Shown: positions 1 through 64,000 of the stretch, piece by piece
Layout: every line of letters begins with the position of its first letter
Numbering within the stretch: the stretch's first letter is position 1
Assembly (NCBI GenBank): GCA_963819655.1
Contig: CAWFXA010000002.1
Location: 384,001 to 448,000 of the forward strand
Direction: 5' to 3'
From: an uncultured Chloroflexia bacterium
GTDB lineage: Bacteria > Chloroflexota > Limnocylindria > Limnocylindrales > CSP1-4
DNA length: 64,000 nucleotides
The notes under the pieces: model-generated
What the model saw: only the letters and a program-made list of their open reading frames with translations
Databases searched by the model: none
What the model was told of the DNA's origin: nothing
Position numbers and translations under genes: made by a program

Positions 1-64
1 CGGCGGCCTTGGCCGCATAGAAGATGTTCGCCACGTCCACGAAGACGGCGACGTTCTTGCTCAA
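1..64 (-). CDS. NYN/LabA (DUF88) domain protein, 5' fragment running off the window edge
   Basis: Reverse strand reads TTG-SKNVAVFVDVANIFYAAKA (NYN 'VFVDxxN' motif), with AAAGGAG RBS upstream. Confidence 0.75.
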   Translation of the reverse strand, partial: MSKNVAVFVDVANIFYAAKAA

Positions 65-134
65 ACTGGTACTCCTTTGGAGCTGGTTATTGATGCCCGG
101 CCGGCGCGATCACGCTGCGCGGCGGGGCCGATGA

Positions 135-599
135 TCAGAAGCGGCGCGTGGTGCTTCCCACCGCGGCCACGGTTCGTTGGATACGCGGACCGGCCGGGGT
201 GAACCCCAGGGCCGCCCAGCGACCGAGGGTCGCCGGATCGTCCGGTCGGGCTGCTTCCACGAGGGTGCAGCCCTTATTGCTGGCCGAGCGGATGGCCTCC
301 TCGAGGAGGGCACCCGCGACCCGTTCGTCGTCGTGGTCGGGATCGACGACCAGGAGGTCGATCGTCCCGACGAAGCCGCCGGCGGTGACCGACGGACGGA
401 GGGCCAGGACGGCCCCGCCGACGACGTGACGCTGGGTCTCGGCCACGAAGATGCTGGCTTGCGGCAGGTACACGAGCTGCCGGAGCAGATCGGCGGCGTC
501 GAGCGGGCTCGATCCTCGTTCCACGCGACCGTCAGCATCGCTCAGCGCGACAAGACGGTCGATATCGGTGATACGGGCGGCTCGGACCAGATATTCCAC
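135..599 (-). CDS. GNAT family N-acetyltransferase
   Basis: IRxA-like start (VRAARITD), 'IDLLVVDPD...VAGALLEEA...KGC' motif A region, 'ALGF' C-terminus. Confidence 0.75.
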   Translation of the reverse strand: MEYLVRAARITDIDRLVALSDADGRVERGSSPLDAADLLRQLVYLPQASIFVAETQRHVVGGAVLALRPSVTAGGFVGTIDLLVVDPDHDDERVAGALLEEAIRSASNKGCTLVEAARPDDPATLGRWAALGFTPAGPRIQRTVAAVGSTTRRF

Positions 600-740
600 G
601 CCGAAGGTTCACACCTCGCAGGACGGCGACCGTTTGCCCCTCGACCGGGGCCATCCCGACCCTGGGCCGGGACCGGGGGCCCGCTATCCCGCTTGCCGCC
701 GTGCGTGACGCTGCGGCGAAAGGGACGCGACCGACCGGTG

Positions 741-768
741 TTGCATTCGGGTCGCCGGTGCATATGAT
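741..768 (+). promoter_or_regulatory. Putative sigma70 promoter for the liv operon
   Basis: TTGCAT-N16-TATGAT in an AT-richer patch of the divergent intergenic region. Confidence 0.35.
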
Positions 769-997
769 ACGGCATCGTTTCGGCGGTCACCTGCGCGCCG
801 CTCGAGGACGGTCCTGCGACGTCTCCGTCACGCACCACAGCTTGCCCCGTTGGCGCCCTGGGAGGGCACCGTCGACCGGGACGAGCGTATGAGGGTGGAC
901 GGAGGTGTCCGCATCTCCGGACCGAGCCGGGGCCAGTGTCGACGATCGACGGTCGTCCGGGAGGACCCGGGCGATCCATCATCCAGGAGGAGTGTGC

Positions 998-2226
998 ATG
1001 AACAAGAGCAGAGTCGGGGCACTTGCCGCCGTCGCCATGCTCGCCTTTGCGGCGTGTGGCACCGGTGGCGGGGCTGCCAGCAAGGGCGACATCGAGGTTT
1101 GGTCCTCGCTTCCCCGCCAAGGTTCGAGCAAGGCCCAGACCGACACGATCGTGAACGCGATCAACATGGCCATCGAAGAGAAGGGCGGCGTCGTCGGCGG
1201 TTACAAGATCGTCTACAAGGACGTCGACGATTCCACTGCCGCGGCCGGCAAGTGGGACGAGGCCACCGAGATCAAGAACGCGAACGATGCCGTCGCCAAT
1301 GACAAGGTCGTGGCGTACATCGGGACGTTCAACTCGGGTGCTGCCAAGCTGTCGATCCCCATCCTGTGCCAGAAGGGCATCGCGATGGTGAGTCCGGCCA
1401 ACACCTACCCCGGCCTGACGAAGGCCGGCAAGGGTGAGCCGAACGAACCGGATGTCTACTATCCGAACGGCTGCGCGCGGAACTATCACCGCGTCGTCGC
1501 CGCGGACGACCTCCAGGGCCTGGCCGGTGCCAAGTGGGCCGCCAAGCTGGGCGCCAAGAACGTGTACGTCCTCGATGACACCGAGCTGTACGGCAAGGGC
1601 ATCGCCGACGTCTTCAATAACGAAGCCGCCGGTGCCGGTCTGACCGTGCTCGGCCGCGACGGGATCGACGGCAAGGCGACCGACTACAAGGCCCTCGCCG
1701 AGAAGATCAAGGCCACCAACCCGGACCTCGTCTACTACGGTGGCATCACCCAGAACAACGCTGGCAAGCTGTGGGTCGACCTGCGCGACGCCATGCCCGA
1801 GGTCACCCTCATGGGACCTGACGGCATCCTCGAGCAGGAATGGATCGACGCCGCCGGTGCCGCGGCCGAAGGTACGTACATCACCTTCGGTGGCCTGCCG
1901 GCCACCGAGCTGACCGGCAAGGGTGCCGACTTCATCAAGAACTACAACGCCAAGTACCCGAACGCCAAGCCCGAGGCGTACACCGCCTACGGCTACGAGG
2001 CTGCAGGCGTCGTCCTCGCGGCCATCGAGCGGGCCGCGGCGACGAACCCGGCCGACATGACTGCGCTCCGCGCGGCCGTGCTCAAGGAGATCCACGCGAC
2101 GAAGGACTATGACGGTGCCCTCGGCAAGTGGAGCTTCAACGAGGAAGGCGACACGACCCTGACCGCCATGTCGGGGAACATCGTCAAGGACGGTGCAAGT
2201 TCGCGTTCGATAGCGTCATCGAATAG
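998..2226 (+). CDS. livJ: Branched-chain amino acid ABC transporter substrate-binding lipoprotein (apparent frameshift near 2193-2196)
   Basis: AGGAGG RBS, lipobox LAFAAC, IGTFNSG, DDTELYGKG, YGYEAA motifs; natural C-terminus KFAFDSVIE-TAG lies in another frame. Confidence 0.9.
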
Positions 2227-2252
2227 TCGCCGGCCCGCCGGGCCACGACTAC

Positions 2253-2289
2253 CCGACCGACCGTTCGGCAGTGCCGGACGGTCGGTCGG
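2253..2289 (+). terminator. Intercistronic stem-loop after livJ (mRNA stabiliser or partial terminator)
   Basis: CCGACCGACCGT...ACGGTCGGTCGG inverted repeat, no U-tract. Confidence 0.55.
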
Positions 2290-2324
2290 CACATCCAGCT
2301 CCGCAACGGTCTTGAGGAGAGAGC

Positions 2325-3251
2325 GTGGAGGAACTGGCCAAGGCGCTCACGATCGGCGTCACCAACGGCCTGATCATCGCCCTCATCGCGATCGGCTACA
2401 CGCTCGTCTACGGCATCCTCGAACTCATCAACTTCGCGCACGCCGACGTCTTCATGCTGGGTACGGCGTTCACGTTCTTCATGACGAACTTCATCGTCGA
2501 ATCGCTGGGCATCCCCGCAGCGTCACTCCTCGCGCTGCTGATGACCTTCATCGGGCTGCCCATCGTCATGCTGCTGACGGCCGGTATCAATGCCGGCATC
2601 GAACGCGTGGCCTATCGGCCACTGCGGAACGCGCCCCGTCTGGCGCCGCTCATCAGCGCGATCGGCGTGTCCTTCATCCTCCAGAACATCGGTCTGGTCA
2701 TCCTCGGCCCATCGCAGTTGAGGGTCGAAGACGTGCTCCCGTCGACCGGCCTCGTCACGTTCCCCAGCGGCGCATCCTGGTTCGGGGTCGACGAGGTCGT
2801 CGTCCTGTTGGTGACGCTGCCGCTGCTGCTCGGCCTGCGCTGGTTCGTCGGCAGCACTCGCCAGGGCAAGGCGATGCGCGCGACCGCACAGGACCGTGAT
2901 GCCTCGGGGCTCATGGGGATCGACGTCAACCGGACCATCTCACTGACGTTCCTGATCGCCGGCGCCCTGGCCGGCGCGGCCGGTCTGATCGTCGCCCTGT
3001 ACTACCGCCAGACGTTCTTCCAGTACGGGTTCCAGTTCGGCCTGCTGTCATTCACGGCGGCTGTCCTCGGCGGGATCGGCAACCTCACCGGCGCGACCCT
3101 GGGCGCCCTCGTGCTCGGGCTCGTCGCGGCGCTGTCCGACCGCTTCCTCGAGGCGAAATGGACGACGGTCATCGTGTTCGGGATCCTGATCCTCGTCCTG
3201 GTCTTCCGCCCGACAGGTCTCCTGGCAGAGAAGCAGTCGGAGCGCGCCTGA
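2325..3251 (+). CDS. livH: BCAA ABC transporter permease LivH
   Basis: ALIAIGYTLVYGILELINFAH, GKAMRATAQD, AAVLGGIG, RPTGL; GAGGAG RBS. Confidence 0.95.
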   Translation: MEELAKALTIGVTNGLIIALIAIGYTLVYGILELINFAHADVFMLGTAFTFFMTNFIVESLGIPAASLLALLMTFIGLPIVMLLTAGINAGIERVAYRPLRNAPRLAPLISAIGVSFILQNIGLVILGPSQLRVEDVLPSTGLVTFPSGASWFGVDEVVVLLVTLPLLLGLRWFVGSTRQGKAMRATAQDRDASGLMGIDVNRTISLTFLIAGALAGAAGLIVALYYRQTFFQYGFQFGLLSFTAAVLGGIGNLTGATLGALVLGLVAALSDRFLEAKWTTVIVFGILILVLVFRPTGLLAEKQSERA

Positions 3252-3252
3252 C

Positions 3253-4629
3253 ATGACCACCGCCGTACCGTCCCGCCGGCTAGCCATCCCCAATCCGCTT
3301 GGGGGAATGGACCGCCGCCGCCGCGACATGACGATCGTCGCGATCCTGATGGTCCTCGCGGTCGTGTACCCGGTGGTGTACAGGTCGCTCGAAGCGGCCC
3401 TGCCGTTCATCCCGTGGCCGGGGACCGCGGTGCTCATCACGTGCGCGACCTTCGCGATCCTCGCGCTGGGGCTCAACATCGTCATGGGCTTCGCCGGCCT
3501 GCTCGACCTCGGCTATGTCGCGTTCTACGCCATCGGCGCCTATACCACGGCGTTCCTCGCGTCGAGCCATTTCGGGATCCACATCAGCTGGTGGATCGTG
3601 ATCTGGCTGGCGGTCGGTGCGGCGGCCGTGGCCGGCATCCTGCTCGGTGCGCCGACGCTCAAGCTCCGAGGCGATTACCTGGCCATCGTCACGCTCGGCT
3701 TCGGTGAGATCGTGCGGATCGTGTTCCGCAATCTCGGCGATTTCACTCTGATCTTGCCGGCCTTCCTGGGCGGCGCGATCATCATCGGCCCGAACGCCAA
3801 CCTGACCGGCGGCAACGTCGGGATCAACCCGATCGATCCCCCGACCATCCCGATACCGGGCCCGTGGGGGAACGTGATCATCTTCTCCAACCAGAATGCG
3901 ATCGCGTCGTGGTACCTGGTCCTCGGGCTGCTCGTCCTGACGTTCTTCATCTGCGTGCGCCTGCGCAATTCGAAGCTCGGTCGGGCATGGATGGCAATCC
4001 GCGAGGACGAGACGGCGGCCGCGGCGATGGGTATCAATACGGTCACCACCAAGCTGCTCGCGTTCTCGCTCGGGGCGAGCTTCTCGGGCTTTGCCGGCGC
4101 CTTCACAGGCGCCTACCAGACGGCGATCTTCGCCGAGACCTTCAACTTCAATGTGTCGATCCTGGTGGTCGTCATGATCATCCTGGGCGGGATCGGCTCG
4201 CTCCGAGGCGTTGTGATCGGCGCATTCGCCGTGCAGTACGTCAACCAGACGCTGCTCGCGTTCCTGGGCACGCGGATCTTCAACGACCCGATCCAGGCCC
4301 TCGGCGATGCGACCGGGATCGATCTCCTGTCCGACTTCAACCTGGCCACGTACAACTACCTGATCTTCGGAATCGTCCTGGTGATCATGATGATCAAGCG
4401 GCCCGAGGGCCTGTTCCCGGACGAGAGCGCGAAGGCCGAGATGCACGGCATCGGCGTGGCGGCCGAGGTGACGGCCGGCTCGGCGGACCTGCTGGCGGCG
4501 GCCGAAGAGACCGAGACCGTCCTGCTCGGCGACGCCGCGATCGAGGATGCCACGGCGATCCCCGACACTCTGCCCGATGTCCTGCCCGATGTCCTGATCG
4601 AGCGTGACGATGGGGAACCCCCGAGATGA
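3253..4629 (+). CDS. livM: BCAA ABC transporter permease LivM
   Basis: LGLNIVMGFAGLLDLGYVAFY, LRGDYLAIVTLGFGEI, GRAWMAIREDE. Confidence 0.95.
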   Translation: MTTAVPSRRLAIPNPLGGMDRRRRDMTIVAILMVLAVVYPVVYRSLEAALPFIPWPGTAVLITCATFAILALGLNIVMGFAGLLDLGYVAFYAIGAYTTAFLASSHFGIHISWWIVIWLAVGAAAVAGILLGAPTLKLRGDYLAIVTLGFGEIVRIVFRNLGDFTLILPAFLGGAIIIGPNANLTGGNVGINPIDPPTIPIPGPWGNVIIFSNQNAIASWYLVLGLLVLTFFICVRLRNSKLGRAWMAIREDETAAAAMGINTVTTKLLAFSLGASFSGFAGAFTGAYQTAIFAETFNFNVSILVVVMIILGGIGSLRGVVIGAFAVQYVNQTLLAFLGTRIFNDPIQALGDATGIDLLSDFNLATYNYLIFGIVLVIMMIKRPEGLFPDESAKAEMHGIGVAAEVTAGSADLLAAAEETETVLLGDAAIEDATAIPDTLPDVLPDVLIERDDGEPPR

Positions 4630-5435
4630 CGGCTCAAGCCGCGACGGCACCCCAGGCCGCCGGCGACCTCCTGGTCGCCACGGACTGCACGAAGACGTTC
4701 GGCGGCCTCGTGGCGGTGAGCGACGTCGATTTCACGATCCCTCTGGGCAGCATCGTCAGCCTCATCGGTCCCAACGGAGCCGGCAAGACGACTTTCTTCA
4801 ACATGATCACCGGGCTGTACGTCCCGACGGAGGGGACGATCCGCTTCGACGGCCAGGACATCACCGGCAAGAAACCACACGAGGTCGTCCGAGTCGGGAT
4901 CGCGCGGACCTTCCAGAACATCCGGCTGTTCGGCAACATGACGGCCGAGGGGAATGTGCTGGTCGGTCTGCACCACCGGCTGAAGGGCCGCTGGATCGGA
5001 GCGATCCTGCGCACCCCCGCGATCCGTCGGGAGGAGGCGGAGGCGCACGAGCAGGCTCTGGAGCTGCTCGACCTGGTCGGCCTCCGGAGCCGCTCGGAGA
5101 CCCTCGCGCGGAACCTGCCGTACGGGGACCAGCGTCGTCTCGAGATCGCGCGTGCCCTCGCCACGGCGCCCAAGCTCCTGTTGCTCGACGAGCCGACGGC
5201 CGGGATGAACCCCGAGGAGACCCGCCGCCTGACCGACTTCGTACGCGAGCTGCGGACGCGCCTCGGTCTGACCGTCCTCCTCATCGAGCACGACATGAAG
5301 GTCGTCATGGGCATCAGCGACCGCGTGACGGTCCTCGATCACGGGGAGAAGATCGCCGAGGGCTCCCCTGCCGAGGTCCGTGCCGACGCTCGGGTCGTCG
5401 AGGCGTACCTCGGCCGCGGCGCGTCGGCAGGCTAG
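4626..5435 (+). CDS. livG: BCAA ABC transporter ATP-binding protein LivG
   Basis: GPNGAGKTT, RTFQNIRLF, LPYGDQRRLEIARAL, LLDEP, VEAYLG. Confidence 0.95.
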   Translation: MTAQAATAPQAAGDLLVATDCTKTFGGLVAVSDVDFTIPLGSIVSLIGPNGAGKTTFFNMITGLYVPTEGTIRFDGQDITGKKPHEVVRVGIARTFQNIRLFGNMTAEGNVLVGLHHRLKGRWIGAILRTPAIRREEAEAHEQALELLDLVGLRSRSETLARNLPYGDQRRLEIARALATAPKLLLLDEPTAGMNPEETRRLTDFVRELRTRLGLTVLLIEHDMKVVMGISDRVTVLDHGEKIAEGSPAEVRADARVVEAYLGRGASAG

Positions 5436-5440
5436 ACGCG

Positions 5441-6151
5441 ATGCCCCTGCTCGAGCTCCGCGACGTCCACACGTACTACGGCAACATCCATGCCCTCAAG
5501 GGCATCTCGCTGCACATCGACGTCGGCGAGATCGTCACGCTCATCGGCTCGAACGGCGCCGGGAAGTCGACGACGCTCAAGACGATCAGCGGGCTGCTTC
5601 GCCCCCGCGAGGGCGAGATCTGGTTCGAGGGCGAGCGCCTGGATGGGACGCCGGCCCACGACGTCGTGGCCAAGGGCATCAGCCAGTCGCCCGAGGGGCG
5701 GCGCATCTTCCCGCGCCTGACGGTCCGCGAGAACCTCGAGATGGGCGCGTTCCTGCGGCCGGTGGGACCGGAGAGGGCTGCGGACTTCGAGCGGGTCTAC
5801 GGCCTGTTCCCCAGGCTCAAGGAGCGTCTCAGCCAGAACGGCGGAACGCTGTCGGGCGGTGAGCAGCAGATGCTGGCGATCGGGCGAGCGCTGATGGCGC
5901 GGCCCAAGTTGCTCCTTCTCGACGAACCGTCGATGGGCCTCGCCCCGATCCTGGTCGAACAGATCTTCGAGATCGTCAAGGACATCAACGCCGGTGGGAC
6001 GACCGTCCTGCTCGTCGAGCAGAACGCGCTGATGGCGCTCGGCATCGCGGCGCGCGGGTACATCCTGCAGACGGGCGAGATCGTGCTGCACGACAACGCC
6101 GACGCGTTGAAGGTCAACCCGGAGGTCCAGAAGGCGTACCTCGGCAGCTGA
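5441..6151 (+). CDS. livF: BCAA ABC transporter ATP-binding protein LivF
   Basis: GSNGAGKST, PEGRRIF, LSGGEQQMLAIGRALM, KAYLG. Confidence 0.95.
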   Translation: MPLLELRDVHTYYGNIHALKGISLHIDVGEIVTLIGSNGAGKSTTLKTISGLLRPREGEIWFEGERLDGTPAHDVVAKGISQSPEGRRIFPRLTVRENLEMGAFLRPVGPERAADFERVYGLFPRLKERLSQNGGTLSGGEQQMLAIGRALMARPKLLLLDEPSMGLAPILVEQIFEIVKDINAGGTTVLLVEQNALMALGIAARGYILQTGEIVLHDNADALKVNPEVQKAYLGS

Positions 6152-6194
6152 CCGGCGGCGGTCGTTTGCCGATCGATACGGTACCGTCCTGACG

Positions 6195-9100
6195 ATGCCG
6201 GGTCCCATCACATCGCTGGTCCTCGCCCGTCTGCGCCGGCGAGCTGCCACCGCCGCGATCTCGGTGGCGTCCGTGGCGGCTGCGGCGGCGCTCATCGGGA
6301 TCGTGTCGGGCATCGGCCTGATCGCCTCGGATGCCACCGTGGAGCGGACGCTCGGGGCGAGTGGGGCGGACCTGCCGGTCGTGCGCGTGTCGCGCTTCTC
6401 CCCGAGCGGAGCCGATCGGGCGGAGGCCAGCGCGAGCGCTACTGCCGCTGTCGACGCCAATATGGGTGCCTTCACCGGGCCGCTCGTCGCAGGCCTGCTC
6501 GGCCATGAGCTCGCAGACCTCGAGGCACCGCTGTTCGAGCTCATCGTCGCCGTCGACGATCCCGCGACCTGGGTGACGCTCACCGAGGGCCGCCTGCCGG
6601 CGCGCTGCGAGGATGGCGAACGGTGCGAGGCGGTCCTGCTGTCGGAGAGCGCGCCGGATGTCGACTTCCGGATCGCCCGCCCCGCTCCGGGTGTCGAGCT
6701 GACGATCGTCGGGCGCGGCCTGCTCCACCCGGCGATGCCGTTCGGCGATCTCGACCAGCGCGGACCCTTCGGGAGTCGGCCGATCGGTGGCGGGGAGTAT
6801 CAGACCGGGCGTTCCAGTCCCGCGGTCATCCTGGTGAACGGCGTGAAGGCGGTGGCCGAGGCTCCCGCGTTCGATCGCACTGGCCGGACGTACGTCTGGA
6901 CAGCGCCGCTCGATGTCGATCGCGTCCACCCGTGGACGGCCGGGGCCCTGCGCGATGCGACCGCGGCGCTGGCCGGCGATCTCGCTGCCGACGACACGGC
7001 ATTCACGGTCACCAGTCCGATGCCGGGTCTGGAGGCCGCGCTGGCTCGTGCCGACGCTGCCCGAGGACGCCTCCTGATCGTCGGGTCGCTCGGCGTGGCG
7101 ATCCTTCTCGCGTTCGGGGTCTTCGTGGCTCTCGTGATCCGGGAGGACGTCGGCGCGGAGGTCGCCAGGCTCAGGGCCGTCGGCGCTCGCAGAAGAGACC
7201 TGATCGCGTTCCTCGTGCTCGAAGCGCTGATCCCTGCGGCCATCGGCGGGGTCGTGGGCTGGGCCGTCGCCGCTGTCGTCGTCGCGACGCTCAGTGCGTG
7301 GTCGGGCTCCGATGTCGGCGCGATCCTTGCCGGGACGTTGCTGGGGCCGACGCCACTGGCGGCCGCGCTGCTCGTGATCGCGGCGGCCATCGTGGCCACG
7401 ATCCTTGCGACCGCCCCAGGCATCCCGCGGGCGGGCGGGGTCCGTATCGCGACTGCGATCGCCCTGACCGCCACGATCATGCTCGGCTGGCAGCTGGCGA
7501 CAAGCGGGCCGCTCGGTGCACCGGCCCTCGCCGGCGCGATCGCCAGTCCGATCGTCGTGCTGCTGCCGCCGACGCTCGTGTTCCTGGCGGCTCTCGTCCT
7601 GACGACACTGTTGCCGCCCCTGCTGCGCGCAGTCACGCGCCGAACGACGGGTGCCCCACTGCCGATCCGTCTGTCGCTGTTATCCATCGCGCGCGATCCC
7701 GGCCGGCCGGCCGCGACCGTGACGCTCCTCGCCTTCAGCCTTGGGGCGATGGTGTTCGCGACAGCCTGGTCCGCGACCCTGCGGCAGGGGAACGAGGACG
7801 CAGCCGCGTATCGGTCGGGGCTCGACCTCCGCGTGACCGAGCTGGGAACCGCGCTCTCCGTCGCGAAGTCGGTCGTACCGGTCAGCAGATACGAGTCACT
7901 CGGCGACGATGTCAGCGCGGTGCCGGTCTTTCGCGAGACCAGCACGACGCAACCGGGGGCACGGGTCGAGATCCTCGGGATCGAGCCGGCCGCACTGCCG
8001 ACCCTCCCCGGCTGGCGCACTGACTTCTCATCGACGTCGATCGATGATCTCGCCGATCGCCTGCAGGTGCCGGCGCCCAGCGGCGGTTGGCGGTTGACCG
8101 GGCATCGATTGCCCACCGGCGTCACCGACCTCGAAGTACGGTTCACGTACAGCGGTCAGCCGGTCCGCCTCGACGCGGTCGTGGCGACCGATGGTGGCGA
8201 CGCCGCGATCGTTCCGTTGGGAACGATCCGGGACGGGATGACCAGCGCGTCGGCGCGTCTGCCCGACAGCGGGATCGGCGGCCAGCTCACTGCGCTGATC
8301 TTCCGCAACGATCAGTTGATCGCGGGCCCGCAGCATCAGGGCGACCTCGTGACCGGGACCGTGACGTTCGACGGTCTCGAGGGCCTGGTCGCGGACGACC
8401 CGATCGATCTCGAGATCTTCACGGTCTCGTCGGTGGTGATCCGCGCCCCCCAGGCGTCCGACGGCGTGGTCCTGCCGGCGATCGTCAGCCCGAACCTCGC
8501 CCGCGATGCGGCCGCGGATGGCAGCCTCGACCTGCACGTCGGAGGCGGCAGCGTGCCCCTGCGCGTCGTCGGGACCGCGGCCTGGGCACCGACCATCACG
8601 GACGCGAACCCGAGGTTCGTCATCGTTCCGCTCGATCCGCTGCTCGTGGCGGTGGCGTCCGCGTTGCCGGGGGCTGGCAGACCGACCGAGATGTGGATCA
8701 CCGCGCCGACCCCCCAACGCCTCGACGAGGTGCGCCACGCGCTGGGCCAGGCCCCGTTCCGTTTCGCCGAGGTGACCGCCCGAGCCGATCTCGTCGCCGA
8801 CCGCGCCGGCGACCCGCTCACCCAAGCGATCGTCTGGTCACTGGTCGTGGCCGCTATCGCCGGACTGCTCCTGTCCGTGGGCGGGCTCATCCTCGGTACT
8901 GTCACGGATCTGCGTGACGAACGCGGTGAGCTGGCCGATCTCGAGGCGCAAGGCATCCCGCCGTCATCGTTGCGCTGGCATGCCCTGGCGCGCACCGCGT
9001 GGCTGGCGATCGGCGGGGGCATCGCCGGCCTGGTCGCCGGCCTCCTGCTGGCGGTGGTGGTGACCGGAGCACTCGCCCTCGACGCGGAGGGCCGCCTGCC

Positions 9101-9302
9101 GATCCCGCCATTGGTCGTTGTGCTGCCACCGCTGCAGATCGCACTCGTCGTCGGTGGTGTCGTGGTCCTGGTCCTGGCGATCGCGACATGGCTCGCTCGT
9201 CGTACCTACGGGCGGGCGACGCTCGGTGAACGGCGTGGGGGCGTCGCGCCGCGCCAGCGCGGTGCTGCCTGGACGGCCGGATCGGAGCATGTCGATGGCT
9301 GA
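6195..9302 (+). CDS. Large FtsX/MacB-like ABC transporter permease (two permease repeats)
   Basis: Two hydrophobic clusters with 'EVARLRAVGA' and 'ELADLEAQG' FtsX-type motifs separated by large extracellular domains; overlaps ATPase gene. Confidence 0.75.
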   Translation: MPGPITSLVLARLRRRAATAAISVASVAAAAALIGIVSGIGLIASDATVERTLGASGADLPVVRVSRFSPSGADRAEASASATAAVDANMGAFTGPLVAGLLGHELADLEAPLFELIVAVDDPATWVTLTEGRLPARCEDGERCEAVLLSESAPDVDFRIARPAPGVELTIVGRGLLHPAMPFGDLDQRGPFGSRPIGGGEYQTGRSSPAVILVNGVKAVAEAPAFDRTGRTYVWTAPLDVDRVHPWTAGALRDATAALAGDLAADDTAFTVTSPMPGLEAALARADAARGRLLIVGSLGVAILLAFGVFVALVIREDVGAEVARLRAVGARRRDLIAFLVLEALIPAAIGGVVGWAVAAVVVATLSAWSGSDVGAILAGTLLGPTPLAAALLVIAAAIVATILATAPGIPRAGGVRIATAIALTATIMLGWQLATSGPLGAPALAGAIASPIVVLLPPTLVFLAALVLTTLLPPLLRAVTRRTTGAPLPIRLSLLSIARDPGRPAATVTLLAFSLGAMVFATAWSATLRQGNEDAAAYRSGLDLRVTELGTALSVAKSVVPVSRYESLGDDVSAVPVFRETSTTQPGARVEILGIEPAALPTLPGWRTDFSSTSIDDLADRLQVPAPSGGWRLTGHRLPTGVTDLEVRFTYSGQPVRLDAVVATDGGDAAIVPLGTIRDGMTSASARLPDSGIGGQLTALIFRNDQLIAGPQHQGDLVTGTVTFDGLEGLVADDPIDLEIFTVSSVVIRAPQASDGVVLPAIVSPNLARDAAADGSLDLHVGGGSVPLRVVGTAAWAPTITDANPRFVIVPLDPLLVAVASALPGAGRPTEMWITAPTPQRLDEVRHALGQAPFRFAEVTARADLVADRAGDPLTQAIVWSLVVAAIAGLLLSVGGLILGTVTDLRDERGELADLEAQGIPPSSLRWHALARTAWLAIGGGIAGLVAGLLLAVVVTGALALDAEGRLPIPPLVVVLPPLQIALVVGGVVVLVLAIATWLARRTYGRATLGERRGGVAPRQRGAAWTAGSEHVDG

Positions 9303-10773
9303 GGCGATCGCCGGATCGGGGCTGATCCGGATCCACCCCTCGCCCGGTGGCCCCGTCGCGGCACTGCGCGGCCTGGACCTGCACGTCGAGGTCGGTGAGG
9401 TCGCGGCGGTCCTCGGTCCGTCCGGCTCCGGCAAGTCGACCTTGCTGCGCCTGGTCGCCGGTCTCGATCGGCCGTCGGCGGGACGGTTGACCGTGCTCGG
9501 TCGTGAGCTGACCGACGCCAGCGACGCCGAGCTCGACGAGCACCGACGTCTCCGGGTCGGGGTGGTCGAACAGCATTACCGGCGGGCGTTGTCGCCATAC
9601 GTGCCGGCGGCCGAGGCCATCGGGCTGCCGCTGGCGCTGCGCGGCGTGCCCGACGCGGAGCGCAACGCCCGCGTGCGCGAGCTCCTGGAGCGGGTGGGTC
9701 TGGCCGACCGGGCCACTGCGTATCACCACGAGCTGTCCGGGGGTGAGCAACAGCGGATCGCGTTCGCGGTCGCACTAGCGCCGCGACCGGCATTGCTGCT
9801 CGCCGACGAGCCGACCGGGGAGCTCGACGGGGCGACCGCCGAGACGATCCTCGGGGCATTGCGCGACCTCGTGAGAGCCGAGGGCACGACGTGCCTCATC
9901 GTCACCCACGACGAGCTCGTCGAGCGGGTCGCCGATCGGGTCATCCACCTCGCCGACGGACGAGCCGTCGCAGAACGCCGTGGCCGCCCGGGGACGGAGG
10001 CTCGGCCGGTGCGCGATGAGCAGGGCTGGCTCGCGCCGCCGCTGCCGGAGCCGAGCACACCGGTCGCACCCGCGGTCCGGCCCGAGCTCGACGCCGATGC
10101 CGTGGTGCTCGATATGGTGGAGCGGCGCTACGGGACGGATGCGGTCGGATCCGTGGGCCTGCCGCCGACCACGGCCGCCTTCCGGCGGGGCGGGTTCCAC
10201 GTCGTCACCGGTCCGTCGGGGAGCGGCAAGACCACGCTCCTCCGGCTCGTGGCGGGCCTCGACCGCCCGACCGACGGTCGCGTCGTCACCCTGGGCACCG
10301 ACCTGGCCGAGCTCGATCGCGACGCGCTGGCCCGGTTTCGCGCGGCGCGGATCGGCATCGTCGACCAACTCCGCGACCTCGTGCCGTTCCTGACGGCACG
10401 CGAGAACGTCGAGCTCGGCCTCGCCATCCGCGGCTTTGCACCCGGGGACGCTCGCCAGCGAGCCACCGCCGCTCTCGCGGGCGTCGGTCTGAGCGATCAC
10501 CTCGAGCGCGCCCCTGACGGGCTGTCCGCCGGCGAGAGACTGCGGGTGGCGCTCGCCCGCGCGCTGGCTGCCGATCCGGAGCTGCTGATCCTCGACGAGC
10601 CGACCGCGGCCCTGGATCGGGCCGGTGCGCGGGCGGTGGCCCGGCTCCTGGCCGGCCTCGACGGGCAGGTCACGATCCTTGCGACCACTCACGACCCGGC
10701 CCTCATCGAGGCGGCGAGTGACCGGCTGGACCTCGTCGCGACGATCGCCGCGAGCGCCGCGCCGGCGAGCTGA
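9289..10773 (+). CDS. ABC ATP-binding protein with two tandem LolD/MacB-like NBDs
   Basis: GPSGSGKST...LSGGEQQR...LLADEPTG and GPSGSGKTT...LSAGERLR...LILDEPT; start could be 9289 or 9295. Confidence 0.85.
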   Translation: MSMAEAIAGSGLIRIHPSPGGPVAALRGLDLHVEVGEVAAVLGPSGSGKSTLLRLVAGLDRPSAGRLTVLGRELTDASDAELDEHRRLRVGVVEQHYRRALSPYVPAAEAIGLPLALRGVPDAERNARVRELLERVGLADRATAYHHELSGGEQQRIAFAVALAPRPALLLADEPTGELDGATAETILGALRDLVRAEGTTCLIVTHDELVERVADRVIHLADGRAVAERRGRPGTEARPVRDEQGWLAPPLPEPSTPVAPAVRPELDADAVVLDMVERRYGTDAVGSVGLPPTTAAFRRGGFHVVTGPSGSGKTTLLRLVAGLDRPTDGRVVTLGTDLAELDRDALARFRAARIGIVDQLRDLVPFLTARENVELGLAIRGFAPGDARQRATAALAGVGLSDHLERAPDGLSAGERLRVALARALAADPELLILDEPTAALDRAGARAVARLLAGLDGQVTILATTHDPALIEAASDRLDLVATIAASAAPAS

Positions 10774-10801
10774 CCTGCGACGTCGCGCGCGCCGCGCCCG
10801 C

Positions 10802-11245
10802 TCAGCGGTAATGCGGCTCGCGCGTCATGCGAAAGACGGCACGCGCCAGGATCCCGAGACCGAGCGCCGTCAACCACAGGCCCGGCCCGCTGGTGAAGAC
10901 CTCTGCCGGCTCCGTGAACCGGAACGCCCCGAGACCGAGCAGCTCGAACACCCGCCAGCCGAGACCGATCCAGCCAACGATCGCCAGCAGGGCGTACGCC
11001 TCCCAACGATCGATCGGGGTCGGCCGGTCGCCGACGGCGTAGGGCAACACGACAAGCAGGAGGGTCGCGACGCCCGACAGCAAGGCCAGGATCCCGCTGC
11101 CCTCCAGCCCGTTGCCCTGGAGAGGTGGCAGGCCGCCGGGCGTGGCCAGCTGCCACCACGGCAGCACGCAACCCACCAGGATCACGACAGCGCCGACCGC
11201 GGCAAGGGTCCGGCCCCCGCCCAATGGCCGCCGGTGCATGGTCAC
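10802..11245 (-). CDS. Small integral membrane protein (4 TM)
   Basis: Hydrophobic helices, 'LPWW' and 'GPGLWL' motifs; 4-nt overlap with the hpt stop. Confidence 0.7.
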   Translation of the reverse strand: MTMHRRPLGGGRTLAAVGAVVILVGCVLPWWQLATPGGLPPLQGNGLEGSGILALLSGVATLLLVVLPYAVGDRPTPIDRWEAYALLAIVGWIGLGWRVFELLGLGAFRFTEPAEVFTSGPGLWLTALGLGILARAVFRMTREPHYR

Positions 11246-11835
11246 GCCTTGACGGCCTCTTCCTGCTCCGCGCCCGCGCCATAGACCTCGGGCTTGAGCA
11301 CACCGACGAACCGCAGGTTCCGGTAGATCTCCCCGTAATCGAGACCGTAGCCGATCACGAACTGGTCGGGGATCTGGAATCCGATGTAGTCGACCGGGAT
11401 CTCGACGAGCCGACGGGCCGGCTTGTCGAGAAGGGTGCAGATGTGGAGCGTCCGCGGGTTCTTGCCGCGCAGGTAGCGGATCAGGTAGTTCAGGGTCAGG
11501 CCCGTGTCGATGATGTCCTCGACGATCAGGACGTCCTCGCCTTCGATGCTGGCGGACAGGTCCTTGAGGATCCGGACGAGACCCGACGATTCGGTCGTGC
11601 TGCCACCGTACGAGCTGACCTCCATGAGGTCGATACGGAGCGGCAGCTCGATGGCCCGCATCAGGTCGGCCATGAACGGCAGCGACCCCTTGAGCACCGA
11701 GACCAGGGTCAGCGTCCGGCCGGCGTAGTCGGCCGTGATACGCGCGCCCAGCTCGGCGACGCGCTCGGCGATCTGGGTCTCGGTGAGCAGGATGTCCGCG
11801 ACGTCATCGCGGAGATCCACGGCGCGGGCGGTCAT
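11242..11835 (-). CDS. hpt: Hypoxanthine phosphoribosyltransferase
   Basis: VLKGSLPFMADL, VSSYG, VLIVEDIIDTGLTL PRPP motif, FVIGYGLDY, YRNL. Confidence 0.97.
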   Translation of the reverse strand: MTARAVDLRDDVADILLTETQIAERVAELGARITADYAGRTLTLVSVLKGSLPFMADLMRAIELPLRIDLMEVSSYGGSTTESSGLVRILKDLSASIEGEDVLIVEDIIDTGLTLNYLIRYLRGKNPRTLHICTLLDKPARRLVEIPVDYIGFQIPDQFVIGYGLDYGEIYRNLRFVGVLKPEVYGAGAEQEEAVKA

Positions 11836-12341
11836 CGACCGGTCGTCTCAGGCTCGACGGCGGCGGCGTGACGGACGCGCCGACGGCCGGTCCCGAGCAG
11901 GCTCGCGGCCAGCGGTGTGGCCAGCGGGGTATGCGCGACCGGCTCGAGGGCGACGTCGTCCGTGAAGGCGTGGGGCAGGGCCACCTGGCCGGAGGTTCCG
12001 GACAAGCCGTCGACCAGGGCGTGCTTGCCGTACTTGAGCATCAACGCCCGGAAATCGCGCGCGTAAAAGAGCTTGACGTTGACCGACGGATACAGCTCAC
12101 GGAGCCGCCGCAGCTTGCGGTTCTTCTTCCGCACGAGCTTCTGCCGGAGTGTCGTCATCTCGAGGTAGCAATCGAGGTCGGGCAGGTAGAAGTCGGGCGA
12201 GAAGCTCTCGACGACCGCGCCATCGAGGTTCCAGAGGATCGGGAAGGTGTGGGGTTCGTACTCCCAGCGGACCGCATAGAAATCGAGGATGCGTGCCATC
12301 TCCGCTTCGCTGGCGTGTGCGAATGGCGTGCGGGAGTCCAT
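11832..12341 (-). CDS. Hypothetical PD-(D/E)XK nuclease-like protein, coupled to hpt
   Basis: SEAEMARILD...WEYEP...FSPDFYLPDLDCYLEMTT; ATG at 12341 with TAGACT -10 box 8 nt upstream. Confidence 0.7.
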   Translation of the reverse strand: MDSRTPFAHASEAEMARILDFYAVRWEYEPHTFPILWNLDGAVVESFSPDFYLPDLDCYLEMTTLRQKLVRKKNRKLRRLRELYPSVNVKLFYARDFRALMLKYGKHALVDGLSGTSGQVALPHAFTDDVALEPVAHTPLATPLAASLLGTGRRRVRHAAAVEPETTGR

Positions 12342-12411
12342 CGGCCACCAGTCTACCCGAGCGACCCTCCACCCCGTATCCACGGCCCCCGCCGGCCGCC
12401 GACCCGGCGCG

Positions 12412-12440
12412 TTGCCAGAGATACCCCCTGGGGGTATGAT
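12412..12440 (+). promoter_or_regulatory. csoR promoter with CsoR operator
   Basis: TTGCCA-N17-TATGAT; perfect 8-1-8 palindrome ATACCCCC-T-GGGGGTAT (12421-12437) typical of CsoR operators, overlapping the -10. Confidence 0.85.
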
Positions 12441-12446
12441 GCGCCC

Positions 12447-12800
12447 ATGGCCACCAGCACCTCGCGCCGCGCTGCGCCGCCGGACCCGAGTCATTTCCGG
12501 CACAGCTATTCGAAGGACACCGCCCAGCTGATGCGTCGCCTGTCGCGGATGGAGGGCCAGGTCCGCGGGATCGCCCGGATGATCGAGCGCGAGGAGTACT
12601 GCGTCGACATCCTCCAGCAGACCGCTGCCCTGCGCGCGGCAGTGGATGCCCTGTCGATCCTCGTCCTCGAGGACCACGTCCAGGGCTGCGTCCGCACCGC
12701 CGCGGAGCGCGGCGAAGCCGACCAGTACGTTGACGAGGTGATCGACGTGGTGCGCCGGACGCTCGGCCGGCCGGTGCGCAGCCCCACCCGCACGTCGTAA
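12447..12800 (+). CDS. csoR: CsoR/RcnR family metal-sensing repressor
   Basis: RLSRMEGQVRGIARMIE..YCVDILQQ...HVQGC (Cys-His-Cys Cu(I) ligands). Confidence 0.92.
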   Translation: MATSTSRRAAPPDPSHFRHSYSKDTAQLMRRLSRMEGQVRGIARMIEREEYCVDILQQTAALRAAVDALSILVLEDHVQGCVRTAAERGEADQYVDEVIDVVRRTLGRPVRSPTRTS

Positions 12801-12882
12801 CAGGGGCGGTACCTTCGGCGCCATCCCGCGCCCGCTCGGGTGATGTCGCGTGGACGCACCGCCGAGGGACCATCGGATCCGC

Positions 12883-14370
12883 ATGACCGACCCGGATCGG
12901 ATCCCCGCGTCCGCGATCCCGGCCGCCGCGCCGAGCATCGCGCCACCGCCGCCGTTCGCTGAACGCAGGCGGCGATCCCGCCGTGCCGCCGACCAGATCG
13001 CCGACGAAGAGACCCGACTGCTCGCGATGGCCCTGGACGTGCTCGCCTCGGATCGCTCGGCAGAGGCGCGTCTGGCGGACCTGCTCGACCTCCTCGCTGA
13101 CACCGTCGGCGCGACCCGGGCGGCCGTCGTCACGGACGCGGAGCCACGCCGCGTGGCGGTGGCGGCTTCGGGCGACGACGACAGACCCCACGCCGTGGAC
13201 CTTGCGACTTGGCTCGACGCTGCGGCGCCGCGCACCCGTGCCCAGCGTGCCGCCGCCCGCCCGGCCGACGTCGTGATCGCCTCCCGCGGCGACGGTCGTG
13301 CCGGCGGTCGCCGTCGCTCGACGCCGGCAGCCCCGTGTTACGCCTGGCTTCCGATCCCCGCTGCCGGGAACGTCACGCTCGGTTTCGCTTTCGCGAAATC
13401 CGCCGAAGCCGCCGGCCTCGGCGAACGTCTGCCGCCGGCCCTCGCCCGACACGCGGCCGTGGCGCTCGCGCTGGTGACCGAGTCGATGAGCACCGAGCGA
13501 GAGCTCGCGGCGTTGCATGCCCGCGAGGTCGAGCGCGTCAAGTACGTCTCGACCGTGGCGCACGAGCTGCGCACGCCGCTGACGGGGCTGTCGGGCTATC
13601 TCGACCTGATCCTCGACGGGCACGTCGATGACGAGGCGATCCAGCGCGAGTTCCTCGAGCGCGGGCGGTCGATCGCCGGGTCCATGACGGCGCTGATCGG
13701 CGACCTGCTCGAGCTGTCTCGGCTGGAGTCCGGTTCGCTCCAGCTCGACGTCGAGCCGTTCTCGGTCGCGGACATGCTGCACGCCGTCGGCGCGGCCCTC
13801 CTGCCGATCGCCATGGAGCGCGATGTGCCGCTCATCACCACCCCGCCGACGCGGATCCGGACAGCGACGGGCGACCGGCGGCGCGTCGAGCAGATCGTGA
13901 CGAACCTTGCGGCGAATGCCCTCAAGTTCGGCGCGGAGGGCGCCGAGGTCGAGCTGACGGGCCGGTTCGAGGGAGCCGCGGCGGTGATCGTGGTCCGCGA
14001 CGAGGGGCCGGGCATCGGCGCCGAGGATCGCGCGCGGATCTTCGACCGCTTCTACCGGATGGCCGACCACGAGCGGGTCACGGGGACCGGACTCGGGCTG
14101 TCGATCTCGCGCGATCTCGCGCGGATGATGGGCGGCGATCTCGACGTGGCGAGCCTCCTTGGCACTGGCTCGGCGTTCACCCTGGTGCTGCCCGGCCCGA
14201 GCACGCCCGTCGATCCGGACGCGATCGCCGCGGCGACGGCAGCCGCGGTCGATGATGAGACCGATCGACTGGAGGCCCTGGCCGCTGTCCGCGCCGCCGG
14301 GTCGCGCGCCTCGACCGCCCGACGATCGGCGTCGGTGTCGCGCGGTGCGGTCCCGGCCGTCCTCCGCTAA
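12883..14370 (+). CDS. Cytoplasmic sensor histidine kinase (HisKA + HATPase)
   Basis: HELRTPL H-box, NLAANALKF N-box, DEGPGI G1, GTGLGL G2; start uncertain (12850 or 12883). Confidence 0.9.
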   Translation: MTDPDRIPASAIPAAAPSIAPPPPFAERRRRSRRAADQIADEETRLLAMALDVLASDRSAEARLADLLDLLADTVGATRAAVVTDAEPRRVAVAASGDDDRPHAVDLATWLDAAAPRTRAQRAAARPADVVIASRGDGRAGGRRRSTPAAPCYAWLPIPAAGNVTLGFAFAKSAEAAGLGERLPPALARHAAVALALVTESMSTERELAALHAREVERVKYVSTVAHELRTPLTGLSGYLDLILDGHVDDEAIQREFLERGRSIAGSMTALIGDLLELSRLESGSLQLDVEPFSVADMLHAVGAALLPIAMERDVPLITTPPTRIRTATGDRRRVEQIVTNLAANALKFGAEGAEVELTGRFEGAAAVIVVRDEGPGIGAEDRARIFDRFYRMADHERVTGTGLGLSISRDLARMMGGDLDVASLLGTGSAFTLVLPGPSTPVDPDAIAAATAAAVDDETDRLEALAAVRAAGSRASTARRSASVSRGAVPAVLR

Positions 14371-14434
14371 GAGGCCCCCTCGCGCGACTTATCCACCAAA
14401 CCCGGCGGCGTCGGGGACTTCGTGGACAACAGGG

Positions 14435-14464
14435 TTGACGGTCCCCGGTCCCGGCTCGTACGGT
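14435..14464 (+). promoter_or_regulatory. Putative promoter upstream of structured leader and rsmG
   Basis: TTGACG-N18-TACGGT; DnaA-box-like TTATCCACC (14389-14397) and TTGTCCACG (minus strand, 14421-14429) just upstream. Confidence 0.45.
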
Positions 14465-14468
14465 CCTA

Positions 14469-14580
14469 TCCCGCACTGGGGCGACGCGAGGGTAACGCGG
14501 TCCACGAGGGGCTCGGGGAAACCCGGCCACGAACCGGATGGATCGCGGAAGACCGGACGATCATCGCCGTCGGTGCGAGA
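14469..14580 (+). ncRNA. Candidate structured RNA (rod with central bubble, 6S-like shape)
   Basis: Hand-folded: 14469-14484 pairs with 14564-14580; 14496-14504 with 14539-14547; apical GGG-GAAA-CCC. Confidence 0.3.
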
Positions 14581-14639
14581 AGAGTCGACGCCGGGAGCGG
14601 TGCCGCGCTGCGGGGTACGCAGGCCAAGGAGGCGTACCG

Positions 14640-15419
14640 TTGGATCGCAGGCGCGAGCCGCTCCCGACGCGCGTCCGTGACACCCCGGAGCTCCCCGCCG
14701 CGTATGACGCCGCCCTGCGGTCCGGCCTCGAGGACCTCGGTCTCGAGCTTCCGGAGCCAGCCCGCGCCGCGATCGACGGGCACATCCGCCTGCTCCTCGC
14801 CTGGACGCCGTCCATCAACCTCACGGCGATCAGGGATCCGGCGGCGGTCGCGCTCGGCCACGTCGTCGACAGCCTGACCGCCCTGACCTGGCTACGCGAT
14901 CAGGCCACCGCCCGGCTCCTCGATCTCGGATCCGGTGGCGGCTTCCCGGGCATTCCGCTGGCCGCCGCACAGCCGACCCTGGCCGTCACGCTCCTTGAGC
15001 CGGTCACGAAGAAGGCCCGCTTCCTCGAGACGGTCGCCGAGGCGTCGGACCTCGCCGGGCGGGTCGATGTGATCGCCGCCCGCGCGGAGGACTTGGCCCG
15101 CCACCCCGATCAGCGTGGTCGCTGGCCGGTCGTCACGGCGCGGGGTGTCGCCGCGGGGGCGGACCTCGTCGAGCTGGCGTTCCCATTGTTGGCGCCGGGG
15201 GGATCACTGATCGCCTGGAAGCGCGGCGACCTGGCGGCCGAGCTGGCCGCCGCTCACCGCGCGATCGAGGCGCTCGGCGGCGGGTCCATCGAGGTGCTGG
15301 ATGTCCGCGTCGGCGGGCTCCGCGACCATCGCCTCGTCATGGCGACGCGCGCCTCCGCCGGGCGTGTCCCGGATCGGTACCCGCGCGACCCCGCCGCGCG
15401 ACGCCGACAGCCGTGGTGA
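14640..15419 (+). CDS. rsmG: 16S rRNA m7G527 methyltransferase RsmG (GidB)
   Basis: INLTAIRD, HVVDSL, LDLGSGGGFPGIPLA, KKARFL, RAED; AAGGAGG RBS before TTG. Confidence 0.95.
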   Translation: MDRRREPLPTRVRDTPELPAAYDAALRSGLEDLGLELPEPARAAIDGHIRLLLAWTPSINLTAIRDPAAVALGHVVDSLTALTWLRDQATARLLDLGSGGGFPGIPLAAAQPTLAVTLLEPVTKKARFLETVAEASDLAGRVDVIAARAEDLARHPDQRGRWPVVTARGVAAGADLVELAFPLLAPGGSLIAWKRGDLAAELAAAHRAIEALGGGSIEVLDVRVGGLRDHRLVMATRASAGRVPDRYPRDPAARRRQPW

Positions 15420-15458
15420 GCGCAACCCGTCCGCCAGCCACTGCTACCCTCTTCGCCG

Positions 15459-16181
15459 ATGCGCATCGCCGTCCTGTCGGACATCCACAGCAATATCGTG
15501 GCGCTCGATGCGGTCCTCCTCCACGCCGCTGACGTCGACGCGATCTGGCACCTCGGCGACGTCGTGGGCTATGGCCCGGAGCCCGATGCGGTGGTGGCGC
15601 GCCTGAGCGAGCGCAAGGCGACCGGTGTCCGCGGCAACCACGATGCCGCAGCGATCGGTGGGCCCGAGATCGACTGGTTCAACCCCGAGGCGCGCGCCGC
15701 CGCGGAATGGACCAGGGACACGATGTCGTCGACCGGTCGTGCGTGGCTGGCCGACCTGCCCGAGCGGCTGACGATCGGCGACATGACGCTGGTCCACGGC
15801 AGCCCACGCGACCCGCTCCGCGAGTACATCACCGACAGCGAGGTGGCGGCGGCCAATCTGGAGGTGCTGGGGACCCCGCATGGCCTGCACGGCCATACCC
15901 ACGTGCCGGTCGCCTGGAGCGCGACGCCGGATGGGGTCGCGCTCGTTCAAGTCCGGGACAAGACGGCCCTCGAGCTCGGGGCGCCTCGAACGCTGCTCAA
16001 CCCGGGCAGCGTCGGTCAGCCGCGCGATGGCGACCCGCGGGCGGCCTATCTCGTGCTGGACCTCGACGTCGGACGCGTGACCTGGCACCGCGTCGCGTAC
16101 GACATCGCGACCGTCCAGGCGGGCATCCGCGCCGCCGGTCTGCCGGTGCGGCTCGCGGCACGTCTGGCGATCGGCGCATGA
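15459..16181 (+). CDS. Calcineurin-like metallophosphoesterase
   Basis: SDIHSN, GDVVGYG, GNHD, HGSPR, HGHTH, NPGSVGQPRDGD. Confidence 0.92.
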   Translation: MRIAVLSDIHSNIVALDAVLLHAADVDAIWHLGDVVGYGPEPDAVVARLSERKATGVRGNHDAAAIGGPEIDWFNPEARAAAEWTRDTMSSTGRAWLADLPERLTIGDMTLVHGSPRDPLREYITDSEVAAANLEVLGTPHGLHGHTHVPVAWSATPDGVALVQVRDKTALELGAPRTLLNPGSVGQPRDGDPRAAYLVLDLDVGRVTWHRVAYDIATVQAGIRAAGLPVRLAARLAIGA

Positions 16182-16191
16182 CAGACCGGTC

Positions 16192-18231
16192 ATGATCGGC
16201 GGCCGGCGGCCGCTGCAGGGCCGCAAACCCGGCGACAAGCGGCTCCGCGTCGAGCGGCCCCACGCGCCGTTCTTCCGCTACACGGGCAAGGGCCAGCTCA
16301 CCGCAAAGGAGGCGGCGAGCGTCCCGACCACGCCCGGCGCGCGCCTCATCGCCCGGATCCGCGCTGTGGTGCTCGGGCGGCCGCTCCATCAGGAAGCAGA
16401 GGCCGGCGAGCGCCTGTCCAAGACGAAGGCTCTGGCCATCTTCAGCTCGGATGCGATCTCGTCGTCGGCGTATGCGACAGAGGAGATCATCCTGGCGTTC
16501 ATCCTCGGCGGCGCCGCCCTCGCGGCGCTGTCGTGGTCGCTGCCCGTGGCCATCGCGATCGCGGGTCTCCTCGCCATCGTCGCATTCAGCTACCGCCAGG
16601 TGTGCCTGGCCTACCCCAACGGGGGTGGCTCCTACTCGGTATCGAAGGCGAACTTCGGCCGGCATGCCTCGCTCGTCGCGGCGTCGGCGCTGCTGATCGA
16701 CTACAACCTGACGGCCGCTGTGTCGACGTCGTCGGCGGTCGAGCAGATCGTGTCGGCGTTCCCGGCGGTCAGCGATGTGCGCGTGCTGATCGGCGTGGGC
16801 GCCCTGGCCCTGATCACCCTGGCCAACCTGCGCGGCGTCAGGGAGGCCGGCAACATCTTCGCGGTCCCGACCTATCTCTTCATGTTCAGCGCATTCGCGA
16901 TGATCGCCATCGGGGCGTATCGGATCATCGTGCTGGGCGAACACCACGCACCGCCGCCCGAGGTCATCGCGGCGACCACCGAGACGGCCGGTGCGGTGTC
17001 GATCTTCCTGCTGTTGCGGGCGTTCGCCTCCGGAGCCGTCGCCCTGACCGGGACCGAGGCGATCGCGACCGGGGTGCCAGCATTCAAGCCGCCCGAATCA
17101 CGCAACGCGGCCACCACCCTCGCCGTCATGGCCGGCGTCCTGACGATCCTCTTCGTCGGCATCACCTTCCTGGCCTCGAACTTCGCGATCTATCCGACCG
17201 TCCCGGAGCTGTTCGGCGAGGTCCCACATAAGACCGTCATCGCGCAGGTCGCCGAGACGGTCTTCGGCACCTCGCTCCCGTTCTATCTGTTCCAGGCGTT
17301 CACGGCGCTGCTGCTGTTCCTCGCCGCGAACACCAGCTTCGCCGCCTTTCCGCGACTCGCCGCAGTGCTCGGCGAGGACGGTTTCTTCCCGCGCCAGTTC
17401 AGCCTTCGAGGCGACCGCCTCGCGTTCTCCATGGGCATCCTGCTGCTGGGCCTGATCGCGGCGTCGCTGGTGGTCATCGCCGGCGGGCGGACGCACGCCC
17501 TCATCCCGCTGTACGCGGTCGGCGTGTTCATCGACTTCACGATCAGCCAGGCCGGCATGATCCGGCATTGGCTGCGGACCCGCGATCGTGGCTGGCGCTA
17601 CCGGTTGGCGATCAACGCGGTGGGCTGCGCGGCGACCGCGGTGGTCGCGATCGTCGTGACCAGCGTCAAGTTCCTCGATGGGGCATGGCTCGTCGTGGTG
17701 CTCATCCCGATCCTCGTGAGCATCATGCTGTTCATCCGGCGCGAGTACGACGATCAGGAGCGGGAGCTGCACGTCCGCGAGGACATCGTCGTCGAGGGGC
17801 CGCATCGGGAGCAGCGCGTCGTCATCCCCGTGAACGGCATCAACCGGGCGGTCATCCAGGCGGTGAACTTCGGCCGCACGATGAGCCGGGACGTCCGCGC
17901 CGTGTTCGTGACCGAGGACCCCGAGCACGGCGAGGCGGTCCGCGAGCGGTGGGAGCGGCAGATCCCGGGTGTCCCTCTGGTCATCGTCGAGTCGCCGTAT
18001 CGGGCAGTCATCACGCCCGTCCTCGCCTACCTGGACGTCCTGGACCAGGCTTGGCCCCCGGACAAGGAGGCGCCGATCACGATCGTCGTCCTGCCCGAGT
18101 ACGTCGCGCGTCACTGGTGGGAGCGGCTGCTCTACAACCAGACCGCGAAGCGCCTCAAGGCCGCGATCCTGGGGCGCGAGCACACCGTCATCGCCGACGT
18201 GCCCTACCGCCGCGAGAACCGCGAGAGATGA
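16192..18231 (+). CDS. kimA: KimA/YdaO-like APC/KUP family K+ transporter
   Basis: FSSDAISSSAYATEE, AYPNGGGSY, LTGTEAI, LIPLYAVGVF, cytoplasmic tail ESPYR...LYNQTA. Confidence 0.88.
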   Translation: MIGGRRPLQGRKPGDKRLRVERPHAPFFRYTGKGQLTAKEAASVPTTPGARLIARIRAVVLGRPLHQEAEAGERLSKTKALAIFSSDAISSSAYATEEIILAFILGGAALAALSWSLPVAIAIAGLLAIVAFSYRQVCLAYPNGGGSYSVSKANFGRHASLVAASALLIDYNLTAAVSTSSAVEQIVSAFPAVSDVRVLIGVGALALITLANLRGVREAGNIFAVPTYLFMFSAFAMIAIGAYRIIVLGEHHAPPPEVIAATTETAGAVSIFLLLRAFASGAVALTGTEAIATGVPAFKPPESRNAATTLAVMAGVLTILFVGITFLASNFAIYPTVPELFGEVPHKTVIAQVAETVFGTSLPFYLFQAFTALLLFLAANTSFAAFPRLAAVLGEDGFFPRQFSLRGDRLAFSMGILLLGLIAASLVVIAGGRTHALIPLYAVGVFIDFTISQAGMIRHWLRTRDRGWRYRLAINAVGCAATAVVAIVVTSVKFLDGAWLVVVLIPILVSIMLFIRREYDDQERELHVREDIVVEGPHREQRVVIPVNGINRAVIQAVNFGRTMSRDVRAVFVTEDPEHGEAVRERWERQIPGVPLVIVESPYRAVITPVLAYLDVLDQAWPPDKEAPITIVVLPEYVARHWWERLLYNQTAKRLKAAILGREHTVIADVPYRRENRER

Positions 18232-18272
18232 CGCGCCGGGCATGAGCCGGCTCGGTGGTATCGTGGCCGTGC

Positions 18273-18731
18273 ATGCCGGAGATCGACAAAGAACCATTCC
18301 ACCGCGCCGTGGTGGCCCTCAATGGTGGCCCGAGCGACGCACGGATCGTCCGGCTGGTGGCAAGCCTGGCTGCGAAGACCAAGGCTGAGCTGATCGCCGT
18401 GCATGTCGTCGAGATCGACTGGACACTGCCGCTCGATGCCGACATCGCCGGCCGCTCCGAGGACGTCCAACGCGTGCTGGATTCCGCCGAAACGATCGCC
18501 GAGGGCTTCAAGCTCAAGATGGAGCCAGTCCTGCTCCAGGCGCGTGACGTCGCCGCTGCGATCGTCGATGAGGCGACCGAGCGTGGGGCTGATCTGCTGG
18601 TCGTCGGCCTGCCATATCGGAAGAGATTCGGTGGGGAGTTCGCGATCGGCCGGACCATCCCGTACATCCTGCAGAACGCGCCGTGCACCGTCTGGGTCGT
18701 GCGCGAGCCGATGAGTGAGGAACCATCGTGA
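18273..18731 (+). CDS. Universal stress protein (USP)
   Basis: VHVVE...AAAIVDEA...ADLLVVG...ILQNAPCTVWVVR. Confidence 0.85.
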   Translation: MPEIDKEPFHRAVVALNGGPSDARIVRLVASLAAKTKAELIAVHVVEIDWTLPLDADIAGRSEDVQRVLDSAETIAEGFKLKMEPVLLQARDVAAAIVDEATERGADLLVVGLPYRKRFGGEFAIGRTIPYILQNAPCTVWVVREPMSEEPS

Positions 18732-19270
18732 AGATCGTCATCGTGGGCTGCGGTCGGGTCGGCGCCTCCGCCGCCGAGATCTGGGATGCCGCCGGTCACG
18801 AGGTCATCGTGCTGGACACGTCGACCCGGGCGTTCGAACGCCTGCCGTCGTCGTTCGGGGGCACGGCCGTGCGCGGCGACGGCACCGACGAGGATGTCCT
18901 TCGACGCTCGGGCATGGAGGGCGCCGACGTCTTCCTGGCCCTGACCGAGGGCGACAATCGCAACGTGATGGCCGCCCAGCTCGCGGTGGAGGCGTTCGAG
19001 ATCCCGCAGGTCATCGCCAAGATCAACGACCCGGTGCGTGCCGCCGCCTACGCCGAGCTGGGGATCGCCACCTTGTGTCGGACGGGGCTGATGGTCGACG
19101 CCATGAACGCGCACCTCGGCTTCCCGCCGTCGGGGTTGTCGGGGATGCTCGCCGCAAGCGGTTACCACCCGGGTGGCGACCATCACGCCGATCCGCCCTC
19201 ATCGCAAGTCGAGGTGCGCGACGCCGCGAACCCCGTGCCGGCCACGCCCGGCGCGACCATGGAGGCCTGA
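18728..19270 (+). CDS. trkA: TrkA/KtrA-family RCK_N protein (no RCK_C)
   Basis: IVGCGRVG, GDGTD, TEGDNRN, AKINDP. Confidence 0.88.
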   Translation: MKIVIVGCGRVGASAAEIWDAAGHEVIVLDTSTRAFERLPSSFGGTAVRGDGTDEDVLRRSGMEGADVFLALTEGDNRNVMAAQLAVEAFEIPQVIAKINDPVRAAAYAELGIATLCRTGLMVDAMNAHLGFPPSGLSGMLAASGYHPGGDHHADPPSSQVEVRDAANPVPATPGATMEA

Positions 19271-19272
19271 TC

Positions 19273-19953
19273 GTGTTCGTCCTCGTCGTCGGTGGTGGCA
19301 AGGTCGGCTACTACCTCGCCAAAGAATTGCTGGACTCGGGCCACGAGGTGGCCCTCATGGAGAAGGACCCGATGCGGGCGCAACAGATCGCCGACGAGAT
19401 CGGCTCGATCGTCATCGCCCACGACGGGTGCGAAGGCAAGTACCTCGGCGAGGCCGGGGCGAACCGCGCCGACGTCGTGGCCGCCGTGACCGGCGACGAC
19501 GAGGACAACCTCGTCATCTGTCAGATGGCGAAGCACCACTTCGACGTCCCGCGCACCATCGCGCGGGTCAACAACCCCAAGAACGAGTCGCTGTTCAGGC
19601 ACCTCGGGGTCGACGAGCTGATCAGCCCGACCAGGATGATCCTCGGCTCGATCGAGCAGGACATCCCGGTCCACGAGCTGCTCCACCTGGCGGCTCTCGG
19701 TGAGGGCGAGCTCGAGTTGATCGAGGCGCACCTGCAGCCCGGTTCACCGGCCATCGGTCGCGCGCCGCGGGACCTCGAGATCCCCGAGGGCTGTTCGCTG
19801 TTCGCGGTGATCCGTGATGGGCTGGCATCGCCCCTTCGCCCCGACACGATCCTGCGCGAGGGCGACAAGGTCATCGCGATCGGCAAGCAGGAGTGCGAGG
19901 CCCTGCTCCATGGGCAGCTGATCGGCGACCCGGAGGCCGCTCCGACGCGTTGA
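19273..19953 (+). CDS. trkA: TrkA/KtrC-family RCK_N+RCK_C protein
   Basis: VVGGGKVG, VTGDDEDNL, IARVNNPKN, C-terminal 'VIRDG...PDTILREGD'. Confidence 0.9.
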   Translation: MFVLVVGGGKVGYYLAKELLDSGHEVALMEKDPMRAQQIADEIGSIVIAHDGCEGKYLGEAGANRADVVAAVTGDDEDNLVICQMAKHHFDVPRTIARVNNPKNESLFRHLGVDELISPTRMILGSIEQDIPVHELLHLAALGEGELELIEAHLQPGSPAIGRAPRDLEIPEGCSLFAVIRDGLASPLRPDTILREGDKVIAIGKQECEALLHGQLIGDPEAAPTR

Positions 19954-20010
19954 CCGGAGTGCCGCCACGGCGGACGTTGCGGAATCTCGTTCGTTCCTTC
20001 GCGTAAGACT

Positions 20011-20041
20011 CTTGACAACGTCATTGTCAGGGTTTTAGCAT
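20011..20041 (+). promoter_or_regulatory. Heat-shock operon promoter with HAIR-like HspR operator
   Basis: CTTGACA-N7-TGTCAGG (20011-20031), same geometry as HAIR CTTGAGT-N7-ACTCAAG; contains TTGACA -35, with TAGCAT -10 at 18 nt. Confidence 0.75.
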
Positions 20042-20138
20042 CTTGCTGTGTCCGGACTCCGGACGCCTGACCAGAAACGAACGGTGGTGCCGACGTGTCG
20101 GCTCACCTCGAACGATGACCTTTCAGGAGATGCACGAG

Positions 20139-20213
20139 ATGACCCTCGTACGCCGGACAGTCCCATCCCGGGGCGTCCTCACCCTCCGCCCGACCATGGA
20201 CCAGGAGGCCTGA
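20139..20213 (+). CDS. 24-aa small ORF resembling an Hsp20 N-terminus (remnant or leader peptide)
   Basis: AGGAGA RBS 8 nt upstream; MTLVRRTVPSRGVLTLRPTMDQEA*; stop 3 nt before hspR start. Confidence 0.45.
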   Translation: MTLVRRTVPSRGVLTLRPTMDQEA

Positions 20214-20216
20214 CGC

Positions 20217-20600
20217 GTGGCGTCCCCCAGGCCCGAGCGGGACCCGGAGCGACCCGTCTACGTCATCAGCGTGGCGGCGAGCATCGTCAGCGCTCATCCG
20301 CGTACGTTGCGGATCTACGAGGACGAGGGGCTGCTGTGTCCCGCGCGGACGCCCACCAACATCCGCCTCTATAGCGAGAACGACATCCGCCGGATCCTCT
20401 GGATCCGCCATTTGACCCGAGAGCGAGGCGTCAACCTCGCCGGTATCCGCATCCTGTTCGAGCTCGAGGAGCGCCTCGGAGCCCGGATCCTCGAGGCGCT
20501 GTACGCCGAGGGGACCGGGGCCGCCGAGGCCACCCGCCAGCCCGAACCCAGCCTCACATCGACCGCGGCACGCGTCTCGGACGACAAGACCACCAGCTAG
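20217..20600 (+). CDS. hspR: MerR-family heat shock repressor HspR
   Basis: PVYVISVAA...HPRTLRIYE..GL..PART...RLYS..DI...GVNLAGI; AGGAGG RBS. Confidence 0.9.
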   Translation: MASPRPERDPERPVYVISVAASIVSAHPRTLRIYEDEGLLCPARTPTNIRLYSENDIRRILWIRHLTRERGVNLAGIRILFELEERLGARILEALYAEGTGAAEATRQPEPSLTSTAARVSDDKTTS

Positions 20601-20613
20601 GAGATCCACCACG

Positions 20614-23112
20614 ATGGCCAAGCGACCGTCAGACCCGGTCGAGGGAACGCAGGAGGAGACCGTGACCGGTCCCCGCGACCTGCCTCTCGTCGCACTCCGG
20701 GAGACGGTCATCTTCCCGGAGATGATCGTCCCGCTCCAGGTTGGCCGCGAGAAGAGCGTCAATGCGCTCAACGCCGCGGTCGCCGAAGGCGGACCCATCG
20801 CCCTCGTCACACAGCGGCAGGCCGAGCAGGAGGACATCAACGATCCCTCCGAGCTCTTCGAGATCGGCACGTTGGCCAAGATCGCGCAGGTCGTCCAACT
20901 CCAGGACGGCACCGTCAGGGCGATCGTCCAGGGCCAATCGCGTCTGCGGCTGCGCGGCTTCAATCAGACCGATTCCTACCTCCGGGCATCCATCGTGGAG
21001 CTCCCCGACGAGTCCCCGGACGGGCTCGAGGTCCAGGCGCTGATGCGCACGGTCCAGGCGCAGATCGAGCAGTACGTCGCGAACGGCGCGCCCGTACCGC
21101 CGGAAGCCGCCGTCGCCGCGCGCAATATCAGCGAGCCCGGACTGCTGGCCGACATGGTCGCCTACAGCCCGGACATGTCGACCGAGCAGCGCCAGGAGCT
21201 GCTCGAGACGATCGATGTCACCGAGCGCCTGAAGCTCGTCTCGAATTTCCTTGCGCATCAGGTCGAGATCCTCGAGCTGAAGGGCCGGATCCAGTCCGAA
21301 GTCAAGTCGGAGATGGACAAGACCCAGCGCGAGTACATCCTTCGCGAGCAGCTCAAGGCCATCCAGCGTGAGCTGGGCGAGGATGACCCGCAGCAGGCCG
21401 AGATCAACGAGCTCCGCGAGAAGGTCGAAGCCGCCGGCATGCCGGAGGAGATCAAGACCCGGGCGATCAAGGAGGTCGACCGGATGAGCCGCATCCCGTC
21501 GGCGTCACCCGAGGTCGGCGTGATCCGGACGTACGTGGACTGGCTGATCAGCCTGCCGTGGAACGTCGCGACCGACGACCAGCTCGATATCAAGGAGGCT
21601 GCGCGCATCCTCGATGAGGACCACTACGGCCTCGAGAAGATCAAGGAGCGCATCCTCGAATACCTCGCGGTGCGGACGCTCGCGGACGAGATCCGCAGCC
21701 CGATCCTCGCCTTCGTCGGACCTCCCGGCGTGGGCAAGACGAGCCTGGGCAAGAGCATCGCCCGTGCCATGGGCCGCAAGTTCGTCCGGATGAGCCTCGG
21801 CGGCATCCACGACGAGGCCGAGATCCGTGGCCACCGGCGCACGTACATCGGCGCGCTGCCCGGCCGGATCATCCAGAGCATCAAGACCGCCGGCTCGAAC
21901 AACCCGGTCTTCATGCTCGACGAGGTGGACAAGATCGGGATGGATTTCCGGGGTGACCCGTCGTCCGCCCTGCTCGAGGTCCTCGACCCGGAGCAGAACA
22001 ACTCATTCCAGGACAACTACCTCGAGGTGCCGTTCGACCTGAGCAAGACGCTGTTCATCGCGACGGCCAACCTGCTCGACCCGATCCCGGCAGCGCTGCG
22101 CGACCGGATGGAGATCGTCCAGCTGCCCGGCTACACCGAGCAGGAGAAGATCGAGATCGGCAAGCGGTTCCTCATCCCCAAGCAGATGACGAACCACGGC
22201 CTCAACGACAAGCGCATCGAGATCACCGACGCAGCCATGACCGAGCTCGTGCGCTCGTACACGCACGAGGCCGGTGTCCGCAACCTCGAGCGCGAGATCG
22301 CCAATGTCATGCGCAAGGTCGCCCGGCAGGTCGCCGAGGGCCGCAAGCGCAAGACCGTCGTCGACGAGAAGAAGCTGGCCGAGTTCCTCGGACCGCAGCG
22401 GTACGAATATGGCGAGCTCGAGACCGAGGACCAGACGGGCGCGGCGACCGGACTCGTCGTCACCGAGGTCGGTGGCGATGTGGTCGCGATCGAGGTGACC
22501 CGCATGGAGGGCAAGGAGGACTTCATCCTCACTGGCCAGCTCGGCGAGGTCATGCGCGAGAGTGCTCGCGCCGGCCTGTCCTGGACGCGCGCCAATGCGC
22601 GTGACCTGGGCATCGACCGCGAGATCTTCGAGAAGAACACCCTGCACATCCACGTCCCAGCGGGCGCGATCCCCAAGGACGGGCCGTCGGCAGGGATCAC
22701 GATGGCGACTGCGATCGTGAGCGCTCTGACCGGCATCCCGGTCCGCAAGGACGTGGCGATGACGGGCGAGATCACGCTGCGCGGGCGGGTGCTCCCGATC
22801 GGCGGTCTGAAGAGCAAGATCCTGGCAGCCCACTTGTCGGGCGCCAAGACCGTGATCATCCCAAGGAAGAACGAGAAGGACCTGCGGGACATCCCCGAGG
22901 AGATCCGCAAGTCGATGAAGCTCATCCTCGTCGACTCGATGGAGCAGGTGCTCGAGGCGGCCCTCCGGCGCAAGCCGAGGCCCCTCGTCGCCGAGCCACC
23001 GAAGATCGTCAAGGGTGGCGACCCGATCGATCCCGAGCCCGAGAGCCGGGTTCGCCGAACGAACTTCCCACCCACCGATCAGCCCCCCGTGGTCGTCGAG
23101 CGCGGCCACTAA
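20614..23112 (+). CDS. lon: ATP-dependent Lon protease
   Basis: LON N domain, [29 protein letters not shown] catalytic Ser, IGGLKSK. Confidence 0.98.
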
Positions 23113-23138
23113 ACGTGGAGCAAGACCAGACGGCGTAG

Positions 23139-23252
23139 TCGTCGCCGGGCGTCCGAGGCGAAGGCACCATCGAGGAGCGGAGCGAGCGCACTTCAAGGTG
23201 CGTGAGCGAGCACCGCAGGTGGCAACGCTCGCATCGGACGATCCAGCGACGA
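23139..23252 (-). repeat. Structured intergenic hairpin repeat, copy 1
   Basis: Minus strand CCGATG-CGA-GCGTTGCC...TCGCTCACGCAC-N6-GTGCGCTCGCTCC...GGTGCCTTCGCCTCGG. Confidence 0.8.
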
Positions 23253-23269
23253 TCCCGGAGTCGACGCCC

Positions 23270-24340
23270 ATGGAGTACAAGGATTACTACGCGGTCCTGG
23301 GGGTTCCCAGGACCGCGTCAAAGACCGACATCAAGAAGGCGTACCGGAAGCTCGCGCGCGAGCATCACCCGGACACCAAGCCGGACGACGCCGCCGCTGA
23401 GCGCCGGTTCAAGGAGGTCAACGAGGCCCACGCCGTCCTGTCCGATCCGGACAAGCGCGGGCTGTACGACCGCCTTGGGTCGGACTGGGAAGCCTATGCT
23501 CGCGCCGGCGCGACGGCGGGCGCCGCGACAGGCGGGCGGGCCGCTGCTGCCGGCAACACGTCCGGGGGTTTCAGCGGCTTCGGTGGACCCGGCGGCAACG
23601 TCCGCTACGAGTTCCACACGAGCGGCGACGCGTCCGACTTCAGCGACTTCTTCCAGGCCTTCTTTGCCGGCGCCTCGGAGCCGGTCACCGGACCCGGGCG
23701 CGGCCGTCGTCCGACCGGTGGCGCGTCGTTCGACGACATCCTCGCCGGGATGGGCCTCGACAGGGACGGCAACGTCCGTGCCGGCAGCGCGCAGCCTAAC
23801 GGCGGGCGACGGACCGCCGCTCCAGCCCGCCCCAGCGCCGAGGCGGTCGCCGAGATCACGCTCGACGAGGCGTACCACGGCACGACCCGCCTGGTCGAGG
23901 TCGACGGCAAACGCCTCGAGGTCACGATCCCGAAGGGCGCCGACAGCGGTAGCCGCATCCGTCTGACGGGCAAGGCGCCCGGCGGCGGCGACCTGCACGT
24001 GGTTGTTCGCCAGCTCCCGGACCGGACCTTCACCCGCCGCGGAGCGGATCTCGAACGCGAGCTGCCGCTGTCTCTGCGCGAGGCCCTGCTCGGCGCGGAC
24101 GTGCGCGTCCGGACGCCCAAGGGGCGGGTCCTCCTCACGATCCCGGCCGGGACGCAGCCCGGCAAGACGTTCCGCCTGACCGGCCAGGGCATGCCCCGCT
24201 TCAAGGCCGCCGGCAACGGCGATCTGTACGTCAAGGCCAGGGTCGTCCTGCCGGGCGATCTGACGCCCGACGCCCGCGACGCCGCCGACCGATTCCTCGA
24301 GCTCACCAACCAACCCGATCCCCGCGCACGAGAGACCTGA
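23270..24340 (+). CDS. cbpA: Class B J-domain co-chaperone (CbpA/DnaJ2, no Zn finger)
   Basis: MEYKDYY, HPD motif, G/F region, DnaJ C-terminal domain, no CxxCxGxG repeats. Confidence 0.9.
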
Positions 24341-24344
24341 CCCG

Positions 24345-27101
24345 ATGCAACTCGACCGATTCACCCAGAAGGCCCAGGAGGCCATCATCGCCGCCCAGGA
24401 GACTGCGCAGCGACTCCAGAGCCCCGTCCTCGACGCCGAGCACATGCTCAGCGCGCTCATCGAGCCCGACGACGGGATCCCGGCGGAGACCCTGCGGCGC
24501 CTTGGCGTCGACCTGCCCGCGTTCCGCGGCGAGCTCGCCGCCAGCCTGTCACGCCGAGCCCGCATCCAGGGCGGCTCTCTTGCCCTCGACCCCCGGGCGA
24601 AGGGCGTCATCGACCGGGCCGAGGCGGAGGCCCGCCGTCTCGGCGACGACTACGTCTCGACCGAGCATCTGCTCCTCGGCGTCGCCGAGGCAGGTGGTGA
24701 TGCGCAGTCGCTCCTCGACTCGCACGCGGCCGGCAAGGAGGCGATCCTGCAGGCCCTCCAGAGCGTGCGTGGCGGCCAGCGGGTCACGTCCCAGAACCCG
24801 GAGGGCACCTATGCCGCCCTCGAGAAGTACGGCCGCGACCTCACGACCGAGGCGCGCGCGGGCAAGCTCGATCCGGTCGTCGGCCGTGACGAGGAGATCC
24901 GGCGCGTGATCCAGGTCCTCAGCCGGCGCACGAAGAACAACCCCGTGCTCATCGGTGAGCCGGGCGTCGGCAAGACCGCCATCGCCGAGGGCCTCGCACA
25001 GCGCATCGTCCGCAGCGACGTGCCGGATGGCCTCAAGGGCAAGCGCGTCGTCGCGCTCGACCTCGGGGCGCTCATCGCGGGCGCCAAATTCCGGGGCGAA
25101 TTCGAGGAGCGCCTCAAGGCGGTCCTCAAGGAGATCAAGGACAGCGACGGCCAGGTCGTGCTGTTCATCGACGAGCTCCACACGGTCGTCGGTGCCGGCG
25201 CCGCCGAGGGCGCGATGGACGCCTCGAACCTCCTCAAGCCGATGCTCGCGCGTGGTGAGCTGCACACCATCGGCGCGACCACCCTCGACGAGTACCGCAA
25301 GCACATCGAGAAGGACGCCGCGCTCGAGCGGCGCTTCCAGCCGATCCTCGTCGACCAACCGACGGTCGAGGAGACGATCAGCATCCTGCGCGGCTTGCGC
25401 GAGCGCTACGAGGTCCATCACGGCGTGCGCATCACCGATTCGGCTCTCGTCGCCGCGGCCACCCTGTCCGATCGCTACATCACCGACCGATTCCTGCCCG
25501 ACAAGGCGATCGACCTCGTCGACGAGGCGGCCTCGCGCCTGCGCATGGAGATCGACTCGATGCCGATCGAGATCGACGAGCTCGAGCGCCGCCGCATCCA
25601 GCTCGAGATCGAGCGCGAGGCGCTGCGCAAGGAGCCGGACGACGCGTCGAAGGCTCGACTCGAAGCCCTCGAGAAGGAACTCGCCGATCTCGAGGAGGAG
25701 TCGGGCGGCCTCAAGCAGCGCTGGGAGGCCGAGAAGGCCGCGATCGGGGCCATCCGCACGACACGCTCCGAGCTGGAGGCGCTCGCCACCCGCATCGAGC
25801 AGGCCGAGCGTGAGGCCGACTTCGCCACCGCCGCCGAGTTGAAGTACGCCACCCAGAAGGCACTCCAGGACACGCTGGCCGAACAGGAGGCCGCCCTGGC
25901 CGCGCTCCAGGGTCCGGGCACCTTGCTCAAGGAAGAGGTGGGTGCGGACGACATCGCCGAGATCGTCGGCGCGTGGACCGGCATCCCGGTCAATCGGCTC
26001 ATGGAGGGTGAGACGGCCAAGCTCATCAAGATGGAGGAGCGGCTGCACGACCGCGTGATCGGCCAGGACGAGGCCATCCAGGCCGTGTCCGACGCGGTCC
26101 GCCGGGCCCGTGCCGGGCTCAAGGATCCGCGCCGCCCGATCGGCTCGTTCCTGTTCCTCGGTCCCACCGGCGTCGGCAAGACGGAGCTCGCACGGGCTCT
26201 CGCCGAGTTCCTGTTCGACGACGAGACCGCCATGGTGCGCATCGACATGAGCGAGTACATGGAGAAGTTCTCCGTGTCCCGCCTGGTCGGCGCGCCTCCC
26301 GGCTACGTCGGCTACGACGAGGGCGGGCAGCTGACCGAGGCCGTCCGCCGCCGGCCCTACCAGGTGGTGCTGCTCGACGAGATCGAGAAGGCCCACCCCG
26401 ACGTGTTCAACGTCCTGCTCCAGGTCCTCGACGACGGTCGGCTGACCGACGGCCAGGGCCGGACGGTCGACTTCAAGAACGCCGTGGTGATCATGACGAG
26501 CAACATCGGCTCGTCGGCCATCGCGGCCACGAACGCCCGAGCCGGCGACGCGGCGTACGAGGAGATGAAGCGCGAGGTGACGGAGGTCCTCCGGTCGCAG
26601 TTCCGGCCCGAGTTCCTCAATCGCGTCGATGAGGTCATCGTGTTCCACGCCCTGACCGACGACGACCTGGCCGCCATCGTCGAGCTGCTGCTGGCAGACC
26701 TCCAGCGGCGACTCGCCCCGCAGGACCTTGAGTTGGAGCTCACGGCGACGGCCAAGGCGCTCATCGTCCGCGAGGGCACCGACCCGTCGTTCGGGGCACG
26801 GCCGCTCCAGCGGACCATCCAGCGCCTCGTCGAGAACCCGCTGGCCCGTGCACTGGTCGCCGGCGAGTTCCGACCTGGCGACACGATCACCGCCGATGCC
26901 GACATTGCCTCGGGCACGTTGGTGTTCTCCAGCGGCGGCGCCACGGTCGTCGCCGATGGCGGCCGCCGGGACGCCCGTTCCGGCCCGGCCGAGGAAGAGG
27001 CCGTCGGGGCGAGGACTCGTGGCCGGCGTGGCCGGCCGGACTCGCCGCTCGACCTGCCGCCGACGCGCCCGCGGCGCGACGACGGCGAGCTCGTCAACTA
27101 G
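24345..27101 (+). CDS. clpB: ATP-dependent chaperone ClpB
   Basis: Two AAA+ modules ([16 protein letters not shown]), coiled-coil M-domain, [12 protein letters not shown]. Confidence 0.98.
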
Positions 27102-27118
27102 CCGACCGCGCCAGCGCG

Positions 27119-27775
27119 ATGCGGTTCGAGGACGTCGAGGAGCGGCTGGCAGTCCTGCCGGATCCGCTCCCGGCGCCGCTCGACGCTCTGATGCCGGTCC
27201 CACTCGACGGGGTCGAGCGGCGCTTCAGCCTCCCGACCGAGGCGACGCCGGGCCGCCCGGCAGCGGTCCTCGTCCTGCTGTACCCGGATACCACGCGCGA
27301 GGCGCGGGTCGTCCTCATCGAGCGCCCGACGGTCGACGACCGCCATCACTCAGGGGAGGTGAGCTTCCCCGGTGGCAAGGCGGAGCCGGAGGATGACGAC
27401 GCGACAGCCACGGCGCTGCGCGAGGCCACCGAGGAGGTGGGCCTCGACGCCGACGCCGCGGGTGTCCGGGTCGTCGGCCAGCTCGAGCGCTTCTGGATCC
27501 CGGTCAGCGATTTCGCGGTCACGCCGATCGTCGCACTCGCGGCCCGGCGGCCGACGCTGGTCGCTGCTCCGGCCGAGGTCGTGCGTATCCTCGAGCCTTC
27601 GGTCGACACCTTCCTCCCAGACGCGCCTCTGGCGATGGTGGAGCGCACGATCCGTGGGTGGCCGTTGCGCTACGGCCAGTACGAGGTCGACGGGCTGTCG
27701 GTGTGGGGCATGACCGCGCGCGTCCTCAGCCAGCTCGGGGCGGTGCTGGGGAGCCAGATCGTCAAGGGTCGCTGA
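27119..27775 (+). CDS. Nudix hydrolase, CoA pyrophosphatase (NudL-like)
   Basis: AAVLVLL, HSGEVSFPGG, ALREATEEVG Nudix box, VWGMTARVL. Confidence 0.88.
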   Translation: MRFEDVEERLAVLPDPLPAPLDALMPVPLDGVERRFSLPTEATPGRPAAVLVLLYPDTTREARVVLIERPTVDDRHHSGEVSFPGGKAEPEDDDATATALREATEEVGLDADAAGVRVVGQLERFWIPVSDFAVTPIVALAARRPTLVAAPAEVVRILEPSVDTFLPDAPLAMVERTIRGWPLRYGQYEVDGLSVWGMTARVLSQLGAVLGSQIVKGR

Positions 27776-27835
27776 GAGCGACGCTGTCAGCGTGAGTGAC
27801 GCGACCGTGCCGGCACAACGGCCGTCGACAGCCGG

Positions 27836-27861
27836 GGAACCGTAGCGGACCCTCGGGCGTC
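27836..27861 (+). promoter_or_regulatory. Putative ECF sigma promoter
   Basis: GGAACC-N16-CGTC upstream of the vWA lipoprotein gene. Confidence 0.4.
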
Positions 27862-27979
27862 GAAGTGGCGGCCCGACGGCGCACTTGTGGCGGCCCAAGG
27901 GACCTGCGTGACCACCCTGGTGGTCCCGCCCAAGTGCCCGGGTGCCGGTCCCCATGGCATCCGGACGGGAGGTCGCGCG

Positions 27980-29500
27980 ATGCGCACGCCACTCCTGTCC
28001 CTGGTCGCCGTCGCCCTCGTGGCGAGCGCGTGTTCCGGGACCTCGTCCACCGGCAACCCCGGTCCCTCATCGGCACCCGGCCACCACCTGCCGACGGACG
28101 CTCCATGGCCGGGTGAGCCCCAACCGACGCCGTATGACGGCGTGACCTACCAGGATCCCGGCGTCAACCCGTATGTCGATCCGGTCGAAGATCGCGTATC
28201 GACCTTCGCGCTCGACGTCGACACCGCGTCCTACACCATCGCCCAGCGTTACATCGACGACGGCTTCCGGCCCGATCCGGCCAGCGTCCGTGTCGAGGAA
28301 TGGATCAACGCCTTCGAGCAGGGCTATGCGCCGCCGCTCGACGACACGTTCGCGATCGTCGCCGATGGCGGCCCGACCCCGTTCACGGACCGCGACGAGG
28401 TCCTGTTGCGCATCGGGCTGCAGGCCCGCGACGTGCGCGACCGCGCACGGGCGGACACCGCGCTCACGTTCGTGATCGACACCTCTGGGTCGATGGAGCG
28501 CGATGGTCGGCTGGAGCTCGTCAAGGACGCGCTCGCTCGACTCGTCGACGGCCTCGACCGCGACGACAGCGTCGCGATCGTCACGTTCGGCGACGAGGGC
28601 CGTGTCCTCCTCCAGCCGACCCACGCCACGGACCGCGACGAGATCCTCCACGTGATCGGGCAGCTCCGGCCGGGCGGCTCGACGAACCTCGAACATGGGC
28701 TGCGGCTCGGCTACGAGCTGGCCCGCTCGTCGATGACCGAGAACGGCATCGACCGCGTCGTGCTCGCGTCCGACGGCGTCGCCAACGTCGGCTTGACCGA
28801 CCCCGAGGGCATCCTCGGCAGCATCCGACGCGATGCGGCGGCCGGCATCGAACTCGTCTCGGTCGGTGTCGGGATGGGGAATTTCAACGACGTCCTGCTC
28901 GAGCAGCTGGCGGACCAGGGCGACGGGTTCTACGCCTACGTGAACGGTCCCGACGAGGCGTACCGCTTGTTCTCGGAGGACCTGACCGGCACCCTCCAGA
29001 CGGTCGCGCTCGACGCCCGTGCACAGGTCGAGTTCGATGCGAGCGCCGTCGCCGCCTACCGGCTGGTCGGCTACGAGAACCGCGACATGGCCGACCGTGA
29101 CTTCACGAACGACAGCGTCAACGCGGGCGCGATCGGTGCGGGCCACAGCGTGACCGCACTGTACGCCGTGCGACTCAATGAAGACGTCGGCCGGCAGGGC
29201 CGCATCGCGACGGTCCGGCTGCGCTGGACCGATCCGGACGACGGCCGGGCCGACGAGGTTGCCCGCGAGATCCGCGCGAGCGATCTCGCCCGCTCGTTCC
29301 AGGCCACGGACCCGTTCTTCCGCTTCGATGCCGTGGTGGCGTCGACCGCGGAGGTGCTGCGCGGCAGCCCGTGGGCCGGGCACCTCGCGCTGGGCGACGT
29401 GGCCGAGGTCGCCTTTCACGAGGCCGCGGGCCTCCCACCGACCGATGAGGTGCATGCCTTCCTGGATCTGCTCGACCGCCTGGCCCGTATGGACGGGTAG
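27980..29500 (+). CDS. vWA-domain lipoprotein (YfbK-like)
   Basis: Lipobox VASAC; STFALDVDTASY, VRVEEWIN, MIDAS DTSGSM, SDGVAN, YRLVGYENR. Confidence 0.88.
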   Translation: MRTPLLSLVAVALVASACSGTSSTGNPGPSSAPGHHLPTDAPWPGEPQPTPYDGVTYQDPGVNPYVDPVEDRVSTFALDVDTASYTIAQRYIDDGFRPDPASVRVEEWINAFEQGYAPPLDDTFAIVADGGPTPFTDRDEVLLRIGLQARDVRDRARADTALTFVIDTSGSMERDGRLELVKDALARLVDGLDRDDSVAIVTFGDEGRVLLQPTHATDRDEILHVIGQLRPGGSTNLEHGLRLGYELARSSMTENGIDRVVLASDGVANVGLTDPEGILGSIRRDAAAGIELVSVGVGMGNFNDVLLEQLADQGDGFYAYVNGPDEAYRLFSEDLTGTLQTVALDARAQVEFDASAVAAYRLVGYENRDMADRDFTNDSVNAGAIGAGHSVTALYAVRLNEDVGRQGRIATVRLRWTDPDDGRADEVAREIRASDLARSFQATDPFFRFDAVVASTAEVLRGSPWAGHLALGDVAEVAFHEAAGLPPTDEVHAFLDLLDRLARMDG

Positions 29501-29565
29501 GGCTTTCGCCGAATCCCTCCGCGGGTAGGGGCAGGAGGAGGCCCCGGCCCGCCGTCACGACCCGG

Positions 29566-30042
29566 TCAGGCCGGTTCGCCGGCCTCCGGGTCGTGACGTG
29601 TCTGGGACATGGTCGGCGCGAGCTCGCCGACCGCACGCTCGACCGGCCGGCCGAGCTGGACAGGACCGTCCACCACCCGCCCCTCGAGGATGTCCCGCAC
29701 GGGACTGTCGTCGGATCCCGCGAACTCGACCACGAACGCCCGCATCTCCGAATGTTCGGTCCACGCCGCGTGGGGCTGGTCGGCCGGCCACAGGACGGCC
29801 TCGCCGGCCGCGACCCGCGTGCGCTCCTCGCCGACACCGACCCACCCACCGCCCTCGATGACGATCAGCCACGACGTGTTCGGGTTGGTATGCGGCTCGA
29901 TGCGAGCACCGCGGGCGAAGGCGAGCTCAGTGACCGCACCGCGGCCGTCAGAGTGGATCGGCTGGCCGGTGACGCCGACGGTGCCCGGTGGGCCGTCCGG
30001 ACGCCGGTGCCCGACACCGAACCGGCGGACCTCGATCGGCAT
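29566..30042 (-). CDS. Cupin domain protein
   Basis: PH...LIVIEGGGWV...AGEAVLWPADQPH cupin motifs. Confidence 0.8.
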   Translation of the reverse strand: MPIEVRRFGVGHRRPDGPPGTVGVTGQPIHSDGRGAVTELAFARGARIEPHTNPNTSWLIVIEGGGWVGVGEERTRVAAGEAVLWPADQPHAAWTEHSEMRAFVVEFAGSDDSPVRDILEGRVVDGPVQLGRPVERAVGELAPTMSQTRHDPEAGEPA

Positions 30043-30048
30043 CGCCGT

Positions 30049-30489
30049 CTAGCGTCGCCGGCGGCGCTGGCGACGGGGACCGACCCGCCGACGGATGGTC
30101 GCCTCGGGGTCGGCGAACTTCTGCTTCGTGAAGTAGCGCTGGCGGGCCAGCCGCTGCTCGTGCGCGCGCAGGATCGGCGGGAAGCGCCCGAAGCGGATCC
30201 AGACGAGGGTCGCGAGGCCGCTGATCTCGGTCGCCAGCACGAGGATGAAGTCGAACTGGAAGACGGCCTCGATCAGGAGGAGGCTGAAGGTGATCAGCCC
30301 CGTCCACCACAGCCACTCCCACAGATCGACGAAGGGCGGGTGCCGGTGGAGCGCCTTCGTGCGCACGTTGTACAGCACGATGAGGACGATCAGCAGGACC
30401 AGGGCGGCGATCCAGGTCGGGTAGAAGAGGTCCGCGAAGTTGCCGCTATTGAACGACAGGAACAGGTAGTCCCAGGGCGCCAGGGTCAC
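30049..30489 (-). CDS. Hypothetical membrane protein (3 TM, basic C-tail)
   Basis: Hydrophobic helices, GGGAGG RBS, Arg-rich tail. Confidence 0.7.
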   Translation of the reverse strand: MTLAPWDYLFLSFNSGNFADLFYPTWIAALVLLIVLIVLYNVRTKALHRHPPFVDLWEWLWWTGLITFSLLLIEAVFQFDFILVLATEISGLATLVWIRFGRFPPILRAHEQRLARQRYFTKQKFADPEATIRRRVGPRRQRRRRR

Positions 30490-30530
30490 AGGTGCCTCCC
30501 TGTGGGCGGGCAGGTCGGTTGGTCGCTTGG

Positions 30531-30565
30531 GGCCGAGTATGCCACGACGGACGCTATACTCGGCC
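30531..30565. promoter_or_regulatory. 10-bp inverted repeat carrying divergent -10 boxes
   Basis: GGCCGAGTAT-N15-ATACTCGGCC; TATACT on + and CATACT on -. Confidence 0.5.
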
Positions 30566-30614
30566 GCAGCGGTCCGCCCCCGTCGGACGCGCGTGGGGAG
30601 GAGGAACGCCCGGG

Positions 30615-32162
30615 GTGCGTGCCCTGCTGTCAGTCGCGAACCGGGAGGGTATCGCGACGCTCGCCCGCGAGCTCCATGCCCTCGACGTGGAGATGTTCGC
30701 CACCGACGGCACGCGCGAGTTCCTCGCCGGCGAGGGCATCGACGTCGCCTCGGTCACCGACCTGACCGATGGCCAGCCGACGATCGGCGGGCAGGTCAAG
30801 ACATTCCACCATGCGGTCTACGCGGGGATCCTGGCACGTCGCGACGTCGACGAGCAGATGGCCGATCTCAAGACCCAGAACATCGCCCCGATCGACCTCG
30901 TGGTCGTCAACGTCAAGCCCTTCGCGCCGACCGTCGGGGCCAAGCTCGTCGGGCTCGATGAGGCGATCGAGATGATCGACGTCGGCGGCGCAGCGCTGCT
31001 CGGGGCGGCGGCCCGGAACTCGGCCGGCGTGGCCGCCGCGTCCGACCCGTCGCACTACGAACTGATCGTCGCCGAGCTCAAGGAGCTCGGACAGGTCAGT
31101 GCCGAGACGCGGGCGCGGCTGGCGGCCGAGGCGTTCAGCACGGTCGCCGCGTATCACGCCGAGATCGCGGCGTACCTCAACCAGATCTCGGGGAACACCT
31201 TCCCGCGCCGTCTTGCCCTGGTGCTCGAGAAGGTCGACGACCTGCGCTACGGCGAGAACCCGCACCAACGCGCGGCGTTCTATCGCGAGACCACCCACCG
31301 CAGCGCGACGCTGGCGGATGCCACGCAGCTGCAGGGCGGTCGACCGTCGTTCAACAACCTTCTCGACCTCGATGCGGCGTACCGGATCGCCCGTGACTAC
31401 ACAGCGCCGACCGTGACGATCGTGAAGCACACCGACCCCGTCGGGCTGGCGTCGCACGACGAGCTCGTCGAGGCGTATCGGCACGCCCTGGAGACCGACC
31501 CTGTTGCGTCGTTCGGCGGCATCGTCGGCGTGAACCGGGAGCTCGATGGCGCGACGGCGCGTGAGATCGCGGCGAACTCGTATGAGGCCGTCGTGGCGCC
31601 GGGCTTCAGCCAGGCGGCGCTCGGCATCCTCAAGGCCAAGGCCGGTCTGGAACTGCTGGCCGTGCCGCCCGACCCGACCGACGGGATGCGCGACTACGGC
31701 ATCGCCAGTCTCGACTTCAAGCGGGTGGCGGGTGGGCTGCTCGTCGAGGACCTCGACGACCTCGGCCTCGATCGCGGGCAGCTCCAGGTCGTGACCCGCC
31801 GCAGGCCGACCCTCGAGGAGCTCACCGACCTTCTGTTCGCGTGGCGGGCGGTCCGCCACGTCCGCTCGAACGCGATCGTGCTGGCACGCAACGGGTCCAC
31901 GGTCGGGATCGGCGCCGGTCAGGCGTCGCGCCAGGTGTCGGTCGAGATCGCGGTTCGGCGGGCGGGCGACCGCGCCAAGACCGCGGTCATGGCCGCGGAC
32001 GCGTATTTCCCGTTCCCCGACGGGATCCAGGCGGCCGCGACGGCGGGCATCACGGCCATCATCCAGCCCGGCGGCTCGATCCGCGACGAGATGGCGATCG
32101 AAGTCGCCGACCGACACCACCTAGCGATGGTCTTTACGGGGCGGAGGCACTTTCGACATTGA
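30615..32162 (+). CDS. purH: Bifunctional AICAR transformylase/IMP cyclohydrolase (divergent)
   Basis: RALLSV, IDVGG, LRYGENPHQ, SFNNLLD, IIQPGGSIRD, RHFRH; GAGGAGG RBS. Confidence 0.93.
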   Translation: MRALLSVANREGIATLARELHALDVEMFATDGTREFLAGEGIDVASVTDLTDGQPTIGGQVKTFHHAVYAGILARRDVDEQMADLKTQNIAPIDLVVVNVKPFAPTVGAKLVGLDEAIEMIDVGGAALLGAAARNSAGVAAASDPSHYELIVAELKELGQVSAETRARLAAEAFSTVAAYHAEIAAYLNQISGNTFPRRLALVLEKVDDLRYGENPHQRAAFYRETTHRSATLADATQLQGGRPSFNNLLDLDAAYRIARDYTAPTVTIVKHTDPVGLASHDELVEAYRHALETDPVASFGGIVGVNRELDGATAREIAANSYEAVVAPGFSQAALGILKAKAGLELLAVPPDPTDGMRDYGIASLDFKRVAGGLLVEDLDDLGLDRGQLQVVTRRRPTLEELTDLLFAWRAVRHVRSNAIVLARNGSTVGIGAGQASRQVSVEIAVRRAGDRAKTAVMAADAYFPFPDGIQAAATAGITAIIQPGGSIRDEMAIEVADRHHLAMVFTGRRHFRH

Positions 32163-32167
32163 GCGGA

Positions 32168-32277
32168 CGGCTGATGCTGGACCGACGCGTCGTTGCGCCC
32201 TCCGCCCCTCGCTCACGCACGTCTGAGTGCGCTCGCTCAGGTACTCGGGCGCGCCTAGCCTCGGTCCGCCTGAGCCG
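32168..32277 (+). repeat. Structured intergenic hairpin repeat, copy 2
   Basis: CCGACGCGTCGTTGCGCCC...TCGCTCACGCAC-N6-GTGCGCTCGCTC...GGGCGCGCCTAGCCTCGG. Confidence 0.75.
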
Positions 32278-32361
32278 CCCTGGCTGGGGCCGCGATACGG
32301 TCCGGGCGCGGCGTTGGGCGCTGCGCGCGAACCGCCTTGCGACCCCTGACAATTCGGGCTG

Positions 32362-33345
32362 ATGGAGCAACTTCTCGCGCTCGAGATGGTGCGCGTCACG
32401 GAGGCCGCGGCGATCGAATCGGCGCGGTTCATGGGACGGGGCGCCAAGGACGAGGCGGACGCCGCGGCCACGACCGCGATGCGCAAGACCATGGACGAGA
32501 TCGAGTTCGCCGGCCGCATCGTCATCGGCGAGGGCGAGCGCGACGAGGCGCCGATGCTGTACATCGGGGAGCGGGTCGGCAAGACGGGCGCGGACCGTGC
32601 CGAAGTCCCGGCCATCGACATCGCGGTCGATCCCCTCGAGGGCACGAACCTCGTCGCGCACGGCCAGGCCGGCGCGATCACCGTGCTCTGCGCCAGTGAA
32701 GCCGGCGGGCTCACCAACGCGCCCGACACGTACATGGACAAGCTGTGTGTCGGCCCGGTCGTCGCCGGCAAGGTCGATATCCGTGTCAGCCCGACAGAGA
32801 ACCTCGGGCGCATCGCCGAGGCGCTCGGCCGCAAGGTGTCGGACATCACGGTCGTCATCCTCGAGCGTCCGCGCCACGATGACCTCATCGCGGAAGTCCG
32901 CGCCGCCGGCGCCCGGATCAAGCTCATCGGCGACGGCGACCTGTCCGCGGCGATCTCGTGTGCCGTGTCCGGCACGGGCGTCCACGCGGTGATGGGTATC
33001 GGTGGTGCGCCCGAAGGCGTCATCACCGCAGGCGCGCTGCGCTGCCTCGGCGGCGAGATCCAGGCGCGCTTCCGCTACCGGTCGCCCGAGGAGCGCCAGC
33101 GCGGCGCGGCGATGGGACACGGCGATGAGGACCGGGTCTACCACACGGAGGACCTCGCGCCGGGCGAGAACCTCGTGTTCGCAGCCACCGGCGTGACCAC
33201 CGGCGACCTTCTCCAGGGGGTCCGGTTCTTCGGCGGTGGGGCGCGCACCCACTCGCTGGTCATGGCGTACCAGGCCAAACAGGTCCGGTTCGTCGATACC
33301 GTCCACATGTTCGATCGCGACAGCCCGCCCCGGGTCCGACTCTGA
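32362..33345 (+). CDS. glpX: Class II fructose-1,6-bisphosphatase GlpX
   Basis: [39 protein letters not shown]. Confidence 0.97.
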
Positions 33346-34382
33346 CGGCCGCGCCTCCAGCGAGGCTCGGCCTCGTCCTCGGTCTGCTCGCGTGCGTCGT
33401 CGTCGCCGGGCTGGCTCGGTGGATCGGCGGCGCCCTCCAGCTCGGGCTCGAGACCGCCATCGCGCTGGCGCTGGGCCTCCTCCTGGGGGCGTCCGCCGGG
33501 ATCCGGGCCCGGCTGCTGCCTGGCGCCACGCTTGCAGCGCGCTTCGCGCTCCGCATCGGGATCACCCTGCTCGGGGCCCGACTCACACTCGGCCAGCTCC
33601 TGGCGACGGGCGCCGGGAGCGTCGTCGCGATCGCCCTGACCGTCACGGCAGCCCTGCTGCTTGGGACTTGGCTGGCGCGGCGGCTTGGCATCGTCCCGCC
33701 GCTGTCCGCGCTGATCACGGTCGGCATGGCCATCTGCGGCAACTCCGCGATCCTCGCGCTGTCGCCGATCATCGGCGCGCGCCACCGGGAGACCGCGTAC
33801 GCCGTGTCTGCGATCACGCTCTTCGGGCTGATGGGTGTGCTGGCGCTGCCGGTGCTCGGGCGGCTGATGGGGCTCGGCGACGCGGCCTTCGGGATGTGGG
33901 CGGGCCTGGCGGTCAACGACACCGCCCAGGTCGTCGCGACGGGCTACGCCTACTCGGCGCCGGCCGGGGACGTCGCCACGGTCGTCAAGCTGACGCGCAA
34001 CCTGGCCATCCTGCCCGTGCTGCTCGGGGCGACGTGGTGGGCGGCCCGTTCCCTCGATCGGCCCGGCGAGGCGTCTGAGCCGACATCGACGCCCGCCATG
34101 GTCGCGCGCGCCGTCCCATGGTTCGTCGTCGGCTTCGTGGTCTTCGCGGCGTTGCGCTCGGCGGGCCTTCTGGACGCTGCGCTGCCGACCGGCGGCACAC
34201 TCGCCGACCTGTGCTCGACGCTCGCGGCGCTGCTGATCCTCGTCGCCCTCGCCGGGGTGGGTCTGGCGACCGATGTCCGGGCGATGCTCGGGGTCGGGGC
34301 GCGTCCGTTCGTGCTCGGCGCCTCGATCTGGATCGCTATCGGCCTGCTCGGGCTGGGCGTCGCACGGGTCTACCATGGCTAG
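33342..34382 (+). CDS. YeiH/PSE family putative sulfate exporter (probable CTG start)
   Basis: [37 protein letters not shown]; hydrophobic frame extends back to CTGA overlapping the glpX stop. Confidence 0.8.
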
Positions 34383-34386
34383 GCCC

Positions 34387-35793
34387 ATGGACGTGGAGTT
34401 GGTCCTGACCCCCGGGCTCGGCAACGGCGCGTTCCTGATCGCAGCCGGGCGGGACGCCGTCGTGGTCGATCCGCCGCGCGATGCCTGGCGCGTGATGGCC
34501 GCGGCGGAGGCGCGCGGCTGGCATGTCACGCATGTGCTCGAGACGCACGTCCACAACGACTACCTGTCGGGCGCGCTCGAGCTGCGCTCGGCCGTCGGGG
34601 CGGAGATCCTCGCCCCGGCGCGCGGCCGGTACGCGTTCGCCCATCGACCGATGGACGATACCGACGCACTCGAGATCGATGGGCTCCGGCTGACGGCCCG
34701 GGCCACGCCCGGTCATACACCGGAGCACCTCGCCTGGGAGGTGTGGACCGACGGCGACACGGGACCGGCCGCCATCGCCACTGGCGGCAGCCTGCTCGTC
34801 GGGAGCGCGGGAAGGACCGACCTGCTCGGCGCGGACCAGACGGACGACCTGACCCGGGCGCAGTTCCACTCGCTCCGCGCCCTCGCGATGCTGCCGGACG
34901 ACGTGGCGGTCCTGCCGACCCATGGCGCGGGCAGCTTCTGCTCGGTCGGGCCGGCCGATGCGGCACGCATGACGACGATCGGACGGGAACGCCGGTCAAA
35001 CCCGCTGCTGCGGCTCGCCGACGAGACCGCCTTCCGGGCCGCGCTGCTGGACGGCCTCGGGCCGTATCCCAGGTACTACGCCGAGATGGGGCCGGTCAAT
35101 CGCGCCGGGCCAACCGTGGTCGGCCGGCTCGCGCAGCCCCCCGAGATCGGACCCGATGCGGTCAGGACCGCGGTCGCCGGCGGGGCGCACATCGTCGATG
35201 GCCGATCGCGCGAGGCGTTCGCAGCCGGTCACATCGGGGGCTCGCTGAACATCGAGCTGGCCGACTCGTTCGCGTCGTACGTGGGGTGGTTCGTGCCGTT
35301 CGGCGCGGCGGTGGTGCTCATCCTCCCGGACCCGTTCGAGGACGCGCTGGTTGAGGCGACCACCCAGCTGTTCCGGATCGGTTACGACCGGATCGTCGGC
35401 GTGTTGGCCGGTGGCGTCGAGGCCTGGGGCGATGCCGGCGGGACCTTGGCCTCATATCCGGTGGTGTCAGCGGCGGCAGCGGCAGACGAGCTCGCGAACG
35501 GGGCGCGGCCCAATCTGCTCGACGTCCGCTACCCGCACGAGTGGCGCGACGACGGCGTTGTCCCGGGCTCGCTCGAGCTGTCGATCGGCGACCTCGCGGA
35601 TCGGCTCGACACGTTGCCGCGCGACCGGCCGATCACCGTCATGTGCAAGAGCGGCTCGCGGGCGTCGATCGCGGCCAGCATGCTCGACGCCGCCGGTTTC
35701 GATGTCCGCCTGGTCTCCGTCGGTGGCGCCCCGGACATTTTGGCGTCGCTCGGTGCGGCCGGACACGGGGCGGCGCCCACGCCGACGCGATGA
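34387..35793 (+). CDS. MBL-fold persulfide dioxygenase with two rhodanese domains (CstB-like)
   Basis: ETHVHNDY, TPGHTPEH, PTHGAGSFC, C-terminal CKSGSR rhodanese loop; start 34375 or 34387. Confidence 0.88.
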   Translation: MDVELVLTPGLGNGAFLIAAGRDAVVVDPPRDAWRVMAAAEARGWHVTHVLETHVHNDYLSGALELRSAVGAEILAPARGRYAFAHRPMDDTDALEIDGLRLTARATPGHTPEHLAWEVWTDGDTGPAAIATGGSLLVGSAGRTDLLGADQTDDLTRAQFHSLRALAMLPDDVAVLPTHGAGSFCSVGPADAARMTTIGRERRSNPLLRLADETAFRAALLDGLGPYPRYYAEMGPVNRAGPTVVGRLAQPPEIGPDAVRTAVAGGAHIVDGRSREAFAAGHIGGSLNIELADSFASYVGWFVPFGAAVVLILPDPFEDALVEATTQLFRIGYDRIVGVLAGGVEAWGDAGGTLASYPVVSAAAAADELANGARPNLLDVRYPHEWRDDGVVPGSLELSIGDLADRLDTLPRDRPITVMCKSGSRASIAASMLDAAGFDVRLVSVGGAPDILASLGAAGHGAAPTPTR

Positions 35794-37071
35794 CCACGCT
35801 CAAGACCACGCTTGGCGAAGCCAGCGCCCGGGCCCTCGACGCCGCCGATCCGTTGGCCGGCTGGCGCGAGCGATTCCACATGCCGGCGGGCGCCGGTGGG
35901 CGGCCGAAGGCGTATCTGGCGGGGATGTCGCTCGGTGCCCAACCGGTCGGGGCGCGCGAGGCGGTCGAGCGTGAGCTCGATCGCTGGGCAGAGCTTGGGG
36001 TCGACGCCTGGTTCGGTGCGCGCGAGGGCTGGCTCGATGGCCGACGGGGCCATCCGGGAGATGGCGGCCGGCGTCGTCGGTGCTCGGCCGGACGAGGTCG
36101 CAACGGCGAACACCCTGACCGTCAACCTGCATCTGCTGCTCGCGGGCTTCTATCGTCCCGAGGGACGTCGCACCGCGATCCTGATCGACGCGCCGACCTT
36201 CCCGTCCGATCGGTACGCGGTCGACTCGCACCTGCGGCACCACGGTCTCGATCCCGCCGACGAGCTCGTTATCGTCCGCCCGCGCGAGGGCGAGGCCACC
36301 CTCCGCACCGAGGACCTGGAGGGCGCGATCCACGACAACCGCGACCGGCTCGCACTTGCGTTGCTCGCGGGTGTCAACTACGCAACCGGACAGCTCCAGC
36401 CGATCGAGCGTCTGACGGCCGCCGTCCACGCCGCGGGCGCGGTCGCGCTGTGGGATCTCGCGCACGCTGCCGGGAACGTGCCCCTCGCCCTCCATGACGC
36501 CGATGTCGACGCCGCTGCCTGGTGCACCTACAAGTACCTGAACAGCGGCCCGGGTGCGCTCGGCCAGTTCTTCGTCCACGAGAGGCACGGCGAGGCCGCG
36601 TCGGCCCGTCGACTGACCGGCTGGTGGGGCAACGACGAAGCGACGCGGTTCGAGATGGCCGAGACGATCGACCCCGCACGGGGTGCCGGTGGATGGCGGA
36701 TCTCGACGCCACCGATCCTGTCGCTCGCCCCGATCGGGGTCTCGCTCGCGATGTTCGATGCGGTCGGGATGGCGGCCCTGCGGGAGCGGTCGGTGGCTTT
36801 GACCGCGTATCTCGAGGCGGCCATCGACGCCCTTGCACCCGACGCTGAGATCATCACGCCACGGGACCCCACGGCGCGCGGAGCGCAGCTGTCGGTGCGC
36901 GTCCCGGACGCGCCGGCTCGCCTGGCGGCCATCGAGGCGCTCGACGTCGTGGCGGACTTCCGCGAACCGGATATCGTCCGTCTGGCACCGGTCCCGCTGT
37001 ACTCGACCTACTACGACGCCTGGCGCGCCGCGCGAGCGCTGGCCGATACGACCCGAAGGAGCCCCGGATGA
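35790..37071 (+). CDS. kynU: Kynureninase (apparent +1 frameshift at ~36039)
   Basis: LDAADPLA..RERF, YLAGMSLG, TLTVNLHLL, FPSDRY, WDLAHAAGN, WCTYKYLNSGPG, GWWG; N- and C-parts in different frames. Confidence 0.88.
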
Positions 37072-38063
37072 CCAAGATCGGCTACGCGGCGATGATGGAG
37101 CAGTTCCACCCGACCGACCTCCTCGACTGGTGCGCCCAGGCGGAGGCGGCGGGCTTCGAGGCCGGCTTCATGGTCTCGGAGCATTTCCATCCGTGGACCC
37201 CGCAGCAGGGCCAGAGCGGCTTCGCCTGGGCGTTCATGGGCGCGCTCGGACTGCGGACGTCATTGCGGTTCGGGACGGCGGTCACGTGCCCCGGTTTCCG
37301 CTACCACCCGGCAGTCATCGCGCATGCCGCGGCCACGCTCGGCGCGATGTACCCGGGTCGCTTCTACCTCGGTCTGGGCGCCGGCGAGGCGCTCAACGAG
37401 CACGTCATCGCGCCGGTATGGCCGGAGGTGCCGATCCGTAGCGCGATGATGTTCGAGGCGATCGAGGTCATCAGCAAGCTGTTCAGCGGTGACGTCGTGC
37501 GCCACGACGGCAAGTACTTCACGCTCGAGCGGGCCAAGCTCTACACCAGGCCGCCGGACGACCAGCGCGTGCCGATCTATGTCGCCACCGCCGGGCCGAT
37601 CAACGCGAAGAAGACCGGCAAGTTCGCCGACGGACTCATCACGGTCGGTGCGGCCGACGACAAGATGAAGATGATCTGGGGCAAGTTCGAGGAGGGCCGC
37701 AGCGAAGTCGGCAAGGACGGGCCCGGCCCCAAGTTCCTCCAGCTCCACATCTCCTGGGCGCCCACCGACGACGAGGCGATGGAGAACGCCCTGGTCGAAT
37801 GGCCCAACGGCGGCATGGCGTTCTTCCCCAAGCAGGACATCAAGAACCCCGAGGACTTCGCCGGGATAGCCAAGCTGGTGCGCGCCGAGGACTTCACGAA
37901 CCGGGTGATGATCAGCGGCGACCTCGAGGAGCATTGCCGGCATATCCAGCACTACGTCGACATGGGCTACGACGAGATCCACCTCCACAACGTGGGGCGC
38001 AACCAGGCCGAGTTCATCGAGACGTTCGGGCGGGAGGTCCTACCCAACCTCAGGCTCGACTGA
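37068..38063 (+). CDS. F420-dependent LLM-class oxidoreductase (G6PDH-like family)
   Basis: EQFHP, SEHFHPW, TAVTCP..RYHPAVIA, LGLGAGEALNEH. Confidence 0.88.
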   Translation: MTKIGYAAMMEQFHPTDLLDWCAQAEAAGFEAGFMVSEHFHPWTPQQGQSGFAWAFMGALGLRTSLRFGTAVTCPGFRYHPAVIAHAAATLGAMYPGRFYLGLGAGEALNEHVIAPVWPEVPIRSAMMFEAIEVISKLFSGDVVRHDGKYFTLERAKLYTRPPDDQRVPIYVATAGPINAKKTGKFADGLITVGAADDKMKMIWGKFEEGRSEVGKDGPGPKFLQLHISWAPTDDEAMENALVEWPNGGMAFFPKQDIKNPEDFAGIAKLVRAEDFTNRVMISGDLEEHCRHIQHYVDMGYDEIHLHNVGRNQAEFIETFGREVLPNLRLD

Positions 38064-38697
38064 CCCCTTCGCCTGTCACGGGCCGCCACGTTCGTCGGGC
38101 TGGGTCCCATACCCCCACGACGCGGACGCTGCCTGGCGGCTCCCGCGCGGCGGCCCGCCGGCGTGCGGTCTCCACTGTCTCCGTCCGGCCCGGCGCCACG
38201 AGGCGCGGCGCGAGGTCGGCGAGCGGGGCGAGGACGAACAGCCGCTCACCGAGGTACCGATGCGGGACCTCGAGGCGTTTGGCGGCCTTGGCCGGGTCGA
38301 CGTTCGCGTCAACGGAGCGCGCCGCCAGGGACCGCTCGACGTCGATCCGATGGCGCCCGAACACCAGCAGGTCGAGATCGAGCTCGCGGGGACCCCAGCG
38401 CCGTCGCCGGCGACGGCCGGCGGCTCGCTCGATCGTCTTGAGCCGGCCGAGGATGCCGAGGGCTGCGTCCGCGGGAGCGCGGTCGTCGTAGCGGATGTCG
38501 GCTGCGACGGTGGCGTTGCGGAACTCTGGCTGGTCCGTCACGCCCCAGGGCACGGTGGCGTAGAGCCGCGAGACCCCGGCGACTCGCACGCCGGGCAGAT
38601 CCGCGATCGCCTCGACCGCCGACGCCAGGGTTCGGGCCGGATCGCCGACGTTTGATCCGAGGCCGATATAGGCACGGGCCGTTCGGCGGGCTGTCAT
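38050..38697 (-). CDS. folK: 2-amino-4-hydroxy-6-hydroxymethyldihydropteridine diphosphokinase
   Basis: AYIGLGSNVGD, QPEFRN, RWGPRELDLDLL, LEVPH..L.ERLFVLAPLADL. Confidence 0.93.
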   Translation of the reverse strand: MTARRTARAYIGLGSNVGDPARTLASAVEAIADLPGVRVAGVSRLYATVPWGVTDQPEFRNATVAADIRYDDRAPADAALGILGRLKTIERAAGRRRRRRWGPRELDLDLLVFGRHRIDVERSLAARSVDANVDPAKAAKRLEVPHRYLGERLFVLAPLADLAPRLVAPGRTETVETARRRAAAREPPGSVRVVGVWDPARRTWRPVTGEGVSRA

Positions 38698-38720
38698 CGA
38701 CGGCACCTTACTATCCGGCC

Positions 38721-38810
38721 ATGGAGGCCGGACCGACTCCCACCTTACGCCGGCTGCGCCGCCCGACCGCCTCGCTCCGCGTCCGCGTCCCGGCTGGGGG
38801 CTCGACATGA
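38721..38810 (+). CDS. Possible 29-aa leaderless upstream ORF
   Basis: TACTAT -10 six nt before ATG; ends in ATGA overlap with the next gene. Confidence 0.3.
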   Translation: MEAGPTPTLRRLRRPTASLRVRVPAGGST

Positions 38811-39862
38811 CCGAGGTCGATGTCGCCGTCCTCCACGCGGAGCCAGATGCTGACGCGGGTCCGCTGACGCGCGCCACCGCGGCGGCTCGGCTGGACACCG
38901 CCGAGCGGCATGTACGCGGATTCCTCGAGGCCGGAGCGACTCGGGCACGGATCCACGCTGGCCCGCCTGACGGACGTCCGTTCGGGTCGCGGCTGCGCGA
39001 CGTGGTCGCGGAGCTCGGGGATGGTGGCTTGATCGTCCTCGGGTCCGGGGCCGTGCCGCTTGCGACCCCGTCGGACCGTCGCGATCTCGTCACCGCGGCG
39101 GCCGCCGACGGGCCCCGAGCCCTCACGAACAACCGCTACTCGGCGGACGTGATCGCGGTGGCGCAGGCACGCCGAGCGCTCGGGACCGTCCCGGATGTGC
39201 CGACCGACAACGCGCTCCCGCGCTGGCTCGAGGAGCACGCCGGCGTGCCCGTCGACGACCGGCGCAGACGAACCCGACTCGGGATCGACATCGACGGACC
39301 ACTCGACCTCGTCCTGCTCGGCGGTCGATGGCGGTCATGGCTCCAGGGTGCCGACACGGCCCGCGTGCGCGCGATCCTCGATGCCGTCGGATCCGTCGTC
39401 GCGGACCCCGCCGCCGAGCTCGTCGTGACGGGACGGGTGTCCGCCACGAACCTTGCCTGGCTGGAGGCACGGACCGCGTCGCGGACCCGGGCACTCATCG
39501 AGGAGCGCGGCCTGCGGACCCGCCGCGCCGACCAGCGACCGGCGGCGTCGGTGCTCGGCGCGCTGCTGGACCGCGATGGTCCCGAGTCGCTCGGCGAGAC
39601 GCTCGCGCAGCTCGCGGACGCCGCGATCGTGGACACGCGGGTATTGCTCGCACACCGGTTCGGCGCGGATGAGGCCGGTTGGCCGGTGGCGGAGGACCGG
39701 TTCGCATCAGATCTCCTCTTGACCGCGAGCATCGAGGACGCCTGGCTGCGCGCCCTCACGGCGTCCGCGGTGCATGCGCCGATCCCGGTCTTGCTCGGCG
39801 GGCACACGCTCGTGGGCCCGGGCCTGCGCTTCGCCCTCGGACGCGCGCCCGGACGCCGATGA
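38807..39862 (+). CDS. Hypothetical protein with CofC/GT-A nucleotidyltransferase-like N-domain
   Basis: FGSRL...LGSGAVPL...NNRYSAD...DIDGPLDL (CofC-like DxDxPxDL). Confidence 0.55.
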   Translation: MTEVDVAVLHAEPDADAGPLTRATAAARLDTAERHVRGFLEAGATRARIHAGPPDGRPFGSRLRDVVAELGDGGLIVLGSGAVPLATPSDRRDLVTAAAADGPRALTNNRYSADVIAVAQARRALGTVPDVPTDNALPRWLEEHAGVPVDDRRRRTRLGIDIDGPLDLVLLGGRWRSWLQGADTARVRAILDAVGSVVADPAAELVVTGRVSATNLAWLEARTASRTRALIEERGLRTRRADQRPAASVLGALLDRDGPESLGETLAQLADAAIVDTRVLLAHRFGADEAGWPVAEDRFASDLLLTASIEDAWLRALTASAVHAPIPVLLGGHTLVGPGLRFALGRAPGRR

Positions 39863-39887
39863 CGAACGCGCACGTAGCGTCGGCACC

Positions 39888-41099
39888 GTGACGGACCTGC
39901 GACCCGAGCTCCGGCGCGACGGGCCGACCGATCTCTCGGACGTCGGCGAAGATGCTGCCCTCGTGGAGCGGATCCGCGACGAGATCCAGCGCGGCGGGCC
40001 TATGCCCTTCGCGCGCTTCATGGACCTCGCGCTGTACGACCCCGACGGCGGCTATTACCGGTCGGGCGATGCTCGGCCCGGTCGCGGCGGCGACTTCCTG
40101 ACCGCCCCTGAACTTCATCCGATCTTCGGCGAGATGCTCGCCCGGGCCGTCGTCCAGGCCTGGGAGCGCACGGAGCGTCCGGACCCGTTCGTCGTCGTCG
40201 AGCACGGCGCGGGCGAGGGTGCGCTGGCGACATCGCTGCTCGACGCCGTGCGTGACACCCCGCTCGCGGGCTCCATCCGCTACCGCCCCGTCGAGGTCGA
40301 CGACAAACGGATGCTGGCGCTGCGGGATCGGCTCGAGACGTCCGGCCTCGCCGATCGGCTGGACATCGGGTCGTCCGATGCTCCGTTCGATGGGGTCGTC
40401 CTCGCCAACGAGGTCCTCGACGCGCTCCCTGTCCATCGCGTTCGGCGGGTGGACGGCGTGCTGCGCGAGCTGGCGGTCGTTCTCGGGCCGGACGGCGCGT
40501 TCGTCGAGGTCGCCATCGCGCCGACGACGGTTGCGCTCGCGGAGCGGCTCGCCGCCGAGGGCGTCGAGCTCGTCGATGGTCAGACGGCCGAGATCTGCCT
40601 CGCCCTGGACGCCTGGATCGCGCGTGCGACTGCCCCGTTGCGGCGCGGGCTGGCACTTCTCATCGACTACGGCGCAATCGCGGCCGAGCTGTACGACCCC
40701 GCGCGCCGACGCCACGGTACGCTGCGCGCCTACGTGCGACACCAAGTCCACGACGATCCGTATCGGTTCGTCGGGCGTCAGGACCTGACCGCGCACGTCG
40801 ACGTGACGGCGGTCGAGCGAGCCGCTGTCGCCGCGGGCCTCACGACGGTCGGGATCACGACCCAGGCCGAGGCGCTGATGGGCCTCGGCATCGAGGAGCG
40901 GCTCCGCGAGATCCAAGGGGACCCGGCGACGACGTTCGAGGACTACACGCTGCTGCGATCCGCCCTGCTGCGGCTGCTCGACCCGGCTGCCATGGGCCGG
41001 TTCCGGTTCATGGTCTTCGGCCGCGACTGGCCGTCGGTAGCGGGTCTGGACCTGCTCGGCTATCGATTGCCGGGCCGAGCGGGGCGACCGACCGACTAG
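39888..41099 (+). CDS. SAM-dependent methyltransferase, MidA/NDUFAF7 family
   Basis: GPMPFARFMDLALYDP.GGYY, GDFLTAPEL, EHGAGEG, ANEVLDALP, IDYG, QDLTAHVD. Confidence 0.9.
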   Translation: MTDLRPELRRDGPTDLSDVGEDAALVERIRDEIQRGGPMPFARFMDLALYDPDGGYYRSGDARPGRGGDFLTAPELHPIFGEMLARAVVQAWERTERPDPFVVVEHGAGEGALATSLLDAVRDTPLAGSIRYRPVEVDDKRMLALRDRLETSGLADRLDIGSSDAPFDGVVLANEVLDALPVHRVRRVDGVLRELAVVLGPDGAFVEVAIAPTTVALAERLAAEGVELVDGQTAEICLALDAWIARATAPLRRGLALLIDYGAIAAELYDPARRRHGTLRAYVRHQVHDDPYRFVGRQDLTAHVDVTAVERAAVAAGLTTVGITTQAEALMGLGIEERLREIQGDPATTFEDYTLLRSALLRLLDPAAMGRFRFMVFGRDWPSVAGLDLLGYRLPGRAGRPTD

Positions 41100-41172
41100 G
41101 GCGAATGCCGTATTGCCCCGACGGGGCCTTCGGCGTCAGGCTGACCGTGGTCGTCGCACGACCGCACCGTCA

Positions 41173-41223
41173 CGGGGGGCGCGACGTGAACCTGCACGCG
41201 CGCTCGGCGCGTCGCGCCCCCCG
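41173..41223. terminator. 14-bp perfect inverted repeat after midA (terminator-like)
   Basis: CGGGGGGCGCGACG...CGTCGCGCCCCCCG. Confidence 0.5.
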
Positions 41224-41451
41224 CTCCGGTGCCCACGAAGCCATCGGCACGGTCCCCCAGCGTGCCCGGATCCGGATCAGCGCTCCTCCTCTGCCGATCC
41301 GGCGGCTCCCACGGCGAGGCGTCCCCCAGCGCCTCGCCGACCCCTGTCGTGACCCGTTCGAAGGCGTGCCCGCTGATAGAATGGCCGTGCGTGGAGGCTC
41401 CACGGAGCCACCCCTGCCCGCCGCCTCCGACCGGTCCCGAAGGGAGTTCGC

Positions 41452-41817
41452 TTGGAACAGCTCTGGTACGTCGTGGGCTTCGCCTTCGCCGGCGTGTCGT
41501 TCGTCTTCCTGACGATCGGTGCCGCGTGGTTGGTCTCACACCGCAATCGCGGCGACGTCCACAAGGGCCTGCCGTACGAATCGGGCATCGATACCTATGG
41601 CGATACGCACGGCCGGTTCGGGCTGTCGTTCTACATCTACGCCCTGCTGTTCGTGGCCTTCGACATCGAGGTGATCTTCATCTACCTCTGGGCGATCGTC
41701 TTCCAGGATCCCGCGCTGAACCCGGCGGCGCTGTTCGTGAGCATGGTGGTCTTCGTGGCGATCCTGCTCCTGGGCCTCGCCTACGCCTGGCGGAAGGGGG
41801 CCCTGACGTGGCGCTGA
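41452..41817 (+). CDS. nuoA: NADH-quinone oxidoreductase subunit A
   Basis: [31 protein letters not shown]; TTG start after GGGAG. Confidence 0.95.
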
Positions 41818-42563
41818 AGACGACACCGGATGGCCTCGGGGCCGGCCCCTCGGACGAGACCGCGATCTCGTCGGACGTCCCGGCCCAGCCCGGCCTCCCG
41901 GCGACCCGCCCGTCCGACGCTGTCGCGAATCCGATCGTCGTGCGGAACTCGCTCTGGCAGGCGGCGGATCCGTCCGCGTACGACGGCGGCCGCCCCACCG
42001 ACATCACCCACCTCGCGGAGCTCGAGGCGAGTGGCGCGGGCCGGCGCGACGATGCGCGCTGGAGTGGCGTCCTCGAGGTCATCCCCACCAAGGCCGACTA
42101 CGTGCTCGACCTCATCCGGATGAACAGCCTGTGGCCACTCCTGTCGGGGCTCGCGTGCTGCGCGATCGAGATGATGTCGGCGGCGACCTCCAAGAACGAC
42201 ATGGACCGGTGGGGCATGTTCCCGTTCCGGGCGAGCCCGCGTCAGGCCGACGTGCTCATCGTCGCCGGCACGCTGACGACGAAGATGGCCGGGCCACTGG
42301 TCCGCCTCTGGGAGCAGATGCCGGAGCCGAAGTGGTGCGTCGCGATGGGCGACTGCACGTGCTCGGGTGGCCGGTACAAGCGGAGCTACTCGACGGTCGA
42401 GGGGATCGATCGGGTCATGCCGGTGGACGTCTACGTCCCGGGCTGCCCGCCCCGGCCAGAGGGCCTCATCTACGGGATGATGAAGCTCCAGCAGCTGGTC
42501 AAGGACCGTCGCGGTCATTGGCCGGAGCGAGCCATCGGCCCGACCGTCCCCGAGCAGGTCTGA
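41808..42563 (+). CDS. nuoB: NADH-quinone oxidoreductase subunit B
   Basis: [37 protein letters not shown]. Confidence 0.96.
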
Positions 42564-42565
42564 CC

Positions 42566-43114
42566 GTGGACCGAGCCTTCAAGGCCCGCCTCGAGCGGCG
42601 GTTCGGCGAGCAGCTGACGGGCCCCATCCGGCAGCGCCACGACGAGACGGAGATCCGGATCGGGCCGGGCGACGTGACCCAGGTCATCACCGCGCTCCAC
42701 GACGAGCCGGAGTTCGGCTTCGAATTCCTGGCCGACCTGGCCGGGGTGGATACGGGCGACGTCATGCAGGTCGTGTACCACCTGTGGAGCGCGACCACGC
42801 CCGACTGGCTTCGGGTCATCGCCGACGGCCTGCCGCGCGAGGACCCGCGCGTCCCGTCGGTGACTTTCATGTGGAAGGGCGCCGAGTGGATGGAACGCGA
42901 GGCCTACGACATGTTCGGCATCACGTTCGAAGGCAATCGCGACCTGCGCCGCATCTACCTCCCTCCCGACTACACGAGCTTCCCTCTCCGAAAGGACTTC
43001 TACCTTCCGGACGACGCGGCCCGTTCCCCGGGCGCGGGCGTCCGACCCATGGAACGGACGCACACCCCACGCGAGACCCCGGCGACGGCGAACGTCCGTC
43101 GGGGCGGTGCGTGA
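42566..43114 (+). CDS. nuoC: NADH-quinone oxidoreductase subunit C
   Basis: VVYHL, WMEREAYDMFGITFEG, FPLRKDF. Confidence 0.95.
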   Translation: MDRAFKARLERRFGEQLTGPIRQRHDETEIRIGPGDVTQVITALHDEPEFGFEFLADLAGVDTGDVMQVVYHLWSATTPDWLRVIADGLPREDPRVPSVTFMWKGAEWMEREAYDMFGITFEGNRDLRRIYLPPDYTSFPLRKDFYLPDDAARSPGAGVRPMERTHTPRETPATANVRRGGA

Positions 43115-43142
43115 CCTCCCGCGCGAACGGCAAGGACCTGCG

Positions 43143-44408
<1,266 letters not shown>

Positions 44409-44553
44409 CGTGCCGATCGACTGTCGGCGACCCGTGGGACGGCCGATGCCGGCGTTGCCGCCTCCGCTGCAGTCGCTCACGTAGCTCGGGCTACGCTCGC
44501 TCCGCTGCTCGGCGGCGCCTTGGCCTCGGCTCGGGTGCCGACGAGTCGGCACG
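44409..44553 (+). repeat. Structured intergenic hairpin repeat, copy 3
   Basis: GCCGATGCCGGCGTTGCCGCC...TCGCTCACGTAG-CTCGGG-CTACGCTCGCTCC...GGCGGCGCCTTGGCCTCGGC. Confidence 0.8.
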
Positions 44554-44586
44554 AGCCGTTCGACAGGGCGCCGGGAAGACGGCCGG

Positions 44587-45936
44587 ATGACTGTGATCGG
44601 GCGGTCGTGGAGCAGGCTGACGCTGCCGGGGAAGGTCGTGTTCACGGTCGTCCCGCTATTGCTGCTGCTGACGATCGGGGCGATCGCGCTGATCGTGATC
44701 TTCGGCCAGGCGATCGTCGACATCCTCGTCGCCAACCTGCCGATCGTCCGCTTCGTCGTCGCCGTCACGGTCATCCTGATCGCGACCGTCCCGACCGCGT
44801 TCCTGATCATCTACATGGAGATGAAGATCATCGCTCTGATGAATCTTCGGATCGGGCCGGACCGGGTCGGGCCGTTCGGGTCGCTCCTGTCAACGGTCCA
44901 CGGGTTGAAGGTCCTCATGAAGGAGGACTTCACGCCGACCGGCGCGGATTCGCTGGTCTTCACGTGGGCGCCGGTCGTCGTCTACCTCGCGAGCGTCCTG
45001 TCGCTGCTCGTCATCCCGTTCGCACCCGGCTTGTTCGGGTATGACCTCAATCTCGGGCTGCTGTATTTCTTCGCGATCGGCGGCCTGGCCGTGGTCGGCC
45101 TGCTGATGGCCGGCTGGTCGAGCTACAACAAGTACTCGCTCCTGGGCGGATTGCGCGCGGCGGCCCAGGTCATCAGCTACGAGATCCCGCTGACGCTGTC
45201 GGTCGTCGGCCTGATGCTCCTGGCCGGGACGATGAGCCTGAACACGCTCGTCGAGAACCAGACCGGCTGGTTCACCGACTGGTACATCTTCCAGCAGCCG
45301 CTCGGGGCTCTCATCTTCTTCATCGCGGCTACCGCCGAGGCGAACCGCACCCCGTTCGACCTGACCGAGGCCGACTCGGAGATCGTCGCCGGGTTCGCGA
45401 CCGAGTACTCGGGCATGCGGTTCGGGTTCTTCTTCTTTGCCGAGTACGTGAACGTGTTCATCGTCTCGGCCCTGTTCGTCACGCTCTTCCTGGGTGGCTG
45501 GAATGCGCCGTTCCCGTGGCCATGGCCGGTCGAGCTGAACATCGATCCAGCGTCGTTCAACATCGGCCTGCTGTTCATCCTCGGCCTGGTGCCGGTCGTC
45601 CTGACGCTGTTGTTCGGCGCGCCCTTCTACCTGCTGAACTCGCGCATCAGATGGTGGCAGGCGCTGCTCATCGGGTTCGTTCTTGCGAACCTGTTCATCG
45701 TCACGCTGCTCGGCGCGTGGGCGTACCTCGGACTGCCGTGGGTCGCCGGTATCCTCTGGTTCATGCTCAAGACCTACACGCTCGTGTTCACGTTCGTGTG
45801 GATGCGCGGCACCTTGCCCCGGGTCCGGATCGACCAGCTGATGGACTTCGCGTGGAAGTGGCTGCTGCCGGTGTCGCTGCTCAACCTGTTCGTGACGGCC
45901 GGCGCGATCGTCGTCATCAAGGGACTGGGTCGATGA
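44587..45936 (+). CDS. nuoH: NADH-quinone oxidoreductase subunit H (extra TM segments)
   Basis: RIGPDRVGP, NKYSLLGGLR, QVISYE, NRTPFDLTEADSE, RGTLPRVRIDQL. Confidence 0.96.
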   Translation: MTVIGRSWSRLTLPGKVVFTVVPLLLLLTIGAIALIVIFGQAIVDILVANLPIVRFVVAVTVILIATVPTAFLIIYMEMKIIALMNLRIGPDRVGPFGSLLSTVHGLKVLMKEDFTPTGADSLVFTWAPVVVYLASVLSLLVIPFAPGLFGYDLNLGLLYFFAIGGLAVVGLLMAGWSSYNKYSLLGGLRAAAQVISYEIPLTLSVVGLMLLAGTMSLNTLVENQTGWFTDWYIFQQPLGALIFFIAATAEANRTPFDLTEADSEIVAGFATEYSGMRFGFFFFAEYVNVFIVSALFVTLFLGGWNAPFPWPWPVELNIDPASFNIGLLFILGLVPVVLTLLFGAPFYLLNSRIRWWQALLIGFVLANLFIVTLLGAWAYLGLPWVAGILWFMLKTYTLVFTFVWMRGTLPRVRIDQLMDFAWKWLLPVSLLNLFVTAGAIVVIKGLGR

Positions 45937-46610
45937 GCTTCGTCCCCGGCCTCGGCATCGTGAAGGGAATGGCCCTGACCCTTCGGCGCTTCTTCGAGCC
46001 GAAGGTCACGATCATGTATCCGGAGGTGCGGCTCGACGTCCCGCACAAGTTCCGCGGCCGTCTGCAGCTGCTCTACGACGAGTGGGGCACGCTCAAGTGC
46101 GAGACCTGCTTCCAGTGCGCCCAGGCGTGTCCGATCGAGTGTATCGACATGGGCGGCATCGACACGCGCGGCCGCTACCACGTCCACTGGGGAGCGCCCG
46201 AGACCTATGGCGAGCGACGCGAGGAATCGGCGATGCGCCGCTCGGGCCGGCCCGTCCCGGACCCCGCCTATCGGCCGTTCGAGCCGATCGCGATGGGCGA
46301 GGTAGACCGCGTCCTCGAGGAGTACGACCACGACCCGGCGCGGATGCTCGACATCCTCGAGGCGACCCAGGACGCTTACGGCTATCTCCCCGTAGCTGCC
46401 CTCAAGCGCATCAGCCACGCGACCGGCGCCTGGTACGCGATGATCTACGGTACCGCCAGCTACTACGCCCACCTGCGGTTTGAGCCGGCGAGCGCCAGCG
46501 AGCAGGCAGCGGCGGTCGCCGAGCATCGGCCAGCCGAGGGGACATACCTGTCTGCCCTCGGCGCGGCGCTCGAGGGAGGCGGTCGCCCGGGCGCGCCCGC
46601 CCGCGCCTGA
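45933..46610 (+). CDS. nuoI: Fusion: NuoI N-half (one CxxCxxCxxxCP) + NuoE N-terminal helical domain
   Basis: KGMALTL..F...VTIMYPE...FRG...KCETCFQCAQACP then 'LDILEATQDAYGYLP...YGTASYY'; no second ferredoxin motif and no NuoE 2Fe-2S cysteines. Confidence 0.85.
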   Translation: MSFVPGLGIVKGMALTLRRFFEPKVTIMYPEVRLDVPHKFRGRLQLLYDEWGTLKCETCFQCAQACPIECIDMGGIDTRGRYHVHWGAPETYGERREESAMRRSGRPVPDPAYRPFEPIAMGEVDRVLEEYDHDPARMLDILEATQDAYGYLPVAALKRISHATGAWYAMIYGTASYYAHLRFEPASASEQAAAVAEHRPAEGTYLSALGAALEGGGRPGAPARA

Positions 46611-46612
46611 CG

Positions 46613-47908
46613 ATGGTGACCCTGCTCAAGACCCCGGCCAGTTGGCCGCGGATCCTGCTGGCCCGAGCCGGCGAGAAGGACCCCACCGACCTCGATGCCG
46701 CCGTCGCTGCCGGGGCCTTCGACGGCCTGCGGCGCGCGATCCGCGACCTCGGCGGGGCCGCCACGATCGCGACCATCGCGGCCTCCGGCCTGCGCGGGCG
46801 TGGCGGCGCGGGCTACCCGACCGGTGACAAATGGCGGACGGCGGCAGACACCGATGCCGACCGCCGGTACGTCGTCGCCAACGGCTACGGCGCCGACCCG
46901 GCGTCGCACACCGATCGAACGCTCATGCTGCGCGACCCGTTCGCGGTCATCGAAGGGACCGCCATCGCGGCCAGCGCCATCGGTGCGACCGAGGCCTTCA
47001 TCGCGGTCCGCGCCGAGGACGCCGACGTCGTCGCCCGGTTGTCTGCGGCGATCGGCGCGGCGACCGATGCAGGCTTCATCGGCGCCGACGTCCTCGGGTC
47101 GGGCCGTGACCTGTGGCTCACGGTCCGCCCGGTGCAGGGCGCATACATGCTCGGCGAGGAGACGGTCCTGCTCAAGGCGCTCGAAGGCAAGCGCGGCCAG
47201 CCCGAGCAGAAGCCACCGCATCCCGCCACTGTCGGCCTGTACGAGCGCCCGACGGTCGTCAACAACGTCCAGACGCTGGCCGCCGTGCCGTGGATCGTGC
47301 GCTCGGGCGCCGACGCCTACCGCGCGACCGGTTCGACCAGGTCGTCGGGCACCGTCCTCGTGCAGCTCCGGGCGCCCGGCAAGCAGGGCGTCGCCGAGGT
47401 CCCGCTGGGCACGCCGCTTCGCGACATCGTGAAGCTCGGCGGGAAGATGCCGGCCGGCCGGACGCTCCAGGCGGTGCTCATCGGCGGGCCGTCCGGCGGC
47501 CTGCTCCCGCCCGATGCGCTCGATACCCCGTACGACTTCGGGACGCTCCGCGAGGCGGGCGCCCATCTCGGCTCGGGCTCCGTTGTCGCGGTCGACGACC
47601 GTACGGACCTGCTCGAGCTGGTCGGGGTGCTGATGCGGTTCTGCGCGAACGAGGCATGCGGCAAGTCGATCCCCTGCCGCATCGGGACGAAGCGGCTGGC
47701 CGAGATCGTCGCCCGTCGCGAGGACGGGCTCCTCCGCCCGGTCGACACCCAGCTGGCGGCCGACCTGGCACACGACATCGTCGAGTCCGCCCTGTGCGAC
47801 CACGAGCGGCTCGCGACCCTCCCGCTCACGAGCGGGATGCGATACTTCGGGTCCGACTTCGACCCCGCCAACCGACCCCCGCCGGTCGCGACCGAGGCCG
47901 CCCGATGA
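46613..47908 (+). CDS. nuoF: NuoF-like flavoprotein subunit (degenerate motifs)
   Basis: GLRGRGGAGYPTGDKW, GEETVLL, PTVVNNV, GGPSGG, CGKSIPCRIG. Confidence 0.88.
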   Translation: MVTLLKTPASWPRILLARAGEKDPTDLDAAVAAGAFDGLRRAIRDLGGAATIATIAASGLRGRGGAGYPTGDKWRTAADTDADRRYVVANGYGADPASHTDRTLMLRDPFAVIEGTAIAASAIGATEAFIAVRAEDADVVARLSAAIGAATDAGFIGADVLGSGRDLWLTVRPVQGAYMLGEETVLLKALEGKRGQPEQKPPHPATVGLYERPTVVNNVQTLAAVPWIVRSGADAYRATGSTRSSGTVLVQLRAPGKQGVAEVPLGTPLRDIVKLGGKMPAGRTLQAVLIGGPSGGLLPPDALDTPYDFGTLREAGAHLGSGSVVAVDDRTDLLELVGVLMRFCANEACGKSIPCRIGTKRLAEIVARREDGLLRPVDTQLAADLAHDIVESALCDHERLATLPLTSGMRYFGSDFDPANRPPPVATEAAR

Positions 47909-50553
47909 CCGACACCCTGGCCCGCCCAGAGCGCCTGCCCTCCGGGGCCCCGACCGAGACGTCGGCGTCGCCGGACTCGCTCGCCGAGCGCCTGCTCGAC
48001 ACCCAGGCGCCACAGCGACCGCAGTCGACTCCGCGCATCCGGATCGAGGTCGATGGTCGCGTCGTCGAGGGGTTCGAGGGCCAGACGATCCTCGAGGTCT
48101 GCCGCGACAACGGCATCGAGATCCCGACGCTGTGCTACGAGCCAAAGCTGCCCGGGTTCGGGGCATGCCGGATGTGCGTCGTCGAGGTCGAAGGCGAGGA
48201 ACACCCGCCGATCTCGTGCTCGCGCTCGTGCGAGGACGGGATGAAGGTCGAAACGCAAACAGAGGAGATCCGTCGCCTGCGCCGCACCAACCTCGAGCTG
48301 ATCTTCTCCGACCACAACGCCTACTGCCTGCCGCCCTGCCAGAACAAGTGCCCGAGCCACATCGACATCCCGGGCTTCCTCAAGGCGAATGCCGAGGGCG
48401 ACTGGCGGGAGAGCACCCGCATCTTCAAGCGGACGATCCCCTTCCCGTCGGTGCTCGGGCGGGTCTGCCCGGCGCCGTGCGAGGAGCACTGCCGGCGCGA
48501 CGAGGTCGACGAGGCGATCGCGATCCGCGACACCCACCGCTACGCGGGCGACCAGGTCCTCAAGTCGATGCTCGACGAGGACGTCGATCCGCCCGTGCCG
48601 TTCGAGCGCCAGGCTCCGTCCGGGCGACGGGCCGCCGTCATCGGCTCGGGCCCGGCCGGCATGGCCGCGGCGTACTACCTGCTCATCGCCGGTCACGACG
48701 TCACGGTCTTCGAGCGCGACCCGTCGCCGGGCGGCATGCTCCGCTACGGCATCCCGCAGTACCGGCTGCCGAAGGTCGAGGTGCTCGAGGCCGAGTACGA
48801 GTCGATCTCGCGGCTCGGCGGCACGGTCGTCTGCAACGCCGGTCTGGGCCGAGACTTCACGCTCGACGACCTGACGAACCAGGGCTTCGATTCGGTCATC
48901 GTGGCGATCGGCTGCTACGACACGAACAAGCTCGGGATCCCCAACGAGGACGCCGACGGCGTCATCGACGGCCTCGAATACCTGCGAACGGCGACGCTCG
49001 GGCTGCCGTATCCGGGCCACGTCGGCAAGCGCGTCGTGGTGATCGGCGGCGGCTTCACCTCGATGGACTGCTCGCGGACGTCGATCCGCCAGGGCGCGGC
49101 CGAGGTCACGCTCGTGTACCGCCGCGACATGAAGGACATGCCCGCGGCCGACGAGGTCCACGAGGCGATCGAGGAAGGCGTCACCACGATCTTCCAGGCG
49201 GGCCCGACGCGCGTCATCACGAACCCCAAGACCGGAGCCGTGACCGGCGTCGAGTTCATCCGGATGCAGCTCGGCGAGCCGGACGCCTCCGGCCGGCGGC
49301 GCCCGGAGCCGGCATCCGGCACCGAATTCACGATCCCCTGCGATCGCGTGCTGCTGGCCATCGGTCAGGGTCCCGAGCTCGACTGGATCGGGACGCCCGG
49401 CAATGAGGGGCCCGAGGCGACGAAGCAGCGTCGTCTCAAGGCGGACGCGGTCACGTTCTGGACGGGCCGGCCCGGCGTCTTCGGCAGCGGCGATGTGCGG
49501 ATCGGCGCGGCCACGGTCGTCGAGGCGGTCGCAGAAGGCCGGCGCGCGGCCTACGCCGTGGACGCCTACATGAAGGGCATGGACCTCGACGCCATCCGCA
49601 CGCGCCAGACGCTGGCCGAGCCGCAGCCCGAGTTCCTCTCGATCGTGCCGTTCACCGGCGAGATCAAGGAGCCGCGCTATCGGATGACGCCACTGCCCGC
49701 GGAGGCGCGCAACGACAGCTACATCGAATACGAGCTGCCGTATACGCGCGAGGCGGCGATGGCGGAATCGACTCGCTGCCTGCAGTGCACGTGTGAGGCG
49801 ATCGGGTTCTGCGACCTGCGCCGGCTCGGGATCGAGTACGGCACGACCCTCCAGACGCTCGAGCCGCAGTACCACCAAGGCGCCGGCTATCGGAGCGTGA
49901 CCGAGAACCGGTTCACCGGCATCAACCACGACTACATCCGCGACGACTCCCATGCGTTCATCCTGCGCGAGCCGTCGCGCTGCATCGACTGCGGGCGCTG
50001 CGCGAACGTGTGCGCCGAGGTCGTCGGGGCGGCGTGCTACGACTTCATGCGCATCGGCTTCGACACGCTGGTCACGACGCCGCTCGACATGAGCCTCAAC
50101 GACACCCCGTGCGTGTCGTGCGGTCGCTGCGCGGAGACCTGCCCGACCGGCGCCCTGATGCCCAAGCCGCGCATCCTCGAGAAGTACGAGGTCGACGAGA
50201 GCCGCTGCATCCTGTGCGGCATCTGCGTCGACGCCTGCCCATACGACGCGCTGCGCGACGGTGCCGACATCGAGCTCGCCCACACCGGCCGCTCGGAGCC
50301 GACGATCGACCTCATGGCGCTCGCCGCGATCGACCGCGAGACCGAGGTGACCTACATCCAGCGCGAGCGCGACTGGCTCACCCGGGCGCGTGCCGAAGGC
50401 CGCGTGGTCGACCAGTCGCGACTGCTGCCGATGCTGCCCCCGGCGATCGATGGCGTGCCGAGCAACGGCGGACGCTCGAACGGGAACGGCCACGGTCACG
50501 GTCACGACGGTCATGGGGCGGTCGCCGCGCTCGGCCCTGGCCGGCACGAGTAG
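47905..50553 (+). CDS. NuoG-like Fe-S protein with inserted GltD/NfnB-type FAD/NADPH domain and C-terminal NuoI half
   Basis: IPTLC...GACRMC...SC (2Fe-2S); PCQNKCP, CPAPCEEHC, IGSGPAG, IGGGFTSMD..VYRR; CIDCGRC...CVSCGRCAETCP; YEVDESRCILCGICVDACP. Confidence 0.88.
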   Translation: MTDTLARPERLPSGAPTETSASPDSLAERLLDTQAPQRPQSTPRIRIEVDGRVVEGFEGQTILEVCRDNGIEIPTLCYEPKLPGFGACRMCVVEVEGEEHPPISCSRSCEDGMKVETQTEEIRRLRRTNLELIFSDHNAYCLPPCQNKCPSHIDIPGFLKANAEGDWRESTRIFKRTIPFPSVLGRVCPAPCEEHCRRDEVDEAIAIRDTHRYAGDQVLKSMLDEDVDPPVPFERQAPSGRRAAVIGSGPAGMAAAYYLLIAGHDVTVFERDPSPGGMLRYGIPQYRLPKVEVLEAEYESISRLGGTVVCNAGLGRDFTLDDLTNQGFDSVIVAIGCYDTNKLGIPNEDADGVIDGLEYLRTATLGLPYPGHVGKRVVVIGGGFTSMDCSRTSIRQGAAEVTLVYRRDMKDMPAADEVHEAIEEGVTTIFQAGPTRVITNPKTGAVTGVEFIRMQLGEPDASGRRRPEPASGTEFTIPCDRVLLAIGQGPELDWIGTPGNEGPEATKQRRLKADAVTFWTGRPGVFGSGDVRIGAATVVEAVAEGRRAAYAVDAYMKGMDLDAIRTRQTLAEPQPEFLSIVPFTGEIKEPRYRMTPLPAEARNDSYIEYELPYTREAAMAESTRCLQCTCEAIGFCDLRRLGIEYGTTLQTLEPQYHQGAGYRSVTENRFTGINHDYIRDDSHAFILREPSRCIDCGRCANVCAEVVGAACYDFMRIGFDTLVTTPLDMSLNDTPCVSCGRCAETCPTGALMPKPRILEKYEVDESRCILCGICVDACPYDALRDGADIELAHTGRSEPTIDLMALAAIDRETEVTYIQRERDWLTRARAEGRVVDQSRLLPMLPPAIDGVPSNGGRSNGNGHGHGHDGHGAVAALGPGRHE

Positions 50554-50555
50554 AC

Positions 50556-51149
50556 GTGCGCGCGAAGCTGCCCCAGATCATCTTCGCGCTCCTGATCATG
50601 GGCGCAGTCCTCGGCATCGCTGCCCTCCTGGTCGTCGTCCTCCACCAGGACTGGGAGGACGCGCTCCTGTGGATCCTCGGAGTCGTGATGCTGGGCGCGG
50701 GGCTCCTGGTCGTGACGATGCGCGACATCATCCGCTGCGGCCTGGCCATGATCGTCTGCTTCCTCGCGCTGGCCGGCATCTATGTCCTGATGGGCGTCCC
50801 GCTCCTCGGGGCGGCGCAGGTCATCGTGTACATCGGCGCGATCAGCGTGCTGGTCCTGTTCGCCATCATGCTGACCCAGACCAAGGACGCCCCGAGCCGG
50901 CTCGTGTTCCAGACCCAGGCCGGTCCGGCGGCGATCGCGGCGGTCGTGGTCGCGATCCTCATCGCCCTCGCCGTGGGCGCCACGGACTGGCATGAGGTCG
51001 CCCGCCGGGCGCGCCTGAGCACGACCGAGATGGCGCGGGTCCTGTTCGAGCAGTTCGTGTTCCCGTTCGAGATCGTCAGCGTGCTGCTGCTGGCCGCCGT
51101 GATCGGCGGCGTGTTCCTGGCCAAGCGCGAGCCGGGCGGTCCGTCGTGA
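50556..51149 (+). CDS. nuoJ: NADH-quinone oxidoreductase subunit J
   Basis: [34 protein letters not shown]. Confidence 0.93.
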
Positions 51150-51463
51150 GCGACAGCCTCGACACCTACCTGATCCTGTCCGGGATCCTCTTCGCGATCG
51201 GCACGTTCGGCTTCCTCGCGCGGCGCAACGCGATCAGCATGCTCATGTCGATCGAGCTGATGCTCAACGCGGTCAACCTGACGATCGTGGCTTTCGGCCT
51301 GTTCGGGCCCCGCCCCGACGCGATCGCCCAGGGCGCGGTGTTCGCGCTGATGGTCATGGCGGTCGCTGCGGCTGAGGCGACGGTCGGGCTGGCGATCGTC
51401 ATCGCGATCTACCGCAACAAGAGGACTCCGCTAGTCGATGAGTACGACTCCATGAGGCAGTGA
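51146..51463 (+). CDS. nuoK: NADH-quinone oxidoreductase subunit K
   Basis: [28 protein letters not shown]. Confidence 0.96.
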
Positions 51464-51486
51464 TGGGGCTGCGGCGGACAGTTCGG

Positions 51487-51648
51487 CGTGCCACCGGGCA
51501 GCCGATGGCGGCGTTGCCGACTGCGGGCGATCGCTCACGCATACCGCCCCGAGGCCTGAGGCGACGCCCCACGAGCCATCAGCCCGAGGGTTCGTGCGCT
51601 CGCTCCCGTCCTCGTCGGCGCCTTGCCCTCGGCTCCCCCGCTGACACG
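51487..51648 (+). repeat. Structured intergenic hairpin repeat, copy 4 (expanded apical loop)
   Basis: GCCGATGGCGGCGTTGCCGAC...TCGCTCACGCAT-[~50 nt]-GTGCGCTCGCTCC...GTCGGCGCCTTGCCCTCGGC. Confidence 0.78.
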
Positions 51649-51704
51649 CACGGTAGTTCGGCAGACATGCACGGTCGTTCGGGCGGGCTGCCGGGCAGTT
51701 CCAC

Positions 51705-53696
51705 GTGACGATCGAGACGCTGCTGCCGCTCCTGCTCGTCCTGCCGATGGCGGGCTTCCTCATCACGGCGCTGATCGGCCGGCGGCTGGGCAAGCAGGCG
51801 CACTGGATCCCGGTCGGGGTCATCTTCCTGGCCTGGATCGTCGCGATGCTGGCGGTGTGGAACGTGCTGACAGGGGCGGCGCCCTTGCTGCCCGGCTCAG
51901 AGGACACGCACGGTTACGTCGTCGGGCCGTGGGAGTGGATCCCGGCCGGCGGCTTCCACGTCGAGCTCGGGATCCTGGTCGACCCGCTGACCGCCTGCCT
52001 GCTGATCGTCGTCACCACGATCGGCCTGCTGGTCCACGTCTACTCGATCGGCTACATGAGCCACGACCCCGGCTACTGGCGGTTCTTCGCGTACATGAAC
52101 CTGTTCATGTTCTCGATGCTGCTGCTGGTGCTCGCCGACAACTGGCTGGTCCTGTTCGTGGCGTGGGAGCTGGTCGGCCTGTCGAGCTACCTGCTCATCG
52201 GCTTCTGGTACCGCAAGCGGAGCGCGGCTCTTGCCGCCAAGAAGGCGTTCATCGTCAACCGGGTCGGCGATGTCGGGTTCGCCCTCGGGATCATGGCCAT
52301 CTTCCTGAACACGGGCACGCTGAACGTTCGCGAGTCGATCGAGATCCTGATCAACCCGACGCTCGTCGCCTTCCCGATCCCCGTCCCGATCGTCGCGCTG
52401 TTGGTCTTCGCCGGTGCCATGGGCAAGAGCGCCCAGTTCCCGCTCCACGTGTGGCTGCCGGACGCGATGGAAGGCCCGACTCCGGTGTCGGCGCTCATCC
52501 ACGCGGCCACGATGGTCAACGCCGGCGTGTACCTCGTGGCCCGTGCCAACCCGCTGTTCGCGGCCGCGCCGTCCACGATGGTCGTCGTCGCGGCGATCGG
52601 CATCTTCACGGCGATCCTGGCCGCGTCGATCGCGATGACCCAGACCGACATCAAACGGGTGCTCGCGTACTCGACGCTATCCCAGCTCGGCTACATGTTC
52701 GCGGCGCTCGGGGTCGGCGCGTTCACCGCGGCGATCTTCCACCTCATGACCCACGGCTTCTTCAAGGGCCTGCTGTTCCTCGGATCGGGCTCGGTCATCC
52801 ACGCCGTCCACGACGAGCAGGACATGCGCCGGATGGGCGGCCTGGCGAAGAGGATCCCCATCACCTACGCCACGATGCTCGTGGGCTCGATCGCGATCTC
52901 CGGGATCCCACCGCTTGCCGGATTCTTCTCGAAAGACGAGATCCTCGGCGAGGCCTTCAAGTTCGGCTTCTACTGGGTCTGGGCGGTCGGCCTGTTCGTG
53001 GCGCTGCTGACCGCGTTCTACATGTTCCGGCTCATGGGTCTGACCTTCTGGGGCGTGTTCCGCGGCCCAAAGGAGATCTGGGACCGCATCCACGAATCAC
53101 CGGCAGTCATGACCGTGCCGCTGATCCTGCTGGCGATCCCGTCGGTGCTCCTGGGCATCGCCCTCGGTCTGCCGTTCGGCGACAGCACCATCCACCGCTG
53201 GCTCGAGCCGGTGTTCCACCACGCGACCGAGATGCTCGCCTTGCCGCACGAGCCGTACGCCCTGTTCGGCATCGACGGCGGTCTGATCCTCGCCAGTGTG
53301 ACCGTCGCCGTGATCGGCGTGGTCCTTGCCTGGCGCTACTTCGGCGTCGAACTGGGCGGGTTGCGGCTGCCGGCCCGGCCGGAGGTCGTCCGCGAGATCA
53401 GCGCGAGGCCCGGTCTATCCTTCCTGTACCGCGCCTCGCTCAACAAGTGGTGGTTCGATGAGCTCAACCACCTGCTCTTCATCGTCATCGGCGGAAGGCT
53501 GGCGCAGGCGATCTGGTGGTTCGACCGCGAGGTCATCGACGGGACCGTCAACGGCATCGGCAGCGCGACCATCTCGGTCGGCCGCGGCCTTCGCCGCGTG
53601 CAGACCGGTCGGGTCCAGAACTACGCGCTCGGGATCGCCCTCGGGCTGATCGTGATGGCCGGGTCATACCTGCTTCTCGCGGGGAACGGCGGATGA
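51705..53696 (+). CDS. nuoL: NADH-quinone oxidoreductase subunit L
   Basis: WELVGLSSYLLIGFW, GKSAQFPLHVWLPDAMEGPTPVSALIHAATMV, QTGRVQNY. Confidence 0.97.
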   Translation: MTIETLLPLLLVLPMAGFLITALIGRRLGKQAHWIPVGVIFLAWIVAMLAVWNVLTGAAPLLPGSEDTHGYVVGPWEWIPAGGFHVELGILVDPLTACLLIVVTTIGLLVHVYSIGYMSHDPGYWRFFAYMNLFMFSMLLLVLADNWLVLFVAWELVGLSSYLLIGFWYRKRSAALAAKKAFIVNRVGDVGFALGIMAIFLNTGTLNVRESIEILINPTLVAFPIPVPIVALLVFAGAMGKSAQFPLHVWLPDAMEGPTPVSALIHAATMVNAGVYLVARANPLFAAAPSTMVVVAAIGIFTAILAASIAMTQTDIKRVLAYSTLSQLGYMFAALGVGAFTAAIFHLMTHGFFKGLLFLGSGSVIHAVHDEQDMRRMGGLAKRIPITYATMLVGSIAISGIPPLAGFFSKDEILGEAFKFGFYWVWAVGLFVALLTAFYMFRLMGLTFWGVFRGPKEIWDRIHESPAVMTVPLILLAIPSVLLGIALGLPFGDSTIHRWLEPVFHHATEMLALPHEPYALFGIDGGLILASVTVAVIGVVLAWRYFGVELGGLRLPARPEVVREISARPGLSFLYRASLNKWWFDELNHLLFIVIGGRLAQAIWWFDREVIDGTVNGIGSATISVGRGLRRVQTGRVQNYALGIALGLIVMAGSYLLLAGNGG

Positions 53697-55348
53697 CGAA
53701 CCCGTTCGGGATCCTCACGGTCGTGACGTTCCTGCCGTTGGTCGGAGCACTGGTCGTCGCGATCCTGCCGAGCCGTTGGACTCGCCCGATCGCGCTCGCG
53801 TTCGCGCTGGCAACGTGGGTGGTCTCGTTGATGATGCTGATCGGCTACCTGCCGAACCGCGCAGGCAGCCAGTTCCTCTTCCTCGAGGCGTTCGACTGGA
53901 TCCCGATCTTCGGCATCCAGTACAAGCTCGGCGTCGACGGCCTGTCCGCCGCCCTCGTCGTCCTCACGACGACGTTGACCTGGATCTGCATCCTCGCGTC
54001 GTGGGTCCCGATCCAGACCCGGATCAAGGAATTCATGATCTCCTTCCTCGTGCTCGAGGTCGGGATGATCGGAGTGTTCCTGGCGCTCGACCTCTTCCTC
54101 TTCTACATCTTCTGGGAGATCGTGCTCGTCCCGATGTACCTCATCATCGGGATCTGGGGCGGCGCCAACCGCATCTACTCGACGATCAAGTTCGTGCTGT
54201 ACACGCTGGTCGGGTCGCTGCTCATGCTCGTGGCGATCCTCGCGACAGCATTCGCCTACCAGTCGGCCACCGGCTCATGGACCGGCGCGTTCGACCTGGT
54301 CGCCCTCCGCGCGCACGTCCAGACCGTCGGCTTCGCGCCGGTCCTCCAGGTCGGGGCGTTCCTCGCGTTCTTCCTGGCGTTCGCGATCAAGGTCCCGATG
54401 TTCCCGTTCCATACGTGGCTGCCTGATGCGCACACCGATGCCCCGACCGCGGGATCGGTCATCCTGGCCGGCGTCCTGCTCAAGCTCGGGGCGTACGGGT
54501 TCCTGCGGTTCGCGCTGCCGCTCTATCCGGACGCGGCCCATACGTTCGCCCCGACGATCATCGTCCTGTCGCTCATCGCGATCATCTATGGCGCGATCGT
54601 CGCCCTCGTCCAGCCCGACCTCAAACGGCTGGTGGCCTACTCCTCGGTCAGCCACATGGGCTTCGTGACCCTCGGCACATTCGTGTTCACCGAGCAGGGC
54701 ATCCAGGGCGCCATCCTCCAGATGATCAACCACGGCCTGATCACGGGAGGCCTGTTCCTGCTCGTGGGCATCATCTATGAGCGAACCCACGACCGGACGA
54801 TCGCGAAGATGGGCGGGCTCGCGGCCCGGATGCCGCTGTGGGCCGCGACGCTCGGGTTCTTCGTGTTCGCGTCGGCCGGCCTGCCCGGGCTGTCCGGTTT
54901 CGTGGGCGAGTTCCTCAGCCTGCTGGGGACGTTCATCGTCAATCCGCCGGCCGCGGCGGTCGCGACGTTCGCCATGATCCTCGGGGCGGGCTATCTCCTG
55001 TACATGTACGGTCGGGTCGTCTTCGGCGAGGTGTCCGATTTCATCGTGGGCCTGGGGGGCCACATCACGGACATGACGCCGACCGAGATCCTGACGCTCG
55101 CGCCGCTGGCGACGCTGATCGTGGTGTTCGGCATCCAGCCGGGTCTCTTGCTGACGCTCGTGCAGGGTTCCGTCACGGACACCATCGAGGCTGTGCGTGA
55201 CGGGGTCCCGCTCCCCATCAGCACCGAGGTCGTCGTGATCGGCCTGGGGTTGGTCATCGTGCTCGTCGTCGCGCGCACGATCTCCGCCGCGCTGAGCTCG
55301 CGGTCAGAGCGGACCGGGGTCGTGACCGAAGGCGGAGCCGCGCATTGA
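53693..55348 (+). CDS. nuoM: NADH-quinone oxidoreductase subunit M
   Basis: FYIFWE, IKVPMFPFHTWLPDAH, LKRLVAYSSVSHMG, GLPGLSGFVGEF. Confidence 0.97.
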   Translation: MTNPFGILTVVTFLPLVGALVVAILPSRWTRPIALAFALATWVVSLMMLIGYLPNRAGSQFLFLEAFDWIPIFGIQYKLGVDGLSAALVVLTTTLTWICILASWVPIQTRIKEFMISFLVLEVGMIGVFLALDLFLFYIFWEIVLVPMYLIIGIWGGANRIYSTIKFVLYTLVGSLLMLVAILATAFAYQSATGSWTGAFDLVALRAHVQTVGFAPVLQVGAFLAFFLAFAIKVPMFPFHTWLPDAHTDAPTAGSVILAGVLLKLGAYGFLRFALPLYPDAAHTFAPTIIVLSLIAIIYGAIVALVQPDLKRLVAYSSVSHMGFVTLGTFVFTEQGIQGAILQMINHGLITGGLFLLVGIIYERTHDRTIAKMGGLAARMPLWAATLGFFVFASAGLPGLSGFVGEFLSLLGTFIVNPPAAAVATFAMILGAGYLLYMYGRVVFGEVSDFIVGLGGHITDMTPTEILTLAPLATLIVVFGIQPGLLLTLVQGSVTDTIEAVRDGVPLPISTEVVVIGLGLVIVLVVARTISAALSSRSERTGVVTEGGAAH

Positions 55349-56844
55349 ACGGCACCGACATCAGCGCGATCGCGCCGCTCATCGCCGCGGTGCTGACCGC
55401 GGCCGCGGTGCTGGTCGTGGACCTCGTCCGACCCGGCCGCAGCGGCCCGGCCGTCGCGACCGCCCTGATCGGGCTGGCGATCACTGCGTTCGTCACGATC
55501 CAGGTCGGCATGAGCACGCTGACGGCGTTCAACGGGACCTACAAGGTCGACGCGCTCAGCACGTTCCTCGACGTCCTGTTCATCTCGATCGTCGCCATGA
55601 CCATCGTCTTCGCGCCCGACTACCTGCTGCCGCGCAACCTGCCGATCGCCGAGTTCGCGACGGTCCTCATCTTCGCGATGAGCGGGGCCATGCTGATCGC
55701 CGGGTCGGCGGACCTGCTGCTGCTCTTCCTCGGGCTCGAGCTGATGGTGCTGCCGGGCTACCTCCTGGCGGGCTATCACAAGACCGACTCGTATTCGACC
55801 GAGGGGGCCATCAAGTACTTCCTCCTCGGCTCGTTCAGCTCGGCGATCTTCCTGTTCGGCGTGGCCTTCATCTGGGGCCTGACGGGGACGACGCTGATCA
55901 ACAGCACCGACCCGGCCCAGCCCGGCGTCGCGCAGGCGCTCGCGTCGGTGGTGGCTGGGACCGCGCCGCTGTCGGCGGGTCTGGCGATCGGGCTCGCGTT
56001 CCTGACCACGGGCGTCGCGTTCAAGATCGCCGCAGTCCCGTTCCACTACTGGACCCCGGACGCGTACCAGGGCTCGCCGACGCCGATCACCGGATACCTG
56101 TCGGTCGGACCGAAGATCGGCGCATTCGCGCTGATCCTGCGGCTCTTCGTGGAGGCGCTCGGGCCGCTGGCCGCGTGGTGGCTGCCGGTCATGATCGTCC
56201 TGGCCGCTCTGACGATGACGCTCGGCAACCTCGTCGCGCTCACCCAGGACAACGTCAAACGGATGCTCGCGTACAGCTCCATCGCCCACACCGGGTACAT
56301 GCTCGTCGGGCTGGCGGCGTACGCCGGCGGCCAGGTCCTCGGACTCGAGGGGCTCCTGTTCTACGGGGCGGCCTACACGTTCATGAACCTCGGGGCGTTC
56401 GCGGTGGTGTCGGCCGTCCAGAAGAGGGCGGGCGTCACGTCGTCGCTCGAGAACTTCTCGGGGCTCGTGCGCCGTGAACCGGGCCTGACGATCTTGATGA
56501 CCCTGTTCCTGTTGTCGCTGGTCGGCATCCCGCCGCTCGCCGGGTTCTGGGCGAAGGCCTATGTCATCCTCGCGGCCGTGCAGGCGGGCGGATCGCTGAC
56601 CGTGCTGGCGGTCCTCGTCGTCCTGAACGCCGCGGCGGCGGCGTTCTACTACCTGCGGGTCGTCGTGTACATGTGGATGCGCGACCCCGTCACAGACACG
56701 CCGCCGCTCACCCATGGGGCGCTCCTGTGGGGCGGGCTCGCCACCGCGACGGTGCTCACGCTGGTGTTCGGGCTGTTCCCATCGGTGTTCGAGATCGTGC
56801 AGCACGCCGCCGCCGCGATCTCGACCCTCCCGGGCGGGGGCTAG
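55345..56844 (+). CDS. nuoN: NADH-quinone oxidoreductase subunit N
   Basis: EGAIKYFLLG, FKIAAVPFHYWTPDAYQGSP, KRMLAYSSIAH, GIPPLAGFWAK. Confidence 0.97.
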   Translation: MNGTDISAIAPLIAAVLTAAAVLVVDLVRPGRSGPAVATALIGLAITAFVTIQVGMSTLTAFNGTYKVDALSTFLDVLFISIVAMTIVFAPDYLLPRNLPIAEFATVLIFAMSGAMLIAGSADLLLLFLGLELMVLPGYLLAGYHKTDSYSTEGAIKYFLLGSFSSAIFLFGVAFIWGLTGTTLINSTDPAQPGVAQALASVVAGTAPLSAGLAIGLAFLTTGVAFKIAAVPFHYWTPDAYQGSPTPITGYLSVGPKIGAFALILRLFVEALGPLAAWWLPVMIVLAALTMTLGNLVALTQDNVKRMLAYSSIAHTGYMLVGLAAYAGGQVLGLEGLLFYGAAYTFMNLGAFAVVSAVQKRAGVTSSLENFSGLVRREPGLTILMTLFLLSLVGIPPLAGFWAKAYVILAAVQAGGSLTVLAVLVVLNAAAAAFYYLRVVVYMWMRDPVTDTPPLTHGALLWGGLATATVLTLVFGLFPSVFEIVQHAAAAISTLPGGG

Positions 56845-57794
56845 GCAGGCTGGGCTCCCGCCAGCTCCGGCCGCCGCGCCAGGGCGGAGAGCAGGCGGCC
56901 GACCTCGTGCGCGCCGGCGATGCGCAGGTCGGCGACGTCGAGCAGCTCGGACGGTGCCGGGCGGCTGGCGCCGTGGACCGCTACCGTGACCCCGACCTCG
57001 ACCGAGTGCTCGGAACGGCCCGGTTCGCCCGACCCGCGCGCCGCGGTGCGCGCCGCGATCACGGCCTCGAACGCGTCGATATCGCTCATCTCGTCACCGA
57101 GGGCGACCACGCCTCCCGGCCGATGCCGCGCGATGAGGCGCTCGACCGCCTCCCGCTTGCCGCCGGCGTCCTCCGGACGAAGATCGACGACCGTCCGACC
57201 GCGATAGTGGGCGAGCCCGTGGACCAGGCCTGCGCGGCGCTCGACGGTCTCGATCGCCCCGACGACTGCCGCCCGGGCCACAGCGACGTCGTCGGCCTGG
57301 CGGACGTGGAAGGCGACCGATGGACCTTTGCGCTCCACGAACAGCCAGGCGGGATCGCCGAGCTCCGCCGCGACGCCGCTGGCGAGGATCTCGGCAGATA
57401 CCCGATGGACGGCGTACGCGGGGTCGGTCACCGCGACCAGGGCCTCAGCGCGAGCGCCACGAGCCAGGACCCCGTGCTCCAGGCCGTGATCGCCGAGGTA
57501 TTCGACACCACCGACCCGCACGCGAGCCGCGACGTCGGCGACGACCCTGCCGGTCAGGACCGCGACGTGCAGCCGCTCAGGATGCTCGGTCGCGATGCCG
57601 CCCAGCTTTCGCAGGGCGCGCTGCGCCGACGGCTCGACCCGGGCGACGGCCGGGTCGCGCGACCCGACCGCGAGCGTCCCGTCGAAGTCGACGATGACCA
57701 GCAATGGCGGCCTGGCCGCGACGAGGGCATCGAGCGCCGCCGCGATCTCGGCGCCGGTCGACACGGCCGGCGCCGGTCCGCCGGCGGGGGTCAC
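56841..57794 (-). CDS. otsB: Trehalose-6-phosphate phosphatase (HAD)
   Basis: DFDGTL, LTGR, GDHGLE, ERK..SVAFHVR, GKREA, GDEMSDIDAF. Confidence 0.85.
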   Translation of the reverse strand: MTPAGGPAPAVSTGAEIAAALDALVAARPPLLVIVDFDGTLAVGSRDPAVARVEPSAQRALRKLGGIATEHPERLHVAVLTGRVVADVAARVRVGGVEYLGDHGLEHGVLARGARAEALVAVTDPAYAVHRVSAEILASGVAAELGDPAWLFVERKGPSVAFHVRQADDVAVARAAVVGAIETVERRAGLVHGLAHYRGRTVVDLRPEDAGGKREAVERLIARHRPGGVVALGDEMSDIDAFEAVIAARTAARGSGEPGRSEHSVEVGVTVAVHGASRPAPSELLDVADLRIAGAHEVGRLLSALARRPELAGAQPA

Positions 57795-58471
57795 GGCTGG
57801 ACGTCGACGCCCGGCATGATCGTCCGCAGACCGCTCGCCATGATGTCGGGGCCGATCCCGCCGAGGGCACCGTCGCGGATGACCCCCTCCTTGTCGATCC
57901 AGAAATGGACCGGCAGGGCGACGGCATCCCAGCGCAACGCCGCGGATCCGTCGCTGTCGAGCCCGAGTGGGAAGGTGGCACCGAGCTGCTCTGCAAAGGC
58001 CGCAACGATGCCCTCGTCCTCCTTGACGTCGACGGCGATCACGACCAGCCCGTCGGCCGCGTGGCGGCTCGAGAAGCGGTTCATGAGCGGGAACTCGTCG
58101 ACGCAGGGCGGGCAGTAGGTCCCCATGAAGTTGATCCAGACTGGCTTGCCGCGCAGATTCATGAGGTCGATCACGCCGCCGCCGACCTGAGGCACGACCA
58201 GCGCCGGCGCCGTCTCGCCGACGTGGAACGCCTGACCGCCGTCGCCCGACGGGGATGCCCCGGCCGACTGCGACGGACCACCGGAGGCGCTCGCGCTGGC
58301 GACCTGGGTCGGCGTCGCAGTCGGCTCGAGGCCGAGCGACGCGGACGGCTGGGGCGGCGGCGTCATCGCAGCGGAGGGCTCAGGGGCGAGGACGATGATT
58401 CCCCCGATGACCATCGCTGCGGCCGCGATACCGGTCAGGAGACCGGCGACGATCGAGATCCGGGGCCACAT
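57791..58471 (-). CDS. TlpA/ResA thiol-disulfide oxidoreductase, membrane-anchored
   Basis: N-terminal TM, Pro/Ser linker, GKPVWINF..YCPPCVDEFP, ALPVHFWIDKEG. Confidence 0.88.
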   Translation of the reverse strand: MWPRISIVAGLLTGIAAAAMVIGGIIVLAPEPSAAMTPPPQPSASLGLEPTATPTQVASASASGGPSQSAGASPSGDGGQAFHVGETAPALVVPQVGGGVIDLMNLRGKPVWINFMGTYCPPCVDEFPLMNRFSSRHAADGLVVIAVDVKEDEGIVAAFAEQLGATFPLGLDSDGSAALRWDAVALPVHFWIDKEGVIRDGALGGIGPDIMASGLRTIMPGVDVQP

Positions 58472-58542
58472 GCTGGCGCGGAGGGTACCAGTACCGACGG
58501 CCTGCGGCGTGCCTCGTGGGGCCACGGTACGATGCCCGTCCC

Positions 58543-59259
58543 ATGGCCGGCCCCACCGAACAGATCCGCACGCGCGTGCTGCCCGCGTTGCTCACCGCGT
58601 TCGGCGTGACCATCCTGGCGGCGGGGCTGCTGACCTATTCCGTCCCGGTCGAGGCGGGGCATCCGGTGGCCCCATCCGGATCGCCATCGCCCGAGCCATC
58701 GACCGCGCTCGTCCCGACGCCGACGCCGCTCATCACGCTGCCGCCGATCGGCACCGCCCGACCGACGCCATCCGAAGCGGCGCCGACGCCGCCTCCCGAT
58801 CGCGTGGCGACGCGCGTCCGCATCGCCGACCTCGACATCGATCTGGCGGTCGTTCGCGGCAACACGGGCTATCCGTACTGCAACGTGGCGATGTACCTGC
58901 CGTCGCTCTCGCAGCCCGGCTTCGGCCTGGCGACATACCTGTATGCGCACGCCCGTGAGGGCATGTTCCTGCCGCTCTTGCGCACGAAGGGCCGAGACCA
59001 GCGTGGACTCGTGGTCGACGTGTGGACCAGCGACGACTGGCTCTTCCAGTACCGCATCACCGAGGTCCGCCGCGACCAGGACGTCCAGGACGGCCTCGCC
59101 GACCCGGCGGCCGCGGCGACCGAGCAGCTCTGGCTGCAGACGTCGCAGGGCCCGAACCGCTCATTCGGTTACACCCAGGTCCTCGCCGAGCCGATCGGAT
59201 CCCGGCCGGCGAGCCACGCCACCGCCAACCCCAGGGCGCGCCCGGTCGTCTGCGGCTGA
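58543..59259 (+). CDS. Sortase-fold-like membrane protein with Ser in place of the catalytic Cys
   Basis: N-terminal TM + Pro-rich linker, RVRIADLDIDLAV, YLYAH, QLWLQTS (cf. TLxTC). Confidence 0.55.
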   Translation: MAGPTEQIRTRVLPALLTAFGVTILAAGLLTYSVPVEAGHPVAPSGSPSPEPSTALVPTPTPLITLPPIGTARPTPSEAAPTPPPDRVATRVRIADLDIDLAVVRGNTGYPYCNVAMYLPSLSQPGFGLATYLYAHAREGMFLPLLRTKGRDQRGLVVDVWTSDDWLFQYRITEVRRDQDVQDGLADPAAAATEQLWLQTSQGPNRSFGYTQVLAEPIGSRPASHATANPRARPVVCG

Positions 59260-59273
59260 TCCCGCGGCCGAGC

Positions 59274-60338
59274 CTAGATCCAGCCGATCCTGCGCAGGAA
59301 GACGGCGGCCCCAGCGGCGGCGGCAACGGTCATCGCGGTCACGAACCAGAAGCCGGCAGCCTCCTGGCCGCCCACGGCGGCACCGGCCTCACTCATGCCG
59401 AAGATGCCGGCGACCGCGCCGACTCCGGCGAGGATGACGGTCACCCCGGTCAGGCGCTTCATGATCACCGACAGGTTGTTGTTGATCTGAGTGAGGTACA
59501 CGTCGAGGGTCGCCGACGCGAGCTCGCGGTAGTTGTCCATCTCGTCCGTCAGCCGGATGACGTGGTCGTACACGTCACGGAAATAGACGATCTCCTTTTC
59601 GTCGATCAGCGACAGGTCGCGGTTGGTGAGCTGGTTGAAGACCTCCCGGGTCGGGCTGGCCGCCCGCCTGACTTCGATGAGCTCGCGCTTGAGGGCGAAC
59701 AGGCGCTCGAGGGTCTGGGGCGTCGGCTGCGCGATGACGGCATCCTGGATCTGGTCGATGGCGTCGCCGAGCCGGTCGGCGTACGGGAAGTAGCCGTCGA
59801 CGATGTCGTCGCTGATCGCCCAGAGGAGGTGGTCGGCCCCGTGGGCCATGACGACCGACAGATTCGACCGCAGCTGGTGCGACTGCCGTGGATCCCAGCT
59901 GCCGTCGTGCACCGTCATCAGGAAGCCGAGACCCAGGACGATGTCGATCTCGTTGATCGCGAGCGAGTCCGTGCGGTCCAGCGCGAACAGGACGATGTGG
60001 ATGACACCGTCGGTGGTTTCGATCTTGGCACGCTGGTTGCCCTCGAGGACGTCCTCGACGATCAGCGGATGGAGGGCCAGGGCCGACCCGACCGCCTCGA
60101 CCTGCTCGGGCGAAGGTCCGAGGAGGTCGACCCAGACGCAGGCGTCGGGCTGCGTGAGCAGTCCTGGCAGGGCCTTGAGGGCCGCGTCGCCCTCGAGCTC
60201 GCGAAGCGCACCACCGACCATCGCCCCAACGCGGATCCGACCGGGCCCGCTGGTGGATGTCGGCGCGCGGCGGCGGGCGACCGGTTCGCCGAGGCCGATC
60301 GCAGGGTCAGAGGATGAGGCCGGGGTCGGCAGCGCCAT
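59274..60338 (-). CDS. corA: CorA family Mg2+/Co2+ transporter
   Basis: LHPLIVED, QRAKIE, YFRDVYDH, IMKRLT, GIFGMS (GMN variant). Confidence 0.9.
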   Translation of the reverse strand: MALPTPASSSDPAIGLGEPVARRRAPTSTSGPGRIRVGAMVGGALRELEGDAALKALPGLLTQPDACVWVDLLGPSPEQVEAVGSALALHPLIVEDVLEGNQRAKIETTDGVIHIVLFALDRTDSLAINEIDIVLGLGFLMTVHDGSWDPRQSHQLRSNLSVVMAHGADHLLWAISDDIVDGYFPYADRLGDAIDQIQDAVIAQPTPQTLERLFALKRELIEVRRAASPTREVFNQLTNRDLSLIDEKEIVYFRDVYDHVIRLTDEMDNYRELASATLDVYLTQINNNLSVIMKRLTGVTVILAGVGAVAGIFGMSEAGAAVGGQEAAGFWFVTAMTVAAAAGAAVFLRRIGWI

Positions 60339-61953
60339 CGCCGGCCAGCATACGCGCGGGCGCTCGGCGGCGTCCGGCACCGCCGCCGAGCGCGAGTGCC
60401 GGCGGCACCGCGACCAGCGTCACGATCGCCGCAGCCACGAAGAGCCCGACCATGATCGACGCGGCCTCGCGCGAGGCCCACGTTTCGAGGGCCTCGACGA
60501 CCAGCGGGTCCTTGAGTGGCCGGTCGCGCAGGTCCTCCGGGATGTAGGCGAGGTAGGCGTCGGGCGTCGCGTAGACCTCCGCCGACAGCCGGTCGATCGT
60601 CGTCGAGCCGTAGGCGGTGAGGACCGCCAGCCCGACTGCCATGCCGAGCATCCGGGCGACCGTCACGACCGACGACGCCGCCCCAAAGGCGGCCCGGCCC
60701 GCCGACTCGACCGCGGCCGCCGAGCGAGGTGTCACCGACAGCCCGAACCCGAAGCCGAACAGCGCGAGGGCCAGCGCGGCATCGCCGATCGAGGTCGCCG
60801 GGGTCCAGCGCGACATCGCGAGAAGGCCGACCGCGGCGGCGGCGAGCCCGACCAGCGTCACCACGCGGTAGCTCGCGACGCGGACCGCGAAGCCGGACAG
60901 CAGGGCACCCAGCGCGGTCGCGCCGGCCAGTGCCCCGAGCGCCAGACGCTGCTCGTCCGGGCCGCCGTACAGGACCCGGTCGACGAAGACCGCCCCACCG
61001 ATGATCGCGGTCGCGAACGCATAGCCGGTCAGCAACGAGACAAGGGCCGCAGCGCTGAACGCGACGTCACCGAAGAGGCGGACATCCAGGAACGGATCCG
61101 AGCTGCGCAGCGCCAGCGCGATGGTCAGGCCGGTCGCGACGAACGAGATCGTCGCGAGGATCGCGGTCAGCTCGATCGGCTCGAGGGCTGCTGCGGGGTC
61201 CGGCGTCGCGCCGATCAGCGTCAGCGCCACGAGCCCGCTCGCGAGCGCAAGTCCGAAGAGCGCGGCACCGAGCAGGTCGATGCGACCGCTGCGGCGTGGC
61301 GTCTCCCACCCCGGTGACGCCGCCCAGGCGAGCAGCATGGCGCCGATGGCGATCGGGACGTTGACGAAGAAGATCCACCGCCACGCGGGGCCCAGGACGG
61401 CGGCGACCGCCGAGTCGGCCCAGCCAGCGCCGGCGAGCGCCGAGTCCGGATGGATCGCGGACAGGATCGCGGCGCCAAGGAACGGTCCGGCGGCCATGCC
61501 CAGGAACGTGAGCGCGCCGATCGCGCCGAGGGCACGCGCGCGCCCGTGCCCGTCGTACAGGTGGGCGGCCGCCGCCGTGCCGACCGGCACGAGCACGCCA
61601 CCGCCGACTGCCTGGACGACCCGACCCGCGATGAGCTGGTCGAGGTCCTGGGCCATGCCGGCCAGCAGGGAACCGACCGTGAAGATCCCCAGCGCCGCGA
61701 TGAACAGCCGACGCGCGCCCCACAGGTCAGCCAGGCGGCCGGCAAGCGGCATCATCAGGATGTACACCAGCAGGTAGCCATTGATGATCCAGCTCGCCTT
61801 GCGGAGCTCGATCCAGGCGGACGTCCCGTTCGCGGCCACGAGATCGGCGAGGATCGAGGGGAGGGCGACCGCGGTGATCATGAGCTCCAGTCCCGCCAGG
61901 AACACACCCGTCCCGAAGACCGTGAGCAGCACGAATCGCGAACCGGCACTCAT
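60307..61953 (-). CDS. MFS transporter (DHA2/14-TM type)
   Basis: WIINGYLL, GRLADLWGARR motif A, GRVVQAVGGG, WRWIFFVNVP. Confidence 0.9.
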   Translation of the reverse strand: MSAGSRFVLLTVFGTGVFLAGLELMITAVALPSILADLVAANGTSAWIELRKASWIINGYLLVYILMMPLAGRLADLWGARRLFIAALGIFTVGSLLAGMAQDLDQLIAGRVVQAVGGGVLVPVGTAAAAHLYDGHGRARALGAIGALTFLGMAAGPFLGAAILSAIHPDSALAGAGWADSAVAAVLGPAWRWIFFVNVPIAIGAMLLAWAASPGWETPRRSGRIDLLGAALFGLALASGLVALTLIGATPDPAAALEPIELTAILATISFVATGLTIALALRSSDPFLDVRLFGDVAFSAAALVSLLTGYAFATAIIGGAVFVDRVLYGGPDEQRLALGALAGATALGALLSGFAVRVASYRVVTLVGLAAAAVGLLAMSRWTPATSIGDAALALALFGFGFGLSVTPRSAAAVESAGRAAFGAASSVVTVARMLGMAVGLAVLTAYGSTTIDRLSAEVYATPDAYLAYIPEDLRDRPLKDPLVVEALETWASREAASIMVGLFVAAAIVTLVAVPPALALGGGAGRRRAPARMLAGDGAADPGLIL

Positions 61954-62007
61954 CGGCGGGAGTGTAGTCGGGGCAGGGCCATTGACCGCCGTGACGCCGC
62001 GTCGCGG

Positions 62008-62136
62008 ATGTCGCGCCACCCGACGTCGATCGGTCGCTGGCCGCGCGGAACGACCGTGGTGCGGGTCATCCTCGGAGCGATCGTGGCGATCATCGTCGGA
62101 GGCTGGCTGGTCACGCTGCTCGCCGCGGCGCTCTGA
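62008..62136 (+). CDS. Possible 42-aa single-TM small protein
   Basis: MSRHPTSIGRWPRGTTVVRVILGAIVAIIVGGWLVTLLAAAL; basic N-terminus plus hydrophobic helix. Confidence 0.35.
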   Translation: MSRHPTSIGRWPRGTTVVRVILGAIVAIIVGGWLVTLLAAAL

Positions 62137-62167
62137 CCGACATCGCGGCAACGGTCGCCCCCGTTGG

Positions 62168-62357
62168 TGACCGACGGTCAACGTTTTCCACTCCGGCAGC
62201 CCCCGGGATCGCCTGGAGGAATCCTGCCCGCGGGGCTCGGTGACCGACGGTCAGCAGAAAGGGTCGATCGCGGCATTGCGGTGACCTGGAGTCACCATCG
62301 AAAGCGCACCGGATCTAGCAGATCGAACCGTGGCGCGAAAACGTTGACCCACGGTCA
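62168..62357. promoter_or_regulatory. Cluster of four TGACC-N3-(G/A)GTCA palindromes
   Basis: Sites at 62168, 62241, 62282 and 62345. Confidence 0.5.
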
Positions 62358-62419
62358 GCAACGGATCGGTCCGTGGGCCTGCGCCCGGCAGCGTGAGCCA
62401 CTACCTGCCCGCGGCGCCC

Positions 62420-62480
62420 TTGACACCCATCAGTCCGCCGCAATAGCATCAACGCCCGTTGATATCAACCGCCGTTGATG
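62420..62480 (+). promoter_or_regulatory. arsR promoter with tandem ATCAAC-N4-GTTGAT operators
   Basis: TTGACA-N18-TAGCAT; palindromes at 62448-62463 and 62464-62479. Confidence 0.75.
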
Positions 62481-62520
62481 CGACGGTCGACGTCCCCCGA
62501 TCTCGGAGTTCCCCCCACCC

Positions 62521-62853
62521 GTGCCGACCCCCGCGCGATTCCGGTCCACGCTCGCCTCGATCGTCGTCCAGCCCGACGACCTCCGCGAGCTGCGTGCGTT
62601 CCACAAGGCTCTCGCCGACGTGAACCGCCTGCGCATCGTCCGCCGGCTCGCGGAGGGTGAGGCAAGCGTCGCCGACCTCATCGCGCACGTCGGGCTATCA
62701 CAGCCGCTCGTGAGCCACCATCTGAAGCGCCTGCGCGTGGCGGGACTCGTCGAAACACGGCGGGTCGGCCGCGAGACCATCTGCACGCTTCGCCCCGAGG
62801 CGTTCGGCGAGGTCGCCGCGCGTGAGCGCGCCATCCTGGGCATCGCCAGTTGA
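62521..62853 (+). CDS. ArsR/SmtB family transcriptional regulator
   Basis: KALADVNRLRIV, LSQPLVSHHLKRLRVAGLV..RR.GR. Confidence 0.9.
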   Translation: MPTPARFRSTLASIVVQPDDLRELRAFHKALADVNRLRIVRRLAEGEASVADLIAHVGLSQPLVSHHLKRLRVAGLVETRRVGRETICTLRPEAFGEVAARERAILGIAS

Positions 62854-63500
62854 CGATCTCGAACCAGGCCCGTGACCGGGTCAAGGGCGTCTTCGAGCCG
62901 ATCGCGCTGGCGCTGGGCCGGCTCGGCTTGACGCCGGATGGCCTTACCCTCATCGGCTTCGGGATCACCGTCCTCGGCGCCGGCCTGATCGCGCTCGGCT
63001 ATTGGACCGTCGGCGGTATCGTCGTGTTCGCCGGCGGCGTGTTCGACATGTTCGACGGCACCCTGGCCCGCGCGACCGGCAAGGTCAGCCGCCTGGGTGC
63101 GTTCATGGATTCCGTCTTCGACCGGTGGGGCGAGGCGCTCGTCTACCTCGGCATCGTCGCCGGCGCGGTCCTGGGCGGCCACCAGCGTGTCCCGATCCTC
63201 GCCGCCGCGGCGATGGGCGCAGCGTTCATGGTGAGCTACGTCAGGGCGAAGTCCGAGGGTCTCGGCTTCGCAACCGGGAAGGGCATGGCGGCGGTCGGGA
63301 TCATGCCCCGCGAGGTCAGGCTGGTGATCCTCGCCGTGGGGCTGGTGCTGACGAACGGCCCGGACATCAAGGCCATCGAGTTCGCCCTCGCGATCATCGC
63401 GATCGGAGCGACCATCACGACGATCCAGCGGATCCTGCACGTCCGCGCGCAAGCCAACCGGGAGGCGTCGAGCCGACCGACCGAACAGGAGCACACGTGA
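62850..63500 (+). CDS. pgsA: CDP-alcohol phosphatidyltransferase (PI/PIP synthase type)
   Basis: DMFDGTLAR...[10 protein letters not shown] signature, VSYVRAKSE; coupled to ino1. Confidence 0.88.
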
Positions 63501-64000
63501 GCACGAACGGAAAGAGCGGCAAGAACGGCAACGGCAAGGGCGGCACGACGCCGTCGAACACGTGGGCGGGCGCCGGTCGGCGCGGCGACGGCAAGGTCCG
63601 CGTCGCGATCGTCGGCGTCGGCAACTGCGCCAGCAGCCTCGTCCAGGGGCGGTACTACTACGAGAACGCCAACCACGACGACTTCGTCCCGGGGCTGATG
63701 CACGTGAACCTGGGTGGCTATCACGTCCGCGACATCGAGTTCGTCGCCGCCTTCGACATCGACAAGAACAAGGTCGGCAAGGACCTCGGCGAAGCGATCT
63801 ACACGAAGCCCAACAACACGATCACGTTCCAGCAGGTCGCCACGCTCGGCGTGCCCGTCGAGCGCGGGATGGTCCACGACGGGCTCGGCAAGTACCTGAG
63901 CGAGATCATCGAGAAGGCACCGGGCGAAACCGCCGACATCGTCGGCATCCTGCGCGAGCGCGAGGTCGACGTGATGGTGTCGTACCTGCCGGTCGGCAGC
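63497..64000 (+). CDS. ino1: myo-inositol-1-phosphate synthase (3' truncated by window edge)
   Basis: [52 protein letters not shown]. Confidence 0.95.

Follow-up and report, generated by a model that had tools for sequence, protein, structure and literature searches.

The operon in the window analysed here (the whole stretch of 64,000 nucleotides) encodes the sole respiratory complex I of this soil bacterium, and the NuoI subunit of this complex is split between two proteins. As the original prediction had proposed, complementary HMM matches show NuoI divided, its N-terminal half joined to a NuoE-like piece and its C-terminal half to the end of a NuoG-like protein. The complex is probably composed of an 11-subunit-type core (NuoA, B, C, D, H, J-N plus NuoI), in which NuoI is built from two polypeptides, and an NfnABC-like NAD(P)H input module. 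With the halves of this small iron-sulfur subunit fused to the first and last proteins of the inserted NADPH/NADH-oxidising module, the split NuoI would be a conserved, undescribed way to wire a new NADPH/NADH fuel inlet to the proton pump, and it recurs across hundreds of genomes.

The genome (3.49 Mb, 3 contigs, 91% complete) has a single copy of nuoD, and its ORFs for subunits A, B, C, D, H, J, K, L, M and N lie in one operon with the Q-site and N2 motifs present. In translations and alignment, NuoB displays a CC/C/C pattern, which we take to be the N2 ligands, and NuoD displays 'GPQHPSTHG' and 'GYLHRG' stretches, presumably of the Q site. The genes are as follows.

41452..41817, forward strand: nuoA (ORF; as a tblastn query it matches nuoA of relatives)
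41814..42563, forward strand: nuoB (ORF frame; start uncertain, N-terminal extension of ~80 residues; N2 ligands CC...C...C present)
42560..43114, forward strand: nuoC (translation; start approximate; tblastn matches are Complex1_30kDa genes of relatives)
43107..44408, forward strand: nuoD (a 25-residue segment of a canonical NuoD is absent)
44587..45936, forward strand: nuoH (ORF; ATGA overlap with the I'E' gene)
45933..46610, forward strand: I'E' fusion, P0001, 225 aa (HMM and structure-chain matches)
46613..47908, forward strand: NuoF/NfnB-like flavoprotein core, P0002, 431 aa (HMM matches, NfnB alignment)
47905..50553, forward strand: G·I'' fusion, P0003, 882 aa, NfnA/StnC-like (HMM matches, 9bov_A alignment)
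50556..51149, forward strand: nuoJ (GTG start, 2 nt past the G·I'' stop codon)
51146..51463, forward strand: nuoK (ORF)
51705..53696, forward strand: nuoL (ORF)
53693..55348, forward strand: nuoM (ORF; start at the Met at residue 60 of the listed ORF)
55345..56844, forward strand: nuoN (ORF)

Gene junctions are tight: nuoH/I'E' and F/G overlap by ATGA, and the genes of I'E'/F and of G/nuoJ are 2 nt apart. The nuoB product is 57-58% identical to that of the nuoB adjoining I'E' in loci L027, L028 and L030. Contigs from RNA libraries map to the region; such libraries can contain DNA.

Within the two fusion proteins, we assigned the following parts.

45957..46178, forward strand: I', N-terminal NuoI half, P0001 residues 9-82 (NF004536 positions 13-87 of 180, E 1.9e-14; 7ar7_I 23-87)
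46293..46496, forward strand: E', N-terminal helical part of NuoE/NfnC, P0001 residues 121-188 (PF01257 positions 2-63 of 145; 9bov_C 22-89)
48034..48261, forward strand: [2Fe-2S] NuoG-type N-terminal domain, P0003 residues 44-119 (PF13510, E 4.2e-21)
48325..49575, forward strand: GltD-type domain, P0003 residues 141-557 (PF14691, PF07992, TIGR01318)
49960..50157, forward strand: dicluster domain, P0003 residues 686-751 (PF22117 Fer4_Nqo3; 9bov_A alignment)
50170..50304, forward strand: I'', C-terminal NuoI half, P0003 residues 756-800 (TIGR01971 positions 71-115; 8qby_I 93-145)

The coordinates and motifs of the original prediction were borne out: residues 55-67 of P0001 read KCETCFQCAQACP (46095-46133), and YEVDESRCILCGICVDACPYDAL starts at residue 761 of P0003 (50185). 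We scanned both proteins with NuoI, NuoE and ferredoxin models and repeated the NuoI scan on the whole genome. The NuoI model TIGR01971 is divided between them, with positions 1-63 of 121 matching P0001 residues 12-75 (E 1.3e-13, 50.6 bits) and positions 71-115 matching P0003 residues 756-800 (E 7.6e-12, 44.9 bits), so that neither half reaches the curated cut-off for a whole NuoI (113.05 bits). Genome-wide, in a genome that is 91% complete, the NuoI HMM found no separate intact nuoI over this cut-off, and its best two matches were the two halves. The two CxxCxxCxxxCP motifs of NuoI (N6a, N6b) are present only jointly, one per protein. The sole motif of I' (C56-C59-C62-C66-P67, 46095-46133) has Cys residues invariant in all 44 aligned sequences, and each of these 44 homologues of P0001 holds exactly one such motif; that of I'' (C768-C771-C774-C778-P779, 50206-50241) is likewise invariant in its Cys residues. 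NuoI-specific flanks accompany both, namely the N-terminal helix and loop in P0001 and the tail after the second motif in P0003, and alignment to the canonical NuoI of genome G373 shows that the variable inter-motif loop is where the two halves part.

The C-terminal motif of P0003 is NuoI-like rather than that of a generic ferredoxin. The best single stretch for the tail (residues 750-882) is the NuoI chain 8qby_I 93-145, with 47 bits and a match that extends ~26 residues past the Cys motif, whereas polyferredoxins outscore NuoI in total only, through numerous stretches none of which exceeds 21 bits. The two preceding motifs, A (C693...C703) and B (C736...C746), have aligned counterparts in the dicluster domain of the solved 9bov_A, which makes this motif, C, the third and unpaired one of P0003. 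All 16 Cys of the I'E' and G·I'' motifs, the eight of A and B among them, are invariant (alignments A1 and A2). A, B and C keep a fixed spacing of 43/32 in 24 of the 25 complete G proteins; the sole exception, L052, matches only up to residue 719.

The module between the NuoI halves differs from the E-F-G cassette that had been proposed. As a complex I NuoEFG N-module it was rejected, because the equivalog cut-offs are missed (TIGR01958, 19.2 vs 142.4 bits; TIGR01959, 344.6 vs 558.65 bits; TIGR01973, 84.7 vs 470.05 bits) and the closest proteins are solved Stn/NfnABC transhydrogenases. P0003 matches 9bov_A with 534 bits (residues 45-777 against 4-698 of 1178) and NF009454 with E 4e-165, under the 916-bit cut-off of that model; P0002 matches NfnB 9n5u_B with 317 bits, covering 117-521 of 602. 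The proposal had also omitted the GltD-type domain of P0003, which consists of Fer4_20 plus FAD and NAD(P)H Rossmann folds and has an invariant YRR (Y405, R406, R407), and a Pfam scan of P0003 gave no match to the Molybdopterin family. The NuoE part, too, is less than had been described: of the 145 positions in the NuoE family model PF01257, only 2-63 are matched, by P0001 residues 125-186 (residues 120-187 match 9bov_C 22-89), the protein has no Cys after C70, and the thioredoxin-like [2Fe-2S] domain is absent. P0002 retains the FMN loop and the GEET motif. Its second Cys of the N3/B1 motif is replaced by Ser (Ser, Thr or Ala across this clade), and the acidic 'DE.EPG' stretch of NuoF reads GYGADPAS; given these departures and its score, NADH input at the NuoF-like site may be impaired or altered. 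Judged by its sequence, the cassette is related to the soluble Stn/NfnABC transhydrogenases but pared down, lacking what electron bifurcation requires.

In our model, the orphan motifs of I' and I'' would form one NuoI-type 2x[4Fe-4S] domain, with N6a and N6b both ligated across a protein-protein interface and the input module tied to the Q-module at both its ends. NADPH would donate hydride to the FAD in the GltD-like domain, and NADH would probably be a second donor, at the FMN of the NuoF-like protein. Electrons would then pass along the G chain, through the GltD clusters, the His/Cys cluster, the [2Fe-2S] cluster and the A+B dicluster domain, to the split NuoI clusters, and onward to N2 in NuoB, reducing (mena)quinone with proton pumping. 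The enzyme would not be electron-bifurcating, because it has neither the [2Fe-2S] cluster of NfnC type nor the extra clusters of NfnB. From these assignments we infer the physical reconstitution of NuoI, which nucleotides are used and which way the electrons run.

As to direction, complex I is reversible, and the same architecture might run mainly backwards, with pmf and quinol (e.g. from trace-gas or other quinone-level donors) reducing NADP+ at the GltD-like site for biosynthesis. The apparently altered NuoF site would suit such a mode, as would the GltD/NfnA-type site, which is an NADP(H) site in characterised relatives and makes NADPH in vivo, according to the parts of PMC11829005 drawn on here. 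We consider this unlikely: nothing in the window links the operon to quinone-level donors, and although the sequence does not reveal direction, forward NAD(P)H oxidation is the simpler role for the sole complex I in a heterotroph-sized genome of 3.5 Mb.

A ferredoxin fold with one orphan motif in each protein suggests that both clusters would be ligated jointly by two polypeptides. Complex-structure prediction of both halves gave a weakly supportive 0.32 (runs 0.27, 0.32, 0.32) against 0.00 for the best of three controls, and a docking pass at such a score is more often wrong than right unless the pairing is already likely beforehand. The runs share at least 74% of contacts, with a partner pLDDT of at least 54. 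In the calibration, 58 of 80 solved complexes passed the mark, as did 2 of 110 mismatched pairs; with scores up to 0.60, only 7 of the 80 passed, and so did both mismatches; the prediction job was unlike the calibration in its custom alignments and two accompanying 4Fe-4S ligands, and with intact NuoI structures solved, a pass may reflect memory of the NuoI fold. Alternatively, the halves could stay apart, with motif C pairing with B inside P0003 as an ordinary dicluster (a polyferredoxin-like tail) and I' serving mainly as a membrane-proximal anchor that binds one cluster, helped by other residues, or none. By sequence alone this pairing is conceivable, because the Pfam dicluster model Fer4_7 also covers B and C as one domain (P0003 736-782, E 3.2e-11) and the 21-residue spacing from B to C is compatible with a classical ferredoxin, resembling clostridial ones; the low docking score also leaves room for it. 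We nevertheless hold it to be quite improbable, as B already has its partner in A (the two correspond, column for column, to the 9bov_A dicluster domain and to PF22117) and the stretch past C is NuoI-specific. It would moreover leave the P0001 motif, with four Cys that all 44 sequences share, without a partner, and the chain to N2 in the cell's only complex I would be broken without the two NuoI clusters.

The reconstituted subunit we favour can be compared with several known systems. Canonical NuoI/Nqo9/TYKY (NDUFS8) shares the N-terminal helix, 'YPE', 'RG' and first CxxCxxCxxxCP with P0001, the second motif and 'E-L-a/s' tail with P0003, and, in this clade, the gene position between nuoH and nuoJ; here, however, the one fold lies on two polypeptides, split in the inter-motif loop, with each half fused elsewhere. 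Among the solved transhydrogenases, 8oh5 is presumably StnABC of Sporomusa ovata. The NfnABC/StnABC enzymes of the Bfu family (PDB 9bov, 9n5u, 8oh5; described in part in PMC11829005) have three proteins in the same C-, B-, A-like order, an A subunit that combines an N-terminal [2Fe-2S] domain with a dicluster domain and carries a GltD-type FAD/NADPH domain within its His/Cys cluster region, and the FMN core recognised in P0002. Unlike them, the proteins here lack the FDH-like C-terminal domain (the 9bov_A alignment stops at 698), the N- and C-terminal cluster/Zn domains of the B subunit and the C1 cluster, and they carry NuoI halves at both ends. In Csac NfnABC, as outlined in PMC11829005, NADPH reduces the NfnA FAD and electrons move along A7-A6-A3-A2-A1 to B1, A4 and A5 form a side branch, and bifurcation takes place at [B1-FMN-C1]. 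The cassette here is also embedded in a nuo operon, in contrast to NfnABC/StnABC; the complex is therefore membrane-bound and most likely non-bifurcating. Mbx-like operons (Degli Esposti 2015, PMC4758237, as far as the passages cited go) likewise have a GltD-type NAD(P)H flavoprotein where NuoI would stand in a membrane complex related to complex I; there it is reported to replace NuoI in a hydrogenase-like (Mbx) complex, whereas here NuoI is kept, its two parts fused to either end of the module, and the operon is a genuine quinone-type Nuo one.

The predicted Nuo-Bfu complexes of Schut et al. 2022 (PMC9304861) come close in another way, having a Bfu-type ABC cassette in the middle of a nuo cluster and a complex I-like quinone reductase. 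By the account given there, they occur in Deferribacteres, Proteobacteria, Planctomycetes and Nitrospirae and keep 14 genes, the cassette taking the place of E-F-G, and have a full bifurcating BC core; the passages cited mention neither a GltD domain nor a split NuoI. Homology of our cassette to BfuABC enzymes, together with that prediction, could suggest an electron-confurcating complex I that requires reduced ferredoxin plus NAD(P)H, as predicted for Geobacter-type operons, and we rate this as very improbable. By the definition of the BC core in the cited parts of PMC9304861 and PMC11829005 (extra cluster/Zn domains in B; a C subunit with [2Fe-2S] C1), such a core is lacking: E' is truncated and free of Cys, P0002 covers only the middle of NfnB, one B1 ligand is substituted, and non-bifurcating homologues lack B2-B5 according to Schut et al. 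(PMC9304861, in part). A full-text literature search found no paper describing the split-NuoI architecture, in agreement with the original prediction.

The layout is kept well beyond this genome. The fused I'E' gene occurs in 41 of 41 relatives, in 192 of 201 genomes of the class Limnocylindria (Chloroflexota; 125 of the 127 high-quality ones) and, among the matches listed, in at least 545 of 599 candidate stretches from species-representative genomes; we know of no cultured member. That the fusion is an assembly chimera, a frameshift or a decaying pseudogene is thus practically negligible as an explanation, given the same fused genes in many assemblies, open reading frames with coupled starts, and contigs from an independent sediment run that span the I'E'/F and G/nuoJ junctions.

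I'E', F and G·I'' are adjacent in all 25 loci in which both fused genes are complete, and the block always lies in or near complex I parts. The proposed insertion of the cassette into nuoI of an ancestral 11-subunit complex I agrees with the gene order of one clade (f1, f2 and f4); in the other clade (f3, f10, f29 and f47) the block accompanies nuoB (and nuoD in f3) away from nuoA-C-D-H and nuoJ-N. Such a simple history is weakened because other Chloroflexota classes have three separate clusters (nuoB-I'E'-F-G·I'', nuoA-C-D-H and nuoJ-N). Outside Limnocylindria, nuoB is directly upstream of the block, and the nuoA-C-D-H cluster elsewhere in the same genomes has neither nuoB nor nuoI. The 25-residue deletion relative to canonical NuoD is common to all nine NuoD proteins of such complexes.

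The complex I genes of the window form a single tightly coupled operon on the plus strand, running from nuoA through nuoN, as delineated from open reading frames and their translations:

41452-41817, plus strand, nuoA (open reading frame)
between nuoA and nuoD, plus strand, nuoB, then nuoC (open reading frames)
43107-44408, plus strand, nuoD (open reading frame)
44587-45936, plus strand, nuoH (open reading frame)
45933-46610, plus strand, P0001, the I'E' fusion of the N-half of NuoI with a NuoE/NfnC-like piece (open reading frame)
46613-47908, plus strand, P0002, the NuoF/NfnB-like protein F (open reading frame)
47905-50553, plus strand, P0003, the G·I'' fusion of an NfnA/StnC-like protein with the C-half of NuoI (open reading frame)
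from 50556, plus strand, nuoJ, then nuoK, nuoL, nuoM and nuoN, the last ending at 56844 (open reading frames)

The reading frames overlap by ATGA at the nuoH/P0001 and P0002/P0003 junctions and are separated by two-base spacers at the P0001/P0002 and P0003/nuoJ junctions.

The original prediction held that NuoI is divided between P0001 and P0003, and this observation was confirmed. The motif positions it gave are exact (K55-P67 of P0001 at 46095-46133; Y761 of P0003 at 50185). Residues 12-75 of P0001 match positions 1-63 of the 121 in TIGR01971 (50.6 bits) and residues 756-800 of P0003 match positions 71-115 (44.9 bits); the two matches are complementary, and both lie below the 113-bit cut-off for a whole NuoI. 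P0001 further matches NF004536 (residues 9-82 to positions 13-87 of 180), and among solved structures its residues 9-73 align with the N-half of TYKY/NuoI chains. When NuoI was weighed against generic ferredoxins using the tail of P0003 alone (750-882), the best single stretch was to the NuoI chain 8qby_I (93-145, 47 bits), in a match that continues about 26 residues beyond the Cys motif; polyferredoxins outrank NuoI here only as the sum of many stretches, each of at most 21 bits. Alignment with the intact NuoI of genome G373, from an ordinary 14-gene complex I, places the split point within the variable loop that separates the motifs.

In a profile scan of the whole genome to which the window belongs (3.49 Mb, 3 contigs, 91% complete), no locus scored as high as the NuoI cut-off, and these halves were the top two hits. 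The genome carries nuoD in one copy and NuoF-like genes in two; the second NuoF-like gene belongs to a NuoE-NuoF-NuoG(N)-like cluster some 574 kb away from the nuo operon:

G000:C2, about 1,002,100-1,005,100 (L141 6101-9093), minus strand, full NuoE-like, NuoF-like and NuoG-N-terminal-like genes

The NuoG-N-terminal-like gene of this cluster ends in a molybdopterin-type Fe4S4 domain (Molybdop_Fe4S4), and the cluster is probably the diaphorase unit of a soluble dehydrogenase. We infer that it is ruled out as the true N-module of this complex I, given its distance of about 574 kb, its Molybdop_Fe4S4 end and the absence of an intact NuoI on which it could dock.

The P0001-type fusion was found in all 41 relatives, 40 of which match from residue 8 or earlier to residue 185 or later (G040 is a fragment). 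Across the class, 192 of 201 sampled genomes have it, as do 125 of the 127 genomes of high quality, and the nine genomes without a P0001 match are 66-91% complete. Among the 150 class matches listed, beside 76 further rows, four (G140, G221, G224 and a G156 piece) fall short of covering both I' and E'. The tallies for the relatives and the class take in eight unpublished genomes (G131, G122, G189, G156, G126, G102, G145, G182) and the phylum tally five more (G347, G380, G464, G411, G264); our other claims are independent of unpublished genomes. By public names the clade is Candidatus Limnocylindrales/Limnocylindria, and its proteins are publicly annotated as 'ferredoxin', 'NAD(P)H-dependent oxidoreductase subunit E', 'formate dehydrogenase major subunit' or 'FAD-dependent oxidoreductase'.

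Protein searches at E <= 0.001 returned 2941 proteins for P0001 and 1104 for residues 690-882 of P0003. In a scan of species-representative genomes at least 545 stretches were confirmed, with 599 candidates among the matches listed, and the best 80 loci are all 72-99% identical to the window's gene. Searching 1.84 billion representatives with a profile brought up 75 clusters (E <= 1e-30), of which many are fragments; for ten more distant cluster representatives, the sole organism name obtained was that of a Limnocylindria bacterium. Three loci that share 72-84% identity with the gene of the window (L086, L122, L137) were labelled by their depositors as Patescibacteria group, Polarisedimenticolia and Sulfomarinibacteraceae; mislabelled or mis-binned contigs are a more likely explanation than true spread.

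The P0001/P0002 and P0003/nuoJ junctions are each spanned by contigs from an independent sediment run, in a read-level check based on Logan contigs that were placed at 88% likeness and may stem from relatives. At the nuoH/I'E' junction, none of the 32 pieces listed (of 2872) bridges by 31 letters, and X2 record 25 ends at 45954. RNA-library contigs also lie over the region (for example X15 record 11 across F/G), which is not proof of transcription. The split-NuoI complex I is a real and widespread variant and, as far as the full-text searches show, hitherto undescribed.

The original interpretation of this arrangement stood only in part: NuoI is split, but the cassette between its halves is not NuoEFG. 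Instead, P0003 is nearest to the large subunit of NfnABC/Stn enzymes (soluble three-subunit transhydrogenases), and P0002 to the FMN core of NfnB/HydB/NuoF. Among solved structures, P0003 best matches 9bov_A (534 bits; residues 45-777 against 4-698 of 1178), followed by 9n5u_A (NfnA) and 8oh5_C. Its parts are, in order, a [2Fe-2S] domain, a GltD-type FAD/NAD(P)H domain that sits inside the His/Cys cluster region, and a dicluster domain with motifs A and B; where NfnA has an FDH-like C-terminal domain, P0003 has none and carries a third CxxCxxCxxxCP motif (motif C) and the NuoI tail instead. P0002 corresponds to the FMN core (317 bits to 9n5u_B 117-521 of 602) without the flanking cluster domains of NfnB. 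Of NuoE/NfnC, residues 121-188 of P0001 cover just the helical N-terminal portion (PF01257 positions 2-63 of 145; 9bov_C 22-89), and the E' part contains no Cys and therefore no [2Fe-2S] site.

The E' part differs among families. In f2, in one other genus of f1 (the window's family) and in f4, the thioredoxin-like NuoE domain is still complete (PF01257 up to position 138-144 of 145), with a conserved CxCxxC triplet and the second Cys pair absent:

L032 7475-8293, form with full-length E' domain
L060 448-1284, form with full-length E' domain
L041 446-1285, form with full-length E' domain

This thioredoxin-like domain is lost in the window's genus, in f3 and in the forms outside the class. P0003 closes with a Gly/His-rich tail (NGNGHGHGHDGHG, window 50440-50550) that is present in L060 and absent in f2, f3 and f4.

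According to PMC11829005, the FAD of NfnA in NfnABC is reduced by NADPH, electrons pass along A7-A6-A3-A2-A1 to B1 with A4 and A5 forming a side branch, and bifurcation requires the [B1-FMN-C1] flavobicluster. Because C1 is absent and one B1 ligand is replaced, bifurcation by the split-NuoI complex is very unlikely. Judged by position, the Nfn side branch would lead into the NuoI clusters.

The ligand pattern is strongly conserved. Exactly one CxxCxxCxxxCP motif occurs in 44/44 I'E' homologues, and motifs A, B and C of G keep a fixed spacing of 43/32 in 24 of 25 complete homologues (the exception being L052); all 16 Cys, the [2Fe-2S] Cys and the YRR of the NAD(P)H fold are invariant. The NuoF-like protein retains the FMN loop and the GEE(T/S) motif in all 43 sequences. 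In its N3/B1 motif (CxxCxxC), the second Cys is replaced by Ser/Thr in f1 (19/19) and f2 (1/1) and by Ala in f4 (12/12), and is retained in f3, f10, f29 and f47 (11/11). The altered site could house either a [3Fe-4S] cluster or one in which a residue other than Cys serves as a ligand. Among P0002 and its homologues in L009-L060, an extra Cys five residues upstream is seen in most f1/f2 proteins and in no f4 protein.

That I' and I'' pair is argued mainly on logical grounds: since homology to a solved structure pairs motifs A and B with each other, two invariant orphan motifs are left, each with a NuoI-specific flank and both in the cell's only complex I. We also predicted the complex from residues 1-118 of the P0001 alignment (A1) and residues 750-830 of the P0003 alignment (A2) with two 4Fe-4S clusters. 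The score was 0.32 (runs 0.27, 0.32 and 0.32), whereas the best of the three controls scored 0.00, with a contact agreement between runs of at least 74% and a partner pLDDT of at least 54. In calibration, 58 of 80 solved complexes and 2 of 110 mismatches came up to the mark, and at scores of 0.60 or less only 7 of those 80 complexes did so, along with both mismatches; our job was unlike the calibration in its self-made alignments and riding ligand. As intact NuoI has already been solved, the docking pass may be a memory of that fold, and the model weakly suggests that I' and I'' may dock. An AlphaFold2 model of whole P0003 (A2, 33 sequences) reached a mean pLDDT of 58.5, with residues 619-823 below 50, and gives no indication as to whether motif C is free or packed against A+B.

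Complex I is regarded as having a fixed core subunit set, and to our knowledge the known input variants (NuoEFG, FpoF, ferredoxin-binding Ndh subunits and the predicted Nuo-Bfu) all dock on an intact NuoI. In this case a core Fe-S subunit is split and would serve as the covalent anchor of a borrowed NADPH-type flavoprotein module, in a form that is the sole complex I of a lineage plentiful in soil and fresh water. The proposed mechanism is plausible. If it is correct, we would expect a natural proton-pumping NADPH:quinone oxidoreductase, a pump that required engineering when made from E. coli complex I, and a natural experiment in Fe-S cluster ligation across subunit interfaces. Metabolic models of Limnocylindria are affected, given the present annotations.

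Among related systems, Schut et al. 2022 (PMC9304861) predicted that other phyla have 'Nuo-Bfu' complexes whose E-F-G slot is taken by a full BfuABC core, and Degli Esposti 2015 reported Mbx-like operons with a GltD-related flavoprotein in place of NuoI (PMC4758237); a split NuoI is not part of either description in the accessible text of these papers. Full-text searches of the literature yielded no description of a split NuoI; the supplements of both papers list operon variants and could hold cases.

Three layouts surround the cassette. In f1, f2 and f4 the genes are colinear, A-B-C-D-H-I'E'-F-G·I''-J-K-L-M-N. In f3, of the same class, the order is nuoB-nuoD-I'E'-F-G·I'', with nuoD directly upstream of the block at 5/5 loci, nuoB ahead of it at one, nuoH not upstream, and nuo-like genes absent from the 3 kb downstream. 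In other classes (f10, f29 and f47; at least 11 genomes) the complex is encoded at three places, namely nuoB-I'E'-F-G·I'', then nuoA-C-D-H with no space for nuoB and neither nuoI nor nuoJ-N downstream, and nuoJ-K-L-M-N (checked in G373 and G341). These genomes also have a canonical operon, complete with an unsplit nuoI of its own (L038), and the copy counts agree. In G285 (f10) the nuoB-I'E' pair occurs twice (C23:47569-48144 and C36:22642-23214).

The constant unit of the three layouts is therefore I'E'-F-G·I''. The nuoB adjoining I'E' in the dispersed layout is 57-58% identical to the window's nuoB, and all nine NuoD of split-NuoI complexes compared (window 43107-44408; L025, L026, L032-L037) have in common a 25-residue deletion when set against the canonical NuoD of G373 (L038). 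A tree of G separates (f1, f2, f4) from (f3, f10, f29, f47) with full support; as it has no outgroup, joins the clades on long branches and is rooted only at the midpoint, we draw no order of evolutionary events from it. The unit may have been inserted into the nuoI gene of an operon of 11 genes, or it may have begun as a separate head and been merged later. The dispersed B-I'E'-F-G·I'' clusters would, if the proposed mechanism is true, give insight into the evolutionary swapping of complex I modules.

A bolder reading, which we consider possible but rather doubtful, is that nuoB-I'E'-F-G·I'' constitutes a self-contained and transferable 'plug-in head': an Nfn-derived two-flavin NADPH/NADH module with its own NuoB and a two-subunit NuoI, its N6 clusters (N6a/N6b) ligated across the interface, that docks on a separate NuoA-C-D-H + NuoJ-N chassis. 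It would be the sole head, merged into one operon, in Limnocylindrales, and would stand beside a canonical 14-subunit complex I in other Chloroflexota. Were this so, it would be the first core complex I subunit built from two chains and the first modular exchange of a whole Fe-S wire, N2 included.

The nuoB of the window has an apparent N-terminal extension of about 80 residues that is rich in Pro, Ala and Asp (about 41814-42110), a candidate feature whose start codon is uncertain. Upstream of the region, an open reading frame at window 37068-38063 resembles luciferase-like/F420-dependent oxidoreductases, judged from its translation alone.

Follow-up and report, generated by a model that had tools for sequence, protein, structure and literature searches.

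A split NuoI and an Stn/Nfn-type flavoprotein module in the nuo operon of an uncultured Chloroflexia bacterium: a candidate NADPH-fed complex I

Introduction

Complex I is usually described with one NADH-input module. In the 11-subunit complex I-like enzymes (NDH-1, Fpo, Mbx-like), as in the locus described here, the core is conserved and the electron-input module varies by lineage. Mbx-like operons of Thermotoga have a GltD-type flavoprotein in place of NuoI (PMC4758237); the present locus retains NuoI in divided form, and its module is an Stn-type assembly of three subunits.

A second group of relevant enzymes is soluble. StnABC/NfnABC (Sporomusa ovata StnABC, PDB 8oh5; also 9bov and 9n5u) are electron-bifurcating NADPH:NAD+/ferredoxin transhydrogenases with three subunits in the order NuoE-like, NuoF-like and [2Fe-2S]-GltD-NuoG fusion. 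In the last of these (StnC/NfnA), a signature known from Nso/Stn, HxxxCxxxCxxxCP and CxxCxCxxxxxC (PMC7483475), surrounds the GltD insertion, and an FdhF/molybdopterin-like domain (StnC 683-1172) is required for assembly. Lys K170, a ligand of the FAD-proximal cluster, is reported to be strictly conserved among StnC sequences. Bifurcation has been placed at the FMN and the NuoE-type [2Fe-2S] cluster, with electrons leaving via the clusters at the C-terminus of subunit B (PMC12018979, PMC10482914).

Results

We analyzed a window of 64,000 nucleotides (GCA_963819655.1, CAWFXA010000002.1:384001-448000). A preliminary description of this DNA had proposed that NuoG was replaced by a GltD/NfnB-type flavoprotein in a candidate NADPH-fed or bifurcating complex I. 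The features of the operon, in window coordinates, are as follows.

41452..41817, +, nuoA (open reading frame; PF00507 match at window 41506-41811, 104 bits)
41808..42563, start approximate, +, nuoB, N2 cluster subunit (TIGR01957, 216 bits; CCAIEM...C..SGG...GCPP conserved)
42566..43114, start approximate, +, nuoC (TIGR01961, 107.6 bits)
43107..44408, +, nuoD with quinone-site motifs (NF004739, 436 bits; GPQHPSTHG and LEY aligned to 49-kDa subunit 7zm7_C)
44587..45936, +, nuoH (NF004741, 330 bits)
45933..46610, +, I'E' fusion protein, 225 aa (NuoI N-half, then NuoE/StnA-like N-terminal helical domain, without [2Fe-2S] domain)
45957..46151, +, NuoI N-half, first CxxCxxCxxxCP motif (CETCFQCAQACP) (TIGR01971 positions 1-63 of 121)
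46275..46493, +, E' helical domain (aligned to 9bov_C 22-89 and StnA 8oh5_A 14-86)
46613..47908, +, F, NuoF/StnB-core flavoprotein, 431 aa (StnB N- and C-terminal extra domains absent)
47905..50553, +, G', StnC/NfnA-like subunit, 882 aa (without FdhF-like domain; its C-terminal end is the NuoI C-half)
48034..48261, +, G' [2Fe-2S] domain, N1b-like (C77, C88, C91 and C105 invariant)
48325..49578, +, G' GltD/NfnB-like module: two [4Fe-4S] motifs, FAD site, NAD(P)H site (Fer4_20, Pyr_redox_2)
49777..49812, +, CLQCTCEAIGFC in G' (motif pair known from Nso/Stn, PMC7483475; 80/80 loci)
49960..50157, +, G' ferredoxin-like dicluster domain, two CxxCxxCxxxC motifs (Fer4_Nqo3; cysteines invariant)
50170..50334, +, NuoI C-half, second CxxCxxCxxxCP motif (RCILCGICVDACP) (TIGR01971 positions 71-116 of 121)
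50556..51149, start approximate, +, nuoJ (NF005168, 111.9 bits)
51146..51463, +, nuoK (NF004322, 118 bits)
51705..53696, +, nuoL (NF005141, 732 bits)
53693..55348, start approximate, +, nuoM (TIGR01972, 577 bits)
55345..56844, +, nuoN (TIGR01770, 398 bits)

The gene order, A B C D H I'E' F G' J K L M N, differs from that of canonical 14-subunit complex I (NuoA-N; Thermus Nqo1-15, E. coli). Shared with the canonical enzyme are the core (A, B, C, D, H, J-N), an FMN-type NuoF and N1b-like, N5-like and N4-like motifs, together with the N2 cysteines of NuoB and the quinone-site His/Tyr of NuoD. With these motifs and all core subunits in place, the core looks functional, and the earlier view of G' as part of a real complex I was upheld. 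In contrast to the canonical complex, the NuoG counterpart lacks the large C-terminal domain and has a second flavin site, the NuoE counterpart lacks the N1a cluster, and NuoI is divided between two proteins.

This operon is the only complex I of the genome, which has one nuoD and one nuoA; a canonical nuoG was not found in the genome. A second NuoE/NuoF locus was rejected as a spare canonical N-module, since it adjoins formate-dehydrogenase-like pieces away from the nuo genes. Likewise, the module is not a substitute for a missing transhydrogenase, because PntB is encoded in the genome. An 82-aa ORF (51460-51708) was dismissed as an extra subunit, having a weak match in only 7/78 loci and no family match. 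Four metatranscriptome runs searched with 45933-50553 gave short near-identical contigs (e.g., 211 nt with 1 difference at 49243-49453; 332 nt with 4 differences at 49615-49946); the libraries may contain DNA, and we do not count these contigs as evidence of transcription.

G' starts at an ATG (47905) that overlaps the stop codon of the nuoF-like gene before it, and its reading frame stays open as far as 50553. The preliminary description read a NuoG-type 2Fe-2S domain followed by a His/Cys motif that is interrupted by a complete GltD-like module with two Fe-S motifs, an FAD site and a second Rossmann site; Pfam and the translation agreed. Fer2_4 was placed at residues 44-119, a partial NADH-G_4Fe-4S_3 (positions 1-17 of 40 only) at 126-142, Fer4_20 at 141-220 and Pyr_redox_2 at 243-545, and the motifs DHNAYC, RCLQCTCEAIGFCDL, IGSGPAG and IGGGFTSMD...VYRR were all in the translation. 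Nearly the full length of both NfnB (4ylf_B 46-461 of 468) and GltD (6s6s_G 53-471 of 482) aligned with the GltD-like part. Further along, Pfam found Fer4_Nqo3 (686-751) and a 4Fe-4S dicluster (736-782). CxxCxxCxxxC(P) motifs do follow the module as had been claimed, but there are three (residues 693-703, 736-747, 768-779) rather than two, the third being the second motif of NuoI. No molybdopterin domain was returned by the Pfam search of the 882-aa protein, in agreement with the claimed absence of the NuoG C-domain.

HNAYCLPPCQNKCP, GGGFTSMD..VYRR, CLQCTCEAIG[FY]C and the NuoI C-half motif were each present in 80/80 related loci, and all cysteines of G' were invariant in a 16-sequence alignment with identity down to 44%; with this retention, the motifs are not chance matches. 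The motif at 49777-49812 would supply the remaining ligands both of the distal cluster of the GltD module and of the N5-like His/Cys cluster that starts with H137/C141 (48313-48354), a putative assignment of ligands to clusters.

Kinship of E', F and G' was judged from bit-score ranks against solved chains. The nearest chain to G' was 9bov_A (534 bits, residues 45-777), followed by NfnA 9n5u_A (482) and StnC 8oh5_C (474); NfnB/GltD chains gave 227-266 bits, and complex I NuoG chains matched over residues 44-146 only. Family models pointed the same way as to NuoG: TIGR01973 (NuoG) scored 84.7 bits (cut-off 470) with a good match at positions 1-98 only. G' also fell below the GltD threshold (TIGR01317, 223.9 bits, cut-off 447.7) and scored 550.8 bits, cut-off 916, with NF009454 (PRK12814, putative NADPH-dependent glutamate synthase small subunit). 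F gave 307-317 bits against 9n5u_B, 9bov_B and StnB, versus 237-271 against complex I NuoF, and the nearest chains to E' were 9bov_C, StnA and NfnC. By these ranks, each of the three proteins is closest to soluble Stn/Nfn-Bfu subunits (PDB 9bov, 9n5u, 8oh5), and G' is not a modified NuoG. The description of NuoG as replaced was thus right in that a GltD/NfnB-type flavoprotein fusion fills the nuoG slot, but it understated the change, which extends to E' and F; it had also missed the Nso/Stn signature and the split NuoI fused to E' and G'.

The three subunits follow the StnABC/NfnABC order. G' has the N-terminal [2Fe-2S] domain and a GltD-like FAD/NADPH module set between HxxxCxxxCxxxCP and CxxCxCxxxxxC; its FAD and NADPH motifs are those of StnC, R280 of G' corresponds to StnC R239, and GGGFTSMD..VYRR aligns with the corresponding segment in NADPH-binding StnC-like chains. 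This agrees with the earlier reading of GGG..D/YRR as a NADP(H)-type site. Several features distinguish the module from StnABC/NfnABC. The FdhF-like domain is absent from G', the alignment stopping at residue 701 of 1172 in StnC, and the Lys ligand (StnC K170, also Lys in 9bov_A and 9n5u_A) is replaced by His211, a His in 16/16 sequences and 80/80 loci. E' stops after the helical domain, without the NuoE-type [2Fe-2S] domain, and F residues 11-419 match StnB 102-512 of 584, leaving out both StnB extra domains. Lastly, the module is joined at both ends to NuoI halves and, because it is encoded inside the nuo operon, its presumed acceptor is quinone, not ferredoxin.

No single polypeptide here carries both CxxCxxCxxxCP motifs of NuoI. 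The two TIGR01971 matches, one in I'E' and one at the end of G', together cover the profile, and they align to complementary portions of NuoI chains of known structure: the N-half aligns to 7ar7_I 23-87 of 169 and 2fug_9 7-68 of 182, the C-half to 8qby_I 93-145 of 163, 7ar7_I 99-146 of 169 and 2fug_9 86-124. Elsewhere in the genome no place covered both halves, and no whole nuoI was found. C56, C59, C62, C66 and P67 of I'E' are invariant. Because the halves lie on two proteins, the two-cluster NuoI fold would have to form across two polypeptides.

All 45 further Limnocylindria genomes in the sample had this layout, with the I'E' fusion retained in every genome of the four families (23/23, 4/4, 16/16, 2/2); 44 of the 45 had no second NuoI-like match. 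The gene order is shared by L105, L106, L107 and L116. For 10 clusters of more distant I'E' relatives that we looked up, the names were only Chloroflexi/Limnocylindria. Ktedonobacteria, including cultured strains, have the layout as separate gene clusters. Among openly accessible papers, we found none that describes a nuo operon with an Stn-type module or a split NuoI. Such forms might be listed in the supplementary phylogenies of PMC12018979 or the genome tables of PMC4453560 or PMC7483475.

Discussion

We propose, with a probability of about 0.6, that the electron-input module made up of I'E', F and G' has two flavins, does not bifurcate, and is a trimmed descendant of an Stn/Nfn-Bfu-type NADPH:NAD+ oxidoreductase; it would pass electrons from NADPH, and probably also from NADH, to a complex I that reduces quinone. 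A NADPH-fed complex I, as suggested earlier, is the leading reading because of the flavoprotein fusion, the NADPH-type Rossmann motif and the real complex I around them; NADPH as donor is itself a prediction, motif likeness to the relatives being the one basis for specificity. Since the NADPH-binding module is built into the only complex I, this proton pump is probably able to run on NADPH. Within the GltD-like module of G', NADPH would reduce the FAD, from which electrons would pass through the module's two [4Fe-4S] clusters to the His/Cys (N5-like) cluster. NADH oxidized at the FMN of F would probably join there via the N3-like and [2Fe-2S]/N4-like clusters. The common path would continue over the clusters of the reassembled NuoI and N2 of NuoB, then reach quinone at NuoD/NuoH; this electron flow would drive the NuoL/M/N pumps. 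NuoI itself, its N-half starting I'E' and its C-half ending G', would hold the assembled module on the complex.

The second donor is the weaker part of this proposal: the altered F site, the replaced N3 cysteine and the lower conservation of F than of G' make NADH input uncertain. One might suppose that G' is the sole working input and that F, with E', is a scaffold or dead-end electron store. F is less conserved than G' in 70/70 loci (median identity 69.7% vs 86.7%). Its NADEGDPGAF motif reads NGYGADPASH, such that the Asp next to FMN (Asp-195 of archaeal NfnB in PMC12018979) is Tyr throughout the clade. The second N3 cysteine, Ser in this genome, is gone in families f1-f3, being Thr (43) or Ser (29) across 72 loci and Ala in a third family; the E' cluster is lost too, by truncation of the domain in f1 and loss of the second Cys pair in f2/f3. 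By analogy with StnC, the FAD branch could reach the N5-like cluster without F. Yet F is kept in every lineage examined, its glycine-rich FMN loop LRGRGGxG[FY]..KW is intact in 71/72 loci, the other three N3 cysteines in 71-72/72, and GAYxxGEET, the Lys of KPPxP and NNVxT remain; families f4, f9, f28 and f46 have all four N3 cysteines. We therefore regard a complex I using NADPH only as possible but doubtful.

The other readings fare worse. Working mainly towards NADP+, by pmf-driven reverse electron flow from quinol or by NADH-to-NADP+ transhydrogenation, would suit an Fe-S chain that carries two nucleotide sites, and Stn/Nfn enzymes are reversible (PMC10482914, PMC7483475). This direction seems improbable, given that PntB can supply NADPH in the lineage, that the operon shows no lithotrophic context, and that the only complex I of the genome is needed for forward respiration. 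NADH-to-NADP+ transfer without coupling is, moreover, uphill at usual cell ratios. Descent from a bifurcating family might instead suggest that, as in StnABC, the oxidation of NADPH is coupled to NAD+/ferredoxin and that quinone serves as an additional acceptor. This half of the preliminary proposal did not survive, and we consider it very improbable: the NuoE-type [2Fe-2S] cluster of the proposed bifurcation site is missing, F lacks the N-terminal domain and the C-terminal 2x[4Fe-4S] ferredoxin-reducing domain of StnB, and even in StnC the FAD does not bifurcate (PMC10482914). Least probable of all is a soluble enzyme merely co-transcribed with the nuo genes. The Ktedonobacteria, whose module genes form a cluster of four with nuoB apart from the genes of the membrane arm, could be read in this way; that cluster, however, is always accompanied by its own nuoB, with its own nuoC/D/H elsewhere in the genome. 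In the genome studied here, moreover, the fused halves are the only NuoI sequences, and complex I needs NuoI to link input to N2.

An entire class of bacteria that are very common in soil and freshwater, together with some Ktedonobacteria, has a different input module derived from soluble transhydrogenases. It bears a second, NADPH-type flavin site, and its attachment is of a kind not seen elsewhere, in which an essential two-cluster subunit comes from two polypeptides. If the two-flavin reading is correct, NADPH would be a direct respiratory fuel, and the locus would show in nature how complex I can exchange modules as it evolves and would offer a test case for docking of an input module without the large NuoG domain. 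Because there are cultured carriers, such as Thermogemmatispora and Tengunoibacter, the question is directly testable. More tentatively, and with the odds against it, the 11-subunit core may have gained a nucleotide-oxidizing module a second time, independently of NuoEFG, when an Stn/Nfn-type operon was inserted into nuoI, the NADH site having since decayed in the main Limnocylindria lineage to leave a NADPH-specific complex I. Abundant soil and freshwater bacteria would then respire with a NADPH-specific proton-pumping enzyme. The grafted arrangement may also be why many Chloroflexi were scored as lacking NuoG only in an earlier survey (PMC4453560).

Domain composition and closest relatives of the module proteins

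The protein encoded at 47905–50553 of the window, here called G', had been read in the preliminary description as a GltD/NfnB-type flavoprotein standing in for NuoG. Every motif quoted for it was present in the translation, and a Pfam search of all 882 residues detected no molybdopterin domain, bearing out the absence of the molybdopterin-like NuoG C-domain. The [4Fe-4S] motifs said to lie downstream of the flavoprotein module were also there, but as three copies of CxxCxxCxxxC(P) and not two. In source annotations G' is called either 'FAD-dependent oxidoreductase' or, alternatively, 'formate dehydrogenase major subunit'. Its upstream neighbors are a NuoF/StnB-like protein (F) and a fusion, I'E', annotated as 'hypothetical' or 'subunit E'.

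Genes of the module (window coordinates) and Pfam domains of G' (residues)
45933–46610: I'E', 225 aa, fusion gene preceding F
46613–47908: F, 431 aa, gene upstream of G'
47905 (ATG)–50553 (stop): G', 882 residues, its start overlapping the stop of F
G' 44–119: [2Fe-2S] domain
G' 126–142: partial NuoG His/Cys cluster domain (positions 1–17 of 40 only)
G' 141–220: Fe-S domain of DPD/GltD type
G' 243–545: FAD/NAD(P)H oxidoreductase domain
G' 686–751: ferredoxin-like domain of Nqo3
G' 736–782: 4Fe-4S dicluster

We ranked G' and F by bit score against all solved structures. By this ranking G' is not a NuoG with an added GltD domain: the three best matches were large subunits of the soluble Stn/Nfn-type NADPH:NAD+ oxidoreductases: 9bov_A (534 bits, G' residues 45–777), NfnA 9n5u_A (482 bits) and StnC 8oh5_C of Sporomusa ovata (474 bits, G' 44–780 to chain residues 3–701). 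Two-subunit NfnB and GltD chains scored 227–266 bits, and complex I NuoG chains aligned only within residues 44–146. StnC is described as a [2Fe-2S] domain (1–101) and a GltD-like NADPH/FAD module (102–565), with clusters of NuoG type and an FdhF-like domain that is inactive (683–1172) further on (PMC10482914). The motif pair HxxxCxxxCxxxCP and CxxCxCxxxxxC has been interpreted as the scar of GltD integration into a NuoG-like protein (PMC7483475), and G' contains both, as HNAYCLPPCQNKCP and CLQCTCEAIGFC. Because this layout and both scar motifs match, G' is a StnC/NfnA-like protein without the FdhF-like domain; unlike StnC, it stops at the point where that domain would begin. The C-terminus of G' carries a His/Gly-rich tail (GNGHGHGHDGHG, window about 50470–50520) that may bind metal. 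It occurs at variable length in close relatives (loci L045, L087, L090) and, by alignment, is absent from families f2, f3, f4, f9, f28 and f46.

The best solved matches of F were 9n5u_B (317 bits), 9bov_B (316) and StnB (307), versus 237–271 bits for complex I NuoF chains. F aligned to StnB residues 102–512 of 584 only, so that neither the N-terminal domain of StnB nor its C-terminal two-cluster domain is present. Most aligned relatives of F (L045, L087, L090, L106–L115) run on at the C-terminus into an extension where CPxGxC is conserved, which might be a small metal site; it is missing from L018 and L105, the nearest relatives, and from F of the window itself.

NuoI chains align with residues 9–73 of I'E' through their N-terminal half (7ar7_I 23–87 of 169; Nqo9 7–68 of 182), and 9bov_C, StnA and NfnC align with residues 115–187 through their N-terminal helical domain. 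The protein ends after this helical domain, with no thioredoxin-like [2Fe-2S] domain. The I'E' of families f2 and f3 has some 50 additional residues (L105 6995–7816, L106 12180–13007, L107 6995–7840), keeping a thioredoxin-like tail with CxCxxC in which GAGA(I/M)(S/A)PA replaces the second Cys pair of NuoE. To judge by these sequences, this form looks like an intermediate stage on the way to loss of an N1a-type cluster.

A split NuoI within a single complex I

The NuoI family model matched I'E' over positions 1–63 of 121, and G' residues 756–800 over positions 71–115. Alignment to solved NuoI chains likewise placed the C-terminal half of NuoI at G' residues 758–810 (8qby_I 93–145 of 163; 7ar7_I 99–146 of 169; Nqo9 86–124). 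Along the operon the genes run nuoA, B, C, D, H, then I'E', F and G', then nuoJ, K, L, M, N. Gene order and NuoI halves together establish the architecture: a three-gene module occupies the place of the nuoI inter-motif loop, fused in frame at both edges. Across the window's genome (91% complete), I'E' and G' were the two best NuoI-model matches, no site covered both halves, no canonical nuoG was found, and nuoD and nuoA each occurred once.

Aligned to a solved 49-kDa subunit, NuoD still shows GPQHPSTHG, and its DRLDY-type motif has the Tyr; NuoB retained CCAIEM, C..SGG and GCPP. These motifs include the quinone-site residues of NuoD and the N2 cysteines of NuoB, and the complex I core looks functional. 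The 240-nt nuoK–nuoL spacer holds an Arg/Pro-rich 82-aa ORF (51460–51708). It is not conserved, with a weak match at just 7 of 78 loci, and relatives differ in the length of the spacer; it is probably not a gene.

Conservation and distribution

Relatives of G' were encoded by 547 of 598 pattern-matched stretches in a genome contig collection, and 80 loci, 82–98% identical, were retained for motif counts. The H-motif, NADPH motif, post-insertion motif and NuoI C-half motif of G' each occurred in 80/80 loci, and CETCFQCAQACP in all 71 loci holding I'E'. Every cluster cysteine of G' was kept in a 16-sequence alignment reaching down to 44% identity, as were I'E' residues C56, C59, C62, C66 and P67.

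We searched 401 Chloroflexota genomes for the I'E' fusion, defined as a single match extending from the NuoI half into E'. In Limnocylindria, the class indicated for the window by the names of close relatives, four families were sampled and it occurred in 23/23, 4/4, 16/16 and 2/2 of their genomes, with no second match in 44 of the 45 Limnocylindria genomes that had it. Among the matches listed, three further families contributed at least 16 genomes with the fusion, at 27–33% identity.

Layout of the module in other families and genomes
f2, f3: whole operon, same layout as the window
f4: B-D-I'E'-F-G' and C-H-J-L-M-N on two different contigs; a single NuoB and a single NuoH in the genome
f28: four-gene B-I'E'-F-G' cluster, separate C-D-H cluster, canonical nuo operon elsewhere
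L118 11862–14635, L119 8163–10805: lone nuoC-nuoD-nuoH cluster, Ktedonobacterales genomes G165 and G361
Uno3 (G401) C1:2201298–2203658 and C2:2166511–2168910: two full-length G' copies, 75–76% identity to the query

In G165 and G361 the lone C-D-H cluster, followed in L119 by valyl-tRNA synthetase, is additional to the canonical nuo operon and to B-I'E'-F-G'. This suggests a second peripheral arm with its own NuoH, which may share the remaining membrane subunits. Relatives of the protein from f28 were titled Ktedonobacterales or Ktedonobacteraceae, including the cultured Tengunoibacter tsumagoiensis Uno3, whose genome confirmed adjacent B, I'E', F and G' genes; I'E', F and NuoB were seen alongside the C1 copy of G' only. 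Thermogemmatispora species were also among the named relatives. A canonical nuo operon is present in these Ktedonobacteria as well. At L116 (7904–11644), F and G' matches fell into several pieces in differing frames, reflecting either assembly-error frameshifts or decaying genes in that one genome (G009).

Electron entry and the proposed path

Several features count for F being a working NADH site. Its glycine-rich loop LRGRGGxG[FY]..KW was found in 71 of 72 loci and the other three N3 cysteines in 71–72 of 72; GAYxxGEET, KPPxP and NNVxT were also present. Counting against it, F reads NGYGADPASH in place of NADEGDPGAF, so that Tyr92 aligns with Asp-195, a residue placed beside FMN (PMC12018979), a change seen in all families. 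The second N3 cysteine was Thr in 43/72 and Ser in 29/72 loci and Ala in f3, and was intact in f4, f9, f28 and f46. In addition, identity was lower for F than for G' in all 70 loci compared.

The preliminary description had also allowed for a bifurcating complex I. In Stn/Nfn-Bfu enzymes the bifurcation site is reported to combine FMN, the NuoF [4Fe-4S] and a NuoE-type [2Fe-2S] cluster, with clusters at the C-terminus of the B subunit as low-potential exit, and the StnC FAD is not bifurcating (PMC10482914, PMC12018979). In contrast, E' is without the cluster domain (f2 and f3 keep the domain but not its second Cys pair) and F has neither of the extra StnB domains; bifurcation by the complex I module is therefore unlikely.

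We infer the following donor, path and assembly for the module. NADPH would reduce the FAD of G', and electrons would pass through the two GltD-type clusters, of which the FAD-proximal one has His211 at the position of StnC Lys170, to the His/Cys N5-like cluster whose motif holds the module insertion. A branch from F (FMN, N3-like, [2Fe-2S] and N4-like clusters) would merge into the same chain. Electrons would then reach the two NuoI clusters, built jointly by I' and the G' tail, and continue to N2 and quinone. The covalent NuoI ties would take over the docking role of the absent large NuoG domain. Metatranscriptome contigs over the module region are at most a weak hint, and not evidence, of transcription, since such libraries can contain DNA.

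A search of the open literature found no account of a Stn-type module or split-NuoI arrangement in complex I. Coming nearest are Mbx-like operons said to have a GltD-related flavoprotein in place of NuoI (PMC4758237) and the many Chloroflexi genomes described as having 13 of the 14 subunits of complex I, with NuoG alone absent (PMC4453560).

A second NuoE/NuoF locus

The same genome encodes another NuoE-like/NuoF-like pair about 570 kb from the nuo operon.

Second NuoE/NuoF locus
G000:C2:1002100–1005100 and 1007665–1008936 (L012 6101–9093 and 11042–12670), minus strand

Next after the pair comes a short Fe-S protein whose end is a molybdopterin-type Fe4S4 domain. Beyond it, across an adenylate-cyclase-like gene, lies a frame for a molybdopterin oxidoreductase that contains a single in-frame TGA. 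With such neighbors the pair looks like part of a formate dehydrogenase and not like a spare N-module; the enzyme may be encoded in pieces and perhaps uses selenocysteine.
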